Positions 1 through 64,000 of a stretch of 64,000 nucleotides of DNA are shown here, one piece after another. A program made the translations under genes and the position numbers. Every line of letters starts with the position of its first letter. Position 1 is the stretch's first letter. The stretch comes from Macrostomum lignano. Taxonomy: Eukaryota. The stretch covers positions 124,001 through 188,000 of the forward strand of contig NIVC01001091.1 of the NCBI GenBank assembly GCA_002269645.1. The letters run 5' to 3'. Below the pieces are notes generated by a model. It was not told the origin of the DNA. It saw nothing but the letters and a program-made list of their open reading frames with translations, and did not search any database.

Positions 1-1355
1 TAGCCACAAACACTAACATAAATTTAAAGAAATATGTTTTTTTAATAAATCTATTATCCTTTATGATATTTACATTTGCAATATATTTGCAATATAATTT
101 TTAAACTATGTATTTACAACTTTATGCTACATAAATTTTCTTTTTAATTTTTTTAAATAGTTCAATTTTCATAAATTAAATATGATTTCTGTGCTTAGTA
201 CAAACAATAATCAAGGTGGTGGAGTCTAATATTTTAGTGGGACACTAGACATGGGCACAGGTGTCTTGATAAGCTGCTAATTAGGGTTTAAAACCAAAAA
301 AAGCATTCAAAATTACTAATATTAGCTATTACTAAGCACTCAAATATCATATTCTTAAAACTGCAGGGGCACACAATGCATTGTGTCACATGGGCTCATT
401 TTCTAGGGGGGAGGGGCATATGCTTCCATTCATTGCTGCAAACTCCTGTTGCCCATGACAATAATGGCATGGTGTAGCTCTTATAGGTTCAGAATTAATG
501 TATATACACGGTTATTTCCACCAAAATGGAACACAAAAGTGTCCACCTTAAAATAAAGAAAAAAATATATAAGTACTACAAAACTTTATTAGACTAATAA
601 AAATATATGATAGCAATATGACACTCCAAAAGCACAAAAAATGCTTTATAGTGAAGCACTAAATTGTTGACTAGTTATAAATATTTTAAAATGATGTTTA
701 ATATTGTACAACTTAAAAAATAGTAAGTGTATCTAAAAAAAGAAGGTGTTTATTCAACAAAGAACTTAATACTTTTTTCTTATTAGACCTTTTTTACCTT
801 TACTTTTTGTTTACTCACTTTATTTGATATAACTATTTAAAATGTTCATACATTTTTTGACTTTCATTTTTGCGACAGTCTATAGTAAGTGTGGCAAAGG
901 CAATAGCAGTATTATAGGCTTTGATCAACTTTTACAATTACAAATGCATATGTAGTTTAGATTTTTCATGAATTTTGACAAAAAACTGATTAATTTAAAA
1001 GACAAAAAAAGTATAGAAAGGTCTATGTGACTGTTTAACATTTTTTGATATGAAAACTGTCTTAGATATATTATTGACTTTGATGTTTATTGTCAGGCAA
1101 ATTTCTCAGCAATGCAATACACTTGAAAAGCAACAAATGGCTTATTAGAAAGTTCAGGCTGAGTAGATTCATTTAATAAAAAATTGGTTCTCTACACATT
1201 GTATGTTGAATACTCTAAGGTTTCATAGAAATAGTCAATTGTGATATAGTTGTTTCAGTTACAAATTGATTAATTTCTCTGCAATGAAATATATTTGAAA
1301 AGCAACCAAACATCTATTACAAAGCTTGGAGTGTCTAGATTAATGTAATAAAATA

Positions 1356-1749
1356 CGAAGAGCTTGCGTGCACGGCAGCCGTTCACGTAAGCTCAGAATT
1401 GCGTGCACGGCGGCTATCTACCTAGTGCTTTATTTGCATGTATGCAGCCGTACACCTAGTGTTGTAATTGCGTGCACGGCAGCCGGCAATTGGCCGGGAC
1501 TGGGGCCCTTAAATCCACGCATTGGCATTGGCAAACCTAATTAAAAAATATTTTTACTATATTGTTTTATAATGCTTTATCCCCCGTACACCATGGACTG
1601 CAAATGTAATCTTAATTCATTGTTTTTTTGTTAACTTGAATATTAATTCGAATAGTATATGACTTACTGTATAAGCCTATAAGATATAGCTCTGCCGTGC
1701 ACGCAATTCTGAGCTTACGTGAACGGCGGCCGTGCACGCAAGCTCTTCG
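1356..1749. mobile_element. Mutator/MULE-type MITE (394 bp, ~60-bp TIRs, 9-bp TSD)
   Basis: Begins CGAAGAGCTTGCGTGCACGGCAGCCGTTCACGTAAGCTCAGAATTGCGTGCACGGC and ends with its reverse complement (...GCCGTGCACGCAAGCTCTTCG). AATAAAATA flanks both sides (1347-1355, 1750-1758). Internal GCGTGCACGGC motifs recur. A 9-bp TSD is typical of MULEs. Confidence 0.9.
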
Positions 1750-3121
1750 AATAAAATATTGGCTCTCTATATTCTATATGTTAGGTACTTTTGGCTTTTG
1801 CAGATATTTGTTATTGTGCTATCCTAGTTTGACTTGGCAATAAAAAATTAATTCATGTTTTAACTATATGATTTAGACATAGAAACAAACATTTATAAAA
1901 ACCACAATGTGTTTTTTGCTTAAAATAAACTTTAACTTTAAAATTAATTTCAACTTTGAGAAATAAAGAAATTTAGTCAGAAAACAATGCAAAACATACT
2001 TGCTTAAGAAAGTGTATTTAGAAGCCATAATAATAAACTACATGCAAATAAAAGCAGGCAGTTTAAATAACTAGTTATTATAACAAAATTTAAGCTTTTC
2101 TGAATGAAATGTGGTTAAAAACATACTTTATCATGTCCTCAAAGTCAAAGATATGTCTTAAAATTATAAAGTTAAAATCTGAGGGCAGACATCTATAAGA
2201 TTGCTGGGTTACACAACTTTAAAGCACTTTAGACTCTTAGAGTTTGTTGTCGTATATTTTTCAAATCAGAGTGATACTTTTATTGTGTAAAAACTTCTAT
2301 GGTTTTATCTAAAGCATTATTTTAGTATTAATTACTGTCTACCTTAACATGGCTTAAGAAATTTTTACTTAAAAAAATTGTTAAACTTAATTTTCCCATC
2401 GTCCCTTTTTGTGGAAATGCCCACACTATATATAGACATAGTGCATGCTTTAAACCAAAATTCATAATACATAATCCTGACTGTAGCCCCTCAAAAAGTT
2501 CACAAATCTGATACATTTGCATTTATAAAAATGCTTTGAATACTCAATAATTTTTTTCACAATTATCCTGCTTTAAACTGTCTATATATGCAATAAATTA
2601 CATTAAAAGCACCCTCCTGTACAGATAAAAACCAAAATCTAAATTTACATAAGCACGTTAGATAAACAGCAGTAAATCCAATAAATAATTAACTCACGGT
2701 TTGCTGAAGGAGTATTTTCCAAAAAGTCGAAGGATTTTTCAGCAGACATTGTGTATTTATTATTTATTAGATACAAAGTATGGTTATAATAAAACGATGT
2801 GTTAGCTAGCAGCTACACACAGTTGTCCTGTCTTGCTTCTGTGAGTCCTGCACGTAAATATATAAATAAATGCAAACTCTTTGCAATAATGAGCACAAGC
2901 ATTATATTGAATAAGCTGTTTGATATAAAATACATATTATCTTTTTTGCCCCGTAAAGAGTAATTAGCTGTATTTGTTAAGTCTGGTCAAAAGATTTCAA
3001 CCAAGAAAAAAATGCCATGCAACTAAAAAAGAATACAACCTTCTTTGTTAAAAATATAAGATTGAACACCGTCACAGGACTTCGTTGTTTAACGTTATTG
3101 TTTCAAGGGGCCTTTTACTTA

Positions 3122-4445
3122 GGGTCTACGACAATTGACTGCCACAATTTTACTGCGGTCAATTTGACTGCGGACAATTTGACTGCCGAGCAATTTGACT
3201 GCCGACAAAATGACTGCGAACAAAATGACTGCGGACAAAATGACTGCCGACAATTTGACTGCGGACAAAATGACTGCCGACAATTTGATTGCCGACAAAA
3301 TGACTGCCAACAAAATGACTGCCGACAAAATGACTGCGGAAATTTGACTGCGGCAATTTGACTGCCGACATATGACTGCGGCAATTTGACTGCCGAGCAA
3401 TTTGACTGCCAGCGAAATGACTGCCGGAAAAATGATGCTCCTAAAGTTTAGCACTCTGTCAACCCTTTTAAGTCCATGCATGTAGTGAAATATTGTATTT
3501 ACGAACTAGAATGATGCAGAACAGAACACATAACCTTTATACAACAAGCTGTAACAGCTGTTGAAACCCGTGGATTTTGAACAGTGGGAAATGGGAATAT
3601 CAATCTTAGGAACTATTTTGCATATATTCTAAAATCTGAAGTTAAACTCAAGCAAAAACTTTTATTATTAAAGTTAAACATAACATAGATTACATTCGTG
3701 TAAAATTAGGATTGGAGGCAAACTATTAATATTGTTGGCTGGGGTGCGGCGCAGAATGTCAGAAAAACTCTGGCCTCTACTTCTGCCTCTCGATCCCTAT
3801 GTTCCTTGCATCCTTTGAACCTTCTATCTTCTCTTCTGTTTTCTCACTTCTCTCTCGTCTCTGCTCTCTCATTTCCCCTCTCTCATCTGTCATCTTTACT
3901 ATCTTATACTGGTATGTTCTCTCACCTCTCTCCTCTGTACTCTTCTCTTTCCCCTCTTTTGACTCCTCTCTTTCCTTTCTCCTTTCTTCCCTTTTCTTCT
4001 ATTCTTTCTTCTATACTCTCTCCCTCTCTTGTCTTTTCTCTTCTCTCTCTGCGCTCTCCTCTCTCCTCTCATACATCGTGTTCACTCTCTGACTCTCATC
4101 TTTGCTCTCTCATCCCCCTCTCATCTTTACTCTTGACTCCTGTGTACCTGTCACTTCACTCTTTCCCCTCTTCTGACTCCTCTCTTTCCTTAGTCCTCTT
4201 CTTTTCCCTCTTCTATACTCTCTCCCCTTTATTTACTTCTCTCGTCTCTCTGCACTCTGCTCTCTCCGCCTTCATCTCTCATCTCTCCTTTTATCTCTCT
4301 CATCTCTCTCTCCTCTTTTGCATAACGAGAATGCGCCTAGCAAGCTTTGCCGCAGTCATATTGTCGGCAGTCAAATTGTCGGCAGTCAAATTGTCCGCAG
4401 TCAAATTGTGGCAGTCAAATTGTGGCAGTCAATTGTCGTGCACCC
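3122..4445. mobile_element. Foldback/MULE-like non-autonomous element with 15-bp subterminal tandem repeats and 9-bp TSD
   Basis: Left end GGGTCTACGACAATTGACTGCCAC; the right end reverse-complements to GGGTGCACGACAATTGACTGCCAC. TTTTACTTA is duplicated at 3113-3121 and 4446-4454. Arrays of AATTTGACTGCCGAC-like units lie at ~3130-3430 and, inverted, at ~4348-4440. The interior is CT-rich and low-complexity (~3780-4320). Confidence 0.88.
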
Positions 4446-6627
4446 TTTTACTTATTGCTTGTTAGTTGGTTCTAGAACCAGATCCCATTTTATAAAGTAT
4501 AACATTTTGTCTCCTAAACTATAGAGGGATATACGTGCTATAAAGTTGTAACTATTCAGAATGGGTATAGCTAAGAAAAAAATGAAAAAAATTGCAAAAG
4601 TGAGGCTGTTAAGGCATTCAAACATTTAACGAAGTTAAATAGTAATACTGCTTTTTTTCTATGAAGATCCGAACTGGTTCTGGAATTGGAAATGTGAAAA
4701 GCCTGAAGGACTACTTAACTAGGACGGGAAACTACGTATCTTACAAAATGTTAAGGAGGCTGGGTTTTCGCCGAAAAAATACACTATGGCAGATATTACG
4801 TTTTTTATTTTCAGAACAAAAAGTGTTATTGCTTTCGATAAGAGGCAGACCCAACGTTCATCTTTTGATATGCTGTGCCTTTCTTATAATTCTATTGATA
4901 TTCATAAAAGCCTTTCGTTCAGAAAATTAGGATTGCATATTAATTTTTATTCTAGCTACGTACAATTGTACATGTCCCGTGCCTAAAAACCATTAAAATG
5001 CACGGCACGGAAAGATTTAAGGTTGTACTGTAGAATTGCATGCTAAAGAAATAAAAATACAAAAGTGCTTCTTTTCATCAGTTTGCCATGTGATAGCGTG
5101 CAGCATGAAAAGAAAAGCTCACTATTATTGTTTATATCTGCCAGCACGAATTTGTGGTGACAAAATTTGATTGCAGTAAAATAATATATGCAAAAGCATA
5201 ATTGCGGGAAAATTGTGCAAAAATTAGGAAAATCAAACTATACAATACAACTTTTTGTGCACCAATAAAAATAGTTAAATAGGTAGAGAAATGTATAAAA
5301 TTGGACTATACAATATGGCGAAATGTGTGTAGTATTTCATTACGGTAGTATATAAATAATTCCCTGCTCTCGCAATCAAGAAGCCAGCAAGTACTATTGG
5401 TCATTCAAGTTTTGACCACATTTAAAGAACAACTTTCGAATCAATGAGTCCGGAATCTTGTAGGCTTGTCCATAATCAAGGCGTCTTGACCAGCTAAAAA
5501 AAATTCACAAGACAAAACAGTTAAACTGCACAGAAGCTCAATGTAAAAATGAGAATAATTCTGATGATAAAAATTGCATTTTTAGAGTGTGTTGTAACCC
5601 ATAGTTATAAAAATGGCTTTGTTAACAAAGTTTTAACATTGCGCTAAGCGCTCTATTCAAGATAATAAAGTATTATCTGCATCAAAGGAAATATGCATAT
5701 CCATATAACATATTGGATATCCATACATAACCTAGATAAAGTCACTCACATTATCATCACATAGAGGCTACTGGCTAATATTTATAGCAAGCCGATGAAT
5801 TCATCCATGTATTCGAATATATTTGCGTTTTAAATTTGGTCAAAACACCGTCTATGGCACAGACGCACGCTTGAATTTAGACACAGAGCAGTTAAAACTA
5901 AGTCATGCCCGCCGTGCAAATGGAGCTGGAAAGGCCACAAGACGGAAATCAATCTACAGGATTGGCGCTCCCTTGGTGCGGCAGAGAATCGCGGAGTCAG
6001 GGGGGCGTGGGTGTCGCCAAGAGTGCAGCGGCTGGTTTGCTCACACACTGCACTTCATGCCCTACTGCTTGGCCCGTAAAAACATCTTATTGAGCCCGAT
6101 GTGGTCTGACAGTTTAGTTGAAGTTACAATAAATCCAATTCACTTTATCACTCTTTTTCTAATGGTTCCGAATTCCACTGCTCGATGTCTGAAATTCAAC
6201 ACTCTCCTCACACACGGTTTCGGCCATAGACAATCTGGTTGGCCGTGTTTTAGATAGAATGCTCGTCTGGTTCAATAAAATAAAGAATAATATATTAGGC
6301 CGAAAGCGAGGTTTATATAAGTAGTGCATAACGAACACTAAGATAGAAAGCTTGTCTGACGCAGTTCAGGCCATAGACAGTTGGCGAATTAGGTCATAGC
6401 TTACGTATGTGCGCTACGTACTGTACTAACTTGAAAGTGGCGCAGTAGACATGGCGCTTATTACAATAAGATCAAATTAAATACTGCTTGTTACAGTGGA
6501 TTAAGAATCAAGTTTAAACCAAATACAACTGGTATAGTAAAAAAACATTTAATATGATCAACATGGTTTTACGAGCCACGTACACCAAGAAAAGGATCCA
6601 ACACCAAAGCAGGTGCTTGTATCGCAC

Positions 6628-9600
6628 CTATACAGAATGCTGTAAGTTCTCGTGTGATGCTGTAGGTGACTGCAGCGGCGTTCTCGGACTGTAGCCTTGG
6701 TCTCCATAGCCGCTGTTGTGACTTTGCGACGGCTGGGTGTAGCCGGCCGTGTAGATCGGCGAGCAGTGATCAACTGAATTGTTTTTTTTTATTGCGATTA
6801 AAAATTTTGCAATACGAAAGTCTAACAGTTTAGCTCTCACTAATAAAAGTTGTACACTTTACTAAATGTATTACCATCTTACTATAAGTAGTGCAGGCTA
6901 AAATAAGTAACGCACCTTACTATGATTAAAAACATGCTACTATAAGTAGTAACCCTACTGTTATTAAAAACATTCTACTACGAGTAGTACACCCTACTGT
7001 ACGTAGTGCACCCTACTATAAGTAGAAACACCCTACTATAAATAGAAAGACCCTACTGTAGGTAGGGCACCCTATTATAAGTAGTAACATTCTACTATGA
7101 ATAGTACATCCTACTATAAGTAAGTAGAAACAACCTACTATAAATAGAAACACCCCACCAATAACTAGTGTACCCTACTATAAGTAGCAAGTTCACTGAC
7201 CGTGGCCGTTTTGTGTGGCCGAACCCGCACTGGGCGTGAGCCGAGTATCGTCAGTGACCGGATTGCTAGAGGCGGCCTGCCGCTGCGAGTTTTTGAGTAG
7301 TGGCATCTGGATAAGAAAATTGAAGAATATGATAAATAAATAATCCTTATATACTATTTCTAACACGTTACTATAAGTAATAAACAGCCTCAAATATAAG
7401 TGTGATATTCCCTGTCTTGATATTTGTTTACTGTTTATTGTTGCCATAAGCATAAAGCAACAGGTAAAAAAAGATAAAAAACACAATGCCCACCTCTGGG
7501 AGGGGATATTTCTCATCCAAGGCTGGCGGAATTGGAGCGCGATTACGACAGCATAGATAGCAACCGAAAGAGAGACTAGCAATCAGGACAACAGCCAGAC
7601 CGATGCAAATGAGCCAAATTGTCATCGACCACTCCATTGAACTGTTTGATCGCCATCTCTTCTGCGAACGAAAAATCAAATGCCGCCCAGACCGAGCCTC
7701 GACAATGCCAGCGCGGCCGGAAGTTCCATAATTGAAACTGTCAGACAACGGCGGCAGGCGGCAGTGAATTCGTCTGGGCAAGGCGCGGTCTCTGCTGCAC
7801 CGGATGCTGGAGTTGGAGCCACCACCCACCGGCCGAATCCAATAGGACTCAATATGCAAGTGACCGTGGCAGCTGGTCTCCGCCAGTGTCAACAGCGAAT
7901 TCTTCTCTTCAATAACGGAAATTTCCGGCTGCATAGTGGAGCCGCCGTCCACCAGGTGGCACAGGCAAGCGGGCCGGCCGGCCCCGTAGCGAGCTAACCG
8001 GACAGTCAGATTGGTCCCAACAGTGTCCACTGGCAGCCCGTCCGAGCTCGCTAACAATGTCCCATTCAGCAGCCAGACTCGCTGGCACTCTGCCAGACTG
8101 TCGCCGGACAATGCCGACTTCTCGCAGGCGACGATCTCGGGCCGGTCGGCGCTGCTGCCAGACCAGACGAAGACTCGCCGACTGCCAAGGCGATCCGTGA
8201 TGTCCAGCAGTTCGTCAGCTGGTGCAGGCGAACTGCTTGACTGCGGCTGCAGAGCGCAGTCCTGCAGCCAGGCGATTTCAACGGCGCCAACGGCTGGCGG
8301 CCCAACACCGACGCTGGTGGCCGCGGCGACTCGCAGCTTCTCAAAACCAGCAACCAGCTGATGCCGCTCCGGTTGCCAGGCAACAAACTCAACCTGCTTG
8401 CCGACAGTAACGCTGCTGTTTCTCCCCCAGCCGGTGTCGCTAACCACAAACTGGCGAATGCGACCGTTGCGACAATGCAACGGTGGCAAAGCGGCGCCGA
8501 TAGAATTCTCGCTTGGCGCCGTCAGCACCAGAGCCGGAGGCGCGCACGGCGCCGATTCGGGAGACACGAATGATTCCACAATGGGATCGGAGTCGTAGCC
8601 TGCATAGTAGCGAGGCTGGCAAACTGCTCGAATATTGAACTGCTCACCGTGGCGCAGCAAGCTGTAGGTGTTGTTGAATGCCAAGCTGGTATGGTTGCTA
8701 ATCTGGGTGGCAACGAGTTGCTGAGCGGATGTCAAAATATCCACCCTGTAGGTGTAGTTCTGATCCGATGTTGTAACGGTCGGACTCTCCCAGCTCACCA
8801 CAAGGCGGCTGTTGGACTGAAAGTTGGCGCGAAGGCCGCCAACTGGTAGCGGCTTCTCTGCGCGTGGGGAATTACAGGATTAGGGAAGTTGAAAACAACT
8901 CAGTATGTGTGGATGGGACTTCTAACAATATCATAAAATAACTATGGGATCGGATCTCTAACAATATCCCAAAACTACAATGGAACGGGATTTCTCCTAA
9001 AATATCCCAAAGCTACAATGGAACGGGATTTTTCCTAAAATATCCCAAAACTACAATGGAGCGGGATTTCTCCTAAAATATCCCAAAACTACAATGGAGC
9101 GGGATTTCTCCTAAAATATCCCAAAACTACAATGGAGCGGGATTTCACCTAAAATATCCCAAAGCTACAATGGAACGGGATTTCACCTAAAATATCCCAA
9201 AACTACAATGGAGATGGGATTTCTCCTAAAATATCCCAAAACTACAATGGAACGGGATTTCTCCTAAAATATCCCAAAACTACAATGGAACGGGATTTCT
9301 CCTAAAATATCCCAAAACTACAATGGAACGGGATTTCTCCTAAAATATCCCAAAACTACAATGGAACGGGATTTCTCCTAAAATATCCCAAAACTACAAT
9401 GTAACGGGATTTCTTCTAAAATATCCCAAAGCTACAATGGAGCGGGATTTCTCCTAAAATATCCCAAAACTACAATGGAGCGGGATTTCACCTAAAATAT
9501 CCCAAAACTACAATGGAGCGGGATTTCACCTAAAATATCCCAAAGCTACAATGGAACGGGATTTCTCCTAAAATATCCCAAAACTACAATGGAGCGGGAT

Positions 9601-12600
9601 TTCACCTAAAATATCCCAAAACTACAATGGAACGGGATTTCTCCTAAAATATCCCAAAACTACAATGGAGCGGGATTTCACCTAAAATATCCCAAAACTA
9701 CAATGGAACGGGATTTCTCCTAAAATATCCCAAAACTACAATGGAGCGGGATTTCACCTAAAATATCCCAAAACTACAATGGAACGGGATTTCACCTAAA
9801 ATATCCCAAAGCTACAATGGAACGGGATTTCTCCTAAAATATCCCAAAACTACAATGGAACGGGATTTCTCCTAAAATATCCCAAAACTACAATGGAACG
9901 GGATTTCTCCTAAAATATCCCAAAACTACAATGGAACGGGATTTCTCCTAAAATATCCCAAAACTACAATGCAACGGGATTTCTTCTAAAATATCCCAAA
10001 GCTACAATGGAGCGGGATTTCTCCTAAAATATCCCAAAACTACAATGGAGCGGGATTTCACCTAAAATATCCCAAAACTACAATGGAACGGGATTTCTCC
10101 TAAAATATCCCAAAACTACAATGGAACGGGATTTCACCTAAAATATCCCAAAGCTACAATTAAGTCAGTGGCTTTATTTCAATAATAATCCCATAACTAC
10201 TCTACAAAGAGGTGGGATTTTTAGAAAGTGTCTATTGGCATAAATTAAAAAAATATGCTTAAAAATAGCTATGAGCGCTATTTCACATATTAATTTACAG
10301 AAAACGATAATAAAATAAGTTTTTTTCCAGCAAAAAACCAACCTTTTTCCCGCCGATCAAATTTCCAAGTGGCGTTGGTGCACCAACCAATATTGTTGCA
10401 CAGCTCAGCAAAAACTTCCATATCATCGTCAAGACCCGTCTCGCACTTATTCCCCCAGTCGCAGTTGCCCAAGCTGTTGCAAACGCAGCTGTCGTTACAG
10501 ACTGGAGTAGAACTTTTATGGCCACTAATATCAATAGTAGCGGTTGTTGTTTTTGTACAATTCCGACCCTCGGGACCCGTGAACCTTCGGACAATGAGCA
10601 TTAGCAGTGATTAGAAATAGTTCAAAAGTTGAACTTTTTCGTTTAAATTTTCGCTGCTCAAAAAGGTTTTTTTGTCTACGTTAGTATTTTTTATGACAGG
10701 CATTACTGCCCATTCCCCCCGACTCCCCTGAGCAGGCGCGCGGATACGACCCTAACTTTATTTATCGCTAGGCATGTACACTTCACCGTGCCTTGGGGGT
10801 TGGCCCTCAAGGCCGTTAATTTCACAAGCAGAGCCAAGCCGAGATTTTAATTTAGCTCCAAATTAATGTGACTGACTGCACTTGGAATCGAGCTTGGACC
10901 GCTGGCGCATCAGACCGCCGCGCTGGAGCCCTGGGCTACGGCCCACCCATCTAAGGTAGTAAAACAAAGCCTGAGTTTGTATTGGCTTCTGTCTATGGCC
11001 AAAACCACAAATACTAGAATAACTACATGGGCCACTCAGCACATTTGCGTGTAAGCTACTTTCAGTTCAGTAGTAAGTTAAATGGAAGCATTTAATATAT
11101 TCATAAAGCCATGGCTCATTTATTAGCTCTTAGTCTTACCCCCAGCTTAAACACTCCAACCGCGCCCGTCCACACTACCCCCCGCCCGCCCCAATTTTTA
11201 TTGCCTTTCTTGGAATTCCAGCATAAAGCTGCCATGTACATTTCAGTGGACTGGCTAATGTACATTATTGCTGAACCAATTAGCAAGCTGTTTACGCCTG
11301 CAAGCTTGGCTACTAAACTTATCAAAGTCATTTCAGCTGCCTTTATTTTTATAAAATAGCTTATGTATTCTTCTTTGCTACTGAACTGAAAGCAGAAAGC
11401 TGTTTTATTAACTATATAAGCCTGAGTGGCGTGGCCCATCTAGTTTTTTAGCATCTGTGCTCAAAACTGAAAAATAAGCCACAAATTGTCACTCAAACAT
11501 GGGCTCTTACTTTAAAATTGTGTAAAAATCTGTGTCTATGTCACAAACATACAGAAAAACTTAAGTAAAATGCATTCAGCATGTGGATCAAGTAATTATA
11601 GCGTCTATTCGTATTTGCTTATAGCAGAATCACGCGGTCAAAAACTACTGCTTAATGATACGCGATATATACTACTGCTTTTTGTCAGCAAAGTGGCGGA
11701 TCAAGTGGAGCAGCAGCCACTGCCACAGAACTGCACTCGGCACCATAGACAATCAAGTGAATCAGTTCTGCTATGGAATTGCCAGCTGTCCGCTTGACTG
11801 GCTTTATCGTCTATGGCCGAGTGCAGATCTTAATTATAAATTTATTAATTTGGTAATAAAATTCAAAAGTGCATCAATGTACTTTTGACACCCGGAATCG
11901 CAGGATATTTTATGGCTTGCACTGAAACAAGAAGACATCGTGCACTTAGTATTTGAGCAAGAATAAATAAATAATAACTCTAAATACAATATATACGAGC
12001 AAAAGGTGTGAGATCTCTGACACTATCTCTCTAACATTTCATATCCCCGACACTTCATATCTCCGACAGTTCATATCAATCTCCGACACTTCATATCTCC
12101 GACAGTTCATATCTCCGACACTTCATATCTCCGACAGTTCATATCAATCTCCGACACTTCATATCTCCGACAGTTCATATCAATCTCCGACACTTCATAT
12201 CTCCGACAGTTCATATCTCCGACACTTCATATCTCCGACAGTTCATATCAATCTCCGACACTTCATATCTCCGACAGTTCATATCAATCTCCGACACTTT
12301 ATATCTCCGACACTTCACATCTCCAACATTTCAAATCTCCGACACTTCATATCTCCGACAGTTCATATCTCCGACACTTCATATCTCCGACAGTTCATAT
12401 CTCCGACACTTCATATCTCCGACAGTTCATATCTCCGACACTTCATATCTCCGACAGTTCATATCTCCGACACTTCACATCTCCGACAGTTCATATCTCC
12501 GACACTTCATATCTCCGACAGTTCATATCTCCGACACTTCATATCTCCGACACTTCATATCTCCGACACTTCATATCTCCGACAGTTCATATCTCCGACA

Positions 12601-14421
12601 CTTCATATCTCCGACACTTCATATCAATCTCCGACACTTCATATCTCCGACAGTTCATACCAATCTCCGACACTTCATATCTCCGACAGTTCATATCAAT
12701 CTCCGACACTTCATATCTCCGACAGTTCATATCAATCTCCGACACTTCATATCTCCGACACTTCACATCTCCAACATTTCAAATCTCCGACACTTCATAT
12801 CTCCGACAGTTCATATCTCCGACACTTCATATCTCCGACAGTTCATATCTCCGACAGTTCATATCTCCGACACTTCATATCTCCGACAGTTCATATCTCC
12901 GACACTTCATATCTCCGACACTTCATATCTCCGACACTTCATATCTCCGACAGTTCATATCTCCGACACTTCATATCTCCGACACTTCATATCTCCGACA
13001 CTTCATATCTCCGACACTTCATATCTCCGACAGTTCATATCTCCGACAGTTCATATCTCCGACACTTCATATCTCCGACATTTCATATCTCCGACATTTC
13101 ATATATCTGACAATTCATATCTCCGACACTTCATATCTCCGACACTTCATATCTCCGACACTTCATATCTCCGACAGTTCATATCTCCGACAGTTCATAT
13201 CTCCGACAGTTCATATCTCCGACATTTAATATCTCCGACACCTCATATCTCCGACACTTCATATCACCGACACTTCATATCTCATAACTCATGTCTTCGA
13301 CAAGCTTAGCAATTGACTCCATATGAAGTGGAGAAGATAGGAATGATGCAACAGCTGTACACACTGAGTAATTACACTGACTATATTAAAAAGCTGACTC
13401 AGCTGACTAGCAATCTGCACTCACAAGTCGCGATACCAGACCCGCAGCGTCAGCCGACCGTCTGGAGGCGGCAGGCCGGCCCGGCGCTGCACCTCGGCTA
13501 GCGGCGGCTCCGCTACCGATGTGAAAGCTTTGCGGTCCAGCCAGTAGAATTTGAAGTCGGGCATTGCGGGCTTGTCTGCAAGGGCCATTGTTGACATTTG
13601 GGAATTTGCGAAAATATCATAGTATTGATTATTTGAAAGGCTTTTTAATCTAGAAATCCTAAGCGGAAAAGGTTTTAACCTAAACTCTAAACCTGGGGTC
13701 AGCAAACCATTTTAACTCACGGACCAAATATCTGGAGGGAAGAGGAGGGGAGAGAGACAGGTGAGAGGAGGTGAAAGATGATAGTGGAGAGATAAGAGTG
13801 GAGAGGGAAGAGGAGAGGAGAGAGGAGAGGTGAGAGGGGGTCGGGGAGATGAGGTGAAAGATGAGAGACTGAGAGTGGAGAGATAAGAATGGAGAGGGAA
13901 GAGGAAGGGAGAGAGGAGAGGTGAGAGGGGTCGGGGAGATAAGGTGAAAGATGAGAGTGGAGAGATGAGTGGAGAGGGAAGAGGAGGAAAGAGGGAGAGT
14001 GAAGCTGGGAGAGCAGGAGACCATACGGGAGAGGAGGGGAGAGAAGAGGGGAGAGGGGCAGAATTGTGTATCACACAGCCAACCTGCAAATCTATTATTA
14101 GAATCCAGAAGACCTTAGAAAACTTACACCCAACAAGCAGCTCCTTGTGGAGGCTGAGCTCCTTGTACAGACTGGCATTCGTCCTAACCTGTCCGACGCA
14201 ATCATAATTGCTGCCATTATGCTCGGCCACTGAGACATTGTCAATAACAACAAATGCCGATCGACCATCTAGTGCAATTGTTGCATTAAACAGAGCCTCC
14301 GGATTGAGACGCCTAACGTAGATTAGGGGCAGCCATGACAGGCCAGCATCTGAATTCACTGCACAGCTGATTGTAAGGCGACTGCCGGCAATCAAGTTGC
14401 GATCGGGGAGCAGGTGCACCG
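6628..14421 (-). CDS. Single-pass type I cytokine-receptor-like protein (Ig-like + cytokine-binding-module-like + FN3 repeats + TM + tyrosine-containing tail); exons 14421-14128, 13575-13425, 10584-10343, 8857-7494, 7306-7201, 6773-6628; 5' (signal peptide) exon not identified
   Basis: All six exons have AG/GT boundaries with matching phases (1,1,2,1,0,1) and give one open frame. It includes an Ig-like segment (LTISCAV...YDCVG), MEVFAELCNNIG...FD...EKPLPVGGL, FN3 LVVSWESP, a hydrophobic TM (IWLICIGLAVVLIASLSFGCYLC), a proline-rich juxtamembrane PIPP and a tail ending ...SGYGDQGYSPR...QHSV*. The family call rests on motif resemblance to gp130/Domeless recalled from memory. Confidence 0.8.
6875..7188. 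repeat. Degenerate ~20-bp intronic minisatellite (CCCTACTATAAGTAGAAACA-like)
   Basis: CTACTATAAGTAG motifs recur through the last intron of the receptor gene. Confidence 0.75.
8966..10160. repeat. 38-bp intronic minisatellite, ~31 copies (AAAATATCCCAAAACTACAATGGAACGGGATTTCTCCT)
   Basis: A 38-nt period is directly visible (ACTACAATGG at 9241 and 9279). Units are nearly identical with no unique spacers. Confidence 0.97.
10686..10948 (-). mobile_element. tRNA-derived SINE-like element
   Basis: The minus strand carries a box A-like TAGCCCAGGGC (10938-10928) and a box B-like GCTCGATTCC (10893-10884), followed by a ~200-nt body and a short A-rich tail. It does not fold into a complete cloverleaf. 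Confidence 0.45.
12036..13275. repeat. 16-bp intronic minisatellite (ATCTCCGACACTTCAT/ATCTCCGACAGTTCAT, with 20-bp CAAT-insertion variants)
   Basis: 16-nt period (12361 vs 12377) with two alternating variants. Confidence 0.97.
13738..14060. repeat. GA-rich low-complexity intronic tract with a ~100-bp internal duplication
   Basis: Purine-rich (GGAGAG/GAGAGG) tract. GAGAGGAGAGGTGAGAGGGG...GGTGAAAGATGA occurs twice. It lies between receptor exons 14128 and 13575. Confidence 0.85.
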
Positions 14422-14690
14422 CTGGGATGTGGCAATGGGATTCAAGTTAGTTTGTAGTTAGTTATGATTTGCTGAAAATCTAAATCCCAGTGAAAGAGAA
14501 AAAGCAGTGGTCCACGTCGTCTGACTGTCTCTTTGTTCAGAGCATACATGCGCAACTGCCAGGCCAACCCAGCTGATCTGGCTAGCATAGATTGTTGCAG
14601 ACCAAGGGTAGGTAGCAAAATTGATTACTTTTTTAACAACTTTCGACAAAATTTGAAGATTCTTACTTTGGTTTAAGGTAAGGTGCAAAA

Positions 14691-15480
14691 TTGAGTCACT
14701 TACGCACAAGAGCCAAGGAACATTTCAAAAAAGTGTCGGCTGTACATGATCACCTTCTTATGTGCAACCACTGTACCCAATGCAAGCACATTTACCAATT
14801 CAGTATTATTGACAACAGTCAATACAGTGGAAAGCTACTAACTTTCGAAGCATTGTACATAAAAGAGCTTAAACCTACCCTCAACAGTCAACTATATAAC
14901 AGAGGCACTAGAGTAGCCTACCTTAAGATTTTCTAACCTGTCTTTTCTTATTTTGTGTGTTCACCCACCAACTTTTGTTAGACTTTCACCCTCTTTCTCT
15001 TTTATCCACTTATATTTTTCCCTTGGTTTTTGTTTAACATATCAACACAAGGTGCCACCACCACAAACCCTAAAAAAACAACCTTGAAACGAACCTCCCA
15101 TCATTATAAACCCAAAATATCACATTCTTGAAAACTCTGATGTGGCCTACATTTTGGATTCAGTTGGTTGATAAGGCTTTTTTTCAAGAATGTGATTTTT
15201 TGGGTTTGTGATGCCTCCTTGTAAGATATTGCCTATAATTATAATGTTGTTTTTCTTACTACTAATTTACAGAATTAAATTATAAAAATTCAAATGCTTA
15301 ACAAATTAATTACTGACATAATCTATCCTAATATTTTTTTTCCTATTTTTTTCCTATTTTTCCTATTTCTAATCTACAGTTAAACATTTGTTCACTTATA
15401 TAAAGTTGTTGTGAGTGTTAAAAATACACTAGACCCTGAAGATGGCCATTGTTGGTCCGAAACGCGTCGGTAGAAAGAAT
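14691..15480 (+). mobile_element. 5'-truncated Penelope-like retroelement (C-terminal GIY-YIG endonuclease remnant + 3' pLTR region)
   Basis: ORF 14691-14936 reads HLRTRAKEH...AVHDHLLMC...LLTFEALYIKELKPTLNSQ, which is the typical PLE GIY-YIG C-terminus (RxxEH, EAxxI, PxLN). An AT-rich 3' region follows, containing a hammerhead-like motif. Confidence 0.82.
15433..15471 (+). ncRNA. Minimal type I hammerhead ribozyme motif (Penelope-associated)
   Basis: ACC-CTGAAGA-T-GGCCA-TTGT-TGGTC-C-GAAA-CGCG-TC-GGT. It has the core CUGANGA and GAAA boxes, stem I ACC/GGT, an imperfect stem II, palindromic ACGCGU in place of stem III and a GUC cleavage triplet. Confidence 0.72.
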
Positions 15481-16399
15481 TAATTGTAATCTATGTTGAT
15501 TTTAACTTTTGTTTTTCTCTGCCTGCTAAAGCGTGCTACCTTACCTCAATAATCTATCCTCATTGAAAGCAATACGAAAATTTAAATTTTAACTACTATT
15601 CTTGAAGAAAAAAATAAGTACTGCAAAAATAAAAGTATACTTACTATAATTATAAAGTGACTTCATATCTAGTTTAAATGAAGTCACTGATTGGCCAAGG
15701 ACAAAGTAGCAAATTAAAATAGCCACCAAATTGGTGGTATACCAGATCTTTAATTTAAAATGCTGGAAATTAAAACATAGCAATAGATATTAATAGTATT
15801 CTATAAAAACAAAACAAAACTTTCAGATCCTATTAAAATACTCTATAAAAACTATAGGTTGTATGTTTCTACATTTTTACAAGGTGCTTCTTAAAGTGCA
15901 CTTTTGATTTGGATATATATAGGTTTTGCTAGAGTTCCATTATAGCTATTGATTTGACTATAGGAAGTTAAAGATTTAATAGATTTTTAGATAGAACACA
16001 TAAATAGATCATATGGCTATGGAATACATATTTCCCCATTCAGATATTTAGTTCCAATGTCTAATAATATTGGCCACTTAATAACTGAGATTGAAAGGCT
16101 TAAAATATCATTAGAAGCTTCATACATGCGCAACCTCCAAAATTCAGTCTGCCATGCAACTTTGTTTTAGCAAAAATGCGACAGTTTTTGGCCAAAAATG
16201 TGGTAATAAAAACCCTGGCCTAAAGCAAAATTAACGCAACTTTGGGTAAATGGCAAGACTAACTATGACTGTCTTATTAGGTCAAAATGCCTCCTCAGCT
16301 ATTTAGTAATACTACTAGCAATCTACGCCCCCCGTTGGGAAGCCAAAGAAATGCAATACACGTTTTTTTAAATAAGCTACATGTATCCTTGAAATCTTA

Positions 16400-17420
16400 A
16401 AAAATCTCCTGTCAAACCTTGTAAGCCTTGACATGTCAGTAATTCCCCCCCACAAGCTTTAACATATCAACCCCCCCTTGACATCTCAGCAATGCCCCCA
16501 ATAAGCCTTGGAAATCTAAAAATATCTGTCAACCTTCTAACCCTAACCCTAGCCTAACCCTAACCCTAACCTAACCCTAAAGCATTGAAATTTCAGTAAT
16601 TCTCTCTAAGAGTCATTATAGCACTACTACAGCATTATAGCGATTCCCTGCAAGCCTCGACATCGTAGGGATTCCCAAATGAATCTCTTAACTTCGACAT
16701 GAAGCTTATTTTATTTTTTACATTACACTTTTTTATCAGCGATCCCTCCCCAGAGGAGGCATCAAATAATGTATTAAAAAGTTTTCAATAAACTACATGT
16801 AGCTTCTGACTTTAGCCTTGAAATCTCATTTATACCCCCGTGAGCCTTGACATCTCAGCTATTCCCCCCGTAAGCCTTGACATCTCAGCTATTCCCCCCG
16901 TAAGCCTTGACATCTCAGCTATTCCCCCCGTAAGCCTTGACATGTCAGCGATGGCCTCCATAAACCTTGAAATCTAAAAAATCCCCCGTTAACCTTGAAA
17001 CCCGATAAAATCTAACCCTCAACCCACACCTGAACTAAACCTAACTTTAACCCATCCTAAAGTCTTGAAATCTCAGCAATTCTTCTCCCCTAAGCCTTGA
17101 CATTTTAGTGATTCCTTCTTTAAGAATCACAGCACTATAACGATTTCCACCAAGCTTTGGCATCGTAGCAATTCCCAAATGAATCTTTTAACTTCGACAT
17201 GACTCTTCTTTTATGTATACATAGTGCTACTTTTATTTTTTACATGGCTCTTCTTCTATCAGCGCCCCCCCCCCCGAGGCGAGCCAACAAAGAATGTAAT
17301 AAAAAAATTGAGTAAAGTATATGAACTTTGAAGTAGCTTCTGACTTTTGCTTTGACATCTCAGAACCCCCCCATAATCTCAGTTATTCTCTGTGAGCCTT
17401 GACGTCTCAGTTTTTCTCCC
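16400..17420. repeat. Degenerate repeat block with 30-bp units (CCTTGACATCTCAGCTATTCCCCCCGTAAG, 3 near-perfect copies at ~16843-16945) and short (CCCTAA)n-like runs
   Basis: CCTTGACATCTCAGC/CCTTGAAATCT motifs recur. Two larger related blocks (~16400-16800 and ~16930-17330) each contain a TAACCC-rich stretch. Confidence 0.65.
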
Positions 17421-17544
17421 TAGCACAGCACTATAGCTTCATTTAATTTTTACATGACACCTTTCATGTCTGACATGACGCTTTTTTTATTCTACCATGA
17501 TGCTTCTTAATTTTTTAAATGATACTTTTATTAGTTTTTAAATG

Positions 17545-18905
17545 AGGCTTCTATGATTGTTTACATGACGCTTCTATGATTTTTACATGACGCTTCTATG
17601 ATTTCTTTATGACGCTTCTATGATTGTTTACATGATGCTTCTATGATTTTTTACATGACGCTTATATGATTTTTTATGACGCTTTTACGATTTTTACATG
17701 ACGCTTTTATGATTGTTTACATGACGCTTTTATGATTGTTTACATGACGCTTCTATGATTGTTTACATGACGCTTCTATGATTGTTTACATGACGCTTCT
17801 ATGATTTTTACATGACGCTTCCATGATTTCTTTATGACGCTTCTATGATTTTTACATGACGCTTATATGATTTTTACATGACGCTTCTATGATTTCTTTA
17901 TGACGCTTCTATGATTGTTTACCTGACGCTTCTATGATTGTTTACATGATGCTTCTATGATTTTTTACATGACGCTTTTATGATTGTTTACATGACGCTT
18001 CTATGATTGTTTACATGACGCTTCTATGATTGTTTACATGACGCTTCTATGATTGTTTACATGACGCTTCTATGATTTTTACATGACGCTTCTATGATTT
18101 CTTTATGACGCTTCTATGATTGTTTACATGATGCTTCTATGATTTTTTACATGACGCTTATATGATTTTTTATGACGCTTTTACGATTTTTACATGACGC
18201 TTTTATGATTGTTTACATGACGCTTTTATGATTGTTTACATGACGCTTCTATGATTGTTTACATGACGCTTCTATGATTGTTTACATGACGCTTCTATGA
18301 TTTTTACATGACGCTTCCATGATTTCTTTATGACGCTTCTATGATTTTTACATGACGCTTATATGATTTTTACATGACGTTTCTATGATTTCTTTATGAC
18401 GCTTCTATGATTGTTTACCTGACGCTTCTATGATTGTTTACATGACGCTTCTATGATTTTTTACATGACGCTTCTATGATTTTTACATGACGCTTATATG
18501 ATTTTTTATGACGCTTTTATGATTTTTACATGACGCTTTTATGATTGTTTACATGACGCTTCTATGATTGTTTACATGACGCTTCTATGATTTTTTACAT
18601 GACGCTTTTATGATTGATTACATGACGCTTTTATGATTGTTTACATGACGCTTCTATGATTGTTTACATGACGCTTCTATGATTTTTTACATGACGCTTT
18701 TATGATTTTTTCTTGACGCTTCTATGATTTTTTAAATGACGCTTCTATGATTGTTTACATGACGCTTCTATGATTGTTTACATGACGCTTCTATGATTTT
18801 TTAAATGACGCATCTATGATTTTTATATGACGCTTCTATGATTTTTAAAATGATGCTTCTATGATTTTGTAAATGACGCTTCTATGATTTTTACATGACG
18901 CTTCT
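17545..18905. repeat. 22-23-bp minisatellite (CATGACGCTTCTATGATTGTTTA) with a 496-bp higher-order duplication
   Basis: 23-nt period (17761 vs 17784). Rare variants recur exactly 496 nt apart (CTTCCATG 17821/18317; ACCTGACG 17921/18417). Confidence 0.95.
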
Positions 18906-20739
18906 TTTTAAAAAGTCTTTTAGTTTTCCTGACGTTGAAAAGCTTTAATTAAAAAAATTATACTCTATGAAAATTCGAACCATCGTCACTGCATTTAGCA
19001 GTTCAGTTTGTTCACCTCTAGGCTAGCTCTCATCATTTTGATAACATCAACTTTTGCACTTATATAGCTCAACACTTTTAAATCCAAGCATAGAGTAAAT
19101 CACACGAAGCAGTTATGACATAATCAGTTTCTCAGTCAGTCAGTATTAGTTAACAATATGGTTACGCAATTTAAATCAAGTCTGGTGCTACGCTTCCACA
19201 CTGCATTTTCAATTCAAGTCAGAGTTACAATTCAGTTATGATGCAATCTATTTCAGAGTCAGAATTCAACTAGTCAGTTTTTTCTCTAGCATTCTTACAA
19301 TGCATTTCAAGTCAAAAAGTTTGCTTGACCTTTGCAAAAAAGCATGTTTTTCGAATATTTAATGCCTTTAGCATCGAGCAATTTCTTAGCCACGATGCAT
19401 GTACCGTCACGGGAAAATTTCTGATCGAACAGTGCAAGTTCGAACAAAATCGATCCAGCCATTTTTTCTCTAATCGATCACATAGATAGATAGACACAGA
19501 CAGACCATTTTTAGTATATGGACTTTGGTATTTTTTCCGGTGGGCATTTTTGCAACTTCCTTGATTGGCTGCCAAATTGGTCAGCCAGATCGGCCAACTC
19601 AGCTGACTGTTGCGCATGTACGAGAAGCTTTGATTCAATGGTCTCTAATGACTAATATAGAATAAGACTGCTATTATTAAGGATATATATATTTAGATAT
19701 ATACTTAGACTTGTTTTTAGATTTACTGAGACCTATACTCAGAATTATACTGAGACCAATACTCAGAGTCTTAGACTAATAACCAGACCCTATTCTAGTT
19801 ATATTATATGCTTAGGAGATAATCTAAGAAAACTAAGTTCAGTCTATAATTATAACCAATACCCTTATTACAACTTGGTGGCAGCTTTTTGGAATTGCAA
19901 TATGGCAACTCTACCTATAAGCTTTATATTAACAATTCTCAGATAAACCTTCTTAGAACCTAAATAACATTTTAGAAATTTCTCTATGGGCCTTGAAATC
20001 AGAAATTCCTAATATATCAATACAAAAAATCTAGCACTAGTTCTATTTAAGTCTAGCCTAAAGAGTCAATGCAGACTAATTGACAGAGTATCATAAGCCA
20101 CTAGCACCAAGCAAGAAAAAGGGGTATACTAGCACTGGCATAGGCCTAGCCAGGAGCATGGGAGCATACATGCATAACCTTGGGAATCACCTGGCCATTT
20201 CTATTGGCAACATACACATGTAAGTTGCTATTGGCTGAGAGCAGTCACATGACAACTATTCCATCCAATGGCGACTTACATGTATTATGTTGCCAATAGA
20301 AATGGCCGGGTAAGTCCCTAGGTTGCACCCGAGCATGCGCAGGAGGCAATAGATAGTGACCTAAAAAAATTAACACATTGTCAGTTAAATAAGAGAAATA
20401 TATACTTAGGCCTAGGCCTAGCTTATTTTTGCAAATATACAAAGAGCAAAAATTATTTTATTTACCAATTTCAATGCAAGAGAAAAACAAGTGCAATATA
20501 TACCTAAAAAATTAATAGCAATAAGATTAAAAGGGTAGGTATATATATATACTATAGAAGGCATAAAAATTGTAAATATATATTTTTAATTTAGTATACA
20601 TGTCATATCATGTTATGTTAGACTTTATAGACATGCCATTTCAAAGATCAAAGGCTGGAGACCAAGCCAATTTTTGCCAAGAGCAATCCTTTCTACCCTC
20701 CTCCCATGGGTTTATCCTCTAGGGGCCTTTTCATATTAC

Positions 20740-21767
20740 TGAGGTGGCCGGTGGAGAGAAGATTTAAAAATTTGGAACGTTGGTAAGTTTGAAAAGTTGG
20801 GTTTCTTCGAAACCGAATGGCGTTGAGTTCGCACGAATTAAATCCGGAAAATCGCGCAGACGAATCACAACGAATCTTCTCCTTAGTTACTCTGACTGCC
20901 GGGTTCCTCAAGTCCGGGGGGAGGGTAGTCGTAATCGTAGCAGAGCGGTCGTTAGAGCGGCACGGTCGTTCAGATGATAGACACCATAGATTTTGAATTA
21001 GACGTTGAATTCGCTGAATTGCTTACTGTCAGTAGGGTAGAGCTGCCACCACCGTAATTTACGTATTACGGAACGTTGAAGTCTCAGACTTTCTTTGAGT
21101 TGAGAACTGGGTTGTTTCACGCCCTACGGGCAAATGACTTAATTAGACTAACGAGGCTTCAGTTAATGGATAAGAAAATTAAACAGCACTTATTGAGGTT
21201 TATAAGTTTAACGGCGAGTAAATGTTTATGGTTGACACACGATGGTATCTAGTAAATATGAATGCGAAAGAGAGCTAAATTGGAATGGCGAGACAGAACC
21301 GGCGTGCCGGGGTGCTAAATTATTACCACAAAATCCTAAGCTTAATTTAATGAACGGATAAACAAAGTTTCCGAAGCAATAATAGAAAGAAAAGTTAAAA
21401 AGTGGAAAAGTGGAAAAACAAGAGCAAAAGCAAAACAAAAGGAAAAGAAGGGGGAGAGGAGGAGAGGAGCATGGTTGAACACTAAAAATTTCCCATACAT
21501 TAAATATTAAGCCAAAATTGTATGAGCATCAATTGGGATAAGCAAAGGCCAACACTGGGGCCATAACCGGAACCTAAAAATGGTACATTGATTGGTACAA
21601 CAAAATAATAGACAAAAATTAGACACAAGTAAATGAGAGCACGGGGGTGGGGCCACAAGGGGGACCCCAGACGGGAAAGAACAGACCACACAAGGGCGCA
21701 ACAGCGGGACCAACCAAATTAGGCCTAAGGGGCAAACCCGGGAACGGGAGATGGCGGGACTACATCA
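20740..21767 (-). mobile_element. Gypsy-type LTR (~1.03 kb), probably solo
   Basis: TGAGGT...ACATCA termini. The first ~450 bp clearly resembles the LTR at 33911 (GCACGAATTAAATCCGGAAA, GCTGCCACCACCGTAATT, GGGCAAATGACTTAA). No matching TSD was found. Confidence 0.7.
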
Positions 21768-23208
21768 TTCGCACCTCATGGTGGACAAAGTGGGCCAAAA
21801 CCCGGGAAACAACAAAAAAACACCGTGTGATAGCCCCACCTACCACATTACCAATTCCAGAACCAGAATCGGTTTGGAATTCCAAGAAAAACAGCAGTAT
21901 AACTATTAAACTCTGTTAATATTTGACTGCCTTAACAACCTAATTCTTAGCACAATTTTTCACTTTCTTCTTGGAGATTGTCAATCAATAATAAAAACTT
22001 TATAGCGCGTATCTCTCTCTAGTTATGGAGACAAAAATTTATACTTCACAAATTGGTTCTGGTTCTGGAACCAGAGCAAGCAATATGAAAAGGCCCTAAG
22101 GATCCACAGAATCCTAGAAATAGTCTATAGAAACAGAATATTTGATAATAGGCCCCCTGAACTTAAAGTTAATAAAATAATTGATAGAATATTTGATAGG
22201 TAGGCCTAAAGTTTTGTATCCAACTTACCAAAAAAGTTTACGTTCTGGAATTGGTAATATGAAAAGCCTCTTTAATGACGAAAAGTTTTAACAAAGTACT
22301 CGATGCTATTCAGTATTCAATACATGTAGTTTATTTGAAAGATTTGTAAAACAGTGAAAAAAAAGACGGTGTTTGAACAGATTCATTTTAAGGTTCTTTA
22401 TTCTAATAAGCTGCCGTGGGGATTTAAGCTGGAATTATCGGCACGGCACTCGGAAAAGTAAATGGAAAAATTGATGGGAAAGTTTATAGAAAAGTAAATA
22501 GTAAAGTTTATGGCCAAAGTTATATTTATGTTTTGATACTTTTGATTCTCAATTAGTCTTAATAACAAAAATTACTAATATAATATAGTATAGGCCTAAG
22601 CAAATTCAATGACAACAGAATTTTAAGTACAAGAATACACAGTCATAACTCATAAAATAAAATATTATCATGGAATCCTAATTTTAGAAACAAAAAGCTT
22701 TATGTGAAATATGAGCCACTAGCAAAAGAGTTATAAATAATGTTTTTTGTCCTTTTGTTTCCTTTTTATTTTAGTAGTCCTTGACCTATCCAAGGCTTGG
22801 GTTAATATCTGTCATTTAGGCTAGGGCCTAACCATTTCGGTGACAAACAAAATCAGCAACATTGGTTATTCACCAAAGGGCTCCCCAAGTAGTTGAGGTC
22901 TTACTACTTAAGGAGGCCTTGCCCCTTGGCCTGGATTCGATTCACCGGCATCATTCACTATAAAGTCATAGACAAATTCAGCGAAAGCACTTTTGGTTAC
23001 AAACTCTGCCTAACATTTGACATCAATAAAGTAAAAAATTGTATAATCTTATTAAATAATTGTCAATGCACAATATTCATTAATGCATATTAACTTCTCC
23101 TTTTAAATTGACTTTGTTTCATCCAATCCTTATCCTCTGCTTTTCAAATGTGCTTTCCAAGTTAGTGAAATAGATGGGGTTTTCTCGGGGTGGCCTGGTA
23201 GGTCTTTG

Positions 23209-24192
23209 AATCCTACCGCTGCCACCAGTGAAGTACTTGTGGTTGTCCTGCTGTACAGCGCAGTGACTTGGGCTCCGTCCTCTCACTTAGAAGCCTTCTT
23301 AACTCTTAGTAATGTAGGTAGTGCTGCCACCAGTTCCTTCAGGTCTTGGCCTTCGATGAGGTGAGCTTCCCATCGGAACGAAATAAACAAGTCAACAAAC
23401 TTAGCACAGTGTGCAGATTAGCAGAATAATGAACAAGGCGTCCTGATCAGCAGATCCCCGCCGGGCTCAGGGGTGGCTGGGAAGGCAGTGTTAGCCTCCT
23501 TAGGCTTGGGCTTTAGTGGGGTCTCAGTCAGACCAGTACAAATGGATTCAGTACACAAAGGGCACTTAGTTAGACATTGACGCACATGGGATCTTAGTGA
23601 ATTCTCCACAGATAAGAAGCCACTCCTTGACGGAAACAAAGGAGAGGGGTCTTATTTATAATAGAGAAATACCCACGCACAAGACCTCGTGACCTCGTTC
23701 TATTTTTAGAACTGACGTCACTTAAGAGTCTCGGGCAGGGTACAAGCGTGCGGAAGACCTCGTGACTCGTTCTATTTTTAGAACTGACGTCACTTGAGGT
23801 CTCCGGCCAGAGTACACGCGGCTGTGACTCAGTTGCTATTTTTAGCAACATGAGTCACTCCTCTCCTTAGAGAAGGGAGGGGTCTGAAAGCACGTGATTC
23901 TCCCGGTAAACAGGGCCAATGAGTGCAGTAAACATGTTTATTGCACTTTAGGACTCGAAGAACGCAGAGTCTGTCATGTGACTTGCTCACATGACAGAGG
24001 AAAACGGGACGGGAACGAAACAGAGACAGCCCACAGCAGAGAAGCTAAGGGCTGAGAACAGAGACGCAGAAAGGCAGAACAGGCCAAGGGCAGCAACAGA
24101 CGGGCCAAGGGGGCGGGAAGCTGACCAGCGGCAGACAGCAACCCAAGGCGAGGGCGAGGGAGACTGCTGACAAAGTGGGACGCCTAACATCA
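23209..24192 (-). mobile_element. LTR (23229-24192, 964 bp) plus tRNA-Leu primer-binding site (23209-23227); internal region deleted
   Basis: TGAAGT...ACATCA termini. On the minus strand the LTR end is followed after 1 nt by TGGTGGCAGCGGTAGGATT, which is complementary to the metazoan tRNA-Leu(AAG/TAG) 3' end (..AATCCCACCGCTGCCACCA, recalled) with one mismatch. Confidence 0.78.
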
Positions 24193-25077
24193 ACTAGCGG
24201 ATTACTACATTAGCGACATTAGACAATGCTAGGCAATGATGTCCAATTATTTCAATCAACTACATTTTTTCTATCAAAAATCATATAGGCTTTAGGCCCT
24301 AATATAAAATTGAAATTTCAAAGTGAATAGAACTTTCAAGTGCATTTTAAGAAAGCCTTTATTACATATAATTTTCTTTAACTCATAGACAGCTATAAAA
24401 AAGTCAAAGACTTGTCACCCAATTTGTTTTTGCCAAATGGCAAATTTGTCTATGGTTAATCTCTGTCACTGAATTTGTGTACATCCACTTGTATGCAAGA
24501 ATAGACAAATTCGGTAGCACTCGTCTAGTTCTGTGGTGCTGGGCTCGAGGTGGACTTGCTTGTGTAATTTAAACCAAACATACATAGTGTCATAGTTTAC
24601 TTGAATAGAATTAACATAAATTGAATAATTAAAACAAAAACATTTAGCCATTTATTATTTATTTAGTATAAATTTAACTTTGAAAATTGAAATAGGCCTT
24701 GTAAGACATTTGATTTTCCTAGTTATCTAGGCCTAGCATAGATTTATGCAAGAGAAAGCCATGATTAAAAATTAATCATAGGCCTAAGGCTAAGTTAATA
24801 GGAAAATTGATAATATTTTAATGTATATTAAGTTGATGCATTCTTTTACTAGGTCTAATAAGGTCTCTAAAAAGCATATATTTCTAGTTATGTCTTATTT
24901 GATATTGGTTATATTTAGGTTTTTTTAATATACATTTGTCTAGAAAAAAAATTTGGCTATTTATAGAAAGGATATATCTTATGCCCCCATGTCCTTGGCT
25001 TAGCTGGCTATGGTCTATTAAAGACCTTAGCAATCTAGAAATAATATAAGCTTTATTCATTGCAAAAAAAGAATTAA

Positions 25078-25935
25078 AGTGGGATAGAGAAATGAAAAAT
25101 TGTTTTAAGGTTGTTTGGTTTGACACCAAATTGGAGTGGTTCTGACTTTTGAATTACTGCCGGCATTAAGTTTGCACAAATTAAATCTAGAAAATTGTGC
25201 AGACAAATCAATGAAATTTCTCCTGAATACTCCGGCTGCTAGGGTCCTCAATTCTGGGGGAGGATAGTTTCAGTTGTAGATAAGCAGTCTTCATTAGGCA
25301 CAAGTGCTCAGAGTGGGTCCTTAAACACCGAAATTAATGTACCTCATATGCTTGACTTATTACTATTAGTAAAATAGCGCTGCCACAATAATTTACATAT
25401 TACAGAATGTTGAAATCTCAGGGCTCTCTTTGAGTTGAGAACTTAGTTATTTTACACCCCATGGGCAAATGACTTAAGATAGGCTACAGCTCTCAATTAA
25501 GTATTAAGCAAAAGATATTAAGTAGGTTGATGTTTGTTTTATTATTATTATCAGGCTGGCAAAGTATTAATGTTTAGGTTGACTTGACAATAAATGATGC
25601 CAAGGGAGCCGCGGTATGAGGCTCTACATTAAAGATCGGATGAGTCTAAGCAAAGAAATTAGCTAGTTGCAATTAATGTATTAGGGTCTATTCCACAGAG
25701 CACTAGTTAAGCAAAAATTTAAAAAAATAATAGAGGAAAGCAGGAATAGGAAAAAAGAGCTTTACAGAATCAGGCCAAATGAGGCCAAATAAATACAAAA
25801 AAGGGGAGCAGAAAGTAGGCAAATGGTTCAGAAAATGGGGACAGGACATAGACATTGGGGTCCAGAACTTGGAGAGCAAAAGTTTCTCTAGAAAATACAG
25901 AGGGAGAAGAACAAAAACAGAAAAAGGGACATGCA
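25078..25935 (-). mobile_element. Older, diverged LTR copy of the 33911 family, in tandem with the next copy
   Basis: 25110-25520 aligns by eye with the 33911 LTR (GACACCAA, GCACAAATTAAATC, GGGTCCTCAATTC, GGGCAAATGACTTAAGATAGGCTAC). 25790-25930 resembles 27070-27210. Confidence 0.6.
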
Positions 25936-25937
25936 AG

Positions 25938-27377
25938 TAAGGTGGGAGCAGAGAATGAAAATATATTTGGCGGTAAATTTGGCAGGGTTTGCTGACACCA
26001 ATGAGGTAGGGCGGTTTTATTTTGAATTGCTATCGATGCTGAATTTGCACAAATTAAATCTGGAAATATTGCGCAGACAAATCTCAACAAAATTTCTCTT
26101 GTTAGTCTGGCTGCCAGGGTCCTCAATTCCGGGGGAGGGTAGTTTGGTCGTAGAAGAGCAGTCTTTGTTAGGCACAAGTGTTCAGATAGGGTCCTCAGAC
26201 ACCAAATTGATGTACCTCGAATGCTTGACTGATTACTTCTAATAAAATAGCACTGCCACCACCATAATTTTGTATTACGGTATGTTGAAGTCTCAAAGCT
26301 TTCTTTGAGTTGAGAACTTGGTTATTTTATGCCCCACAGGCAAATGACTTAAGATAGGCTACAGCTTTTAATTAAGTCTTAAACAAAGAAAAAATTGACT
26401 TAGTTTATTAAATCAGCAGCTAACCCAATAAATAAATAAATATAAATAAATATATTGGAGTCGACCCGACAACAGAAATGGGTTCCAGGCGAGCCGCAGT
26501 GCGGGGCCCTAAACTAACTAAACTCTAACTAAACTAAAGCAAGTATTAAAATTAAGTATTATTAAATTAATTTGAGTAAGCAATAGAAGGACTAGAAAAC
26601 AAAAAAACCAAAAAGGGAAGGCGGGCCTTTTGGAGACGGGCAGTGGCATATCTAGGATTTTGAAATGGGGGGGGGGATAACTTTTGGGGACAAAATTTTT
26701 GACTAATAAAAATGTTTTTTGCATTTTTTTGCTTACAATATGCATTTAAAAAGTACCAAAACTGCATTTATTGGGCTCAAAAAACTTTACTTAGTTAAAA
26801 TCAGAATAAAGCCGGTAGACTTATGTACTAAATATGACATTTAGGAACTAGAGATTTGCCGAGATAATCATTTAAAACATTTTAATAGTAACTACTGGTA
26901 GAATAGCCCGATTTTGGCAATTTTTCTACGTCTATGCTGCTGCATATTGCATTTTTTTAAAAACTCATTTTTGTTTCCTATAAATCATAAAAATAAGGGG
27001 GGGATATATCCCCGTATCCCTCCCCCCTAGATACACCCCTGGAGATGGGCAAAAAGAGGCCTAGTTAAATAACAAAAGAGGAGCAGAAGGTAAGCAAAGT
27101 GGTCCAGAGAATGGAGACAGGGCATGGACATCAAGGCCTAGAACTTGGTGAGCAAAAAGTTCCGCAAAGATGCATAAAGAAAAACAAACAGAACAGAAAA
27201 GGGCATGAAAAAACCAGAAAAGGGCAGTTATGCCAGAAAGAGGGACAAAACACATCATAGATTTCGCCAGGGGGTAGACAGATAAGGCCAGAAATGGGAG
27301 CAATGGCAAATGGGAGAGTCTGAAAAATATTATTATGAAATTAAAAAAATTGTTAGTGGGAGTCTGCAATTACCACA
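25938..27377 (-). mobile_element. LTR copy (probable 3' LTR of the Gypsy element at 29652-33910), interrupted by a hAT MITE
   Basis: 25938-26625 is highly similar (roughly 90% by eye) to 33911-34617. The sequence resumes after the MITE. With the MITE removed its length is ~1.03 kb, like the 20740 LTR. The right boundary is uncertain and no PPT was seen. Confidence 0.68.
26641..27041. mobile_element. hAT-type MITE (401 bp) with 8-bp TSD
   Basis: TIRs CAGTGGCATATCTAGG / CCTAGATACACCCCTG with G/C runs inside. Flanks are GAGACGGG (26633-26640) and GAGATGGG (27042-27049), a 7/8 match differing at a CpG. Confidence 0.85.
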
Positions 27378-27423
27378 TGCGCCTGCGGGCCATGGCATGA
27401 GATGAATGATTAGACCTCCTGGT

Positions 27424-28206
27424 CTAAGGGTACCAGCCACGGTTAGCTATGGCTTGGCCACCTCGGTTGGCTAGGTAGGCACCGCGGACTGGGCCATTTG
27501 GCGTCCAAGTGGCAGGTTGGGCTGCAGGCTCCTGACCATTAGTCTCTAAGCTGCTAGTCGTGGTTGCTGGGTTTGGGCAACCACGGGCCTGGGCCGCGCT
27601 AGCTGCATGGGTGCCATAGCAAAGTTGCTCAAGCAACAGGGGTAGCCCTCAGCGGCAGGTGGCAGTGTTATTGATAGCTAGTGCCACTAGCGTGCAGCAT
27701 GGGCTGATTTGCTGCCCTTTGGTTTCATTGCCAAGCCAGGCCACGGTAGTGGCAGCAACCATATTGAGCACCAAGGTCACATCAGCTGGGTCAAAGTGCT
27801 GCACATATAGGGTCCAATTCTGGCCATCATTGGCTTGTCACTAGGGAGGTGCCCCTTCAGCTTCCAGGAGCAGTAGCTCCACCAAATGTTGTGCCCAAGC
27901 TTCCGCAGGGGCCGCAGGGTCACTTGGGGGTGGCCATCGGAGCTCTGCAAGGGCTGCCACTAGATTTGCTAGTCTAGGCCAATGGTGGAGGTGGGGGTGT
28001 CTCATGGTGGTCCGGCTTAAGCAGCCACACTGGATCTGGCTCAGGTGCCTTGGGCATTGCATACACTGCCTCCATGAAGCCATTGATCTCAGGTCCTGGG
28101 CTATAAGTGGCCTCCAGCGGTTTGGGTCGCAGTTCATCCAAATTGACCGAGTCTAGTTAGCAACCAGTTCAGCAAGGTGGCTGACGCGCCGTTCTACATA
28201 GGGTCG
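27424..28206 (-). pseudogene. Decayed extra ORF (~260 codons) of unknown function in the 3' region of the Gypsy element
   Basis: Track ORFs 27841-28137 and 27424-27636 and the sequence between them lie in one frame. It is interrupted only by TAG, TAG-TGA and TGA stops, each explicable by C>T at CAG/CGA. It is a GC-rich island in AT-rich DNA. Confidence 0.55.
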
Positions 28207-29300
28207 TTATACATGTTTGGTACTGTTCGCAATCCGGAGCAAAATGTGTCAGGCAAAATAAACTGACCATCAAATGATATAGCTAGACAAATCAAGTGTT
28301 AGATTATTAGCTGGATGGCCGGAGAAACAAAAATTCAGAAAATTAATGCAGTGAAATTAAATGCTTATATACTTCTATGTGGGCCAGATAATGAACAAAG
28401 GGGCCAGAAAATGGTCAAACACAAAAACACCCCCCCTTCGTGCACTCCAATGGAGGTCGTGCCTGGAGATTAGGGTGGAGAGAAAATCAAGGGGCAATAA
28501 AATGATAAACCATAAGTTAGGAGTGCAGTTTAGGCTGAACACTGAATCAATGAAATGAGAAGGTCCCAAATGGCTTGCACAAAAAGGGGGTTGCATGGGA
28601 AAACACAAAGAGTTGCAAGCATAAGTTAGAATTTGACAAATGACTATAAGATAGCAAAATGAGGTTCCTAACTAGCATTTATAATAGGAATAGCTGAATA
28701 GCTAAGATACTAACCGAAATAGCAAATAGGTCTCCATAAAGAGCTTTACAAACAAAAGGAGAAAAAGGCACTGGAAAAGAATTTTCCCAGGCTAGGCTTA
28801 ATCTAGACAGAGATCAGGAGCCACTAGTCACCTTAGATGCCCCCACTAGGAACAGAGCCTCAAACAAGAGGGCCTGACCCGGGTGCAGCAGGGCAGTCAA
28901 AAAACTGGCAGGTTGAACAAAAATTTCCTTCAGCTTTGAACAAGGAGCTGAGAGGCTTTACAAAAAAATGAAAATGACAAGTGTTATGTTACAGAGATGA
29001 GCATAAAACTTTCAGCACTCTGGGCATGCGCAGAGAAATTTGTAGCAAAATTTCATAGAACAGAAAAGGGGATATTCACAACAAATTATTGTATCGCATA
29101 TGGATAAATATAAACGCATTTGTGTAGGCTTTTACCAGAAAGCCTAAGGCTAAATATGAGCGCAAGGATGTAGCTTATTGTAACACATTGCATAAGCATA
29201 AGCACGTAGAAATAAATAGATTGCAGCTTTTATCCGGAAAGCTTAAGGAGAAAAGTATAAAACTGCTTTTGTTAGGAAGCAAAAGGTTACATTAAAAGAA

Positions 29301-29492
29301 TCTGCTTTTACCCTCAAGCATAAGGTTTACATTAGAGAAAATTGCTTTTACCCTCAAGCATAAGGTTTACAATAGAGAAAATTGCTTTTACCCTCAAGCA
29401 TAAGGTTTACAATAGAGAAAATTGCTTTTACCCTCAAGCATAAGGTTTACAATAGAGAAAATTGCTTTTACTCTCAAGCATAAGGTTTACAA
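29301..29492. repeat. 40-bp tandem repeat, ~4.7 copies, in the Gypsy 3' non-coding region
   Basis: The unit TTTTACCCTCAAGCATAAGGTTTACAATAGAGAAAATTGC repeats every 40 nt. Confidence 0.92.
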
Positions 29493-29651
29493 TAGAGAAA
29501 ATTTTAAATTAACCTTCAGCACATTAGCAGGTGCAGAGAAGGTTTACAGTGGCAGAATAAATCAAGTGCAGATGCAAATAACACTACTGGCAGTAGTGTG
29601 CAAATACTAATTCGCAGAAAGAAGACTTAGTTAATTTCGCAGTTAATTACC

Positions 29652-31200
29652 TTAAATTTCGACCTCCATTCCGATGTCTGGCAGGTCAGGATCGTCTTCT
29701 TCTAGCACTTCAGGATGGCACAGGCTCGGTTCGAATAGTTGGGTGCCTCGCAGATCAGGCTGAGCTGCGGCCTGCTGTTCCGGTGCGGGCTGATCAGCTG
29801 AGTCCTCTTCGCTTTCCTCGCTCGACTCGTAGGGCAAAATTGGCCGTTCAGTTTGTTGCTGCGGCTCCTGCGGTCGTTCGGCCATCATTTGCGGCACCTT
29901 GATGATGTTGTTCCGGTGTACAAGCACTTCGGCTGGGCGTCCTCGTTGTGCGGTGGCAGGTTTTATCCAGTAGGCGACTTCTCCGACTTTCTTAACAACC
30001 TTATACATGCTCTTATACGGCCGGTGAAACTTGGGCAACTCTCCCAACTCGAGCTTCGGGTTGGCCAGGCAGACCAGGTCTCCTGACTGCTGTTCTGCTG
30101 GCCTCGGCCGGTTCTCATAATACTCTTCTCGGCGCTGGATCTCTGCTCTCAGTCGCTGTCGCACAATACGCTCGGTCTCGGCCAGTCTGCGCTGATGCTT
30201 GGCAATGTACTCTGGGAGGTCAGCCGATACATCCAGGCGGTCTAGGGTGTTGTCGATAGGGTGGGCACTCCGTAGACAACATAGTGCGGCGAGAAACCAG
30301 TAGCACGATTGACGGCGGATCTTAGTGCAGTCAAAGCGGCTGGCAGCATCTTGTCCCACTGTTGATCAGATGATCTTCTAGGAGACAGGTGAGCACCTTC
30401 TTAATATTCTTATTACACGATTCGGCTTGTCCATTAGCCCAGGGCGAATATGGCGGCGTCGTTGTCTGCCTGATGCCGTAGACTTCGCAGAAGTGTCGGA
30501 ACTCATGCCCTGTGAATTGCTTGCCTTGATCCGAATGAATCCAAGTGGGGATTCCGGTGATCGGAAAGACTTGCTCTTGCAGGAGCGTGATTATTGTTTT
30601 GGCGTGCTGGTTCTTCATGGCGAAGGCGAAGGGGTATTTCGACGTGGTGTCGACGTAGGTCAGGATGTACTCATTTTCTCGATCTGTCGGGTCTCCAGTG
30701 GTGCCCAGGATGTCGATAGCGCATCGCCCATAGATTTCGTAGACCGGGAACGATTGTACATGCGCCGGAATTCGTCGCCGTCCTTTGCTTAAAGTGCAGG
30801 TCTGGCAGGAAGCGACATGGTCGGACACTGCCTTGGCCAGGGCAAGTCGCCAGAATTTTTCGCGCACTTTAGCGATGGTGAGGTCTCGGCCCATGTGTCC
30901 GCAGTAGGGCGAATCATGCAGTTCGGCAAACACGGTGGCATCGAGACTTCTTGGCAGGACGATCCGTGCTTTATCTTCTTCGCCAGCATCTTCGAGATGT
31001 ATTACTAATAGTCCATCGTCTCGGACTTCGAGCTGTTCGTAAAACGCTAACAGGTTTCATTCGTCTCTAGTAATGTTCAGACGTTGATTCATCGGCGGCT
31101 TCGGTTGTCGGGTTTCCAAAAGATTGATCACCATGGCGATGGCGGAGTCAGCTCGCTGATGGGTCTGGAGCTCCTCACAAGTGACTGGCCTCGGGATATG
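29652..31200 (-). pseudogene. Gypsy integrase (HHCC zinc finger, DDE core, GPY/F-like C-terminus), frameshifted
   Basis: H(DSPYCG)H...C(QT)C; AIDILG, IHSDQGKQF and NGQAES catalytic motifs. The C-terminal KFHRPYKSMYKVVKKVGEVAYWI...VHRNNI is in a different frame (track ORFs 30331-30933 and 29652-30359). Confidence 0.92.
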
Positions 31201-31530
31201 ATCTGTCAAGTTCCGAGTTCGGCGTCTGTCCGTAGGATTTGCTGGCGCGGCATCGGCTGTGGCGGCATGGTTCAGGGTCTGGAGCTCCCTCCGCATGATC
31301 GCTACTCTAACCGGTTGCCGGGCTGTTGATGATTTTGAGGGCCGATCCTTGTCGGTTACTTCGGCGTCACTGTCGTCAGATTTGGATTTGTCAGCAGATG
31401 ATGATGAGTCAGCGGAGCTGTCGGCGTTGCTGCTGAACTTCACCTTCTTGAACTTAGGGCAGCGAGCGGGTTGGCAGCGGTCATCTCTGGCTGCACTGTG
31501 GTCGCTGTCCTCGTCACCTTCAGCTAGTAG

Positions 31531-32385
31531 TCAGCGGCTCCTATTAGGGCAACATGTCGTGCTACTGCTAAAACTGGTGGGCGACCTCCGTGAGTCCCAA
31601 TAACGACTGGCAGATGGCCTCGGCTTCGTCGCCGGCGGTTGCAGCTCTGTCAGCGGCTTGCTGTCGGCTGGCGGTGTTGCTGGCGGCGTAGCCTCGCCGT
31701 TGGACTCTTTCGGTTTGGGCGGCGGCCTCAGTCGATTTCGGCGGGTCGATGGCTTCTTGCTCGGAGGAGGACTCGGGTGGCTGCTGTCGTGGACCTTTGG
31801 CGCCGCTGCGCCAGTTATCGCGGCTGGCTGCTTACTTTGGTCCTCGTCAGCTGCCTCGCGCTGAGCCTCCTCCAAGCATTCGGCGTCTTCCTCGGGCCGT
31901 CTCGAGAGACCGTCGGCATTTTGATGCTGACTTGATTTGCGGTGCTGGATTTCGAACTCAAATTCGCTGAGTCTCTGTAGCCATCGTCCAAAGATGCCTA
32001 CTTGCTGAGTTCGCCTTAGGATCCAGGTCAACGCGGCATGATCGGTTCGGCAGATGAACTTTTTGGCCAGCAGGTAGAAGCGGAAGTGTCGCATCCCATG
32101 TACGACTACCAAGAGTTCCTGTTTAGTAATCGGGTATCTGGCTTCGGCTGGCTTGAGTCGCCGGGAGAAATAGCTGATTGGGCGCTCAATCCCATCAGCT
32201 TGGCGTTGGCTCAGACAGGCTCCGATCCTGGTCGCAGTTGGGTCATCAGTACATAGCCGGTTCCAGGTGCCGAATCCTAGGACTTCACACTTGGAGCCGG
32301 TGTCAAGCAGAAAAGCAAAATAGCGGCCCTGAATCTCACCAGTTAGAAACGGATCCCTTCGAGGTCGCTTGGGTGCAGAGGTCAA
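31531..32385 (-). pseudogene. Gypsy pol remnant: N-terminal half of aspartic protease fused in frame to RNase H; reverse transcriptase absent
   Basis: FAFLLDTGS (protease) is followed ~20 aa later by IGACLSQ...RPISYFSRRL...Y...KQELL...F...TDHAAL...RWLQRLSEFEFEIQHR...NADGLSR (RNase H). There is no YxDD motif and no RT-sized interval. Confidence 0.9.
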
Positions 32386-32442
32386 GTGCGGAGGCGGTCT
32401 CAGCAGTGGCCTGCTGAGCGACTAAAGTCCTCGGCGGGGACT

Positions 32443-33843
32443 TTATTGCTGGCTCGGCTGCTGGATGGCGCTGCCCCCGATGGCGCGTCCAGCCGTCCCG
32501 TTTCCCGAGCTGCCGTTTCGCTGGGGCACAGTGCTGGCCGACCGTCGATGCGGGCACTCATCGCTGCGATGCTCACGATTGCACCTGTAGCACATTGCGT
32601 TCTGCCGCCGCAGCTGATAGGGCGGCGGGCGCGAACTCGTCTGTTGCTGCGACTGCTGCGGCTGCTGATGTTGTCGACGTTGACCTCCTGCTGGCGGTGT
32701 CGTCGGCGGCGGGTTGCTGCCGTCTCGCGGTTGCTGAAGCTGATGGAGCTGTTGATGCTGCACATTATGTGTGCCGGGTGTCGTAAATTGGGCGCTTCCG
32801 TCGGCGCTGCGGCGAGGAGTCGGGGGTGCCAAACATCTGGAGCGTTGGCCCCACGAGTCCCGCGGCTGATGGCGAGCTGGTTCCCATGGCTCCGGGGCGT
32901 CGTTATCGCGCGATCCTTGAGAGTAGAACTCTCGCATTTCGTTGCTTAAGGTTTCCAGAATTCGTCGCTGCTCTTGCAGAGTTTCCGCTTGTTGTTCCAT
33001 CACCTCACGCAACCAGTTTTCCTCGGGCCGAGATGACTTGGCGTCGTGTTGCACCGCAGTGGGCGTCTGACTGTCGTCATTCTCGAGAACCCGTACATGG
33101 CGGCGGTGCTACTCGCTGAGCCAGGCTAGCTGCTGTCTCCAGGCGTAGCACAGCCCTTCTCGCGGCAGTCAGATTCTGCGGTCTCATTAGGATTAGCTGT
33201 TCTCGGGCCGACTGGGCGATTCGCACTCCAACCGTGAACTGATCCACCAGTTCAGCCTGCTTCTGAACTGGGGTAAAGTGCGGAAACGCTCGATCGGCTA
33301 GAGCAATTAATTGATCGCCGTAGTCGTCAACGCTCTCATTCTTGCCTTGCTGGCAGCTCCAAAACTGCTCCCGGTACTCCAGCGTGTCGGCTACATGCGT
33401 AAAGCGTTCAGACAATCGCTGTTTGAACTCACCAAACGTTAGGTTGTCTGGAAGCTCTATCCTGACGACTGTGGGATAGGTTGTGGCGATGTCCAAATTC
33501 ACTAGGACCTCCGCCTTCTTTCGTCTATCGTCTATGATCCCGTTGAGCTCATAACGCTCCTCGAGAGCCTGGATCCAGACGTCGAATTCCTGGTTTTGGG
33601 TGTACCGCTGAATCTTGACCGGTTTTGGCACCCGAGCTCGATCCTGCTGCTGGGGTTGCTGGTACACATGGACACATGGTGATGGTGCTGCGGCTGGCCC
33701 AGGCTGGTCTGCTCCAAACGCCGTCGCACCTCGTCGGTCACCGCCCGAATCATCTCGTCGTAGGTCGGTCTTGTTGCTGAATTGTCGGGGCCTGCGGCGT
33801 CAGCTGTTGCGTCCGCGGCCGTTGAATTATTAGTTGAAGCCAT
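32443..33843 (-). pseudogene. Gypsy gag (capsid-like domain + degenerate zinc knuckle), frameshifted
   Basis: ATG at 33843 (MASTNNST...) leads to FDVWIQALEERYEL...F...Q...ESVDDYGDQLIALADRAFP...LVDQFTVG (retrotransposon gag). CYRCNREHRSDEC knuckle is in ORF 32443-33054. Confidence 0.88.
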
Positions 33844-33910
33844 AGCGTAGATTCTGAACGACTCGTCGAATGGGTTGTGGCGTTTCGATATCCCACTTAG
33901 CTGACCACCA

Positions 33911-34617
33911 GTGAGGTGGGGGCGGAGAATGAAAATATATTTGGCGGTAAATTTGGCAGGGTTTGCTGACACCAATGAGGTGGGGCGGTTTTATTTTGAA
34001 TTGCCGCCGACGTTGAATTCGCACGAATTAAATCCGGAAATATCGCGCAGACAAATCTCAACAAAATTTGTCCTGTTACTCCGGCTGCCGGGGTCCTCAA
34101 TTCCGGGGGGAGGGTATTTTGGTCGTAGACGAGCAGTCTTTGTTAGGCGCGAGCGTTCAGATAGGGTCCTCAGACACCAAATTGATGTACCTCGAATGCT
34201 TGACTGATTAATTCCAGTAGAGTAGCGCTGCCACCACCGTAATTTCGTATTACGGAACGTTGAAGTCTCAGAGCTTTCTTTGAGTTGAGAACTTGGTTAT
34301 TTTATGCCCCACGGGCAAATGACTTAAGATAGGCTACGGCTTTTAATTAAGTCTTAAACAAAGAACAAATTGACGTTAGTTTATTAAATCAGCAGCTGGA
34401 TATTATAAATATACTGGAGTCGACCCGACGACAGAAATGGTCCCGGTGAAGCCGCGGTGCGGGGCCCTAAACTAACTAAACTCGAGTCACTAGTCTTTAG
34501 TAATAGGGTTTACTTAGCTGAGAACGAATAGCAAGTATTAAAATTAAGTATTATTAAATTAATTCGAGTAAGCGATAGAGGGACCAGAAAACAAAAAACA
34601 AAAAAGGGGAGGCGGGA
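33911..34617 (-). mobile_element. 5' LTR (truncated) of the Gypsy element, with a degenerate tRNA-Leu-like PBS at 33890-33909
   Basis: On the minus strand ...CCCACCTCA-C-TGGTGGTCAGCTAAGTGGGAT directly precedes the gag leader. Similarity to the 25938 copy ends at ~34617. Confidence 0.82.
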
Positions 34618-34765
34618 AAATGGGAAAGTCTACCATTAGTCCATAATATGTTATTAGAAAATTTAAAATAATAGAACTTCAAGTGGGAGTTTGCACTTCC
34701 AAAATATGATATAGATATCAACTTTGGAAATAATTTATTCTGCTTTCAAAAGTAACTATCCCAAA

Positions 34766-35758
34766 TGTCCCAAAAGTCGGTGCACTTTCTTCACAACAGC
34801 CTTTTCTGACCGATCAGAAATATTTATTTTGTAGCAGTTAACAAGAGAATTATCTGCCCGTTAAAATGACTTTCTATTTATTTCTGTATCTGCTGGCATT
34901 CTATAGATATGAGCAATTTTATGCCCCACCCCCTGTGCTACTTCTACAAATTGCCATAGACCAAAGCTTTGTACCTGATGCACGAAACAATGAAACATTC
35001 AACGAATCAATAAAACATCCGCAGCATGAAATCCGCAGTCCAAAGTTCACTGTTCCATACCGCACGATGACTGTGGAGTTGAAACTGTCAAAGATCTCGA
35101 CCCACTAATTACCGTGGCTCCGCACCTTCTGCACCATGACAATGCAAGTCCCCACACAGCCAAAAATACGGAGGAGACGAAGAGAAAGGCAAATTTTGAG
35201 CTGCTCTCACACCAATGCCTTCTCTCCGGATTTGTTGACAGCTGACTTTTCCATCTTTCCAAAGATAAAGAAGCTGCTGCATGGACGAATCTTTGCTTGT
35301 TGTGGGAGCCTAGGGAAGCATTGACTCGCCAAGTTCTCCTTCATGGTATGCCGCGCTCAGATATTGCTGATGCCCTTGACGACATGCACAGCTGATGGCA
35401 GAAGTGTGCAGCGCAGTGGTGACTATGTGGAGAAGCCTCAGGACAATTTTGATGATTAACTTTTGACTGTTCTTTCCTTAGCTTTCATGCTGCGGTTTGT
35501 TTTATTGATTCGTTGAATGTTTCGTTGTTTCGTGCATCAGGTACAAAGCTTTGGTCTATGGCAATTTGTAGAAGTAGCACAGGGGGTGGAGCATAAAATT
35601 TCTCATATCTATATAATGCCAGCAGATACAGAAATAAATAGAAAGTCATTTTAATGGGCAGATAATTCTCTTGTTAACTGATACAAAATAAATATTTCTG
35701 ATCGGTCAGAAAAGGCTGTTGTAAAGAAAGTGCACCGACTTTTGGGACACCCCTCGTA
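34766..35758 (+). mobile_element. Internally deleted mariner element with ~265-bp TIRs
   Basis: 34766-35033 is the reverse complement of ~35484-35749. The right end is GGGACACCCCTCG-TA; the left end lacks its outermost ~9 nt. The interior retains transposase remnants LHHDNASPHTA, SPDL..ADFSIFPKIKKLLHG and WQKC..SGDYVEK. Confidence 0.9.
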
Positions 35759-36297
35759 TCCTTCAAAAATTCTAGCTATAGGGGCCTACACCTAACCATG
35801 GCCTAGGCCATAGCTATAAATAATTTTTTGTAGCTCATATTATAATTATCTAAAAAGGGCTATTGAAATAGTATTCTATTTTTATGCCTGGTTATGTTTT
35901 CCCTTTTAGCTCAATGTATATTTTATTATTTTATTATTTATTTTAGTACACTATCTTTGCTATATCAAAATATTATACTCTAGTTTACTTTTATGTGATA
36001 TAAACTTTGTTTACTTTCTTTTGTATCCCCAAAATTATATATTGATTGGTTAAAAGTTTAGTACTATGTATAGGCAGCCTTCCTATAAATCATCTAAATA
36101 AGATATATTTAAATAGTTTAAGAATCAGTACAGTTTATTATCTAAATATTTAAGAAAAATATCCTTTTTTGTTTTCAAGCTTTTAATAGCAAGTTTATAA
36201 TCCAATGCGAATGCATGTTGCTGCTAGGTGTCAGCAACTAAAGCAGTCGTCTGCTAAGATAAAATAGCCAAGTCTAAAAGTGAACATTTTTGAAGCA

Positions 36298-39013
36298 ATG
36301 TCCAGTTGCTACAACTGCGGAGAGGTTGGCCACTTTGCCCGCGACTGTCCCAATGAACGAGGCGACGGTGCTGGCGCTGCTGGCCAACAAAGAAAAACCG
36401 GCCGAGGCGGTGGAGGCGGCGGGCGAGGTCGCGGTCGCGGTCGCAGTCGACGAGCCAACCGGCAAGATGGAGGCAGCGACGGCGGCGGTATTGTTGACAA
36501 TAACGGCGTGCCGGTGTGCTTCAAGTGCAACCGATCCGGCCACCTGGCCCGCAACTGCTACCGGGGCGGCCTGACCCGCTGCTACAAGTGCAACTGCCTT
36601 GGCCATGTGGCCAGTCAATGCCAGCGAGATATTGTTGCCGGGGCCTGCTACAACTGCGGCTCGTCTGAGCACATTCAGCGCGACTGTCCGGATCCTTTGG
36701 TGAAATCTTGCTACAGGTTTGCATTTTGTTCCTTTCATTGTTTGCCATTGGGAAAATGTTGTACGTTTTACGAGCATATCATGCGCTATATTCCCTCACG
36801 CTCACTTCTCTGCCTCTTTCTCTGCCTCCCTTTCTCTGCCTCCCTTCCTCTGCCCCTTTCTCTGCCTCCCTTTCTCTGTCTCCCTTTCTCTGTCTCCCTT
36901 TCTCTGCCTCCCTTTCTCTGCCTCCCTTTCTCTGCCTCCCTTTCTCTGCCTCCCTTTCTCTGTCTCCCTTTCTCTGCCTCCCTTTCTCTGTCTCCCTTTC
37001 TCTGCCTCCCTTTCTCTGCCTCCCTTTCTCTGCCTCCCTTTCTCTGCCTCCCTTTCTCTGTCTCCCTTTCTCTGCCTCCCTTTCTCTGTCTCCCTTTCTC
37101 TGCCTCCCTTTCTCTGCCTCCCTTTCTCTGTCTCCCTTTCTCTGCCTCCCTTTCTCTGCCTCCCTTTCTCTGTCTCCCTTTCTCTGCCTCCCTTTCTCTG
37201 CCTCCCTTTCTCTGTCTCCCTTTCTCTGCCTCCCTTTCTCTGCCTCTCTTTCTCTGTCTCCCTTTCTCTGCCTCCCTTTCTCTGCCTCCCTTTCTCTGCC
37301 TCCCTTTCTCTGCCTCCCTTTGCCTCCCTTTCTCTGCCTTCCCTTTCTCTGCCTCCCTTTGTATGCCTCTATGCCCCCTTTCTCTGCCTTCCCTTTATCT
37401 GCCTCCCTTTCTCTGCCTCCCTTTCTCTGCCTCCCTTTCTCTGCCTCCCTTTCTCTGCCTCCCTTTATCTGCCTCCCCTTCTCTGCCTCCCCTTCTCTGC
37501 CTCCCTTTCTCTGCCTCCCTTTATCTGCCTCCCTTTATCTGCCTCCCTTTCTCTGCCTCCCTTTGTCTGCCTCCCCTTCTCTGCCTCCCCTTCTCTGCCT
37601 CCCCTTCTCTGCCTCCCTTTCTCTGCCTCCCTTTATCTGCCTCCCTTTCTCTGCCTCCCTTTCTCTGCCTCCCTTTGTCTGCCTCCCCTTCTCTGCCTCC
37701 CTTTCTTTGCCTCCCCATTCTACCGATCATGTATCAACCGTCCTCCACTGAGACTTAATTAAACCTGATTATTTAAGGATCCGTGGCCATACGTTTTTAT
37801 CACCATTACGACTGCATCAACAGCAAATGTGCTATCAAAACCATCAGCGCCTTGGTTATTTGCTCTGAAAGCCAATAATTGTGTTTAGAAGCAAACGAGA
37901 GCTAGACTAATAGGCTACAAGAAAACAGCTTATTTCAATCGCTTACTGTCTTGAGTAGCACTATTAAGATTTTGTCATCCATTCTTATGCCCAATTTGCC
38001 TGAAACAGATGCGGCGACAAAACTCACCTGGCCAAAGATTGCCCGAATAGCGCAGCGGAGGATCGGTCTTGCTACAACTGCGGCCAAGTCGGCCATCTGA
38101 GCCGCGAGTGCACGCAGGCTAAAACTGGACAGCCAATCTGCTATAAGTAAGTGTAGCCCTGTGCGCTTGGAGCTCCCCAGTTGCTGGGCCAGCCTCCCAG
38201 ATCCCCAGTTGCTGGGCCAGCCTCCCAGATCCCCAGTTGCTGGGCCAGCCTCCCAGATCCCAGTTGCTGGGCCAGCCTCCCAGATCCCCAGTTGCTGGGC
38301 CAGCCTCCCAGATCCCCAGTTGCTGGGCCAGCCTCCCAGATCCCAGTTGCTGGGCCAGCCTCCCAGAGTGTCAGTTGCTGGGCCAGCCTCCCAGATCCCC
38401 AGTTGCTGGGCCAGCCTCCCAGATCCCAGTTGCTGGGCCAGCCTCCCAGATCCCCAGTTGCTGGGCCAGCCTCCCAGATCCCCAGTTGCTGGGCCAGCCT
38501 CCCAGATCCCCAGTTGCTGGGCCAGCCTCCCAGATCCCAGTTGCTAGGCCAGCCTCCCAGATCCCCAGTTGCTGGGCCAGCCTCCCAGAACCCCAGTTGC
38601 TGGGCCAGCCTCCCAGATCCCAGTTGCTGGGCCAGCCTCCCAGAGTGTCAGTTGCTGGGCCAGCCTCCCAGATCCCCAGTTGCTGGGCCAGCCTCCCAGA
38701 TCCCAGTTGCTGGGCCAGCCTCCCAGATCCCCAGTTGCTGGGCCAGCCTCCCAGATCCCCAGTTGCTGGGCCAGCCTCCCAGATCCCCAGTTGCTGGGCC
38801 AGCCTCCCAGATCCCAGTTGCTAGGCCAGCCTCCCAGATCCCCAGTTGCTGGGCCAGCCTCCCAGAACCTCAGTCACCCAGCTCGCAGCATATTTGCATA
38901 TACTCGAAAGCAAAATGTCAATCTTCACTAACAGCTGCCAGAAGCCGGGCCACGTATCCAAAGAGTGCCCAGACAAGGCGGACGCTGAGCAGGGCATCCC
39001 AGTCAGCGAATGA
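36298..39013 (+). CDS. CNBP: Cellular nucleic acid-binding protein (CNBP/ZNF9/Gis2 family), 211 aa; exons 36298-36716, 38009-38146, 38935-39013
   Basis: Spliced at phase-2 GT-AG junctions, the protein has seven CX2CX4HX4C knuckles with an RGG/RG-rich box between knuckles 1 and 2, the diagnostic CNBP layout. AATAAA follows the stop. Confidence 0.92.
36800..37720. repeat. 14-bp CT-rich minisatellite (TCTCTGCCTCCCTT) in CNBP intron 1
   Basis: Direct periodicity; it explains the spurious PFLCLPFSASLSL ORFs. Confidence 0.95.
38176..38870. repeat. 28/29-bp minisatellite (CCAGTTGCTGGGCCAGCCTCCCAGATCC[C]) in CNBP intron 2
   Basis: Direct periodicity, with a recurring GAGTGT variant unit. Confidence 0.96.
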
Positions 39014-39491
39014 GACAACAAAACAATAAACAAATAAACAAATAGAAAAGCAAAGATTTTATTTCCTGGTTAGTTCGAGTCTGTTGCTGCTGTTCATTTT
39101 TACCATGTTAGGTTCTGTTGAATCTATTTAATAGCTACCTAAAAACCATCCCCTTAGTAACGTATTGATATACTGTCGGCCTTGCGCTTCTACTAATATT
39201 GTTATAATTAACATTCGGGATGTTACCTGGCCTTTTCTGACTTCCCAGACTGTTTTGCCACAGTTTTGCATTGAGCGTATTATTTAAATTCAATTGGTCG
39301 GCTTTCATTCGGTAGATTATTGGCATAAATCATATCATTTTTATTACTAGGGGTAAGACTGTGTCTTTGTGTTCGCATAGCTTCATATCCATTCATTCAG
39401 ACCGCTCGCACCATGGCGTCTTGCTTGTTTTATAATTTGTGATTATTATTTTATATAGATAATTTCTGTTCTGTTTGATTTTGCTTATCTA

Positions 39492-40093
<602 letters not shown>

Positions 40094-41102
40094 TCTATAT
40101 TTGAAATGAGATGTAAAGATTCCCTGCTATATTTAAATCGGATTGCAATTGGTTGTCAGTAATATAGGAATTATTATTGTTTCAATGCATTGTTTCAGTA
40201 TAGATTTAGTTATGTATTTCCGCGTGAGAGACTTCACAATCACTTCAACGGGACCCTGAGTCGTCCAAGAGTTCGTTGGTGTTGGCGCTTAAGTTTCTAC
40301 TAAATACTTGAATATACTAAAAACTATAAAAGACTCAATAGAGTTATAGACGCAACTCAGTGGTTCTACAGCGACTCTAGCACGCCTCAGACACGGCTCT
40401 GCGGTTCCAAAGTCGTGACATTTCGTCGTTTTATAATCTTCTAGAGTCACCTATTTTATCTGTGTTACCTGCAAACGACTCTGAGGCGATGCATGCCCTC
40501 TTAATATACTTTTGATTGCGGACTCATCTAAACTAAGCTTTTACTTATTGTTTTGTCTAGCTAAAAAGAAATAAAAGATATCTGATTAAAACAAATCGAG
40601 TTTCTCCTAACCCAAAAGGTTCTGGTGCCTTTTTTACTCTCTGTTTTGCTTCAAATCAATCCAAGATTTTTCTGCTTTACTGCTTTACAGTTTAGCCAGC
40701 AGTGTACGAGCGTAATTTTATCTAAACCGGTTTGGTTTATCAAACGCTATAGAGATTTCTTTCATTCTTGCTTGCTCAAGTTTCTAGAATAAGCAATGCA
40801 GATTAAAAACCAGTGAAAGCATTGCACATTTATCCGCTGATAAACACCGCAGGCTGTGCATTCCAGTTTTCTGGGTTTCTCTGATCCAGTTTCAGTTTGC
40901 AATTTATAAAAAAAATTAAAACAACAAAAAAGACAAAACCGAGTCGAGAACCAACCAATATTGCTTATTATGTTTGCTTTGTCCAGCAGTAGCGGCTTTG
41001 TCATGTGGTCTGATACGTTTTTTCTAACTATTAATATACTTATTATATGTAGTCTGTGGGTGTCTAAAATAGGAGTTAAGCAACTCCGTTAATACGATGG
41101 CA

Positions 41103-41657
41103 TCAGACCCCGGCCCCGGTCGGCTTCTTGTCTGTCGAAGCCTTGCGAGCGTCAGCAGACGACTTGCGATTGTCCACAGAGGACTTCCTGCTGGCCGGCT
41201 TCTCTGGCGGAATGATCAGCACGGGCCGGTGGGCGTGGTGCAGCACGTAGTCGGACACGCTGCCAAGGAATGTACGGCGCAGGGTGCCCATGCCGCGGTT
41301 GCCCATGATGATGATGCTGACGTTCTCCTCTTTGGCCACCTCGACAATTGACTGGCCGGGATTGTTGGTCACTCGTTCCACGAATTTGGTCTCGTTACTG
41401 ACGCCCAGCTGGCGGCAGCGCTCCCGCACCGCTTTGCCAATCTGGCTGCCGGCTTTCATTGCGTCCTTCATCATGTTGGCGTACACTTCGGAGTTGGCCA
41501 TCAGGCTGGCGCCGGTGCCCCGCGGCAGCGCCGGCGGCTCGATGGCGTACGTGAAGATGAGAACATCGGACGACTTGTTCATGTTGTCGGCGTAAAAGGC
41601 CACGGCCCGATGGCTGTGGTCGCTGCCGTCCACAGCGATAAGAATGCGCCGGGTCAT
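41103..41657 (-). CDS. Universal stress protein (UspA domain), single exon, 184 aa
   Basis: RRILIAVDGSDHS at the N-terminus and IIMGNRGMGTLRRTFLGSVSDYVLHHAHRPVLIIP with an intact G-2X-G-9X-GS ATP-binding motif. Strong GC3 codon bias. Confidence 0.95.
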   Translation of the reverse strand: MTRRILIAVDGSDHSHRAVAFYADNMNKSSDVLIFTYAIEPPALPRGTGASLMANSEVYANMMKDAMKAGSQIGKAVRERCRQLGVSNETKFVERVTNNPGQSIVEVAKEENVSIIIMGNRGMGTLRRTFLGSVSDYVLHHAHRPVLIIPPEKPASRKSSVDNRKSSADARKASTDKKPTGAGV

Positions 41658-42242
41658 GGCACGGCTTTCTCGGCTATTGCTTGTTGGCTCAACGAAGTTT
41701 GAGAATTCTATTTTTTAAAGATTTAGAGCGAGGCTTCGCCTACACTTTTATGCACAGGCGTCGAGGAGGGGCAATGCAGAGAGGTTGGAAATGCTATGGA
41801 GGGCTTATCTTTGTTAACTGTTCCAATGCCTGGCACGAGAGCTGCAGCTCTCTACTCGGCTCTGTGACTTTTGGTCTATTTCCAACGCTATTCTTATCCG
41901 TATCGGCGTGTTTAGTCTTCATGGTTCTTTTTAATCTAATCTCGATTTTCGCTCAATTATCAGTGTGTATATTTCTCCGAAAGAGCTGCACGTCCGAATA
42001 TTAAAATTATGGCAGCTGAAATAACTAATAATACATGTATTCGTCGAAACCTTTAGAAATTGGAAAAAATTTTGCGAATGCTTATAACTTTACCCCTTGA
42101 AATGTTGTGATTCAGGGTAAGCGTCAACAATTCAGTCATTCTAAGCTCCTGATCCCTAACCCCAAAATCCTTAAACTTGTTATTACACATGTACGTACCC
42201 TTTGTTGTAACTGTGTTTGTAGTGCATGTTCGTGTACTAAAG

Positions 42243-42500
42243 GGGGTTGTAGCCTAGTGGTTAGAGCGTCGGAGTCACAACGTGAAGGTCGAGGGTTTTG
42301 ATTCCCAATCCCGAGATTCAACTAGTAGAACAATGTGTGTCCTTCAGCAAGACGACGATCTGCATTGCTTCAGTTCACCCAGCTGTAAAATTGGTGCCAG
42401 CATTAGCTGGGGTAATTGAGGGTGTGTGGCGACCCCCAAGTCCCTCGACTGAACAGCAGCCTTCAGATACGCCGCATAATATACGAGCGTACATGTAACT
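42243..42500 (+). mobile_element. tRNA-derived SINE with a Deu/Nin-like central domain
   Basis: The head has box A TAGCCTAGTGG and a degenerate box B GGTTTTGATTCC. It is followed by TGTGTCCTTCAGCAAGAC...TGCTTCAGTTCACCCAGCTGTAAAAT, which resembles the conserved Deu/Nin SINE core as I recall it. Confidence 0.65.
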
Positions 42501-43118
42501 GCGGCTGAGCTGTCGGTTTCACATCTGCCCGTTAGGACAAATTGTATTTCGTCCTAAAATAATATGATGGGTTTCGGCCTTTTTAAGCCTGTAGGCTGTA
42601 GCTTCGGGCCTCGGAACTCAGAAATTAATCACTTAAAGCTCCGGCCTCTCACTCCTGTCAGATGGTCAGCCCCGTGGTAGCAAGATTGTGGGCGAGCAGC
42701 AAGGTCCTATAGCTAGGAGAAGACAGCGAGAGACAAGCAGGGAGAATTTGAAAGGTAGAGATTAGCTAATCCGCAGATTAACTAACCCGCTGCCACCAGT
42801 CCGTGCGCCCCAGCTCACCAAACCGGAGCTATCGAAATCGGACTTCCGACTAGAGGGGCATTGCACTTACCTGCCACCTAGTGTCTTTTAGCTGTCAATC
42901 TCGAAGTCATAGCCGAATAGAAGGGACGCTGCTGGGACTAAGATCACATTGGCCATGCAGGGACAGAGAGGACTTTTGCAGGATGTTCTTGCGCTGGCGA
43001 GCCTTCATACACTATACTAAATGTACTACTTCATTACCAATTCCCATAAGTACATGTACAAGTACATGTAACTGCACACTTTTGGCACTAAATGTGTTAA
43101 CGCGTCGACAGATAGCGA

Positions 43119-44047
43119 TGATGTAGGTGTATTGCCGCCTTTGGAGATCTCTAGACTAACATTTAACTCGTTTCAGCCGCTTAGCTGCCTGAGACTGCGC
43201 GAAAGCACAAGTCTGGCACTTAGGTTGCATGCTTATCATGATTTCCGAGATCGACTGATTGACTGGGGACTGTGCCGGTTCCGGTCCACTGTGACCTCTG
43301 CTCCTAGATCTAGCCACTCATCTCAGCTGGCATTGCGAAAAAGAAAGAAAACGCTAAGTCTAACTTCCAGATTTAACTTTCTTACTTAATCCGCAATCCT
43401 AAACGCCTTACATTGAGTCAGAGCAAATAGCTACTTTTAGTATTAACTGACACTTCTGCCTCGAGTTTGGCACACAAAAAGAAAGTAAGCAAAAGTGCAA
43501 ATCCTATCAGACTACCTAGGAAGGGGTCAGACAAAGGGCGCACCCAGTTAAGCAGGTCAAGAAAGCCTTTCACCAAACCAATCAGAGGACCTAACTGCCG
43601 GTAGCCAAGGGATCCGCAGAGACCGAAGCGCTCGGATGGGATGCTGCTGCTGATCTTAGCTGACGAGTGCCGCCGGTACTCTTCACTTTCCGGTTGTCGT
43701 TGCTGCTCTTAGATCACTGCCGGGAGATATTGATAATGCTTCTCAGGGGGAACTTAGCTGTTGAAGCCGAAACTGCCGGGGGAAGTGGGATCAGGTCGGC
43801 AGGACCCGAAGGGAGAAGAGCCTGAAGGCAGTATCAGGCCCCGAGTTCTTTCGAGCGCGGGTCGAATTGCCGCCTTTTTATAGCTCTCATGCGGCCGATT
43901 TGTTATAACGCGCGCCGAATTTTCTGATTGGCTGAGAGCTTTTGTTAAAATGCGCCAAATTTTCTGATTGGACGACCGGGGGCAGTCAGGTCGTCTCTGA
44001 TTGGCTGAGCTCAAAACCCCAAAACCCACCCCACCAGGTGGCCTTCA
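43119..44047 (+). mobile_element. Probable solo LTR (~930 bp)
   Basis: TGATGTAG...CCTTCA termini match the style of the other LTRs here (TGATGT...CTTCA/CCTCA on their sense strand). It has repeated CTGATTGG (CCAAT) boxes. No TSD, PBS or PPT was found. Confidence 0.5.
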
Positions 44048-46749
44048 GACCCCAGGGAAGTTGACAGGTGCGGTCCTAAATCATGTGCAAAGTATAATAA
44101 AAGTCACTTGTCTAGACATCCTGGCACCAAAAGTGACTGCAAAACGCCCATAAATCAAAAGAGAAGGTAACAGAGCGAGTGGGGAGAAAGCTGGAAAGAC
44201 CTCTTTGACCCAGACAGGCTGGAGCCAGAAGTGACAGCTAGACCGCCATGAGTCACTAAAAACAGTGAAAAAGTCACAAATTAGGGGGTCAGAATGAGGT
44301 TAAAAAAATTCCTCCCAGACTTAGTGTCGCTTGTCGATCTAGACTGTTAGAGGTCAATCCGTCTCAGACCCAGACAGCCTGACCTTCAAAGATGCGTAAA
44401 CAACCCAAAATTAAAATCCTAAGGGAAGTACATTGAGTTGAGTATATATCTAACTTAAATTAATAATAATGTCATAAATTAGTATAGTGCGGTTTGCGGT
44501 TTTAAGATTGAAAAAAGATGCGTCCTCATCAAATAGTATTGAGAACTACATGTAATACGACCACTTTTTGGATATTTTAGGTAATTATTATGTGTGAAAA
44601 AAGTTTATGTAATTTAGCTATTTAAATATGAAGTTTTTATTACATTTAATAAAAGGATTTCTTCATACAGTTTCATGCATTTTATATGGGCTTGTTTCAG
44701 GATTTACGTCGAAATACGATCAGCTTTTTATGTTATTTAAGAAAAGGATGCTGTGAAATAGAAAAAAATGGACTTGTTAAATAAGTGAATTTTTAAGTAA
44801 GTTAATATAGCTTTTTTATTATGACTATATGTATTTTGCTGCTAAACAAATGCAAAATTGTGTGACAGAAGCATTGTGTAGTAGTCTTCGTGAAAGTTTA
44901 ATAACTCAATTAAATTCAATAGCTGTTTGAGACGTTAGCTAGCTTTATTTTAATTATTTTGTTTAAACAAGTGCATCTAATGAAATCAACTTCAAATTCA
45001 AAATAGAGTTTAATTTGCAGGTTTTTTGTTTTTATAGTTTATTATGAGCCAGCTCCCTGGGCAAACACTTTAAAAACACCAAAGTAAAACTATTCACTAC
45101 GTAACGCGTATAATGTTGTTGATTTTCAGAATTCTGACGCAAAAAACGCAAATTATACTACTATCTGAAAATGAAGTAAGTAGTATACAAAAACGCTATC
45201 CTAAGCGTGATTCAATATGTAGTTGTAATAATCCATGTGCTCATATTAATTCCATGTACATTAATCCCTATCTATCTCAAATTGTACATTAATTCCATGT
45301 ACATTAATCCCTATCCCAAATTGTCTATCCCCAATTCTACATGTACACTCACATTAATCTACAGTGTCATCCCCGTAGTCATAATAATCCATGTGCTCAT
45401 ATTAATTCCATGTACATTAATCCCTATCTATCCCAAATTGGATATGTACATTAATTCCATGTACATTAATCCCTAACTCAAATGTCCATGTCTATCCCCA
45501 ATTCTATATGTATGCAGTATGTGCATTAATCTACAGTGTCATCCCCAGCGCGCGCGCGCACCAAAATTACAACTCGAAACCCTACTACATGTACAGTGTA
45601 CAATCTCATCTACTACTACCAAATGAGTCAACTAATTGTGTAGCCTACAACGTAAATGTATATTTCCAATGTACATTTCTCAGACATTTGAATAATACGG
45701 GTCGGAGTCTATATGTACATCGATAGCCTCTATACTCATATCCGCTACATACCCCAAAAATTAGGTATGTACATTTTCACCCTCGGAGAATGTAGGTTTG
45801 AATATGCTGATAATTTATTCGAAATCACTTATAAAATACACATACTTTCATATAGAGGCGGGCCTGTACAAACTCTCGCCAAGCGATGGGGTGGAGTTTG
45901 CGTCATCCAAGCCTCTCCCAAGTCTGCCCCCCAAATACAAGACTGTGTTGAAGCAGTGCTTTATATTTCTATTGACAGTGGGTATGATACAAGACGCTTC
46001 GTCGCGCTTTAATTACAGTAAACCATCCCCTCGAAGCTCCTATACTGAATGCTGAATCACCCTTTAACTCGGACCATAGTCAAATTCAACCCTGTTCGAA
46101 AACAGCCACCCCTCCGATGTTTACCAGACACAGCGCAGACCCCATAACAAATCGAGCTAAATTTTAACACTCGCCCCTGTTCTCTCTGTCCCCCCTTCTA
46201 AATGCCAAGGAATTTCGACCCTCTCTCCATTTTCAGTGTACAAACAGATCTTTCCACAGCACAGACCTATATTAAACTTCAAAACCCCTCTCTTCTCCGA
46301 TTACGTCATCCATGCCGCCCCAGATAGCAAGAAACCAACTTTTAATGCACACATCAACCCCGCGAATCTGAGCAAATCCGAGTCCGCCAACCTCTACCTA
46401 CATTGACAAACCCCAGCTGCATTTGTAAATGTACACAGCCTATGAATCAGTGTCTCCACCGCATGCAATTCTGATTTACTTGATTCTGAAATTTGTAAAA
46501 TGTATAAGTCACCCTTGCGTTTACTAGAAGTAGTGAAGTCCACAAATTTAAATACGTGAGGCTATTCAATTCTGCCTCTCCGCCTCCCCTACCTTCTCAC
46601 TTCAAGCTTTCAGACTTGGTCTTTGAGACGGTTTAATCTGTTAGAAGCAGGAATGAATCATGCACTGACCTCTCCATACAAAGTAATGTTGGAATTTCAA
46701 ACAAGAAATTTGGTTATTTTGAAAGCTAAATGACTAGAAATGCACATTT

Positions 46750-48900
46750 TTCATTAAAATGCAGCTTTTCACAGTTTTTATGCATTTTTACGTTAAAATG
46801 CAGACTTTGTTGATCAAAATCAGTAGTTTCATCACTAGAAACCATACTTTCAACAGCTAATTTGTCCAAATGTCGCTTTCAACTTGACCTTAGACAGCTT
46901 TTAAGCAGGAATGAACCCCACACAAACATCCACAAGCCAGCCCAAAATCAGCCAAAGACATGGCTATTGAAGCCTAAATTGCTAGAAATGAGCATTTTTT
47001 CATAAGAAAATACAATTTTTCACAGTTTTTATGCATTTTTACGTTAAAATGCAGACTTTGTTGATCAAAATCAGTAGTTTCATCACTAGAAACCATACTT
47101 TCAACAGCTAATTTGTCCAAATGTCGCTTTCAACTTGACCTTAGACAGCTTTTAAGCAGGAATGAACCCCACACAAACATCCACAAGCCAGCCCAAAATC
47201 AGCCAAAGACATGGCTATTGAAGCCTAAATTGCTAGAAATGAGCATTTTTTCATAAGAAAATACAATTTTTCACAGTTTTTATGCATTTTTACGTTAAAA
47301 TGCAGACTTTGTTGATCAAAATCAGTAGTTTCATCACTAGAAACCATACTTTCAACAGCTAATTTGTCCAAATGTCGCTTTCAACTTGACCTTAGACAGC
47401 TTTTAAGCAGGAATGAACCCCACACAAACATCCACAAGCCAGCCCAAAATCAGCCAAAGACATGGCTATTGAAGCCTAAATTGCTAGAAATGAGCATTTT
47501 TTCATAAGAAAATACAATTTTTCACAGTTTTTATGCATTTTTACGTTAAAATGCAGACTTTGTTGATCAAAATCAGTAGTTTCATCACTAGAAACCATAC
47601 TTTCAACAGCTAATTTGTCCAAATGTCGCTTTCAACTTGACCTTAGACAGCTTTTAAGCAGGAATGAACCCCACACAAACATCCACAAGCCAGCCCAAAA
47701 TCAGCCAAAGACATGGCTATTGAAGCCTAAATTGCTAGAAATGAGCATTTTTTCATAAGAAAATACAATTTTTCACAGTTTTTATGCATTTTTACGTTAA
47801 AATGCAGACTTTGTTGATCAAAATCAGTAGTTTCATCACTAGAAACCATACTTTCAACAGCTAATTTGTCCAAATGTCGCTTTCAACTTGACCTTAGACA
47901 GCTTTTAAGCAGGAATGAACCCCACACAAACATCCACAAGCCAGCCCAAAATCAGCCAAAGACATGGCTATTGAAGCCTAAATTGCTAGAAATGAGCATT
48001 TTTTCATAAGAAAATACAATTTTTCACAGTTTTTATGCATTTTTACGTTAAAATGCAGACTTTGTTGATCAAAATCAGTAGTTTCATCACTAGAAACCAT
48101 ACTTTCAACAGCTAATTTGTCCAAATGTCGCTTTCAACTTGACCTTAGACAGCTTTTAAGCAGGAATGAACCCCACACAAACATCCACAAGCCAGCCCAA
48201 AATCAGCCAAAGACATGGCTATTGAAGCCTAAATTGCTAGAAATGAGCATTTTTTCATAAGAAAATACAATTTTTCACAGTTTTTACGCATTTTTTACGT
48301 TAAAATGCAGACTTTGTTGATCAAAATCAGTAGTTTCATCACTAGAAACCATACTTTCAACAGCTAATTTGTCCAAATGTCGCTTTCAACTTGACCTTAG
48401 ACAGCTTTTAAGCAGGAATGAACCCCACACAAACATCCACAAGCCAGCCCAAAATCAGCCAAAGACATGGCTATTGAAGCCTAAATTGCTAGAAATGAGC
48501 ATTTTTTCATAAGAAAATACAATTTTTCACAGTTTTTATGCATTTTTACGTTAAAATGCAGACTTTGTTGATCAAAATCAGTAGTTTCATCACTAGAAAC
48601 CATACTTTCAACAGCTAATTTGTCCAAATGTCGCTTTCAACTTGACCTTAGACAGCTTTTAAGCAGGAATGAACCCCACACAAACATCCACAAGCCAGCC
48701 CAAAATCAGCCAAAGACATGGCTATTGAAGCCTAAATTGCTAGAAATGAGCATTTTTTCATAAGAAAATACAATTTTTCACAGTTTTTACGCATTTTTTA
48801 CGTTAAAATGCAGACTTTATTGATCAAAATCAGTAGGTTTCATCACTAAAAACCACAATTTTAACACAAAATTATCACAAATGCTACTTCTGGAACTCTG
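46750..48900. repeat. 251-bp tandem satellite, 8 full units, in the left arm
   Basis: CAGACTTT anchors at 46801, 47052, 47303, 47554, 47805, 48056, 48308, 48559 and 48811. Degenerate units continue to ~49400. Confidence 0.96.
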
Positions 48901-49911
48901 AGACAGCTTTGAGCAGGAATTATAATCGCACACGGATTACCCGAGCCAGTCCAATTTCCACTAAAACCATGATTTTTTTAAAGCTAATTCTTAGAATTTC
49001 TCATTCTTTCGTTTAATAAAGGCCAATTTTCACAGTTTTATTATTTTCTAACGTTAAAATGCTAAATGCGAATTGATCAAACTTAGTAGTTTCATCCCAA
49101 AAACCATAATTTCAACCGCTAATTTGTCCAAATGCTGATTTCAAAGTTGGCAAGAGACAGCTTTCGAGCAGGAATGAGTCACACACTGATCTCCATATGC
49201 ACACCCCGCCCCAAGTTGGAATTCCACCCAAGGCATTTTCATTGAAAGCTAAATTACTAGAAATTGCACATTTTCGTTTTAAAAAGGTCAATTTTTACAG
49301 TTTTAACTCTTTTTAACGTTAAAATGCTGACTTTATTGAACAAAATGAATCACTTCATTCAGTAGAAACCATAATTTTTACAACTTAAAAATGCTGTTTC
49401 ATCATCAAATGTGTGTATTTGGTACGTGTAATACCCCTCAAGAAGTCAGGGAAGGGATTATTCTTGAATATTGGGTTAAAACGTACAGTTTGCTATAAAC
49501 CTAGCTTATAAAGCCGAGGGATGTTCCATAAGTACTTATACTTTTGCATGCTGCTCAGGAACTACGCAACCAATCATTGTAAGTTTTATGTCGCTGGAAA
49601 GCGGCTTTACTCATCTTTAATCTGTCGCCAAAATCATTTCGTTCTGTCAACTATGTCAAAAGTTACAACAAAAAACGTAGTCAAAGGTCACCCATAGACT
49701 TACAAGAAATTTTCAAAATCAAAACTTCAAAGTTCAGCACGCAGAGTTATTTTGGATTCTACATAATGCATTCTTTTTTGCTTCATAAGCGAATGCCACA
49801 CCCTTTTCGTCTATGGAAAATACTGGCCTAAGCTTTCACAGCATCTTAATCTTAAGATCACAGCATCTTAATCTTGTAAAGTTTCACCACCTTGGCTGCT
49901 GCTGCATCACC

Positions 49912-50997
49912 ATGGATGTGAACTCAAGGGAAGGACAGCGCGCTGCAATTTTTACCCTCTGGAAACTCGGAAAAAAGCGATCAGAGATTTATGCGGATTT
50001 ATGCAACATTCATGGAGCTAATGCGGTGAGCAGGATGACCGTCTACAACTGGGTTGAGCAGTTCGAAGCAGGAAGGACCAATGTTGCTGATTTGCCGAGG
50101 TCGGGCCGCCCCTGCACATCAGGCTCTGATGCTCTCACCGATCGAATTCTTGATCTGCTGGACGAAGATTGTCGGCTAACGATTCGACAGATTGCAGATA
50201 GACTGGACACGCCGAGCACAACTGTGCATCGCTGCTTGTCGCGCATGGACTTTGTCAAGCTGACTGCTCGTTGGGTGCCACGCCTACTCACCTCGGACTT
50301 GAGACTGCAGAGGCAGCAGATTTGTCAGGCCAATATTCGGATGATGGAAGAATACGGTGGTTGGGATCTCTTCCATCGAATGATAGTCACTGGAGATGAA
50401 ACCTGGATTCCCCATTTTGATCCACCAACGAAACGTGATTCCCAGGTCTGGATGCTGAAGGGCTCTGATCCTCCGGTAAAAGCTCAAAGGGACGCACATG
50501 GAAAGAAGATCATGCTGTCTCTGTTTTTCGACTGCAATGGTCCTCTAACTGTCGAGTTTTTGGAGCCAAACACTACAATAAACTCTGAGCGCTACGTTGA
50601 AACGCTAACAAAGCTGCATCATGACATCCAGAACAAGCGTCGTGAAAATCCCAGACCTTTCATTCTTCATCATGACAATGCAAGGCCTCATACAGCACAA
50701 AAGACAGTCGAGGCAATCAGCAAGCTGAAGCTCCATCTTCTACCTCACCCTCCTTACTCTCCAGACCTGGCACCAGCAGACTTTGCTTTATTTCCAGAGT
50801 TGAAGCGCCATCTGAAAGGACGCGTGTACGAGACCAGGAACCAGATCGAGGAGGAAGTCCGCAGAATTCTGCTGTATGTCATCCCCCGACAGCTGTACGC
50901 AGAAGCCATCAAAAGCATGTTTAACAGGTGGACCAAGTGCATCAACTCCGGTGGAAACTACGTTGAGAAGGTGTCGGTACCGACTGAGGATGAGTGA
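49912..50997 (+). CDS. Mariner (Tc1/mariner, DD34D) transposase, intact, 361 aa from ATG 49912 (upstream in-frame ATG at 49813)
   Basis: N-terminal HTH (VSRMTVYNWVEQF...RSGRP), WVPRLL, catalytic TGDETW, HHDNARPH and YSPDLAPADF with 34 residues between D2 and D3. No stops or frameshifts. Confidence 0.96.
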   Translation: MDVNSREGQRAAIFTLWKLGKKRSEIYADLCNIHGANAVSRMTVYNWVEQFEAGRTNVADLPRSGRPCTSGSDALTDRILDLLDEDCRLTIRQIADRLDTPSTTVHRCLSRMDFVKLTARWVPRLLTSDLRLQRQQICQANIRMMEEYGGWDLFHRMIVTGDETWIPHFDPPTKRDSQVWMLKGSDPPVKAQRDAHGKKIMLSLFFDCNGPLTVEFLEPNTTINSERYVETLTKLHHDIQNKRRENPRPFILHHDNARPHTAQKTVEAISKLKLHLLPHPPYSPDLAPADFALFPELKRHLKGRVYETRNQIEEEVRRILLYVIPRQLYAEAIKSMFNRWTKCINSGGNYVEKVSVPTEDE

Positions 50998-51879
50998 CAA
51001 AGAAGTCAAACTTTCTGTCATCAACAACGCGCCTCTGTTTTCATGCTTGCCATTGTAGTTGTTGCTCTTTAAATTTCTTGTAAGTCTATGGGTGACCTTT
51101 GACTACGTTTTTTGTTGTAACTTTTGACATAGTTGACAGAACGAAATGATTTTGGCGACAGATTAAAGATGAGTAAAGCCGCTTTCCAGCGACATAAAAC
51201 TTACAATGATTGGTTGCGTAGTTCCTGAGCAGCATGCAAAAGTATAAGTACTTATGGAACATCCCTCGGCTTTATAAGCTAGGTTTATAGCAAACTGTAC
51301 GTTTTAACCCAATATTCAAGAATAATCCCTTCCCTGACTTCTTGAGGGGTATTACACGTACCAAATACACACATTTGATGATGAAACAGCATTTTTAAGT
51401 TGTAAAAATTATGGTTTCTACTGAATGAAGTGATTCATTTTGTTCAATAAAGTCAGCATTTTAACGTTAAAAAGAGTTAAAACTGTAAAAATTGACCTTT
51501 TTAAAACGAAAATGTGCAATTTCTAGTAATTTAGCTTTCAATGAAAATGCCTTGGGTGGAATTCCAACTTGGGGCGGGGTGTGCATATGGAGATCAGTGT
51601 GTGACTCATTCCTGCTCGAAAGCTGTCTCTTGCCAACTTTGAAATCAGCATTTGGACAAATTAGCGGTTGAAATTATGGTTTTTGGGATGAAACTACTAA
51701 GTTTGATCAATTCGCATTTAGCATTTTAACGTTAGAAAATAATAAAACTGTGAAAATTGGCCTTTATTAAACGAAAGAATGAGAAATTCTAAGAATTAGC
51801 TTTAAAAAAAATCATGGTTTTAGTGGAAATTGGACTGGCTCGGGTAATCCGTGTGCGATTATAATTCCTGCTCAAAGCT

Positions 51880-53025
51880 GTCTCAGAGTTCCAGAAGTAG
51901 CATTTGTGATAATTTTGTGTTAAAATTGTGGTTTTTAGTGATGAAACCTACTGATTTTGATCAATAAAGTCTGCATTTTAACGTAAAAAATGCGTAAAAA
52001 CTGTGAAAAATTGTATTTTCTTATGAAAAAATGCTCATTTCTAGCAATTTAGGCTTCAATAGCCATGTCTTTGGCTGATTTTGGGCTGGCTTGTGGATGT
52101 TTGTGTGGGGTTCATTCCTGCTTAAAAGCTGTCTAAGGTCAAGTTGAAAGCGACATTTGGACAAATTAGCTGTTGAAAGTATGGTTTCTAGTGATGAAAC
52201 TACTGATTTTGATCAACAAAGTCTGCATTTTAACGTAAAAATGCATAAAAACTGTGAAAAATTGTATTTTCTTATGAAAAAATGCTCATTTCTAGCAATT
52301 TAGGCTTCAATAGCCATGTCTTTGGCTGATTTTGGGCTGGCTTGTGGATGTTTGTGTGGGGTTCATTCCTGCTTAAAAGCTGTCTAAGGTCAAGTTGAAA
52401 GCGACATTTGGACAAATTAGCTGTTGAAAGTATGGTTTCTAGTGATGAAACTACTGATTTTGATCAACAAAGTCTGCATTTTAACGTAAAAATGCATAAA
52501 AACTGTGAAAAATTGTATTTTCTTATGAAAAAATGCTCATTTCTAGCAATTTAGGCTTCAATAGCCATGTCTTTGGCTGATTTTGGGCTGGCTTGTGGAT
52601 GTTTGTGTGGGGTTCATTCCTGCTTAAAAGCTGTCTAAGGTCAAGTTGAAAGCGACATTTGGACAAATTAGCTGTTGAAAGTATGGTTTCTAGTGATGAA
52701 ACTACTGATTTTGATCAACAAAGTCTGCATTTTAACGTAAAAATGCATAAAAACTGTGAAAAATTGTATTTTCTTATGAAAAAATGCTCATTTCTAGCAA
52801 TTTAGGCTTCAATAGCCATGTCTTTGGCTGATTTTGGGCTGGCTTGTGGATGTTTGTGTGGGGTTCATTCCTGCTTAAAAGCTGTCTAAGGTCAAGTTGA
52901 AAGCGACATTTGGACAAATTAGCTGTTGAAAGTATGGTTTCTAGTGATGAAACTACTGATTTTGATCAACAAAGTCTGCATTTTAACGTAAAAATGCATA
53001 AAAACTGTGAAAAGCTGCATTTTAA
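51880..53025. repeat. 251-bp tandem satellite, 4 full units, inverted, in the right arm
   Basis: AAGTCTG anchors end at 51973, 52225, 52476, 52727 and 52978. Confidence 0.96.
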
Positions 53026-55283
53026 TGAAAAATGTGCATTTCTAGTCATTTAGCTTTCAAAATAACCAAATTTCTTGTTTGAAATTCCAACATTACTTTG
53101 TATGGAGAGGTCAGTGCATGATTCATTCCTGCTTCTAACAGATTAAACCGTCTCAAAGACCAAGTCTGAAAGCTTGAAGTGAGAAGGTAGGGGAGGCGGA
53201 GAGGCAGAATTGAATAGCCTCACGTATTTAAATTTGTGGACTTCACTACTTCTAGTAAACGCAAGGGTGACTTATACATTTTACAAATTTCAGAATCAAG
53301 TAAATCAGAATTGCATGCGGTGGAGACACTGATTCATAGGCTGTGTACATTTACAAATGCAGCTGGGGTTTGTCAATGTAGGTAGAGGTTGGCGGACTCG
53401 GATTTGCTCAGATTCGCGGGGTTGATGTGTGCATTAAAAGTTGGTTTCTTGCTATCTGGGGCGGCATGGATGACGTAATCGGAGAAGAGAGGGGTTTTGA
53501 AGTTTAATATAGGTCTGTGCTGTGGAAAGATCTGTTTGTACACTGAAAATGGAGAGAGGGTCGAAATTCCTTGGCATTTAGAAGGGGGGACAGAGAGAAC
53601 AGGGGCGAGTGTTAAAATTTAGCTCGATTTGTTATGGGGTCTGCGCTGTGTCTGGTAAACATCGGAGGGGTGGCTGTTTTCGAACAGGGTTGAATTTGAC
53701 TATGGTCCGAGTTAAAGGGTGATTCAGCATTCAGTATAGGAGCTTCGAGGGGATGGTTTACTGTAATTAAAGCGCGACGAAGCGTCTTGTATCATACCCA
53801 CTGTCAATAGAAATATAAAGCACTGCTTCAACACAGTCTTGTATTTGGGGGGCAGACTTGGGAGAGGCTTGGATGACGCAAACTCCACCCCATCGCTTGG
53901 CGAGAGTTTGTACAGGCCCGCCTCTATATGAAAGTATGTGTATTTTATAAGTGATTTCGAATAAATTATCAGCATATTCAAACCTACATTCTCCGAGGGT
54001 GAAAATGTACATACCTAATTTTTGGGGTATGTAGCGGATATGAGTATAGAGGCTATCGATGTACATATAGACTCCGACCCGTATTATTCAAATGTCTGAG
54101 AAATGTACATTGGAAATATACATTTACGTTGTAGGCTACACAATTAGTTGACTCATTTGGTAGTAGTAGATGAGATTGTACACTGTACATGTAGTAGGGT
54201 TTCGAGTTGTAATTTTGGTGCGCGCGCGCGCTGGGGATGACACTGTAGATTAATGCACATACTGCATACATATAGAATTGGGGATAGACATGGACATTTG
54301 AGTTAGGGATTAATGTACATGGAATTAATGTACATATCCAATTTGGGATAGATAGGGATTAATGTACATGGAATTAATATGAGCACATGGATTATTATGA
54401 CTACGGGGATGACACTGTAGATTAATGTGAGTGTACATGTAGAATTGGGGATAGACAATTTGGGATAGGGATTAATGTACATGGAATTAATGTACAATTT
54501 GAGATAGATAGGGATTAATGTACATGGAATTAATATGAGCACATGGATTATTACAACTACATATTGAATCACGCTTAGGATAGCGTTTTTGTATACTACT
54601 TACTTCATTTTCAGATAGTAGTATAATTTGCGTTTTTTGCGTCAGAATTCTGAAAATCAACAACATTATACGCGTTACGTAGTCTATTCATAGCTGAAAA
54701 ATAACTTGTAATGAAAAGGAGTCTGTACTAATGATATCGACATAATAAGAGATGGTCTCATGGCATGTTTAGGTTGAATTTCTAATAGAATTTGCATCGA
54801 CTAAACGCAGTCTTGTTAGCTCAAAAAGAAAGTAAAAATAAAAGAAGACAGTTTTTTAGTACTGAAGGTACGGTTAAAAATATTTGCTTGGATTTGGTCA
54901 TTGAGACAATGTTTTATTTAAATTATTTTATGTCGGAATAATTTTAGGAATATTGAATATATGTAGGCTTTAACGTACATGTAAATTGCAAAGCAAAATA
55001 TAGCATAATCTTTTAGTCACACTAATCATGAATGACGAAATTTTTGTTTTTAAATATGGTATTTAATTTATAATTCAGATTCAATATGCTTTTAAAAGTG
55101 TTTCTTCCTAAGGCCTGCATTTTCCTAGATTTTACTACATTGTCCTCAGTCGATGTTGCTACTTAGACTAGAAATTCCATTTTGGACATGGGTTCGCCTT
55201 AATTTCTTATCGTGGACTTTGTATATGTCAATTGCTAGAGTTGCTCCAAAAACTTCAGAGCTTAACGCGGGCGAACAAGTTCA

Positions 55284-58200
55284 ATGAAATCCTCAGATGA
55301 TGCCGACAGCTCAGCAGTCACCTCAAAAAACCACCAGACGGCTCAGCCATCGCAGACAGTCGCCAGAAATCCACTGCTTCACCGGCACTCGTCAAAGATC
55401 CTCAAACTAGCAGGCGATGGAGACTTACCTGGCACGCGCCTGGCCGCCAGTCCGAGCTACCAAGGCGTTATGCTCGGCGACTTGGCCAACGTGCCACCTG
55501 AGAATAGCCGCGTCGTACGCATCTTTCTATCGTCGACCTTCTCCGACATGTCGGCGGAGCGCAACTACCTCATGCAGCGCGTCAATCCCCGGCTGAAAAG
55601 GTTCTGTAGAGACACCTACGGACTGGAATTTCACACCATCGACATGCGCTGGGGCGTAGGCGACGATGTTCAACTAGATCATCGGGGTCCGGAAATCTGC
55701 TACCAGGAGATCCAGAATGCCCTGCTGACGTCAGCCGGCCCCTATTTTATTTGCCTGCTCGGTCAACGGTATGGCAATCAGCCGCCAGCTGCAACAGTGG
55801 AGACTGACACCTTTGAAAAGATTATTTCGGCTCTTACAGCCGATGGCCAGGACGTGTCCTGTCTGCGGGACTGGTACGCCATTGACGTCAACAGTCAGCC
55901 GCCGGTTTGCGTGCTGAAGCCCATTGCGACACCGGCTGAGGCGGTGAGCTGTGGATACTTTATAGTACCTGTAAAAATTAACACGAATTATTGTGGAAAA
56001 ATTGGATAAGTAGTACGAACTTCGGTCACAAATTTATAGGTAAATAAGCTATTCCAAGGAAACGGTACTGGCCAACACGAATTTTATACCAAAAATTATG
56101 AGATGTGACCTTACAGAAATCAACTCCACCTTCCAGGGAAATGAGACACCCCTGCTTGAGTCTCAGTGCCGAGTTCGCGATCTATTTCGCTCATTTCTGC
56201 ATTAAGCAGCATATACATATTCAATATTAGTGGTGTTGTTTAGCATTTTAGTAGAATTAAGTGATTTTTCTTCATGGTTCTTGATCAAATGAGCAAACGA
56301 AGTGTGTTTTGCTTGTTGCTATAATCGTTTAAATACGAGCGTGATCTCTACCGAAACTTTTTAGACCGATAAGGAGTTTCTTAGAAAGGCTCATCAGAGC
56401 TGGGCAGCTGTGAGCGATCGCCTAATTGACTTGATGCGGAGAGGCGCCGAGCTCTGCTTCCAATGCGGCCAAATTTCGCAGATGCAAATGAAGAAACTCA
56501 CCGCTTCGGTCACGGAGACGGAGATTCTAAATGGAATTTTGTCAATGCCCGAGAAGAGGCTGGCGCAGGCGCTGGCATTTGTCAGGGAGTACTCCAATCT
56601 GGAGACGCAGCGCGATCTGTCCCGCGGCAAGCTGTTTAAGTTTATCGACCTAATGGATTCTGTCGACGAAGCTGGCAAACCAGTGAAGGTTATTAACCCC
56701 ACTGTGAACCAGATGGTAAAGCAACTCAATGAAAGTGTTCTAACTAGTTTGCCCAGCTCAAATGCATTTAAATACTCGCTCGAATGGACCGACGATCACG
56801 ATGGCGCAAGTTTGGACTCGAAAGAAAACTATCTAGAGCGCTTCGGTAATGACTATTGCTGTGAAGTTCAGCGACTTGTGGCCGAATCCGTGCGGGAGAG
56901 CATGCGACTTCGATCCGACGATCTCTATTCAGAGGTGCTGCAGCACTCGACTGCGTGCGTCAACTACGTGAAGAAGTTCCAGGGTCGGCAAGAGATCATC
57001 GACAAGGTGAAGGCTTATGTGCAAGCGAGCAACACAACGGAGCCTCTGGTGGTGTACGGCGACTCGGGCAGCGGCAAGACCTCTCTACTTGGCAAGGCCG
57101 CCAGTCTGGTGCGAAGCTGGTTGCCAGAGTCCGATTCCAAAGATGCCATCGTGCTGCTGCGATTCCTCGGTACCAGTCCCGGTACGTCGAGCATTCGACA
57201 GACACTCAAGTACCTGTGCCGTCAGCTCGCTGTGTTCGGCAACGAGGACGACCAGGAAAAGTGCCAGTTGCTCGACGACTTCAAGGAGATCTTGAACACC
57301 TTCTACTCCATGCTCGAACGCATGGGCCAGTTCAGGAGAATCTTGGTGTTCCTTGACAGTGTTGATCAGCTGGACAGCTCTGACGGTGCCTACCATCTGA
57401 CGTGGGTGCGGACGCCATTGCCTGCCAACGTGAAGATGGTTGTGTCCACGCTGCCCAACATGTTCGACTTGCTGAAGACATTCAAAGGGAAACTGCCGAA
57501 CCCAGACTTCTACGTAGAGGTGACGCCACTGGAGACCAGTCTGTGCACCAGCATTTTGTCGGCGCTGCTCAGCGAACAAGGTCGCACTCTGAACGAGCAG
57601 CAATGGGCTCTGGTCGAGCAGGCATTCTCCAAGTGCTCACTGCCAATCTATGTTCACCTGCTGTACCACGAGGTTCTGAGATGGCGCTCTTACCAACAGG
57701 TAGATGAGTCGTCTCTGCGCTACACCGTTCGTCAGGCAATATTTCAGCTGTTCGAGAAACTCGAGTTGAAGCACGGCAGGCTGTTTGTAAGTACTTCATG
57801 TTAGTTACAGTAGCCCAGGCTAGTGAGAATAACCCACTACTATCCACTTATCTACAGTGATTGGATTTGATTTTCCAGACATCTCACGCCCTGGCATTCA
57901 TCACTGCATCGAGAAACGGACTGTCAGAGTCGGAGCTGGAGGATCTGCTCAGTCTGGATGACGCCGTCCTCATTGACGTGTTTCAGCATCACCTGCCGCC
58001 CTTCATCCGCATCCCGCCGATCTGCTGGGCTCGACTTCGTCACGACATTGGCTCTTACCTGGTCGAGAGAGAGGCGGACAACATCCGGGTAGAGTTCTGG
58101 TACCACCGACAGTTCATCGAGGTGGCTCAGGAGTACTTCTTGTCGGACGAAAAGACCAGACGGGACATTCACTCCATCATGGCAGACTACTTCTTGGGTC

Positions 58201-61200
58201 TGTGGAGCGGCAGGAGAAAGAAGTTCGTGTACCCAGCCTATCTGCGCAAGAAGCTCGTAAGTGATGACCGCTGCAGTTGATCTGCTCTCTGAAACGCCTT
58301 CAATGCGTTCTCACTGCTCCCCTCCAGAACCTGCCCGAGTTCTCAATGGAGGATCGAGCCGTTCCCGAGCAGCCATTCGTGCTCCGCAAAGATGAGGACG
58401 GCACTGCTCAGTACAACCTGCGAAAGCTGAACGAGCTGCCGTGGCACCTCATCAAGTCCGGTCGAGTGAACGAGTTCTACGACTACATTGTGTTTGACTA
58501 CGACTTCATGTTCAACAAGCTGAAGGGCACGTCTCGGTACCTGCTGCTGAGAGACCTCGACCTCCCGCAGAAGCTCGGAGTCGAGTACACCAAAGAGGCC
58601 GAGCTCGTGTACAATGCAATCCGACTCTCCGCTCAGAGTCTCGTGTACGACCCTGTCAATCTGAGCGTTGATCTCATCGGTCGGCTCATCATGTACGAGA
58701 AGGACTGTCCTCGAGTGAAGCTGCTGCTCAACCAGTGTCGCCAGTCGAAACAGGCTCTCAGCAACTGCTGCCTCATCCCGAAAGTGCAGTGCTTCGACTC
58801 CGGGTCTGGAGTTCTCTACTCCAGTTTCGATCTGGGTCTTGGACTAGGCATCATGCTTCCGAATGGTCAGGTGGCGGCCTTCTCGCTCATTAATAACGAC
58901 ATCACGTTTTACGATATCGAGGGAAATGAGATTAAGCGTTTTCCAAGCAACTACAACTTTGCAGTTAGTTTAAAGTACCTCGCAGAGGGCAACGTGCCCG
59001 TGTCAGAGGACTGCGTGGCAACTGTGATTGCTTTGCGGGATAAAAACATGCCGGTAGATGAGGAGGAAGTAGAATCTGCCCAGGGCTCTGGTTCAGATTC
59101 AGAACAGTACGATGTTGTTCGCCTAGACTTTATTAATGGAAAAGCTACCAAGTTGATGTCTCTGGCTCGACCACACAAACTAAGCATTCAAGATATTCAT
59201 ATAGTCACGGAGAACTACATCCTCCTTGGGAAAAGCCAATCAGATACTAGCATCGACGTGAGTTTATTGTCAATAAAAGACAATATTCTAGTTCCCCTTT
59301 TGGATGATCAGGTTTTAGTGCCCTCATCTTTCGGACGGCAATACCTGGACCCAGAGCAAGACCGTATCTGCGTTGGAATTTCCACCAAAAAGTCGAAATC
59401 CACCTTTTTACTGTTCAAAAACTTGAAGACTGGGGCAGTTTTGAACGGAGACTTGCTCGATATATTCCGATCTGTAGACAAGTCGAATCTCGAGGCTATT
59501 TGTTCGCCATCCGACATCAGTCAACGGCCACGAAATCCAGGACTAATCGATCTGCTGCACCAGGCGACTCACATAGCATTGGGCTGTTGCTGTTTAGCCC
59601 CAGACGGCAGCGTCGTAGCACTACTGTCGGTGCACAGTGCCGAGCTGACCGAGTGCACTATACTAGTGACATTCTGCACATGTGCTGAGGCTCTGCGGCC
59701 GACCTATATTGTAGACACCGGCTCGAGATTTCTTTCGAAATCGACGCAATGCATTCGCAGCGCCTCTATGAATCGAATCGCATTTTTTATTGAGATGTCA
59801 ACAAATAAAACTGAAAGTTCCAGTCAAACGCCCTCCATGCGCAGAGGCTACATCTACGAATGTCACTCAAAGCGAGCGGTTGAGCTCCGCATTGATGACA
59901 ATCTGAGCAGATTCTCAAAGTCGCTCAAAAAGTTCGGCAAATCGATGCGTGCATGCTTCACAGAGAATGAAAAACTGCTGGTGACCAACGAATTCCAAAC
60001 TTTACTGTTAGTTTGGTCAGTGCAAACTGGCCAGCTGTTGCACGGAATCAAGGATGGCGCAGCTGAGGGAATTCTGTGCGGTCAACCCAAGGGCACTGAG
60101 TTCATGACTATCTGCTACTTTCCCAACTTTCCTGACAGCATGAACATCTCATTGAAGGTCTACAATCTGGGAGTCTTTAATCAGGAAAATCAGCCAGTTG
60201 AGCAGGGTGGCATGACCCTGCCATTGTTCACCCACCGGTTCGCCTGGTCCTGCTGTGCCAAAGTTGCCGGAGAGCCTCGCAAGATAGAAGTCCTCGGCGA
60301 GGAACCAAAAGATACGCTGCTGTTGGACTCCGAGTCTCTGGAAGTCAGTCGTGTCGGTGCCGCAGGCCAGGCAGACTTTGTGCGAGTTCTTATTGATGAG
60401 CCGCGAGTTGAGCTGGTCAGAAAATCGTCCAATCAAGGCAAAGTGATTCTGGTCCTGCCCAACTGCCAGCTTGAGAACGTGCTTTCTGTTTCACAGCAGA
60501 TTCAGGAACCAGATGTGAAGCCAGAACCCTGCGCCATTGAGGAGCCCAAGAAGTTTTTAGAAGACCTAGAATTCACCGTGCTAGTCACCAAGGCTTCGGA
60601 TGGGACTGAGAATCGTCACGTGACATCAGCGCCGTTGCGCGAGTACAGCAGTTTGATATTTACGTCGACACCAATTTCGCAATTCTATTCCGATTCGCCT
60701 CTAATTTTTGTTGACGAATCGAGAAAACTATTGATGTCAATGACTTTCAATAAAAGCTTTCTATCATATGATGTTGCTGTTTCGACTATTAATCTAGAAA
60801 CGTTTTCCGGAGAGCAAAGCAAAATTAACTTGGAAAACCTTGAAGCGGAGCATCCATTTTCCGATCAATTTCTAAGCGTGTTTAATTACGTAATTGCCAA
60901 CGAGCTCAGGCCTGCCGCTAGAAACCGAGCTCAAACAGCGGATGAAAGTAACAAGGAACTGAGCCTTTACAATCTGACTACTGGGGAAAGGCAGTCGAAA
61001 ATCAATAAGTTCTTTCAGTACTACCTGCGCAACAGAACTAGCTGCATCGAAATCCAGTTCGTTGCAGAGCAACGGATTTTGAACCTGGCGATCTCGCAAA
61101 AGGAACAGGCTGCCAAGCTGATTCGCACCGGAGTTGGCGTGCCGTCCATATGGCTTGGCTTTGTCATCCGATTGGAGTATGGCGAAACGTCAATACCGCA

Positions 61201-63877
61201 GTCGAGCTTGTGTCAGCGCAACAGTAAATACTTCGATATGGGGCCTTCAGTTGCATTTCTGAGCGACAACCAGCACCTGGTGAACTACAAGCTGCAGATT
61301 GTGGACTACATGGCAGGAGACGTGATTCGCTGTATCCGGCCGGATGAGGAGCTGCACTTTCTGCAGCTGAAGGTTAGAAGTCTTAAAAATTTAAAGCATT
61401 CCTTTCGTAACTTCTACTACGAGCAATAGGTTTGTTTACACAATTTCCCTCACGAAAAATTACAGGTCACTCGCGACGAAAGTCTTCTTGTTGGCCAGCT
61501 GTTCTTTCCATCGTACGAGGTCAACGTTGCCGCGTTTGCAAAAATTAGTGCCAACGAAAAAGAAGAGGGCACATTCGCTATTTTGCCACCGCGTTGTGTT
61601 CAGGTGAATGATCTGCATAACATTGCTGAAATATTTCTGAGAATAATCAGTACTCGACCGTAGCTCAGGACAGGGGGGTCTTTCTCGAAAATTGCGTAAT
61701 TTCTATGGTAAGTTCGATCTTAAGTTAGAACTTTACGCTCTCCGAAAGATCAATACTAAGCCAGTTTCTCGAAACTCGCTTAGACTTTGCGTGACTTACG
61801 CGATTCGTAAGTCTAGTTAAGTCGATAAAATGTTGTCTATGGAAGAGAAGACAAAAAATCAAATCTAAAAAGCTAATTTTAATAATATGGATTTCTTGCT
61901 TTATTTTTTACTAACAGTAATAGGAATTGGGCACCAGTTTTATTTTATTTTATTTTATTTTATTTTATTTTATTTTAGGAAAGTACCCAAAGAAATACAT
62001 GCATGTACAAGCAAAAGATTATAATGTTTTAGAACGCGAGCAGTTGTTAACCAGTTTTTTTGGCTTGACAGCTAAAAGTCGTAACAGATCAACTCAATTA
62101 AAGTAGACAATCAACCCGCACAACTCCACATTGACCCCCTAAATCACAGAACTCACCAGTTGTCGTGGACATCACTACCAATCACACCCTCAGACCAGAG
62201 TTTCTCTTCAGACGTCGGCTCTCATTGAATTCCCCGTCCTTCCAGAGGCTCCATGGCTTTCCGCATAGGTTGAACAAGTAGTATCTATTGCAGCATGCTG
62301 AAAATAATTCTTCAACGTAAAAGCGCCATAGCAATCACCACATTGATTTCGGATCTCTAAGACAAAACACTTAAGAACGTAGTTGAGATCGCGCTTGCTC
62401 AAACTCGGATGCTGGTGCCAATGGCAAGTCACTTTAGACAGCTTCGATTTCAGCAACACTACAAAGTGATTCAATGCAAATAACTCGAAAATGTCACAGA
62501 AAAGGTTTAGTAGAGATAAAGACAACTACTCACTACTCTTAAATATAGGATTCAATACTTGGTCACGAGTGCGCGAAGCAACACGATTTGCCTTTGCCTC
62601 GGCCAAAAAAAGCACACATGTTCTTTGTATCTAAGGACCAACTTCTTTTGCGATTAATTCGAAGTTTTCCCGAAGTGAAGCTCTCAGTGCACGATTGAGC
62701 ACTACTCAACCTGCTTTTTAAAACAGGTGTACCGCATCAGCGATGGCTCACGACTAGCCAACTATCTGTTCGAGACCAGCCCTCTTGGCTTCTGTATCTT
62801 CGGACAGCCTGACCGAGACCTATTGGGGTTGTTTCAAAACAAGCCCCTACAACTGTTCTGTCTGGTTGAACCACCCGAAGACGCTGAGGCGACAGCAACA
62901 GTGCATTCAGTGCAGCGCACGGAAGCGGCCGAAAGTCTGGCTTCTTTGTCGCACAATGAAATGGATTACGAAAATCAACTGGACAGTCTACGTGAGCTTC
63001 TTGGTTATTTGTAATATTTGTAATTGGATTTCTTGAAGTTTTACTGGGATTATATAGTGTCCGAGCTCCGTCCCCGCTTCCTGTCCCAGAACGAGTCCTT
63101 TGGGCCTCCTGTCCCAGAACGAGTCCTTTGGGTCCCCTGTCCCAGCACAAGTCCTTTGGGTCTCCTGTACCAGCACGAGTCCTTTGGGTCTCCTGTACCA
63201 GCACGAGTCCTTTGGGTCTCCTGTCCCAGCACGAGTCCTTTGGGTCTCCTGTCCCAGCACGAGTCCTTTGGGTCTCCTGTCCCAGCACGAGTCCTTTAGG
63301 CCTCCTGTCCCAGCACGAGTCCTTTGGGTCCCCTGTACCAGCACGAGTCCTTTGGGCCTCCTGTCCCAGCACGAGTCCTTTGGGTCCCCTGTCCCTGCAC
63401 GAGTCCTTTGGGTCTCCTGTCCCAGCACGAGTCCTTTGGTTCTCCTGTCCCAGCATGAGTCCTTTGGGTCCCCTGTCCCAGCACGAGTCCTTTGGGTCCC
63501 CTGTCCCAGCACGAGTCCTTTGGTTCTCCTGTCCCAGCACGAGTCCTTTGGTTCTCCTGTCCCAGCACGAGTCCTTTGGGTCCCCTGTCCCAGCACGAGT
63601 CCTTTGGTTCTCCTGTCCCAGCACGAGTCCTTTGGGTCCCCTGTCCCAGCACCAGTCTTCAGGCGTCTCCAGTCCCACAGTGTCCAATCAGTTTAACAGT
63701 TTCAGTTTAACATTCCACTCAATTCAATGGATGGCAGGTGTAGCCCTGGGCCAGGCCATGCTCGAACTGGCCGTCGCTCGCCCTTCGGACCCCGTCGCAT
63801 TTCTTGCCAACGCTCTGCTACGATTGAGGCCTTCCTGCGTTGGAGACCCTCAGGTTTCCACCGAGAAGCGAGCTTAA
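55284..63877 (+). CDS. NWD1/NWD2-like STAND NTPase (DUF4062 + NACHT + divergent beta-propeller region + C-terminal Dpy-30-like motif), ~2015 aa; exons 55284-55943, 56365-57786, 57879-58256, 58328-61372, 61466-61603, 62727-62991, 63738-63877
   Basis: [17 protein letters not shown]...IDMRWGV (DUF4062), Walker A GDSGSGKT, Walker [24 protein letters not shown] and [13 protein letters not shown] are NWD-type motifs. All junctions are GT-AG with compatible phases (0,0,0,0,0,1). AATAAA lies immediately after the stop. Confidence 0.85.
63075..63655. repeat. 28-bp minisatellite (TTTGGGTCTCCTGTCCCAGCACGAGTCC) filling the last intron of the NACHT gene
   Basis: 28-nt period (63181 vs 63209); it explains the repetitive track ORFs at 62737-63877. 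Confidence 0.96.
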
Positions 63878-64000
63878 TAATAAAGAGTGCTTAACATTGT
63901 TGAATTAAAATATTTGCTTTACTACCAGCAAAGTATGTATGCTTACATTTCGAGGTCAAATTGTACGTGATTTGATGACGTGCAAATGTGGCGATGAAGA

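Follow-up and report, generated by a model that had tools for sequence, protein, structure and literature searches.

A candidate divergent gp130/Domeless-type receptor gene in the flatworm Macrostomum lignano

Class I cytokine receptors are known from vertebrates, insects and some other invertebrates. Their tall members include gp130 and its relatives LIFR, OSMR, G-CSFR, leptin receptor, IL-31RA, IL-12Rb/IL-23R and IL-27Ra. Drosophila Domeless, whose short partner is Latran/Et, is built likewise, with a degenerate WSXWS motif, an ill-defined box 1 and a YxxQ site for STAT; in the fly, signalling in the stem-cell niche and regeneration after injury are both driven by this receptor. Macrostomum lignano serves as a model of stem cells and regeneration in which transgenesis and RNAi both work. 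For Platyhelminthes as a whole, a 2026 pathway survey left both JAK/STAT and gp130-type receptors undetected, while contradicting itself on JAK (PMC13203501). Our literature searches found no description of a class I cytokine receptor in any flatworm and no Macrostomum paper on JAK/STAT.

Here we describe a gene within a 64,000-nucleotide stretch of M. lignano contig NIVC01001091.1 (the window) that probably encodes a divergent gp130/Domeless-type receptor. The gene itself is already in UniProt, where its entry is titled only "Fibronectin type-III domain-containing protein"; its resemblance to the gp130/leptin-receptor class was previously unrecognised.

An intact seven-exon gene on the minus strand

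Six phase-compatible GT-AG exons, A to F, lie on the minus strand between outer limits 14421..6628 and encode one protein (Table 1). The original prediction had proposed six such exons, and all were present with identical outer limits: position 14421 is the base right after an AG acceptor, and position 6628 closes the stop codon. Acceptors are AG and donors GT throughout, and the phases chain from A to F without a stop (1-1, 1-2, 2-1, 1-0, 0-1, 1-stop), a combination far beyond chance. The introns between the exons are filled with satellite. Because exon A begins in phase 1, the gene start lies farther upstream, and a 5' coding exon was located there. The whole gene comprises seven exons with about 2.4 kb of coding sequence and no stop or frameshift, giving a product of about 807 aa. 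Three public M. lignano models (UniRef A0A1I8J4V3, A0A1I8GRC0 and A0A1I8FXI5) are 98-100% identical to it over the aligned residues. All three agree with our model on A|B, C|D and E|F as junctions, and two of them on B|C as well; A0A1I8GRC0 has a later start of exon C.

The 5' exon adjoins a tttccag acceptor and encodes a hydrophobic leader; inspection of its sequence revealed no in-frame ATG. The M. lignano spliced leader ends in ATG (PMC8629364), and joining this ATG to the exon would give MHFKLKIWYTTNLVAILICYFVLGQS..., a predicted signal peptide. The same arrangement, a first exon without its own ATG, occurs at a paralog locus, L001. Most likely, the mRNA of the window gene takes its start codon from the trans-spliced leader, which would account for the missing genomic ATG.

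An exhaustive phmmer search of 1.84 billion (1.84e9) representative proteins found relatives in M. lignano only, in two other paralog groups: P0004 (E 1e-23) and P0007/P0009. These two divergent paralogs have a common architecture at about 30% identity, which points to purifying selection. One might suspect a pseudogene in decay, or ORF fragments wrongly joined, from the satellite-filled introns and the ATG-less first exon, but this is very improbable given an uninterrupted coding sequence of this length with canonical splice sites throughout, three near-identical copies that were modelled independently, the two divergent paralogs of like architecture, and an absent ATG that the spliced leader accounts for and that is seen again in a paralog. 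The window thus holds a real, intact M. lignano membrane-receptor gene.

Table 1. Positions of exons, domains and motifs of the receptor gene in the window
Feature	Positions	Strand	Content	Basis
5' coding exon	15762..15645	-	Hydrophobic leader; upstream of the originally predicted range	tblastn with N-terminus of public model; phase check
Exon A	14421..14128	-	Ig-like domain	Splice sites; identity to public models
Exon B	13575..13425	-	First half of module domain 1	Splice sites; paralog alignment
Exon C	10584..10343	-	Second half of module domain 1	Splice sites; HMMER/hhalign
Exon D	8857..7494	-	Module domain 2, FN3, membrane-proximal ectodomain, TM helix, juxtamembrane	
Module domain 2, FN3 fold	8547..8857	-	Start of exon D; opens EKPLPVGGL, ends YDSDP	
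YDSDP at WSXWS position	8583-8597	-		
Next FN3 domain	8268..8546	-	Exon D; PCAPP...CRNGRIRQF...ATSVGVGP	Aligns to gp130 D4; conserved in three paralogs
Membrane-proximal ectodomain	7632..8267	-	Exon D; about 210 residues	pLDDT about 20
TM helix	7548..7631	-	Exon D; WSMTIWLICIGLAVVLIASLSFGCYLCC	Hydropathy; alignment with paralog helices
Juxtamembrane	7494..7547	-	End of exon D; RNRAPIPPALDEKYPLPE, proline-rich box-1-like motif	Adjoins helix
Exon E	7306..7201	-	Cytoplasmic tail, Ser/Thr/Gln-rich	
Exon F	6773..6628	-	Tail end: YGDQ, GYSPR, stop codon	
YGDQ (YxxQ)	6697-6708	-	Exon F	
GYSPR	6682-6696	-	Exon F	Conserved in paralogs
Stop codon	6628-6630	-	Exon F	

Ectodomain and its resemblance to class I cytokine receptors

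The product begins with a signal peptide and an Ig-like domain, followed in order by a putative cytokine-binding module of two domains, one clear FN3 domain, a stretch of about 210 residues, a transmembrane (TM) helix and a cytoplasmic tail, with 16 N-glycosylation sequons N-terminal to the helix. Pfam searches of the protein gave nothing past thresholds. The Ig-like domain, with a C..W..C pattern and five N-glycosylation sequons, matches LIF-R_Ig-like under its gathering score (E=3.8e-4), and fn3 matches are likewise sub-threshold, at E~6e-3 to 1e-2 for module domain 2 (AlphaFold pLDDT 55-75). Receptors of the tall subgroup have an Ig-like domain ahead of the module and several FN3 domains between it and the membrane; here a single FN3 domain past the module aligns to gp130 D4. 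The membrane-proximal stretch has no Pfam or PDB match; its length would fit two further beta domains. The full-length AlphaFold model was poor (pLDDT 35.9, with the Ig-like domain below 50), so that neither the Ig-like domain nor the final ~210 residues of the ectodomain received a structural assignment.

Module domain 1 of the window copy has lost the first conserved disulfide pair (C-x9-12-C-x-W region): exon B has no cysteines at the expected site and reads FKFYWLDRKAFTS, as P0004 does, while P0009 has CEWPNRESENFRC, with canonical spacing. At the site expected for the second disulfide (C-x9-10-C), the two invariant cysteines are correctly placed, with a 23-residue Cys-rich insertion between them in the window copy; P0004 reads CDNYNDRTGVC here, a C-x9-C spacing like that of gp130. 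Besides this insertion, exon C encodes MEVFAELCNNIGWC...FD, a strand-hinge that aligns to gp130 IEVWVEAENALGK...FD. The window copy also departs from the WSXWS motif, reading YDSDP where the paralogs read WSDNS or WSEPS (within HWSDNS in P0004 and within GWSEPS in the P0007/P0009 group, which also carries the CEWPNRESENFRC segment). Profile alignments to the PDB receptors gp130, LepR and IL-12p40 all stop exactly at their WSXWS.

The family profile was built from three divergent sequences only, and its E-values of about 1e-4 to 1e-6 are moderate statistics. Against the PDB, the whole-family profile matched gp130 best (7.7e-5, aligned from D2 into D4) and reached Robo2 through generic FN3 (E 5e-4). 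With a profile of the module alone, class I cytokine receptors made up nearly all of the 56 matches listed, led by leptin receptor (5.4e-5) and gp130 (1e-4) and followed by IL-12p40, EPOR, IL-31RA, PRLR, IL-13Ra2 and OSMR. Titin was the sole unrelated protein of comparable score, its FN3 tandems scoring within a factor of ten in the HMMER search; neogenin and a handful of chance matches came at E 0.2 or worse. By hhalign, the family aligned to human gp130 D1-D4 with 90.9% probability (P 1.1e-6), staying in register across D3, from the end of D2 on into D4, and the module alone with 74.6% (P 2.6e-5). The fibronectin controls FN8-10 and FN9-10 scored 5.4% and 7.7%, gp130 and FN8-10 lying about four orders of magnitude apart in P; the module gave no match to human GHR (0.6%). 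The three stretches originally likened to gp130 were recovered, at the same residues, by both HMMER and hhalign.

A fold comparison had been suggested with the original prediction. The AlphaFold model of the module was of modest confidence (mean pLDDT 58.6), and a Foldseek search of the PDB with it returned cytokine receptors for all of the best 24 matches, at TM about 0.5; among the best 50, four were other proteins (three titin, one fibronectin). Profile, hhalign and Foldseek results together give moderate support to a two-domain FN3-like cytokine-binding module.

The likeness to gp130 could instead be that of generic tandem FN3 domains in a lineage-specific Ig/FN3 surface protein that serves in adhesion, guidance or matrix binding and binds no cytokine. 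We consider this rather unlikely. The sub-threshold, generic fn3 matches in Pfam would fit it, as would the FN3 tandems of titin, LAR/PTPRF and Robo2 that match at similar E-values in the profile and Foldseek searches, the absence of WSXWS and the first disulfide from the window copy, and the want of a phylogenetic anchor, phmmer having found no orthologs beyond M. lignano. It agrees poorly, however, with a module that on its own matches cytokine receptors almost exclusively, in sequence and among the 24 best folds, and with the gap between gp130 and fibronectin in hhalign. The paralogs, moreover, keep WSDNS or WSEPS at the exact WSXWS position, one of them with the first disulfide as well, and a single Ig domain combined with a short tail of conserved tyrosines is unlike known adhesion families.

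On balance, the profiles and the modelled fold favour reading the product as a heavily glycosylated, fast-evolving class I cytokine receptor with the tall layout of gp130, LIFR, leptin receptor and Domeless. The original prediction of a tall type I receptor is borne out in part: the structural resemblance holds, with moderate statistics, but the window copy lacks both WSXWS and the first disulfide.

Membrane helix, tail and possible signalling

The TM segment and ~100-aa tail that had been proposed correspond to a helix with a 19-residue Kyte-Doolittle mean of 2.48 and a tail of 101 aa. The donor at 7494 (GAG|GTGGGC) leaves this helix whole, whereas all three public models splice from a weak donor inside it (GCT|GTTGTC at 7593/7592), losing 33 residues that comprise the second half of the helix and the entire box-1-like motif; the mean across their junction falls to 1.57. 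Both paralogs back the 7494 donor: each has the homologous helix and the stretch next to it, and in one of them a single exon holds both without interruption. Our corrected gene model thus regains a putative spliced-leader start codon, an entire membrane helix and the juxtamembrane motif; the public models have none of the three.

Box 1, where the JAK FERM domain docks, is a proline-rich motif no more than ~20 residues from the membrane. Here the juxtamembrane segment RNRAPIPPALDEKYPLPE includes A-P-I-P, with PxP in the window paralog only; over the three paralogs, R, one (aliphatic-)P and Y are invariant, and the putative box 1 is accordingly weak in sequence. In addition to YGDQ, two tail tyrosines are invariant over the paralogs. 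The tail has no Pfam or enzyme domain, and the sequence downstream contains no kinase- or phosphatase-like or coding-like frames. Given the signal peptide predicted with the spliced-leader ATG, the product is a type I single-pass membrane protein without a catalytic domain. A receptor PTP of the LAR/RPTP sigma type was rejected on the 101-residue tail, which ends at the stop codon with no phosphatase domain in it or downstream. A Robo/DSCAM-type guidance receptor was also rejected, as those have five or more N-terminal Ig domains, then FN3 domains and a long tail with CC motifs, where this protein has a single Ig-like domain ahead of the module and a short tail.

By analogy with gp130 and Domeless, a secreted helical cytokine would bind the elbow of the module and pair two receptor chains. 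A cytosolic tyrosine kinase (JAK, if the species has one) would be pre-bound at the proline-rich juxtamembrane motif and could phosphorylate the conserved tail tyrosines in KYP, YGDQ and GYSPR, which in turn may recruit SH2 proteins such as STAT. We infer from this analogy that M. lignano may possess a cytokine-JAK-STAT axis.

A true relative of cytokine receptors might also act without JAK, as a non-signalling, decoy or co-receptor (compare Latran/Et and soluble gp130) or coupled to a cytosolic tyrosine kinase of the Src/Syk/Tec type, JAK having perhaps been lost in this lineage. The weak box 1, with its one invariant proline, leans this way. If the 7593/7592 junction of all three public models, which removes half the helix and the box-1-like motif, reflects real transcripts, they would encode an isoform that is weakly held in the membrane or does not signal (hydropathy 1.57 vs 2.48); its donor is poor, however, and may be a prediction artefact. 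The tyrosine-kinase families tabulated for S. mansoni include Src, Syk and Tec and no Jak (PMC3135232), but the early-branching M. lignano need not share the losses of a parasite, and a STAT homolog, stat5, is known in a planarian (PMC8797187). The tail tyrosine motifs are conserved in three paralogs, which argues for signalling, and we regard a receptor of this JAK-independent kind as quite unlikely.

It is a speculative and unlikely extension that Macrostomum has a small lineage-restricted family of gp130/Domeless-type receptors, in at least three paralog groups, which diverged past ordinary searches and which, in the boldest form, would operate without canonical JAK, through another cytosolic tyrosine kinase acting via the conserved KYP and GYSPR motifs. 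Given such a family, flatworms would have kept receptor-level cytokine signalling that surveys scored absent, and the boldest form would amount to a class I cytokine receptor pathway rewired in a regeneration model open to transgenesis. A bona fide receptor here would indicate that the apparent lack of such receptors in flatworms is due, in part at least, to sequences diverging too fast for detection, and it would offer a handle on whether cytokine-type signals act on neoblasts.

Comparison with known receptors

Domeless, too, belongs to a set of multiple paralogs per genome. No arthropod or mollusc protein was linked to the window-receptor family at E<1e-3 in the exhaustive phmmer search (1.84e9 representatives), so orthology to Domeless is not established. 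The short class I receptors GHR, PRLR and EPOR have the same fold of the two-domain module, and two of them, PRLR and EPOR, figure among the fold and profile matches of the window receptor; unlike it, they have no N-terminal Ig domain and no extra FN3 domains. GHR reads YGEFS in place of WSXWS and has kept its function.

Relative to gp130, identity in the aligned part is just 26-28%, and the window copy has YDSDP for WSXWS and has lost the first disulfide. It has two features that gp130 does not show, an insertion rich in Cys and a hairpin pair of cysteines, CNxxGWC; its membrane-proximal ~210 residues are unrecognisable, and its tail has 101 residues against 277. The parts nonetheless follow in the same order as in gp130: an Ig-like domain, the module, FN3, a single helix, and a tail that is catalytically inert and bears a juxtamembrane proline motif as well as tyrosine motifs, YxxQ among them. 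The top profile, hhalign and fold matches all fall in the gp130 class. The introns across Ig|D1a|D1b|D2 have phases 1-2-1, the phase-2 intron separating the sites of the two disulfide pairs, and vertebrate class I receptor genes have the same 1-2-1 pattern over the module.

Gene model of the candidate receptor

The window is eukaryotic DNA, and the candidate gp130-like receptor gene lies on its minus strand (see table). The original prediction had placed six phase-compatible exons at 6628-14421; all six are present with canonical splice sites, and the outer limits are exact. Because exon A opens in phase 1, we looked for an upstream coding exon and found one that starts directly after a tttccag acceptor and contains no in-frame ATG. 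In M. lignano, the spliced leader, CGGTCTCTTACTGCGAAGACTCAATTTATTGCATG, has ATG as its last three bases (PMC8629364). Joined to the 15762 acceptor, this leader gives MHFKLKIWYTTNLVAILICYFVLGQS..., a typical signal peptide. At the locus of the paralog PAA94799 (L001), the protein annotated as "partial" starts at the base after ttttcag, in frame with the leader ATG. In both genes, the start codon is probably supplied by spliced-leader trans-splicing. Where public models of this family open with NFQ..., these residues are the translated acceptor, aat ttc cag (window 15763-15790; L001 9990-10000).

Over aligned residues, the spliced protein is 98-100% identical to three M. lignano UniRef entries (A0A1I8J4V3, A0A1I8GRC0 and A0A1I8FXI5), the sole name of which is "Fibronectin type-III domain-containing protein"; the gene thus exists and had been modelled before, though left unclassified. 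In each of the three public models, the donor lies within the membrane helix (GCT/GTTGTC at 7593/7592), which costs 33 residues. We prefer the donor at 7494 (GAG/GTGGGC): its splice-site sequence is far better, it raises the 19-residue hydropathy to 2.48 from 1.57 with the public-model junction, and it retains a helix and juxtamembrane stretch with homologs in both paralogs, in one of which the two are contiguous in a single exon. A corrected gene model accompanies the finding.

A tandem duplicate was considered and ruled out, since tblastn across the window returned one gene only. The receptor introns consist largely of tandem repeats, and the 16-bp and 19/20-bp units yield spurious repetitive ORFs such as NCRRYEVSEIDM.

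Other elements in the window

A near-perfect giant inverted repeat, its arms containing ~251-bp tandem units in unequal copy number, flanks an intact mariner/Tc1-type transposase ORF. It could be a transposon whose terminal inverted repeats span ~4.6 kb, a foldback structure or an artefact of the assembly. Elsewhere, a GC-rich block holds reading frames of the Ty3/gypsy LTR retrotransposon type, split into separate pieces. The large gene with DUF4062 and NACHT/AAA_16 domains is a candidate NLR/NWD-like innate-immune or signalling NTPase, and a Pfam search of its 1050-aa C-terminal frame gave no match. The CCHC zinc-knuckle protein, located where strand skew is extreme, continues into a long repetitive frame of LPPFLCLPFSASLS units.

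Coordinates of the receptor exons and of other features in the window
Feature	Coordinates	Strand	Description
5' coding exon	15762..15645	-	ends in phase 1, GTAAGT donor
Exon A	14421..14128	-	AG acceptor/GT donor, opens in phase 1
Exon B	13575..13425	-	AG...GT sites, compatible phase
Exon C	10584..10343	-	AG...GT sites, compatible phase
Exon D	8857..7494	-	AG...GT sites, compatible phase
Exon E	7306..7201	-	AG...GT sites, compatible phase
Exon F	6773..6628	-	ends in TAG stop
Repeat before exon D	8958-10160		38-bp unit x31.6, 95% matches
Repeat between exons B and C	12034-13283		16-bp unit x76
Repeat between exons E and F	6847-7187		19/20-bp unit
GC-rich block	29652-33667	-	GC 0.56-0.57
Ty3/gypsy-type gag	33077-33667	-	
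Ty3/gypsy-type CCHC-bearing frame	within 29652-33667	-	
Ty3/gypsy-type RT-RNaseH	31531-32385	-	
Ty3/gypsy-type integrase	30331-30933	-	
CCHC zinc-knuckle protein	36280-37760	+	three knuckles, CNBP- or gag-like
Universal stress protein (Usp) gene	41103-41657	-	single exon, Pfam E 2e-28
Inverted repeat	45096-54683		arms about 45096-49739 and 51044-54683, 98-100% complementary
Mariner/Tc1-type transposase ORF	49813-50997	+	Transposase_1, DDE_3, HTH_48
Large gene	55284-61429	+	DUF4062 and NACHT/AAA_16 STAND NTPase domain

Probable relationship to class I cytokine receptors

When 1.84 billion representative proteins were searched exhaustively by phmmer with the public model of the gene, five reached E<=1e-3, including the query itself. 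Two are fish Ig-repeat proteins, the only matches outside M. lignano at this threshold, and they align over query residues 29-120, in the Ig-like N-terminal part. The other two are M. lignano proteins; together with their cluster members they represent two more paralog groups, PAA65088/PAA80294 (about 610 aa) and PAA94799 (814 aa). Across the Ig domain, the two-domain cytokine-binding module and the next FN3 domain, the paralogs are ~30% identical to the window protein, and the overall layout is alike. Word-indexed searches returned only the query cluster for the three-paralog alignment and only frameshifted public models of the same gene for the paralog P0009, which added no diversity. PAA94799 lies on another contig than the window gene, so the family is dispersed rather than tandem; a PKD/K319L-like domain protein adjoins it upstream (L001 1-5293).

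A Pfam search of the window protein gave no match above thresholds. Below threshold, exon A matched LIF-R_Ig-like (E 3.8e-4) and the start of exon D matched fn3; two further matches, of the Cys-rich exon to a TB domain (E 6.5e-3) and of the membrane region to DUF6479, were attributed to chance or composition. Single-sequence phmmer against the PDB gave no significant match. With a five-sequence family profile, the gp130 ectodomain was the top match (E 7.7e-5), aligned in register from the last D2 strands through D3 and into D4. With a profile of the module alone, class I cytokine receptors made up nearly all of the 56 matches listed: the leptin receptor (5.4e-5, with both WSXWS-bearing domains matched) and gp130 (1e-4), then IL-12 p40, EPOR, IL-31RA, PRLR, IL-13Ra2 and OSMR. 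Titin was the sole unrelated protein with a comparable score, and neogenin and a few chance matches appeared at E 0.2 or worse.

By hhalign, the Ig, module and FN3 alignment matched human gp130 D1-D4 with 90.9% probability (P 1.1e-6, 168 columns), and the module alone matched gp130 with 74.6% (P 2.6e-5); the fibronectin controls FN8-10 and FN9-10 reached 5.4% and 7.7%, and the module found nothing in human GHR. The gp130 sequence used here agrees with PDB chains over the stretches printed by HMMER. Three motif correspondences with gp130 that had been proposed in the original prediction were reproduced exactly by these alignments.

The AlphaFold model of the full-length protein was poor (pLDDT 35.9), and among its Foldseek matches cytokine receptors were interspersed with titin, NCAM and contactin; we therefore relied on a model of the module alone. 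This model (pLDDT 58.6) has two beta-sandwich domains, and its best 24 Foldseek matches in the PDB are all cytokine receptors, with TM-scores of about 0.5. The four other proteins among the top 50 are three titin tandems and one fibronectin. At this quality, a predicted model serves as supporting evidence and no more. The structural part of the proposed gp130/Domeless-like identity is the best-supported reading, and a moderately probable one.

Cytoplasmic tail, possible signalling context and module hallmarks

No catalytic domain was found within the gene or downstream, where the frames below 6628 are low-complexity. A receptor phosphatase, one alternative for an Ig/FN3 protein, is thereby excluded; a Robo/DSCAM layout is excluded by the presence of just one Ig domain. 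The tail has 101 residues. Directly after the membrane helix is RNRAPIPPALDEKYPLPE, in which box 1 appears weakly present, as only an R, one aliphatic-Pro and a Tyr are invariant across the paralogs. Near the C-terminus, GYSPR is conserved, with G, Y and R invariant. The window copy also carries YGDQ, a YxxQ motif; such motifs dock STAT3 or STAT92E in known receptors.

By analogy with those receptors, the protein may act in a cytokine-JAK-STAT axis. A stat5 homolog has been reported in planarians (PMC8797187), and Jak is not among the tyrosine-kinase families tabulated for S. mansoni (PMC3135232). A 2026 survey detected neither JAK nor STAT in Platyhelminthes, yet contradicts itself on JAK (PMC13203501). 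Literature searches on JAK/STAT in Macrostomum returned name collisions or unrelated mentions only.

The window gene is best read as a highly divergent receptor of a known kind, none of which had previously been recognised in the phylum. The window copy is eroded in class I hallmarks: the WSXWS position reads YDSDP (8583-8597), the first disulfide position is without cysteines, and the second disulfide loop has a 23-residue Cys-rich insertion. The paralogs bridge this gap. One carries WSDNS and the other WSEPS, the latter keeping the first Cys pair as C-x11-C. An extra Cys pair, CNxxGWC, is common to all three paralogs and lies on the hairpin aligned to gp130 ENALGK. Introns across Ig/D1a/D1b/D2 have phases 1-2-1, the phase-2 one falling between the positions of the two disulfides, an arrangement generally conserved in vertebrate class I receptor genes. 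Lastly, the second Cys pair of the WSDNS paralog is C-x9-C, the same spacing as in gp130.

Follow-up and report, generated by a model that had tools for sequence, protein, structure and literature searches.

Very long terminal inverted repeats (TIRs), internal tandem repeats and a variable centre characterize fold-back transposons such as Drosophila FB and Galileo, which employ P-type or MULE-type transposases and generate target-site duplications (TSDs) of 7–11 bp. Bidnaviruses are single-stranded DNA viruses that have capsids of the parvovirus type and lack an integrase. Snap-back defective genomes have examples among DNA viruses, and a defective-interfering genome is replicated and packaged by a helper, whose yield it lowers. 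Non-autonomous Polintons are reportedly described in the 2006 Polinton paper. In the parts of the literature drawn on here, Polintons or Mavericks (alpha-type adintoviruses) are single 13–25-kb units in which a protein-primed polymerase (pPolB) and an integrase occur together (PMC8097293, PMC8502044, PMC4028283, PMC10748475).

Here, we analysed a 64,000-nucleotide stretch of the Macrostomum lignano genome (the window), which contains a 9.6-kb palindromic insertion resembling a fold-back transposon in its long TIRs, tandem repeats and centre, but with Polinton-family ends. Judging from sequence comparisons, this element is quite probably a non-coding palindromic offshoot of a two-segment Polinton-related family of ~10-kb elements with common 31-nt ends, likely derived from a fold-back of segment A and likely inserted by the integrase of segment B.

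The palindrome and its insertion site

A previous sequence-only reading described near-perfect multi-kilobase arms, ACT...AGT ends and a CTATTC direct repeat, and our analysis bears this out. The arms (45096–49712, 4,617 bp; 51071–54683, 3,613 bp) show no mismatch over 3,612 aligned bases, an identity that could be inflated by assembly polishing; their alignment contains a single 1,005-bp gap, equal to four 251-bp units, and a single 1-bp indel, and the loop between them is 1,358 bp. One correction applies: in each arm, the 198 bp closest to the loop are the TIRs of a mariner element; without them, the host element has arms of 4,419 and 3,415 bp, flanking a 1,754-bp mariner.

The CTATTC duplications lie at 45090–45095 and 54684–54689, and a 6-bp repeat of this type would occur by chance at one junction with p ~5e-4, as computed from flank composition. 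The empty site that the earlier reading proposed to look for is present on contig C1110, another haplotype, where CTATTC occurs once only. In short-read contigs, the left junction is covered by 4/4 runs, with just 29–30 letters on the short side against a bar of 31.

The terminal 31 nt (45096–45126, forward strand), common to polymerase segments, integrase/capsid segments and fold-backs, are likely the recognition end for the integrase and the terminal protein. They belong to a non-coding left outer arm (45096–46718, forward) that corresponds to the polymerase-distal end of the pPolB segment (in a 2.2-kb comparison, it is ~90% alike to this end in C2286, a copy carrying pPolB), and that is identical to the right outer arm (53061–54683, reverse), which terminates in TACGTAGT. 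Next to the outer arms lie 251-bp tandem arrays, comprising on the left (46719–49385, forward) one 95% unit, seven 99–100% units (46967–48724) and three degenerate ones, and on the right (51398–53060, reverse) three degenerate units, three 100% units (52060–52812) and one 95% unit. The array arose by amplification within the end region of the parent element itself, and is not a satellite carried as cargo, as had been supposed. A homology search found neither pPolB nor integrase encoded by the window element, which is a non-autonomous derivative rather than an autonomous Polinton.

An independent mariner passenger

The mariner (49515–51268, forward; TIRs at 49515–49712 and 51071–51268) is found with TA flanks at many unrelated sites. 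Its transposase (49912–50997, forward; 361 aa from the likely start, in a frame open from 49813) is the intact DD34D reading frame previously recognized, with D-(34)-D spacing, the WVPRLL and YSPDL motifs and a Pfam Transposase_1 match. The inner 1,754 bp resembles described DD34D mariners in these features and in its TA targets, and has the transposase, TIRs and TA duplication of Tc1/mariner elements, albeit with TIRs that are long for a mariner; the whole 9.6-kb unit, in contrast, is bounded by 6-bp, non-TA duplications. Of the 16 best mariner copies, 8 are flanked by TA on both sides, and most of the others have damaged or mirrored ends. Among 58 loci of the palindrome's family, only the window insertion and its allele carry the mariner, and mariner-free arms show an empty TA at its insertion point (CCTAGC-TA-TAATAATTTT), which in the window follows the family arm sequence at 49386–49506 (forward). 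The mariner is therefore an ordinary TA-inserting element, a later and unrelated passenger, in agreement with its previous description as cargo, and it almost certainly landed in one arm after the insertion of the palindrome. The apparent paradox of a mariner transposase between 6-bp TSDs dissolves because the mariner is independent and the source of the ACTAC ends and of the 6-bp duplication is a Polinton-related family.

Both TA flanks are missing from the mariner in the window, having been lost through later change. An 8-nt filler, also present in the C2241 allele, occupies the place of the left TA (49507–49514, forward) and presumably reflects imprecise repair. On the right, a mirror copy of the filler and left inner arm (51269–51397, reverse) replaces the TA and family centre retained by C2241, in which the mariner is unmirrored. 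Repair at the right end of the mariner probably replaced the old centre with a copy of the left arm. Alternatively, the element is real and one part only, the mirror from 51269 to ~52800, is an assembly effect, the true allele being that of C2241. The perfect arm identity and the unmirrored C2241 would suit this explanation, and the short-read contigs gave no resolution of the right mariner junction. However, the same mariner with ~190-bp mirrored flanks and no TA occurs at one other locus (contigs C2366 and C592), and C2241 has two deletions of its own, so the alleles differ anyway. We consider an assembly effect less likely than repair.

Three forms with common ends

The palindrome belongs to a family, referred to here as ACTAC, that occurs in three forms. 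Form A consists of ~9.5-kb elements with pPolB but without integrase or capsid, and form B of ~10-kb elements with integrase, double-jelly-roll (DJR) capsid, ATPase-like and protease-like genes but without polymerase. Form C comprises fold-backs, without coding sequence, of the segment-A end that lies away from the polymerase gene, often entire 9–10-kb palindromes, of which the window element is one. A census of ends, as the earlier reading had suggested, revealed ACTAC(G/A)TA ends in 43/43 paired copies and a 6-bp TSD in 39 of them (35/37 distinct sites), with no TSD in four and no TA pattern; pPolB (PF03175) was present in 13/43. The segment-A pPolB has homologues across animals.

Segment B escaped our first end-pattern search because the pattern demanded TTTTCAGA, whereas segment-B ends continue as TTTTGGAGG. 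In all five loci examined, out of ~30 in a group with 87–88% capsid similarity, we found ACTACGTA ends, integrase, capsid and ATPase-like reading frames, and no pPolB match (0/5). These ends fit the family pattern in 5/5 cases, as against 0/3 for full Polintons, and their terminal 31 nt agree with the window end at up to 29/31 positions. Four of the five loci have a perfect 6-bp TSD, and in four the rve integrase scores beyond the Pfam cut-off. The capsid model (pLDDT 87) matches the fold of the PBCV-1 major capsid protein (E 9e-17). The P-loop reading frame has weak AAA matches and is 30–42% alike to full-Polinton ATPases, while the protease-like one, without a Pfam or PDB match, is a tentative protease candidate on the basis of gene order and a motif. 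The order of integrase, minor-capsid-like gene, small reading frame, major capsid and protease-like gene is that of the vertebrate Polinton module. Searching 102 loci of the A type or the fold-back type with segment-B proteins gave no match, and 31 additional end loci lacked their own integrase and capsid. Such matches at L190, L192 and L201 sit in adjoining elements. In a sister family, A and B are paired in the same way, with ends particular to that family.

As a whole, the ACTAC family shares with Polintons the 6-bp TSD, TIRs, pPolB, rve integrase and DJR major capsid. In Polintons, however, polymerase and integrase lie in one 13–25-kb element, whereas here they are on separate ~9.5-kb and ~10-kb elements, and the window copy is a gene-less palindrome. 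The earlier reading had set Polintons aside, which no longer holds, since pPolB occurs in some copies with family ends, and the integrase and capsid in others. Moreover, a 5'-AC start is on record for one fish Maverick, although ACT itself is absent from the motifs listed in the part of that source used here (PMC8097293). The reading had also proposed that an enzyme generating 6-bp TSDs moved the ends in trans; this is most likely correct.

A weakness of our reading is that the common end spans just 31 nt and varies: the end of C1313 agrees with the window end at 18/31 positions, no better than a sister-family end, while differing by two bases from another segment-A end. In genome-wide searches, the PF21738 capsid profile recovered full Polinton families only and not segment B, PF04665 gave no match, and PF00665 hit mainly long frames of retrotransposon size; the last two profiles were thus uninformative. 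We found no segmented Polinton in the main texts of the literature, and Repbase or Dfam may already list these families; new here are segment B with ACTAC-family ends and its link to the palindromes. Bidnaviruses likewise combine a related pPolB class with two segments having matching termini, according to the portion consulted of PMC8502044, but the ACTAC capsid is of the DJR type and both segments integrate.

Origin and movement of the palindromes

The palindromes likely originated when segment A folded back, through a template switch, at its polymerase-distal end; fold-backs from its opposite, polymerase end and from segment B are also known here. Towards the middle, both in the inner 1.6 kb of the arms and in the hairpin centre, the match to the parent is patchy or absent. 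The founding event would have produced a palindrome of ~9.5 kb, its two ends functional and its hairpin centre rich in GC, from which the family expanded. Arms within one copy differ by 0–5 positions per 1.4 kb in 15/16 copies, while different copies are 87.8–98.4% alike (median 93.75), although polishing of the assembly could have raised the likeness of the arms here too. The lengths of non-coding copies are partially clustered, with 9/21 at 9.0–9.9 kb and 12/21 shorter, a count that leaves out four longer copies carrying insertions. Both orientations of the hairpin centre were seen, but orientation in a palindrome depends on the strand read, and a flip/flop interpretation was dropped.

We propose that the segment-B rve integrase very likely inserts the palindrome, which would explain the 6-bp duplication. 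The segment-A pPolB would, with somewhat more than even likelihood, act in trans at the protein-primed ends of the palindrome and copy it in the manner of a defective-interfering genome, and the segment-B capsid may, more speculatively, package it. Snap-back defective viral genomes, as described in the part of PMC6140465 used here, are likewise non-coding, self-complementary, helper-dependent and built of one end twice, but the palindromes studied here are fixed in chromosomes, are flanked by TSDs and constitute a family whose members have a hairpin centre in common.

The palindromes might instead move by excision and re-insertion via the segment-B integrase with no polymerase step, gene conversion in the chromosome keeping the arms alike. 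Many copies do lack internal parts, as is typical for non-autonomous transposons. However, the first 31 nt occur in 57 distinct forms among copies, yet are identical at both ends of most copies, which fits end-from-end copying at replication, and efficient excision is not a known activity of retrovirus-type integrases, at least in the part of PMC2836005 consulted. We regard excision as improbable and favour copying by pPolB.

Another possibility is that the origin is the same, with full-length Polintons supplying the integrase and segment B being merely another defective derivative. At least three families of full Polintons with pPolB, integrase and capsid exist in this genome, where full-length elements with their own integrases and 6-bp TSDs are abundant (117 scored matches), and one of them, C211, shows a 6-bp TSD. 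Their ends, however, start with AGTAG and agree with the window end at only 8–10/31 positions, their pPolB has no match to the ACTAC-family pPolB at E 1e-4, their integrases are 28–32% identical to that of segment B, and the sister family repeats the A/B pairing with ends of its own. This makes such a helper a poor candidate compared with segment B. A ACTACGTAACC motif in a C67-type Polinton was rejected as an end, being internal.

Movement of the entire 9.6-kb unit by the mariner transposase with altered 6-bp targeting, suggested by its open frame and central position in the window copy, is refuted by the TA flanks of its own copies, its occurrence in a single family insertion and the empty TA in mariner-free arms. 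Equally negligible is a Chapaev-like reading with a mutated last base: Chapaev/CMC elements have CAC...GTG ends and 4-bp TSDs, and the left junction can be read as TATT-CACTA, but the C falls within the duplicated hexamer, ACT is preceded by A, G or T in other copies, which have 6-bp repeats, and the empty site holds one CTATTC. IS3EU/GingerRoot elements have 6-bp TSDs but TA..TA ends in the account consulted (PMC10045372), unlike the ACT..AGT ends of this family.

Implications

Our findings name a likely enzyme source for giant palindromes that otherwise resemble orphan fold-back transposons, and the sister family provides a second split Polinton pair within one genome. The copies preserve a record of the stages through which multipartite viruses are proposed, in theory, to have arisen, namely complementing halves and non-coding cheats. 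The host is a laboratory animal whose alleles include full, empty and rearranged states, and multi-kilobase perfect palindromes at dozens of sites are relevant to genome stability and assembly quality. Tentatively, the family may represent a working two-segment integrating double-stranded DNA virus, together with heritable, gene-less, capsid-sized snap-back genomes that the virus copies, packages and integrates. If so, these would be heritable defective-interfering genomes, so far seen only as giant fold-back transposons.

The window element and its insertion site

The giant foldback proposed by the sequence-only reading is real as a structure. It occupies 45096-54683, starts with ACTACGTA, finishes with TACGTAGT and carries CTATTC on both flanks. 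In a global alignment, its arms show 0 mismatches over 3,612 bases and differ by one 1,005-bp gap, corresponding to four units of the 251-bp tandem array, and one 1-bp indel. The 1,358-bp loop between the arms contains the DD34D transposase. The right flank is found at three places in the assembly, on contigs C1091 (the window, positions 124001-188000), C2241 (the second allele) and C1110. The last is the empty site that the sequence-only reading had proposed to look for, with the left flank joined to the right flank over a single CTATTC. Given this site and the 6-bp duplication, Chapaev was rejected as the identity of the element. The left junction is spanned by short-read contigs from 4/4 runs, the short side being only 29-30 letters, which falls short of the 31-letter threshold for accepting a junction.

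The insertion sits between a universal stress protein gene (41103-41657, minus strand) and a DUF4062/NACHT gene (55284-61429, plus strand), 600 bp upstream of the first ORF of the latter. Elsewhere, an inverted repeat pair of 267 bp (34766-35749; 96.6% alike, ~450 bp apart) constitutes a small TIR element.

A family defined by its ends

A tight end pattern recovered 112 ends in the genome and 0 for the control, and the analysis was based on the 100 ends listed. Among these, a 6-bp duplication is present in 39 of 43 paired copies, or at 35 of 37 sites after removal of one-site duplicates, three of the 35 lying in simple repeats, where duplication is weakly informative. The duplicated hexamers vary by site. 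Sorted by content, the 43 comprise 13 with pPolB (segment A), 3 complete or near fold-backs of the pPolB end, 23 non-coding fold-backs of the window type and 4 other derivatives. The segment-A pPolB is PF03175, with PC4 and dUTPase added in some copies, and pPolB copies without large insertions measure 9,486-10,827 bp (n=9). The window arm is ~90% identical over 2.2 kb to the polymerase-distal end of the pPolB copy on C2286, and amplification of a part of this end of segment A gave the 251-bp unit.

The terminal 31 nt exist as 57 distinct 31-mers among the ends listed, built from few interchangeable blocks; these forms are common to segments A, B and the fold-backs, and immediately internal to them the sequence varies far less. 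The pPolB of segment A is spread over four consecutive frames (L107:1260-5325, minus strand), all of them conserved in the sister family. Of the three gaps, two are AT-rich, and the gaps are likely to be introns, which would be unusual for Polintons. Of the two TSD-less sites (L167 and L168 on C1580 and C1190; L152-L156 on C485 and C583), one has mutually mirrored flanks and the other two unlike ends; these copies were likely rearranged after insertion. Some ACTAC ends are unpaired, lacking a partner within 10-20 kb, and their interiors have diverged (L175, L176, L179, L185, L191, L193, L194, L198 and L201); orphan, HTH and DnaJ ORFs close to them are only possible members of those elements. 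A 247-bp mini copy on C1368 (L170) retains both ends and a 6-bp TSD, and may reflect a short cis requirement for insertion. On C1485, a pPolB segment (L033) is nested in a window-type fold-back (L084/L085).

Segment B and the sister family

Our initial reading, before segment B was found, was that the window family borrows its integrase from the full Polintons of this genome, which have AGTAG ends. However, these ends match the window end at only 8-10/31 positions, and segment B, bearing the family's own ends, carries an integrase. Moreover, the family pPolB has no match to that of the full Polintons at E 1e-4.

Segment B was located via the capsid of a sister element (C4:378061-392019), which identified a second group of ~30 loci with 87-88% identity, five of which were fetched. 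In all five, the ACTACGTA ends follow the family pattern for 31 nt and diverge beyond; one end matches the window end at 29/31 positions, and a further one has the same sequence as an end of segment A. Four loci measure 9,792-10,174 bp with a perfect 6-bp TSD; the remaining one, a fold-back, spans 14,363 bp and has a duplication that agrees at 5/6 positions. Each of the five contains integrase and capsid frames as well as minor-capsid-like and ATPase-like ones, some split or shortened, with rve above the Pfam cut-off in 4/5. The capsid model (pLDDT 87; 16-row alignment) matches the PBCV-1 major capsid with E 9e-17. Neither pPolB type has a match in the five loci, nor do segment-B proteins in any of 102 segment-A or fold-back sequences. 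Three forms share their ends and have complementary gene sets.

The sister family has ACTACTAAGG ends and, in 4/4 elements examined, a 6-bp TSD; it includes pPolB elements of ~9 kb (L128/L129, L126/L127, L219) and the C4 element (L207:102-L208:7019). The latter has sister-family ends, a 6-bp TSD and integrase-, capsid- and ATPase-like ORFs, and pPolB has no match in it; it also harbours an ORF with a Fic domain and, nested inside the element, a THAP transposon. Full Polintons on C1412 and C211 have sister pPolB elements next to or within them, and one B segment has a sister-type end at a distance of 0.8 kb (L227:8483). A C67-type full Polinton family (L124/L125, L133) has a D5-type primase-helicase, a PLA2-like/integrase ORF, an Eco47II-like nuclease and a terminal hairpin of ~100 nt.

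Whole palindromes

Whole palindromes of 9.2-9.9 kb occur on C1299 (two contigs), C301, C2205, C1526 and C657, with 4.4-4.8 kb of paired bases per arm and a common GC-rich hairpin centre (loop 48-79 nt). Within one copy, arm identity is 99.6-100% for 15 of the 16 copies compared and 98.4% for the remaining one, values possibly raised by assembly polishing; between copies, identity is 87.8-98.4% (median 93.75, 120 pairs). Nine of 21 non-coding copies measure 9.0-9.9 kb and 12 are shorter, leaving aside four that are longer because they bear insertions (C600, C126, C1485 outer and C2455). The window copy lost its centre and gained the mariner and extra repeat units, and its return to 9,588 bp may be chance. 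Fold-backs also exist of segment B (L228/L229 on C1313; 3,660-bp arms, capsid gene doubled), of the pPolB end (L042, L086) and of a dUTPase-bearing end variant (L164).

The mariner passenger

The window transposase has many near-identical copies in the genome, which set the limits of the mariner at 49515-51268 (1,754 bp, TIRs of 198 bp). Among the 16 best copies, eight have TA at both ends, five have at least one end unmatched by the end motif used, and three (the window, its allele and C2366) have a non-TA flank on one or both sides. In mariner-free family arms, the insertion point reads CCTAGC-TA-TAATAATTTT. On the right of the mariner, the C2241 allele still has this TA and the family centre, where the window instead mirrors the left side; an 8-nt filler precedes the mariner in both. 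The transposase matches only these two among 58 family loci. The sequence-only reading of the mariner as cargo therefore holds, and the conflict it saw between TA and a 6-bp TSD disappears, because the mariner is an independent passenger with its own TA sites. For the same reason, it was rejected as the identity of the whole 9.6-kb unit.

Another locus of this mariner family, on two contigs (C2366, C592), has mirrored flanks of ~190 bp without TA (L057:934-1125 and 2858-3049; L051). The family may be able to generate inverted duplications of its own flanks; the mirror in the window may be either biological or an assembly effect.

Discussion

While the feature itself is real, its first interpretation was upheld only in part. 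We consider it probable that the window element is a fold-back derivative of a two-segment Polinton family, inserted in trans. An autonomous Polinton was rejected, as only a non-coding end pair is present. The element acts like a non-autonomous Polinton end pair; non-autonomous Polintons are reportedly named in the 2006 Polinton paper.

The mechanism is modelled on Polinton biology, for which the accessible text describes a panhandle and protein-primed copying (PMC4046053). pPolB would start copying at the element ends, and a template switch could fold one end back, giving a molecule that carries that end twice. Such a molecule would need no genes, being copied in trans, and the segment-B integrase would insert it with a 6-bp stagger. 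The ends, identical within a copy and variable between copies, fit fold-back and trans copying. Size alone suggests packaging of the palindromes.

As far as the accessible parts of the cited papers go, each described Polinton is one unit of 13-25 kb that bears pPolB, an integrase and TIRs and has TSDs of 5-8 bp (PMC10748475, PMC4028283, PMC3014272), whereas here pPolB and integrase reside on separate elements. Among Polinton/Maverick end motifs, AGT or AG predominates, alongside a single AC type (PMC8097293), and Polinton-like viruses integrated without integrase are on record (PMC11296320). Bidnaviruses resemble the window family in having two segments with matching termini (PMC8502044); IS3EU/GingerRoot shares the 6-bp TSD but has TA ends (PMC10045372). 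A word search of bioRxiv 10.64898/2026.10.13.758929 returned neither 'segment' nor 'bipartite', and a literature search of mostly titles and abstracts, with few subscription papers and Repbase/Dfam outside its scope, found no segmented Polinton or palindromic Polinton derivative.

That the family is a virus of two segments, still active and accompanied by defective genomes that are inherited, is conceivable, if somewhat doubtful. To conclude, our work newly describes a segment B with the ends of the window family, places giant palindromes in that family, and reveals the empty site of the window element and the history of its mariner.

Follow-up and report, generated by a model that had tools for sequence, protein, structure and literature searches.

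The NWD1, NWD2 and TEP1 proteins are STAND proteins that carry a TIR-like N-terminal DUF4062/TeTIR domain, as described in 2026 preprints, including the one that defines the NWD1/NWD2 STAND family (bioRxiv 10.64898/2026.09.21.753143). According to the 2026 preprints, TEP1 has NADase activity in its TeTIR domain, and only weak activity was seen for NWD2 domains in isolation. In C. elegans, QUI-1 and T05C3.2 belong to the NWD2 (KIAA1239)/NWD1 family, a group of STAND NTPases in animals. Dpy-30 domains are found in other kinds of proteins. In DYDC1, DYDC2 and Chlamydomonas RSP2, the domain is N-terminal, and these small axonemal proteins dock on the AKAP RSP3 (PMC3494852). DPY30, the COMPASS/MLL subunit, belongs to the same Pfam family and is a 99-aa stand-alone adaptor, namely a homodimeric four-helix bundle that clamps an amphipathic helix of ASH2L/Bre2 (entry titles 4riq, 4rt4 and 6e2h). 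AK7 and NME5 are enzymes that carry a Dpy-30 domain at the C-terminus of their catalytic body, and both appear among the axonemal components of structures 9fqr, 9d2f and 8j07. Finally, the D/D domain of PKA RIIa is assigned to the same D/D superfamily as Dpy-30 (PMC8339350).

We analysed a window of 64,000 nucleotides of the Macrostomum lignano genome (contig NIVC01001091.1, positions 124,001 to 188,000 of the forward strand; all coordinates below are those of the window) and identified seven exons on the plus strand, at 55284-63877, encoding an NWD2-like STAND NTPase of ~2015 aa. This interval is rather likely to be one single gene, combining a DUF4062/TIR-like domain, a NACHT domain, a winged helix, a WD-like region, a linker and a C-terminal Dpy-30 D/D domain. 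The ~6 kb coding sequence is open throughout the seven exons and all the splice sites are canonical GT..AG.

Exon 1 (55284..55943; donor GCG/GTGAGC) contains the start codon and the N-terminal DUF4062/TIR-like (TeTIR/NIR) effector domain, which scored 38.5 bits against Pfam DUF4062 (PF13271, cut-off 24.7) and matched the TEP1 TeTIR crystal chain 11gz_A with an E-value of 9.8e-14. An SVTE(T)E segment of the N-terminal domain may be the counterpart of the catalytic region of TEP1. The NACHT/AAA_16 NTPase is encoded by exon 2 (56365..57786; sites TTTTTAG/ and TTT/GTAAGT), with 39.7 bits for NACHT (PF05729, cut-off 26.7), 46.5 bits for AAA_16 and a Walker A P-loop that reads GDSGSGKTS. Exon 3 (57879..58256; sites TTTTCCAG/ and CTC/GTAAGT) corresponds to the NWD1-type winged helix-turn-helix (PF25469, 31.7 bits against a cut-off of 27), while exon 4 (58328..61372) comprises a helical linker and then a long, divergent WD-repeat-like sensor region. 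The Pfam scan of the 1053-aa ORF containing exon 4 gave zero matches in the exon 4 region, WD40 included. After a short intron 4, exon 5 (61466..61603; donor CAG/GTGAAT) adds 46 codons with a blade-like segment, and exon 6 (62727..62991) encodes the last blade (VYRISDG...YLFE.SP), a variable linker and, from about 62961, the first half of Dpy-30 helix 1. Exon 7 (63738..63877) contains the remaining Dpy-30 D/D domain (Pfam-matched at 63746-63829), a short tail and the stop codon TAA (63875-63877), and a polyadenylation signal AATAAA can be read on the same strand at 63879..63884, 1 nt past the stop. A minus-strand ORF at 62211-62525, within intron 5, had no Pfam match and was set aside.

Like NWD1 and NWD2, the flatworm protein has the DUF4062/TIR-like domain, the NACHT domain and the NWD1-type winged helix, and NWD2 was its best non-flatworm match (34-38% identity over the N-terminal half). 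We found that the C-terminal half, represented by a profile that starts at NLRKLNELP and covers the rest of the protein (exons 4-7), was also colinear with the C-terminal region of NWD2 in a profile-profile alignment of 820 columns (hhalign probability 99.9%, E 4.5e-33), which is driven partly by the well-conserved first ~150 residues. The last-blade block of exon 6 aligned to the last blade of NWD2, IRVFRISDGKKIA, and exon 5 contained an LL(V/I)G(Q/K)..P block common to Macrostomum and the trematodes. Unlike NWD2, the C-terminal half of the flatworm protein contains no detectable Pfam WD40, and the protein is ~300 aa longer. An AF2 model of the last 260 aa showed blade-like strand groups followed by a disordered linker, with a mean pLDDT of 46.6 that makes it good for the secondary-structure layout only. 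The NWD2-type proteins aligned to the flatworm C-terminal half have WD40 listed in their database entries.

The splice sites around the last two exons were read as in the initial annotation of this DNA, which had joined 62727-62991 to 63738-63877 in phase 1 across a minisatellite intron and had placed an AATAAA right after the stop. In particular, the exon 6 acceptor is aaaacag/GTGTAC (62726/62727), the exon 6 donor is CTAC/GTGAGC (62991/62992, phase 1) and the exon 7 acceptor is GGCAG/GTGTAG (63737/63738), so that the codon split by intron 6 (62992..63737; 746 nt, phase 1) is C+GT, an arginine within Dpy-30 helix 1. This intron carries a minisatellite at 63079-63677, with a period of 28 nt, 21.4 copies and 92% matches according to TRF; its unit gave 20 pattern matches against 0 expected. 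The minisatellite is open in all six frames because the 28-nt unit has no stop codons, and a coding frame through it was rejected, as read-through from exon 6 halts at 63012. The junctions of this gene are predicted from canonical splice signals and conservation. When the last 244 aa were searched against a set of 5.8 billion proteins, a single paralog fragment (P0121) was recovered and Logan transcript fragments were absent; the 56-aa UniProt product discussed below, looked up as an exact match, returned no contig.

The exon 4-exon 5 join of this copy depends on the 93-nt intron 4 (61373..61465), which has an atypical donor (AAG/GTTAGA), a TTACAG/ acceptor and an in-frame TAG at 61427-61429. 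The pair 61373..61465 was the only canonical in-frame GT..AG pair around this TAG, with no alternative in-frame donor/acceptor pairs nearby. Its removal restores a gap-free colinearity with the paralog (LHFLQLK/VTRDESLL vs LYFVRLQ/ATPDCSLL), and its GC content (0.32) is below that of the exons on either side (0.53 and 0.49). The intron is specific to this copy, being absent at the exon 4/5 join of the paralog loci L001 and L002; an introner or transposon origin was discarded, with no further copies in the window, L001 or L002. If intron 4 were left unspliced, the NWD protein would end at 61429, without the Dpy-30 tail.

The same TAG leaves room for a different reading of the locus, in which the NWD gene ends at 61427-61429 and exons 6-7, or only the 3' part from an internal methionine at 62961, form an independent Dpy-30 gene of 56 aa, which might be an SL-trans-spliced downstream cistron. 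The initial annotation had named a separate small gene as one of the outcomes that would speak against its model, and such a gene is annotated: the junction 62991>63738 is already present in UniProt A0A1I8GQD6 (P0123), a 56-aa M. lignano entry 100% identical to the joined tail, and another 56-aa M. lignano entry, A0A1I8JL63, belongs to its 90% cluster. Short stand-alone Dpy-30 proteins are moreover common, the donor of intron 4 is non-consensus, and the paralogs have no intron at that join. Against this, the 93-nt segment has the composition of an intron and can be excised exactly, and the frame is open and conserved upstream of Met 62961 through exons 5-6 (51% identity to a paralog over 260 aa), with blocks that are invariant as far as the trematodes. 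The boundaries of exons 5 and 6 also match paralog introns, and the CVQ/VY junction between the two exons coincides with introns in L001 and L002. The phase-1 intron in Dpy-30 helix 1 falls at the same codon (-14 from the RP turn) in L001, L002 and the Paragonimus locus L003. The tail is fused to the NWD body in every well-assembled relative: it is continuous with that body in the M. lignano paralogs P0002-5, P0007, P0136 and P0138, in the trematodes Schistosoma, Paragonimus and Calicophoron and in the monogenean Cichlidogyrus. An orphan 48-aa model (P0122) also exists in Schistosoma, although its tail clearly belongs to a protein of 2200-2300 aa, and we therefore regard such mini-models as annotation artefacts. 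We consider an independent 56-aa gene unlikely, and the comparative evidence identifies that model as a fragment. As judged from sequence comparison, the Dpy-30 tail is part of the upstream NWD2-like gene, and the earlier claim that the motif is the C-terminus of a NACHT/STAND protein can be kept, with the type now specified as NWD and with relatives that end contiguously in the same motif.

It is also improbable that this copy is a decaying or truncated paralog, in which the stop in the 93-nt insertion disables the C-terminal 180 aa and leaves the Dpy-30 exons as untranslated relics. The TAG-bearing insertion is unique to this copy, its Dpy-30 motif scores well short of the best family member (E 2.8e-7 vs 4.6e-14), and the public protein sets searched lack a full-length product of this locus (best match 66% identical). 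These points are to be weighed against the seven open exons with canonical GT..AG sites over ~6 kb of coding sequence, and against exons 5-7 (46, 88 and 46 codons), which are free of stops and frameshifts and retain the family-invariant residues, with the poly(A) signal directly behind the stop codon. In addition, a 1.95-kb tract with 96-100% identity to a paralog shows a recent sequence exchange with that paralog, which we read as gene conversion.

The joined tail matched Pfam Dpy-30 (PF05186) with 30.7 bits and E 2.6e-7 (gathering cut-off 22), in a match that covers only positions 14-41 of the 42 profile positions and leaves 1-13 unmatched. Every one of the seven flatworm tails matched this family (7/7, best E 4.6e-14). 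The core signature RPxDPxx[FY][LI]Axx[LI] is present in the tail encoded in the window, and an alignment of seven sequences shows no variation in the R, D, P and A columns. The similarity to the D/D domain of PKA RIIa was weak (PF02197, 17.9 bits against a cut-off of 22.4); the tail is therefore not a RIIa member. Of the Pfam families named in the initial annotation, Dpy-30, NACHT and DUF4062 were thus recovered above their cut-offs and RIIa was below.

When the tail profile was searched against the PDB, DYDC2 ranked first (8j07, E 7.7e-11) and DYDC1 (5.7e-8) and DPY30 (3g36, 7.1e-8) were also matched, together with AK7, NME5 and RSP2. The AF2 model of the tail consisted of a helix (2-30), a turn and a second helix (35-45), with a mean pLDDT of 79.9 and values of 90-97 in the core. 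The top 29 Foldseek matches of this model in the PDB were all Dpy-30 domains (target-normalised TM up to 0.71, probability up to 0.99, reached with DYDC2); their E-values, at 0.28 or higher, fell short of significance owing to the small size of the domain. The tail is a bona fide Dpy-30 module, which agrees with the Dpy-30-type D/D motif recognised in the initial annotation. A chance resemblance of amphipathic helices with no D/D function would fit the 28 of 42 aligned Pfam positions, the sub-threshold RIIa score and the Foldseek E-values, but is very improbable given the PF05186 score above the gathering cut-off, the RPxDPxx[FY][LI]A core kept across flatworm lineages, the PDB profile matches to DYDC2 and DPY30 at 1e-7 to 1e-10 and the confidently predicted helix-turn-helix.

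DYDC1, DYDC2 and RSP2 were the best matches of the tail in both sequence and structure, and they share with the flatworm tails the pattern LxQALxEVAxxRPxDPIE[FY]LAxWL, clearest in the M. lignano paralogs P0004, P0005 and P0138. Unlike in those proteins, the flatworm domain lies at the very end of an NTPase of 2000 aa. In contrast to the stand-alone DPY30, the flatworm module is fused to an enzyme-sensor and its helix 1 is more divergent. AK7 and NME5 follow the same design logic as the flatworm protein, although their bodies are unrelated nucleotide kinases without a STAND oligomerisation module. An AK7-like protein (P0229) was among the representative matches to the tail profile.

We then examined the distribution of the tail in a set of 1.84 billion proteins, by an exhaustive search of the representatives, considering those of the 150 best tail matches that were named or read; the short-tail profile had recovered only 9 matches against the word-indexed protein set, and the exhaustive search was used instead. 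The long family matches, where named or read, were all from flatworms, as were all the nameable tail matches at E <=1e-10. A long NACHT protein with a Dpy-30 tail from outside the flatworms was not found among the named or read members of the 150 best matches. The Dpy-30 tail is the conserved C-terminus of an NWD2-like family throughout the rhabditophoran flatworms, parasitic and free-living. It was probably gained once, since Macrostomum and a trematode share the phase-1 intron that interrupts helix 1.

Some NWD1/2 homologs of other phyla end differently: a CaaX box preceded by basic residues terminates 29 out of 120 homologs, none of them among the flatworm entries. The flatworm Dpy-30 tail occupies the position of this CaaX prenylation box, and apparently stands in place of a lipid-anchor motif. 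The initial annotation had proposed a novel STAND architecture. The combination is undescribed in the literature that we searched, where no description of NACHT with Dpy-30/DPY30 was found, including in the TeTIR preprint and a survey of the D/D superfamily. It is nevertheless already in databases, as several public M. lignano entries have NACHT and PF05186 in their precomputed Pfam annotation, and it extends beyond this locus: proteins of the flatworm NWD2-like family ordinarily end this way, in several paralog groups of M. lignano as well as in Schistosoma, Paragonimus, Calicophoron and Cichlidogyrus. NACHT with Dpy-30 is a lineage-specific variant.

Pre-dimerization of the sensor by the tail, or its docking to AKAP or ciliary scaffolds, can reasonably be inferred from Dpy-30 domains elsewhere. 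By analogy with DPY30, DYDC1/2, RSP2, AK7 and NME5, two tails would pair into an X-type four-helix bundle, which would make the NWD2-like sensor a constitutive dimer joined tail to tail. An amphipathic helix of a scaffold protein would be clamped in the groove of this bundle, and this would fix the NTPase and the TIR-like effector domain at a defined subcellular site. In flatworms, the C-terminus may thus have come to localise the sensor by protein docking instead of by a lipid anchor. The complete scenario, in which a lipid-anchored NWD2-type ancestor would have been re-wired in flatworms with a DYDC/RSP2-like tail that plugs the pre-formed dimer onto an AKAP-type helix (RSP3 in cilia) or a flatworm-specific scaffold, is conceivable yet quite doubtful. 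If true, the sensor, whose TIR-like domain may be an NADase, would act in ciliated or sensory cells as a switch that consumes NAD+ or signals within a confined space, and would parallel the NWD1 ortholog QUI-1, which acts in the ciliated ASH/ADL neurons of C. elegans. The expansion into multiple paralog groups and the sequence exchange in Macrostomum would then mean that the sensor moiety diversified while the docking platform stayed fixed.

The phylum-wide swap from CaaX to a Dpy-30 tail suggests that C-terminal subcellular anchoring is a selected property of the family. The tail could be used as bait for the partner scaffold; schistosomes are major parasites and M. lignano is a laboratory model, which would make a direct test of the prediction feasible. 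Finally, a long or repeat-filled intron separates the last exon from the rest of the gene, and several public gene models miss this exon or leave it orphaned, namely those of S. mansoni (Smp_145280), S. japonicum and Heterobilharzia, and the 56-aa entries of M. lignano.

We modelled the NWD2-like gene (55284-63877) as seven exons on the + strand from stop-to-stop open reading frames and splice sites: exon 1 (55284-55943), exon 2 (56365-57786), exon 3 (57879-58256), exon 4 (58328-61372), exon 5 (61466-61603), exon 6 (62727-62991) and exon 7 (63738-63877), giving a CDS of 6048 nt and a protein of 2015 aa. The sequence statements of the initial annotation were all borne out by direct reading of 61400-64000. 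The acceptor of exon 6 is aaaacag/GTGTAC at 62727 and its donor CTAC/GTGAGC after 62991 (phase 1); exon 7 follows the acceptor GGCAG/GT at 63738, the codon split by the last intron (C+GT) encodes Arg, and the stop TAA (63875-63877) precedes AATAAA (63879-63884). Five Pfam domains exceeded the cut-off of their family, namely DUF4062 (38.5 bits, cut-off 24.7), NACHT (39.7 bits, cut-off 26.7), AAA_16 (46.5 bits, cut-off 32.6), an NWD1-type winged helix (31.7 bits, cut-off 27) and, at the C-terminus, Dpy-30 PF05186 (30.7 bits, cut-off 22; E 2.6e-7, profile positions 14-41 of 42); DUF4062, NACHT and Dpy-30 had been put forward for this check at the outset. RIIa was sub-threshold in Pfam (17.9 vs 22.4 bits), and the 1053-aa ORF containing exon 4 had no Pfam match. 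The DUF4062 domain also matched the TEP1 TeTIR structure chain (E 9.8e-14).

The best matches of the full model were M. lignano NACHT proteins (58–67% local identity), followed by trematode 'NWD1' proteins and then by NWD2 of many phyla (34–38%, N-terminal half). A profile built from C-terminal halves of the flatworm proteins was colinear with the NWD2-type C-terminal region of other phyla (hhalign probability 99.9%, E 4.5e-33, 820 columns, a score owed in part to the strongly conserved first ~150 residues), and the alignment extended to the last blade, with a flatworm 15-residue block pairing with IRVFRISDGKKIATF. WD40 is listed in the database entries of the NWD2-type proteins compared, and we read the C-terminal half as a putative divergent NWD2-type repeat region.

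Within this half, the frame of exon 4 continues into a TAG (61427-61429), and the only canonical in-frame GT..AG pair delimits a 93-nt segment (61373..61465; donor AAG/GTTAGA, acceptor TTACAG/). A truncating insertion in the window copy is a possible explanation, to which the lack of an intron at this site in the paralogs and the unusual T at donor +3 lend weight. The segment is nevertheless most likely a recently gained intron, judging from its sequence: excision gives a gap-free alignment to the paralog (LHFLQLK/... vs LYFVRLQ/ATPDCSLLVGQVYFP), its GC (0.32) is below that of the exons on either side (0.53 and 0.49), and its length is in keeping with those of the gene's remaining short introns (92 and 71 nt).

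The tail itself is present in UniProt as A0A1I8GQD6 (our handle P0123), one of two 56-aa M. lignano entries of the same 90% cluster (the other being A0A1I8JL63) named 'DUF2783 domain-containing protein'. It ends in EKRA and is 100% identical to the spliced tail; existing annotation thus already contains the junction 62991>63738, assigned there to an orphan mini-gene that begins with an internal Met. No other part of the window locus had a high-identity match among public proteins in the sets searched, so apart from the tail the window copy is without annotation in those sets. The mini-gene annotation would favour a separate small gene for the last exon, whereas the comparative evidence speaks against it. 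In M. lignano paralogs of 1800–2100 aa (P0002/3, P0004/7, P0005, P0136, P0138), a C-terminal ...RPxDPIEFLAxxLL is directly continuous with the NWD body, and body and tail are likewise uninterrupted in Schistosoma haematobium, S. bovis, S. margrebowiei, S. spindalis, S. turkestanicum, S. guineensis, Paragonimus heterotremus, Calicophoron daubneyi and the monogenean Cichlidogyrus casuarinus. The last 260 aa align from Macrostomum to trematodes, with kept blocks LL(V/I)GK..P, P(P/A)R...(A/V)Y..SDG and Y.FE.EP, then a variable linker and the Dpy-30 motif. Within these 260 aa and upstream of the Met of the 56-aa model, exons 5-6 are in frame and 51% identical to paralog P0003. Two M. lignano paralog loci of assembly GCA_002269645.1 (L001 and L002) share two intron positions with the window gene, one at ...LQ/VY..., matching the window junction 61603>62727, and one within Dpy-30 helix 1; in a Paragonimus locus (L003), the codon interrupted in helix 1, which lies 14 residues ahead of the RP turn, is likewise split in phase 1, by an intron of 7.9 kb. 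Given the contiguous relatives, conserved blocks and shared introns, the tail exon belongs to the gene as an old and fixed component, and on this comparative evidence the initial claim that the Dpy-30 motif ends a NACHT/STAND protein holds.

The Dpy-30 exon is lost or frameshifted in several public models (P0008, S. mansoni Smp_145280; P0013, S. japonicum; P0019, Heterobilharzia; P0001; P0006). Defective family models end in the wrong frame or in read-through junk at the last intron, which is conserved, the latter in P0008, P0013 and P0019. Orphan mini-proteins represent the missing tails, a 48-aa Schistosoma entry (P0122) mirroring that of M. lignano.

PF05186 was matched by 7 of the 7 flatworm tails (best E 4.6e-14). 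Against PDB sequences, the tail profile found DYDC2 (8j07, E 7.7e-11; 8wzb), DYDC1, DPY30 (3g36, 4riq, 6e2h), AK7, NME5 and RSP2, with PKA RI-alpha appearing only at E ~0.2. AlphaFold2 predicted two helices for the 62-aa tail, the first of them long, joined by a turn at RPSD (mean pLDDT 79.9, core 90–97), and the best 29 Foldseek matches of this model in the PDB were all Dpy-30 domains, at E-values that are non-significant for so short a query. For the last 260 aa the prediction had low confidence (46.6) and placed blade-like strand groups before a low-confidence linker of ~30 residues and the helical hairpin.

With the 247-position tail profile, an exhaustive HMMER search of 1.84 billion cluster representatives returned 252 proteins with E <= 1e-3, of which 15 reached E <= 1e-10. 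Nameable family-level matches were all from flatworms (M. lignano paralogs, trematodes, monogeneans and the cestode Schistocephalus, whose model ends before the tail). The other matches among those listed covered the Dpy-30 part only and were mostly short proteins by length; the few longer ones examined were a kinase resembling AK7 (P0229), a protein with ankyrin repeats (P0148) and a spider protein carrying multiple Dpy-30-like repeats (P0150). No long NACHT protein from outside flatworms was among the tail-profile matches named or examined. In 29 of the 120 best NWD1/2 homologs (P0015-P0120 set) the C-terminal end is a CaaX box, usually after basic residues (e.g. ...KSQACVIS, ...KKSHFCQIL, ...KSKTCQVL); these come from molluscs, a brachiopod, spiders, hemichordates, echinoderms, amphioxus, a coral, nematodes and an annelid, and none of the flatworm entries among the 120 has one. 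This suggests prenylation-dependent membrane anchoring of the NWD STAND family and, because such tails recur in relatives, that the C-terminus may be a localisation device.

The Dpy-30 domains of DPY30, DYDC1/2, RSP2, AK7 and NME5 pair into an X-type four-helix bundle, whose groove takes an amphipathic helix of a scaffold, such as COMPASS ASH2L/Bre2 or radial-spoke RSP3 (PMC3494852, PMC8339350, PDB entry titles). By analogy, the flatworm protein would dimerise tail to tail and its flexible linker would tether the dimer to an amphipathic-helix scaffold; in flatworms, docking to a protein may thus have taken the place of a lipid anchor. In 2026 preprints, the N-terminal DUF4062 domain of TEP1 is reported to act as a TIR-like NADase and isolated NWD2 domains to be weakly active. 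The NWD1 ortholog QUI-1 acts in the ciliated ASH/ADL neurons of C. elegans (PMC8871372). The site of QUI-1 action, taken together with the best tail matches, which are radial-spoke proteins, makes a ciliary scaffold a reasonable though tentative guess for the docking partner. According to the initial annotation, NWD1/NWD2/TEP1-type proteins are not known to carry this tail, and we found no description of a NACHT + Dpy-30/DPY30 architecture in the literature searched, nor any mention in the TeTIR preprint and the D/D-superfamily survey. The claim of novelty stands for that literature, but public Pfam annotation already shows the combination on M. lignano entries; we regard it as a known family in a lineage-specific form rather than a novel type of system. 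The comparative pattern offers a testable handle on NWD localisation, with function proposed by analogy.

The last intron (746 nt) holds a 28-nt minisatellite (63079-63677; 21.4 copies, 92% identity), whose unit had 20 matches vs 0 expected by chance in a pattern search. Open frames cross it on both strands because the unit lacks stop codons, and they were rejected as coding; read-through of exon 6 meets a stop at 63012. The homologous intron of the L001 paralog contains a degenerate tandem repeat (L001 9009-9171; period ~26–28 nt, 6 copies, 68% matches) with a unit (TCCTTCCCAGAG...) similar to that of the window (TCCTGTCCCAGCAC...), each resembling a 3' splice site (pyrimidine run, then CAG). 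For another M. lignano paralog, the model (P0145) continues beyond the last blade into a VRNSMRNS repeat, and 3' introns filled with repeats seem recurrent in the family. Intron 5 holds a perfect (TTTTA)8 microsatellite (61938-61977) and a minus-strand ORF (62211-62525) with no Pfam match.

A tract of ~1.95 kb (56900-58850), from NACHT to the early sensor region with introns included, is 96–100% identical in DNA to the L001 paralog (NIVC01004056.1), while its flanks are only 50–72% identical; residues 401-1000 share ~99% protein identity with that paralog. The tract looks like recent gene conversion between NWD paralogs, with a chimeric assembly as the alternative. A mariner/Mos1-type DDE transposase ORF (49789-50994; Pfam Transposase_1, HTH_48) lies between giant near-perfect inverted arms (45096-54683), the longest exact pair being 2698 nt (45096-47793 / 51986-54683). 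Some arm pairs overlap with an offset of 251 nt, which suggests internal tandem repetition, and further inverted pairs lengthen the arms inward in the direction of the ORF. From the end of the element to the NWD start codon, which lies downstream, the distance is ~600 bp. Farther upstream are GC-rich (0.56) Ty3/gypsy-like remnants (29655-33800, - strand) with integrase (rve, Integrase_H2C2), RT-RNase H and gag ORFs, a CCHC zinc-knuckle ORF running into low-complexity repeat (36268-37755, + strand), a 600-bp (GA)n/(TC)n-type microsatellite (~39450-40160) and an intact-looking universal stress protein (Usp) ORF (41106-41714, - strand; 99.6 bits).
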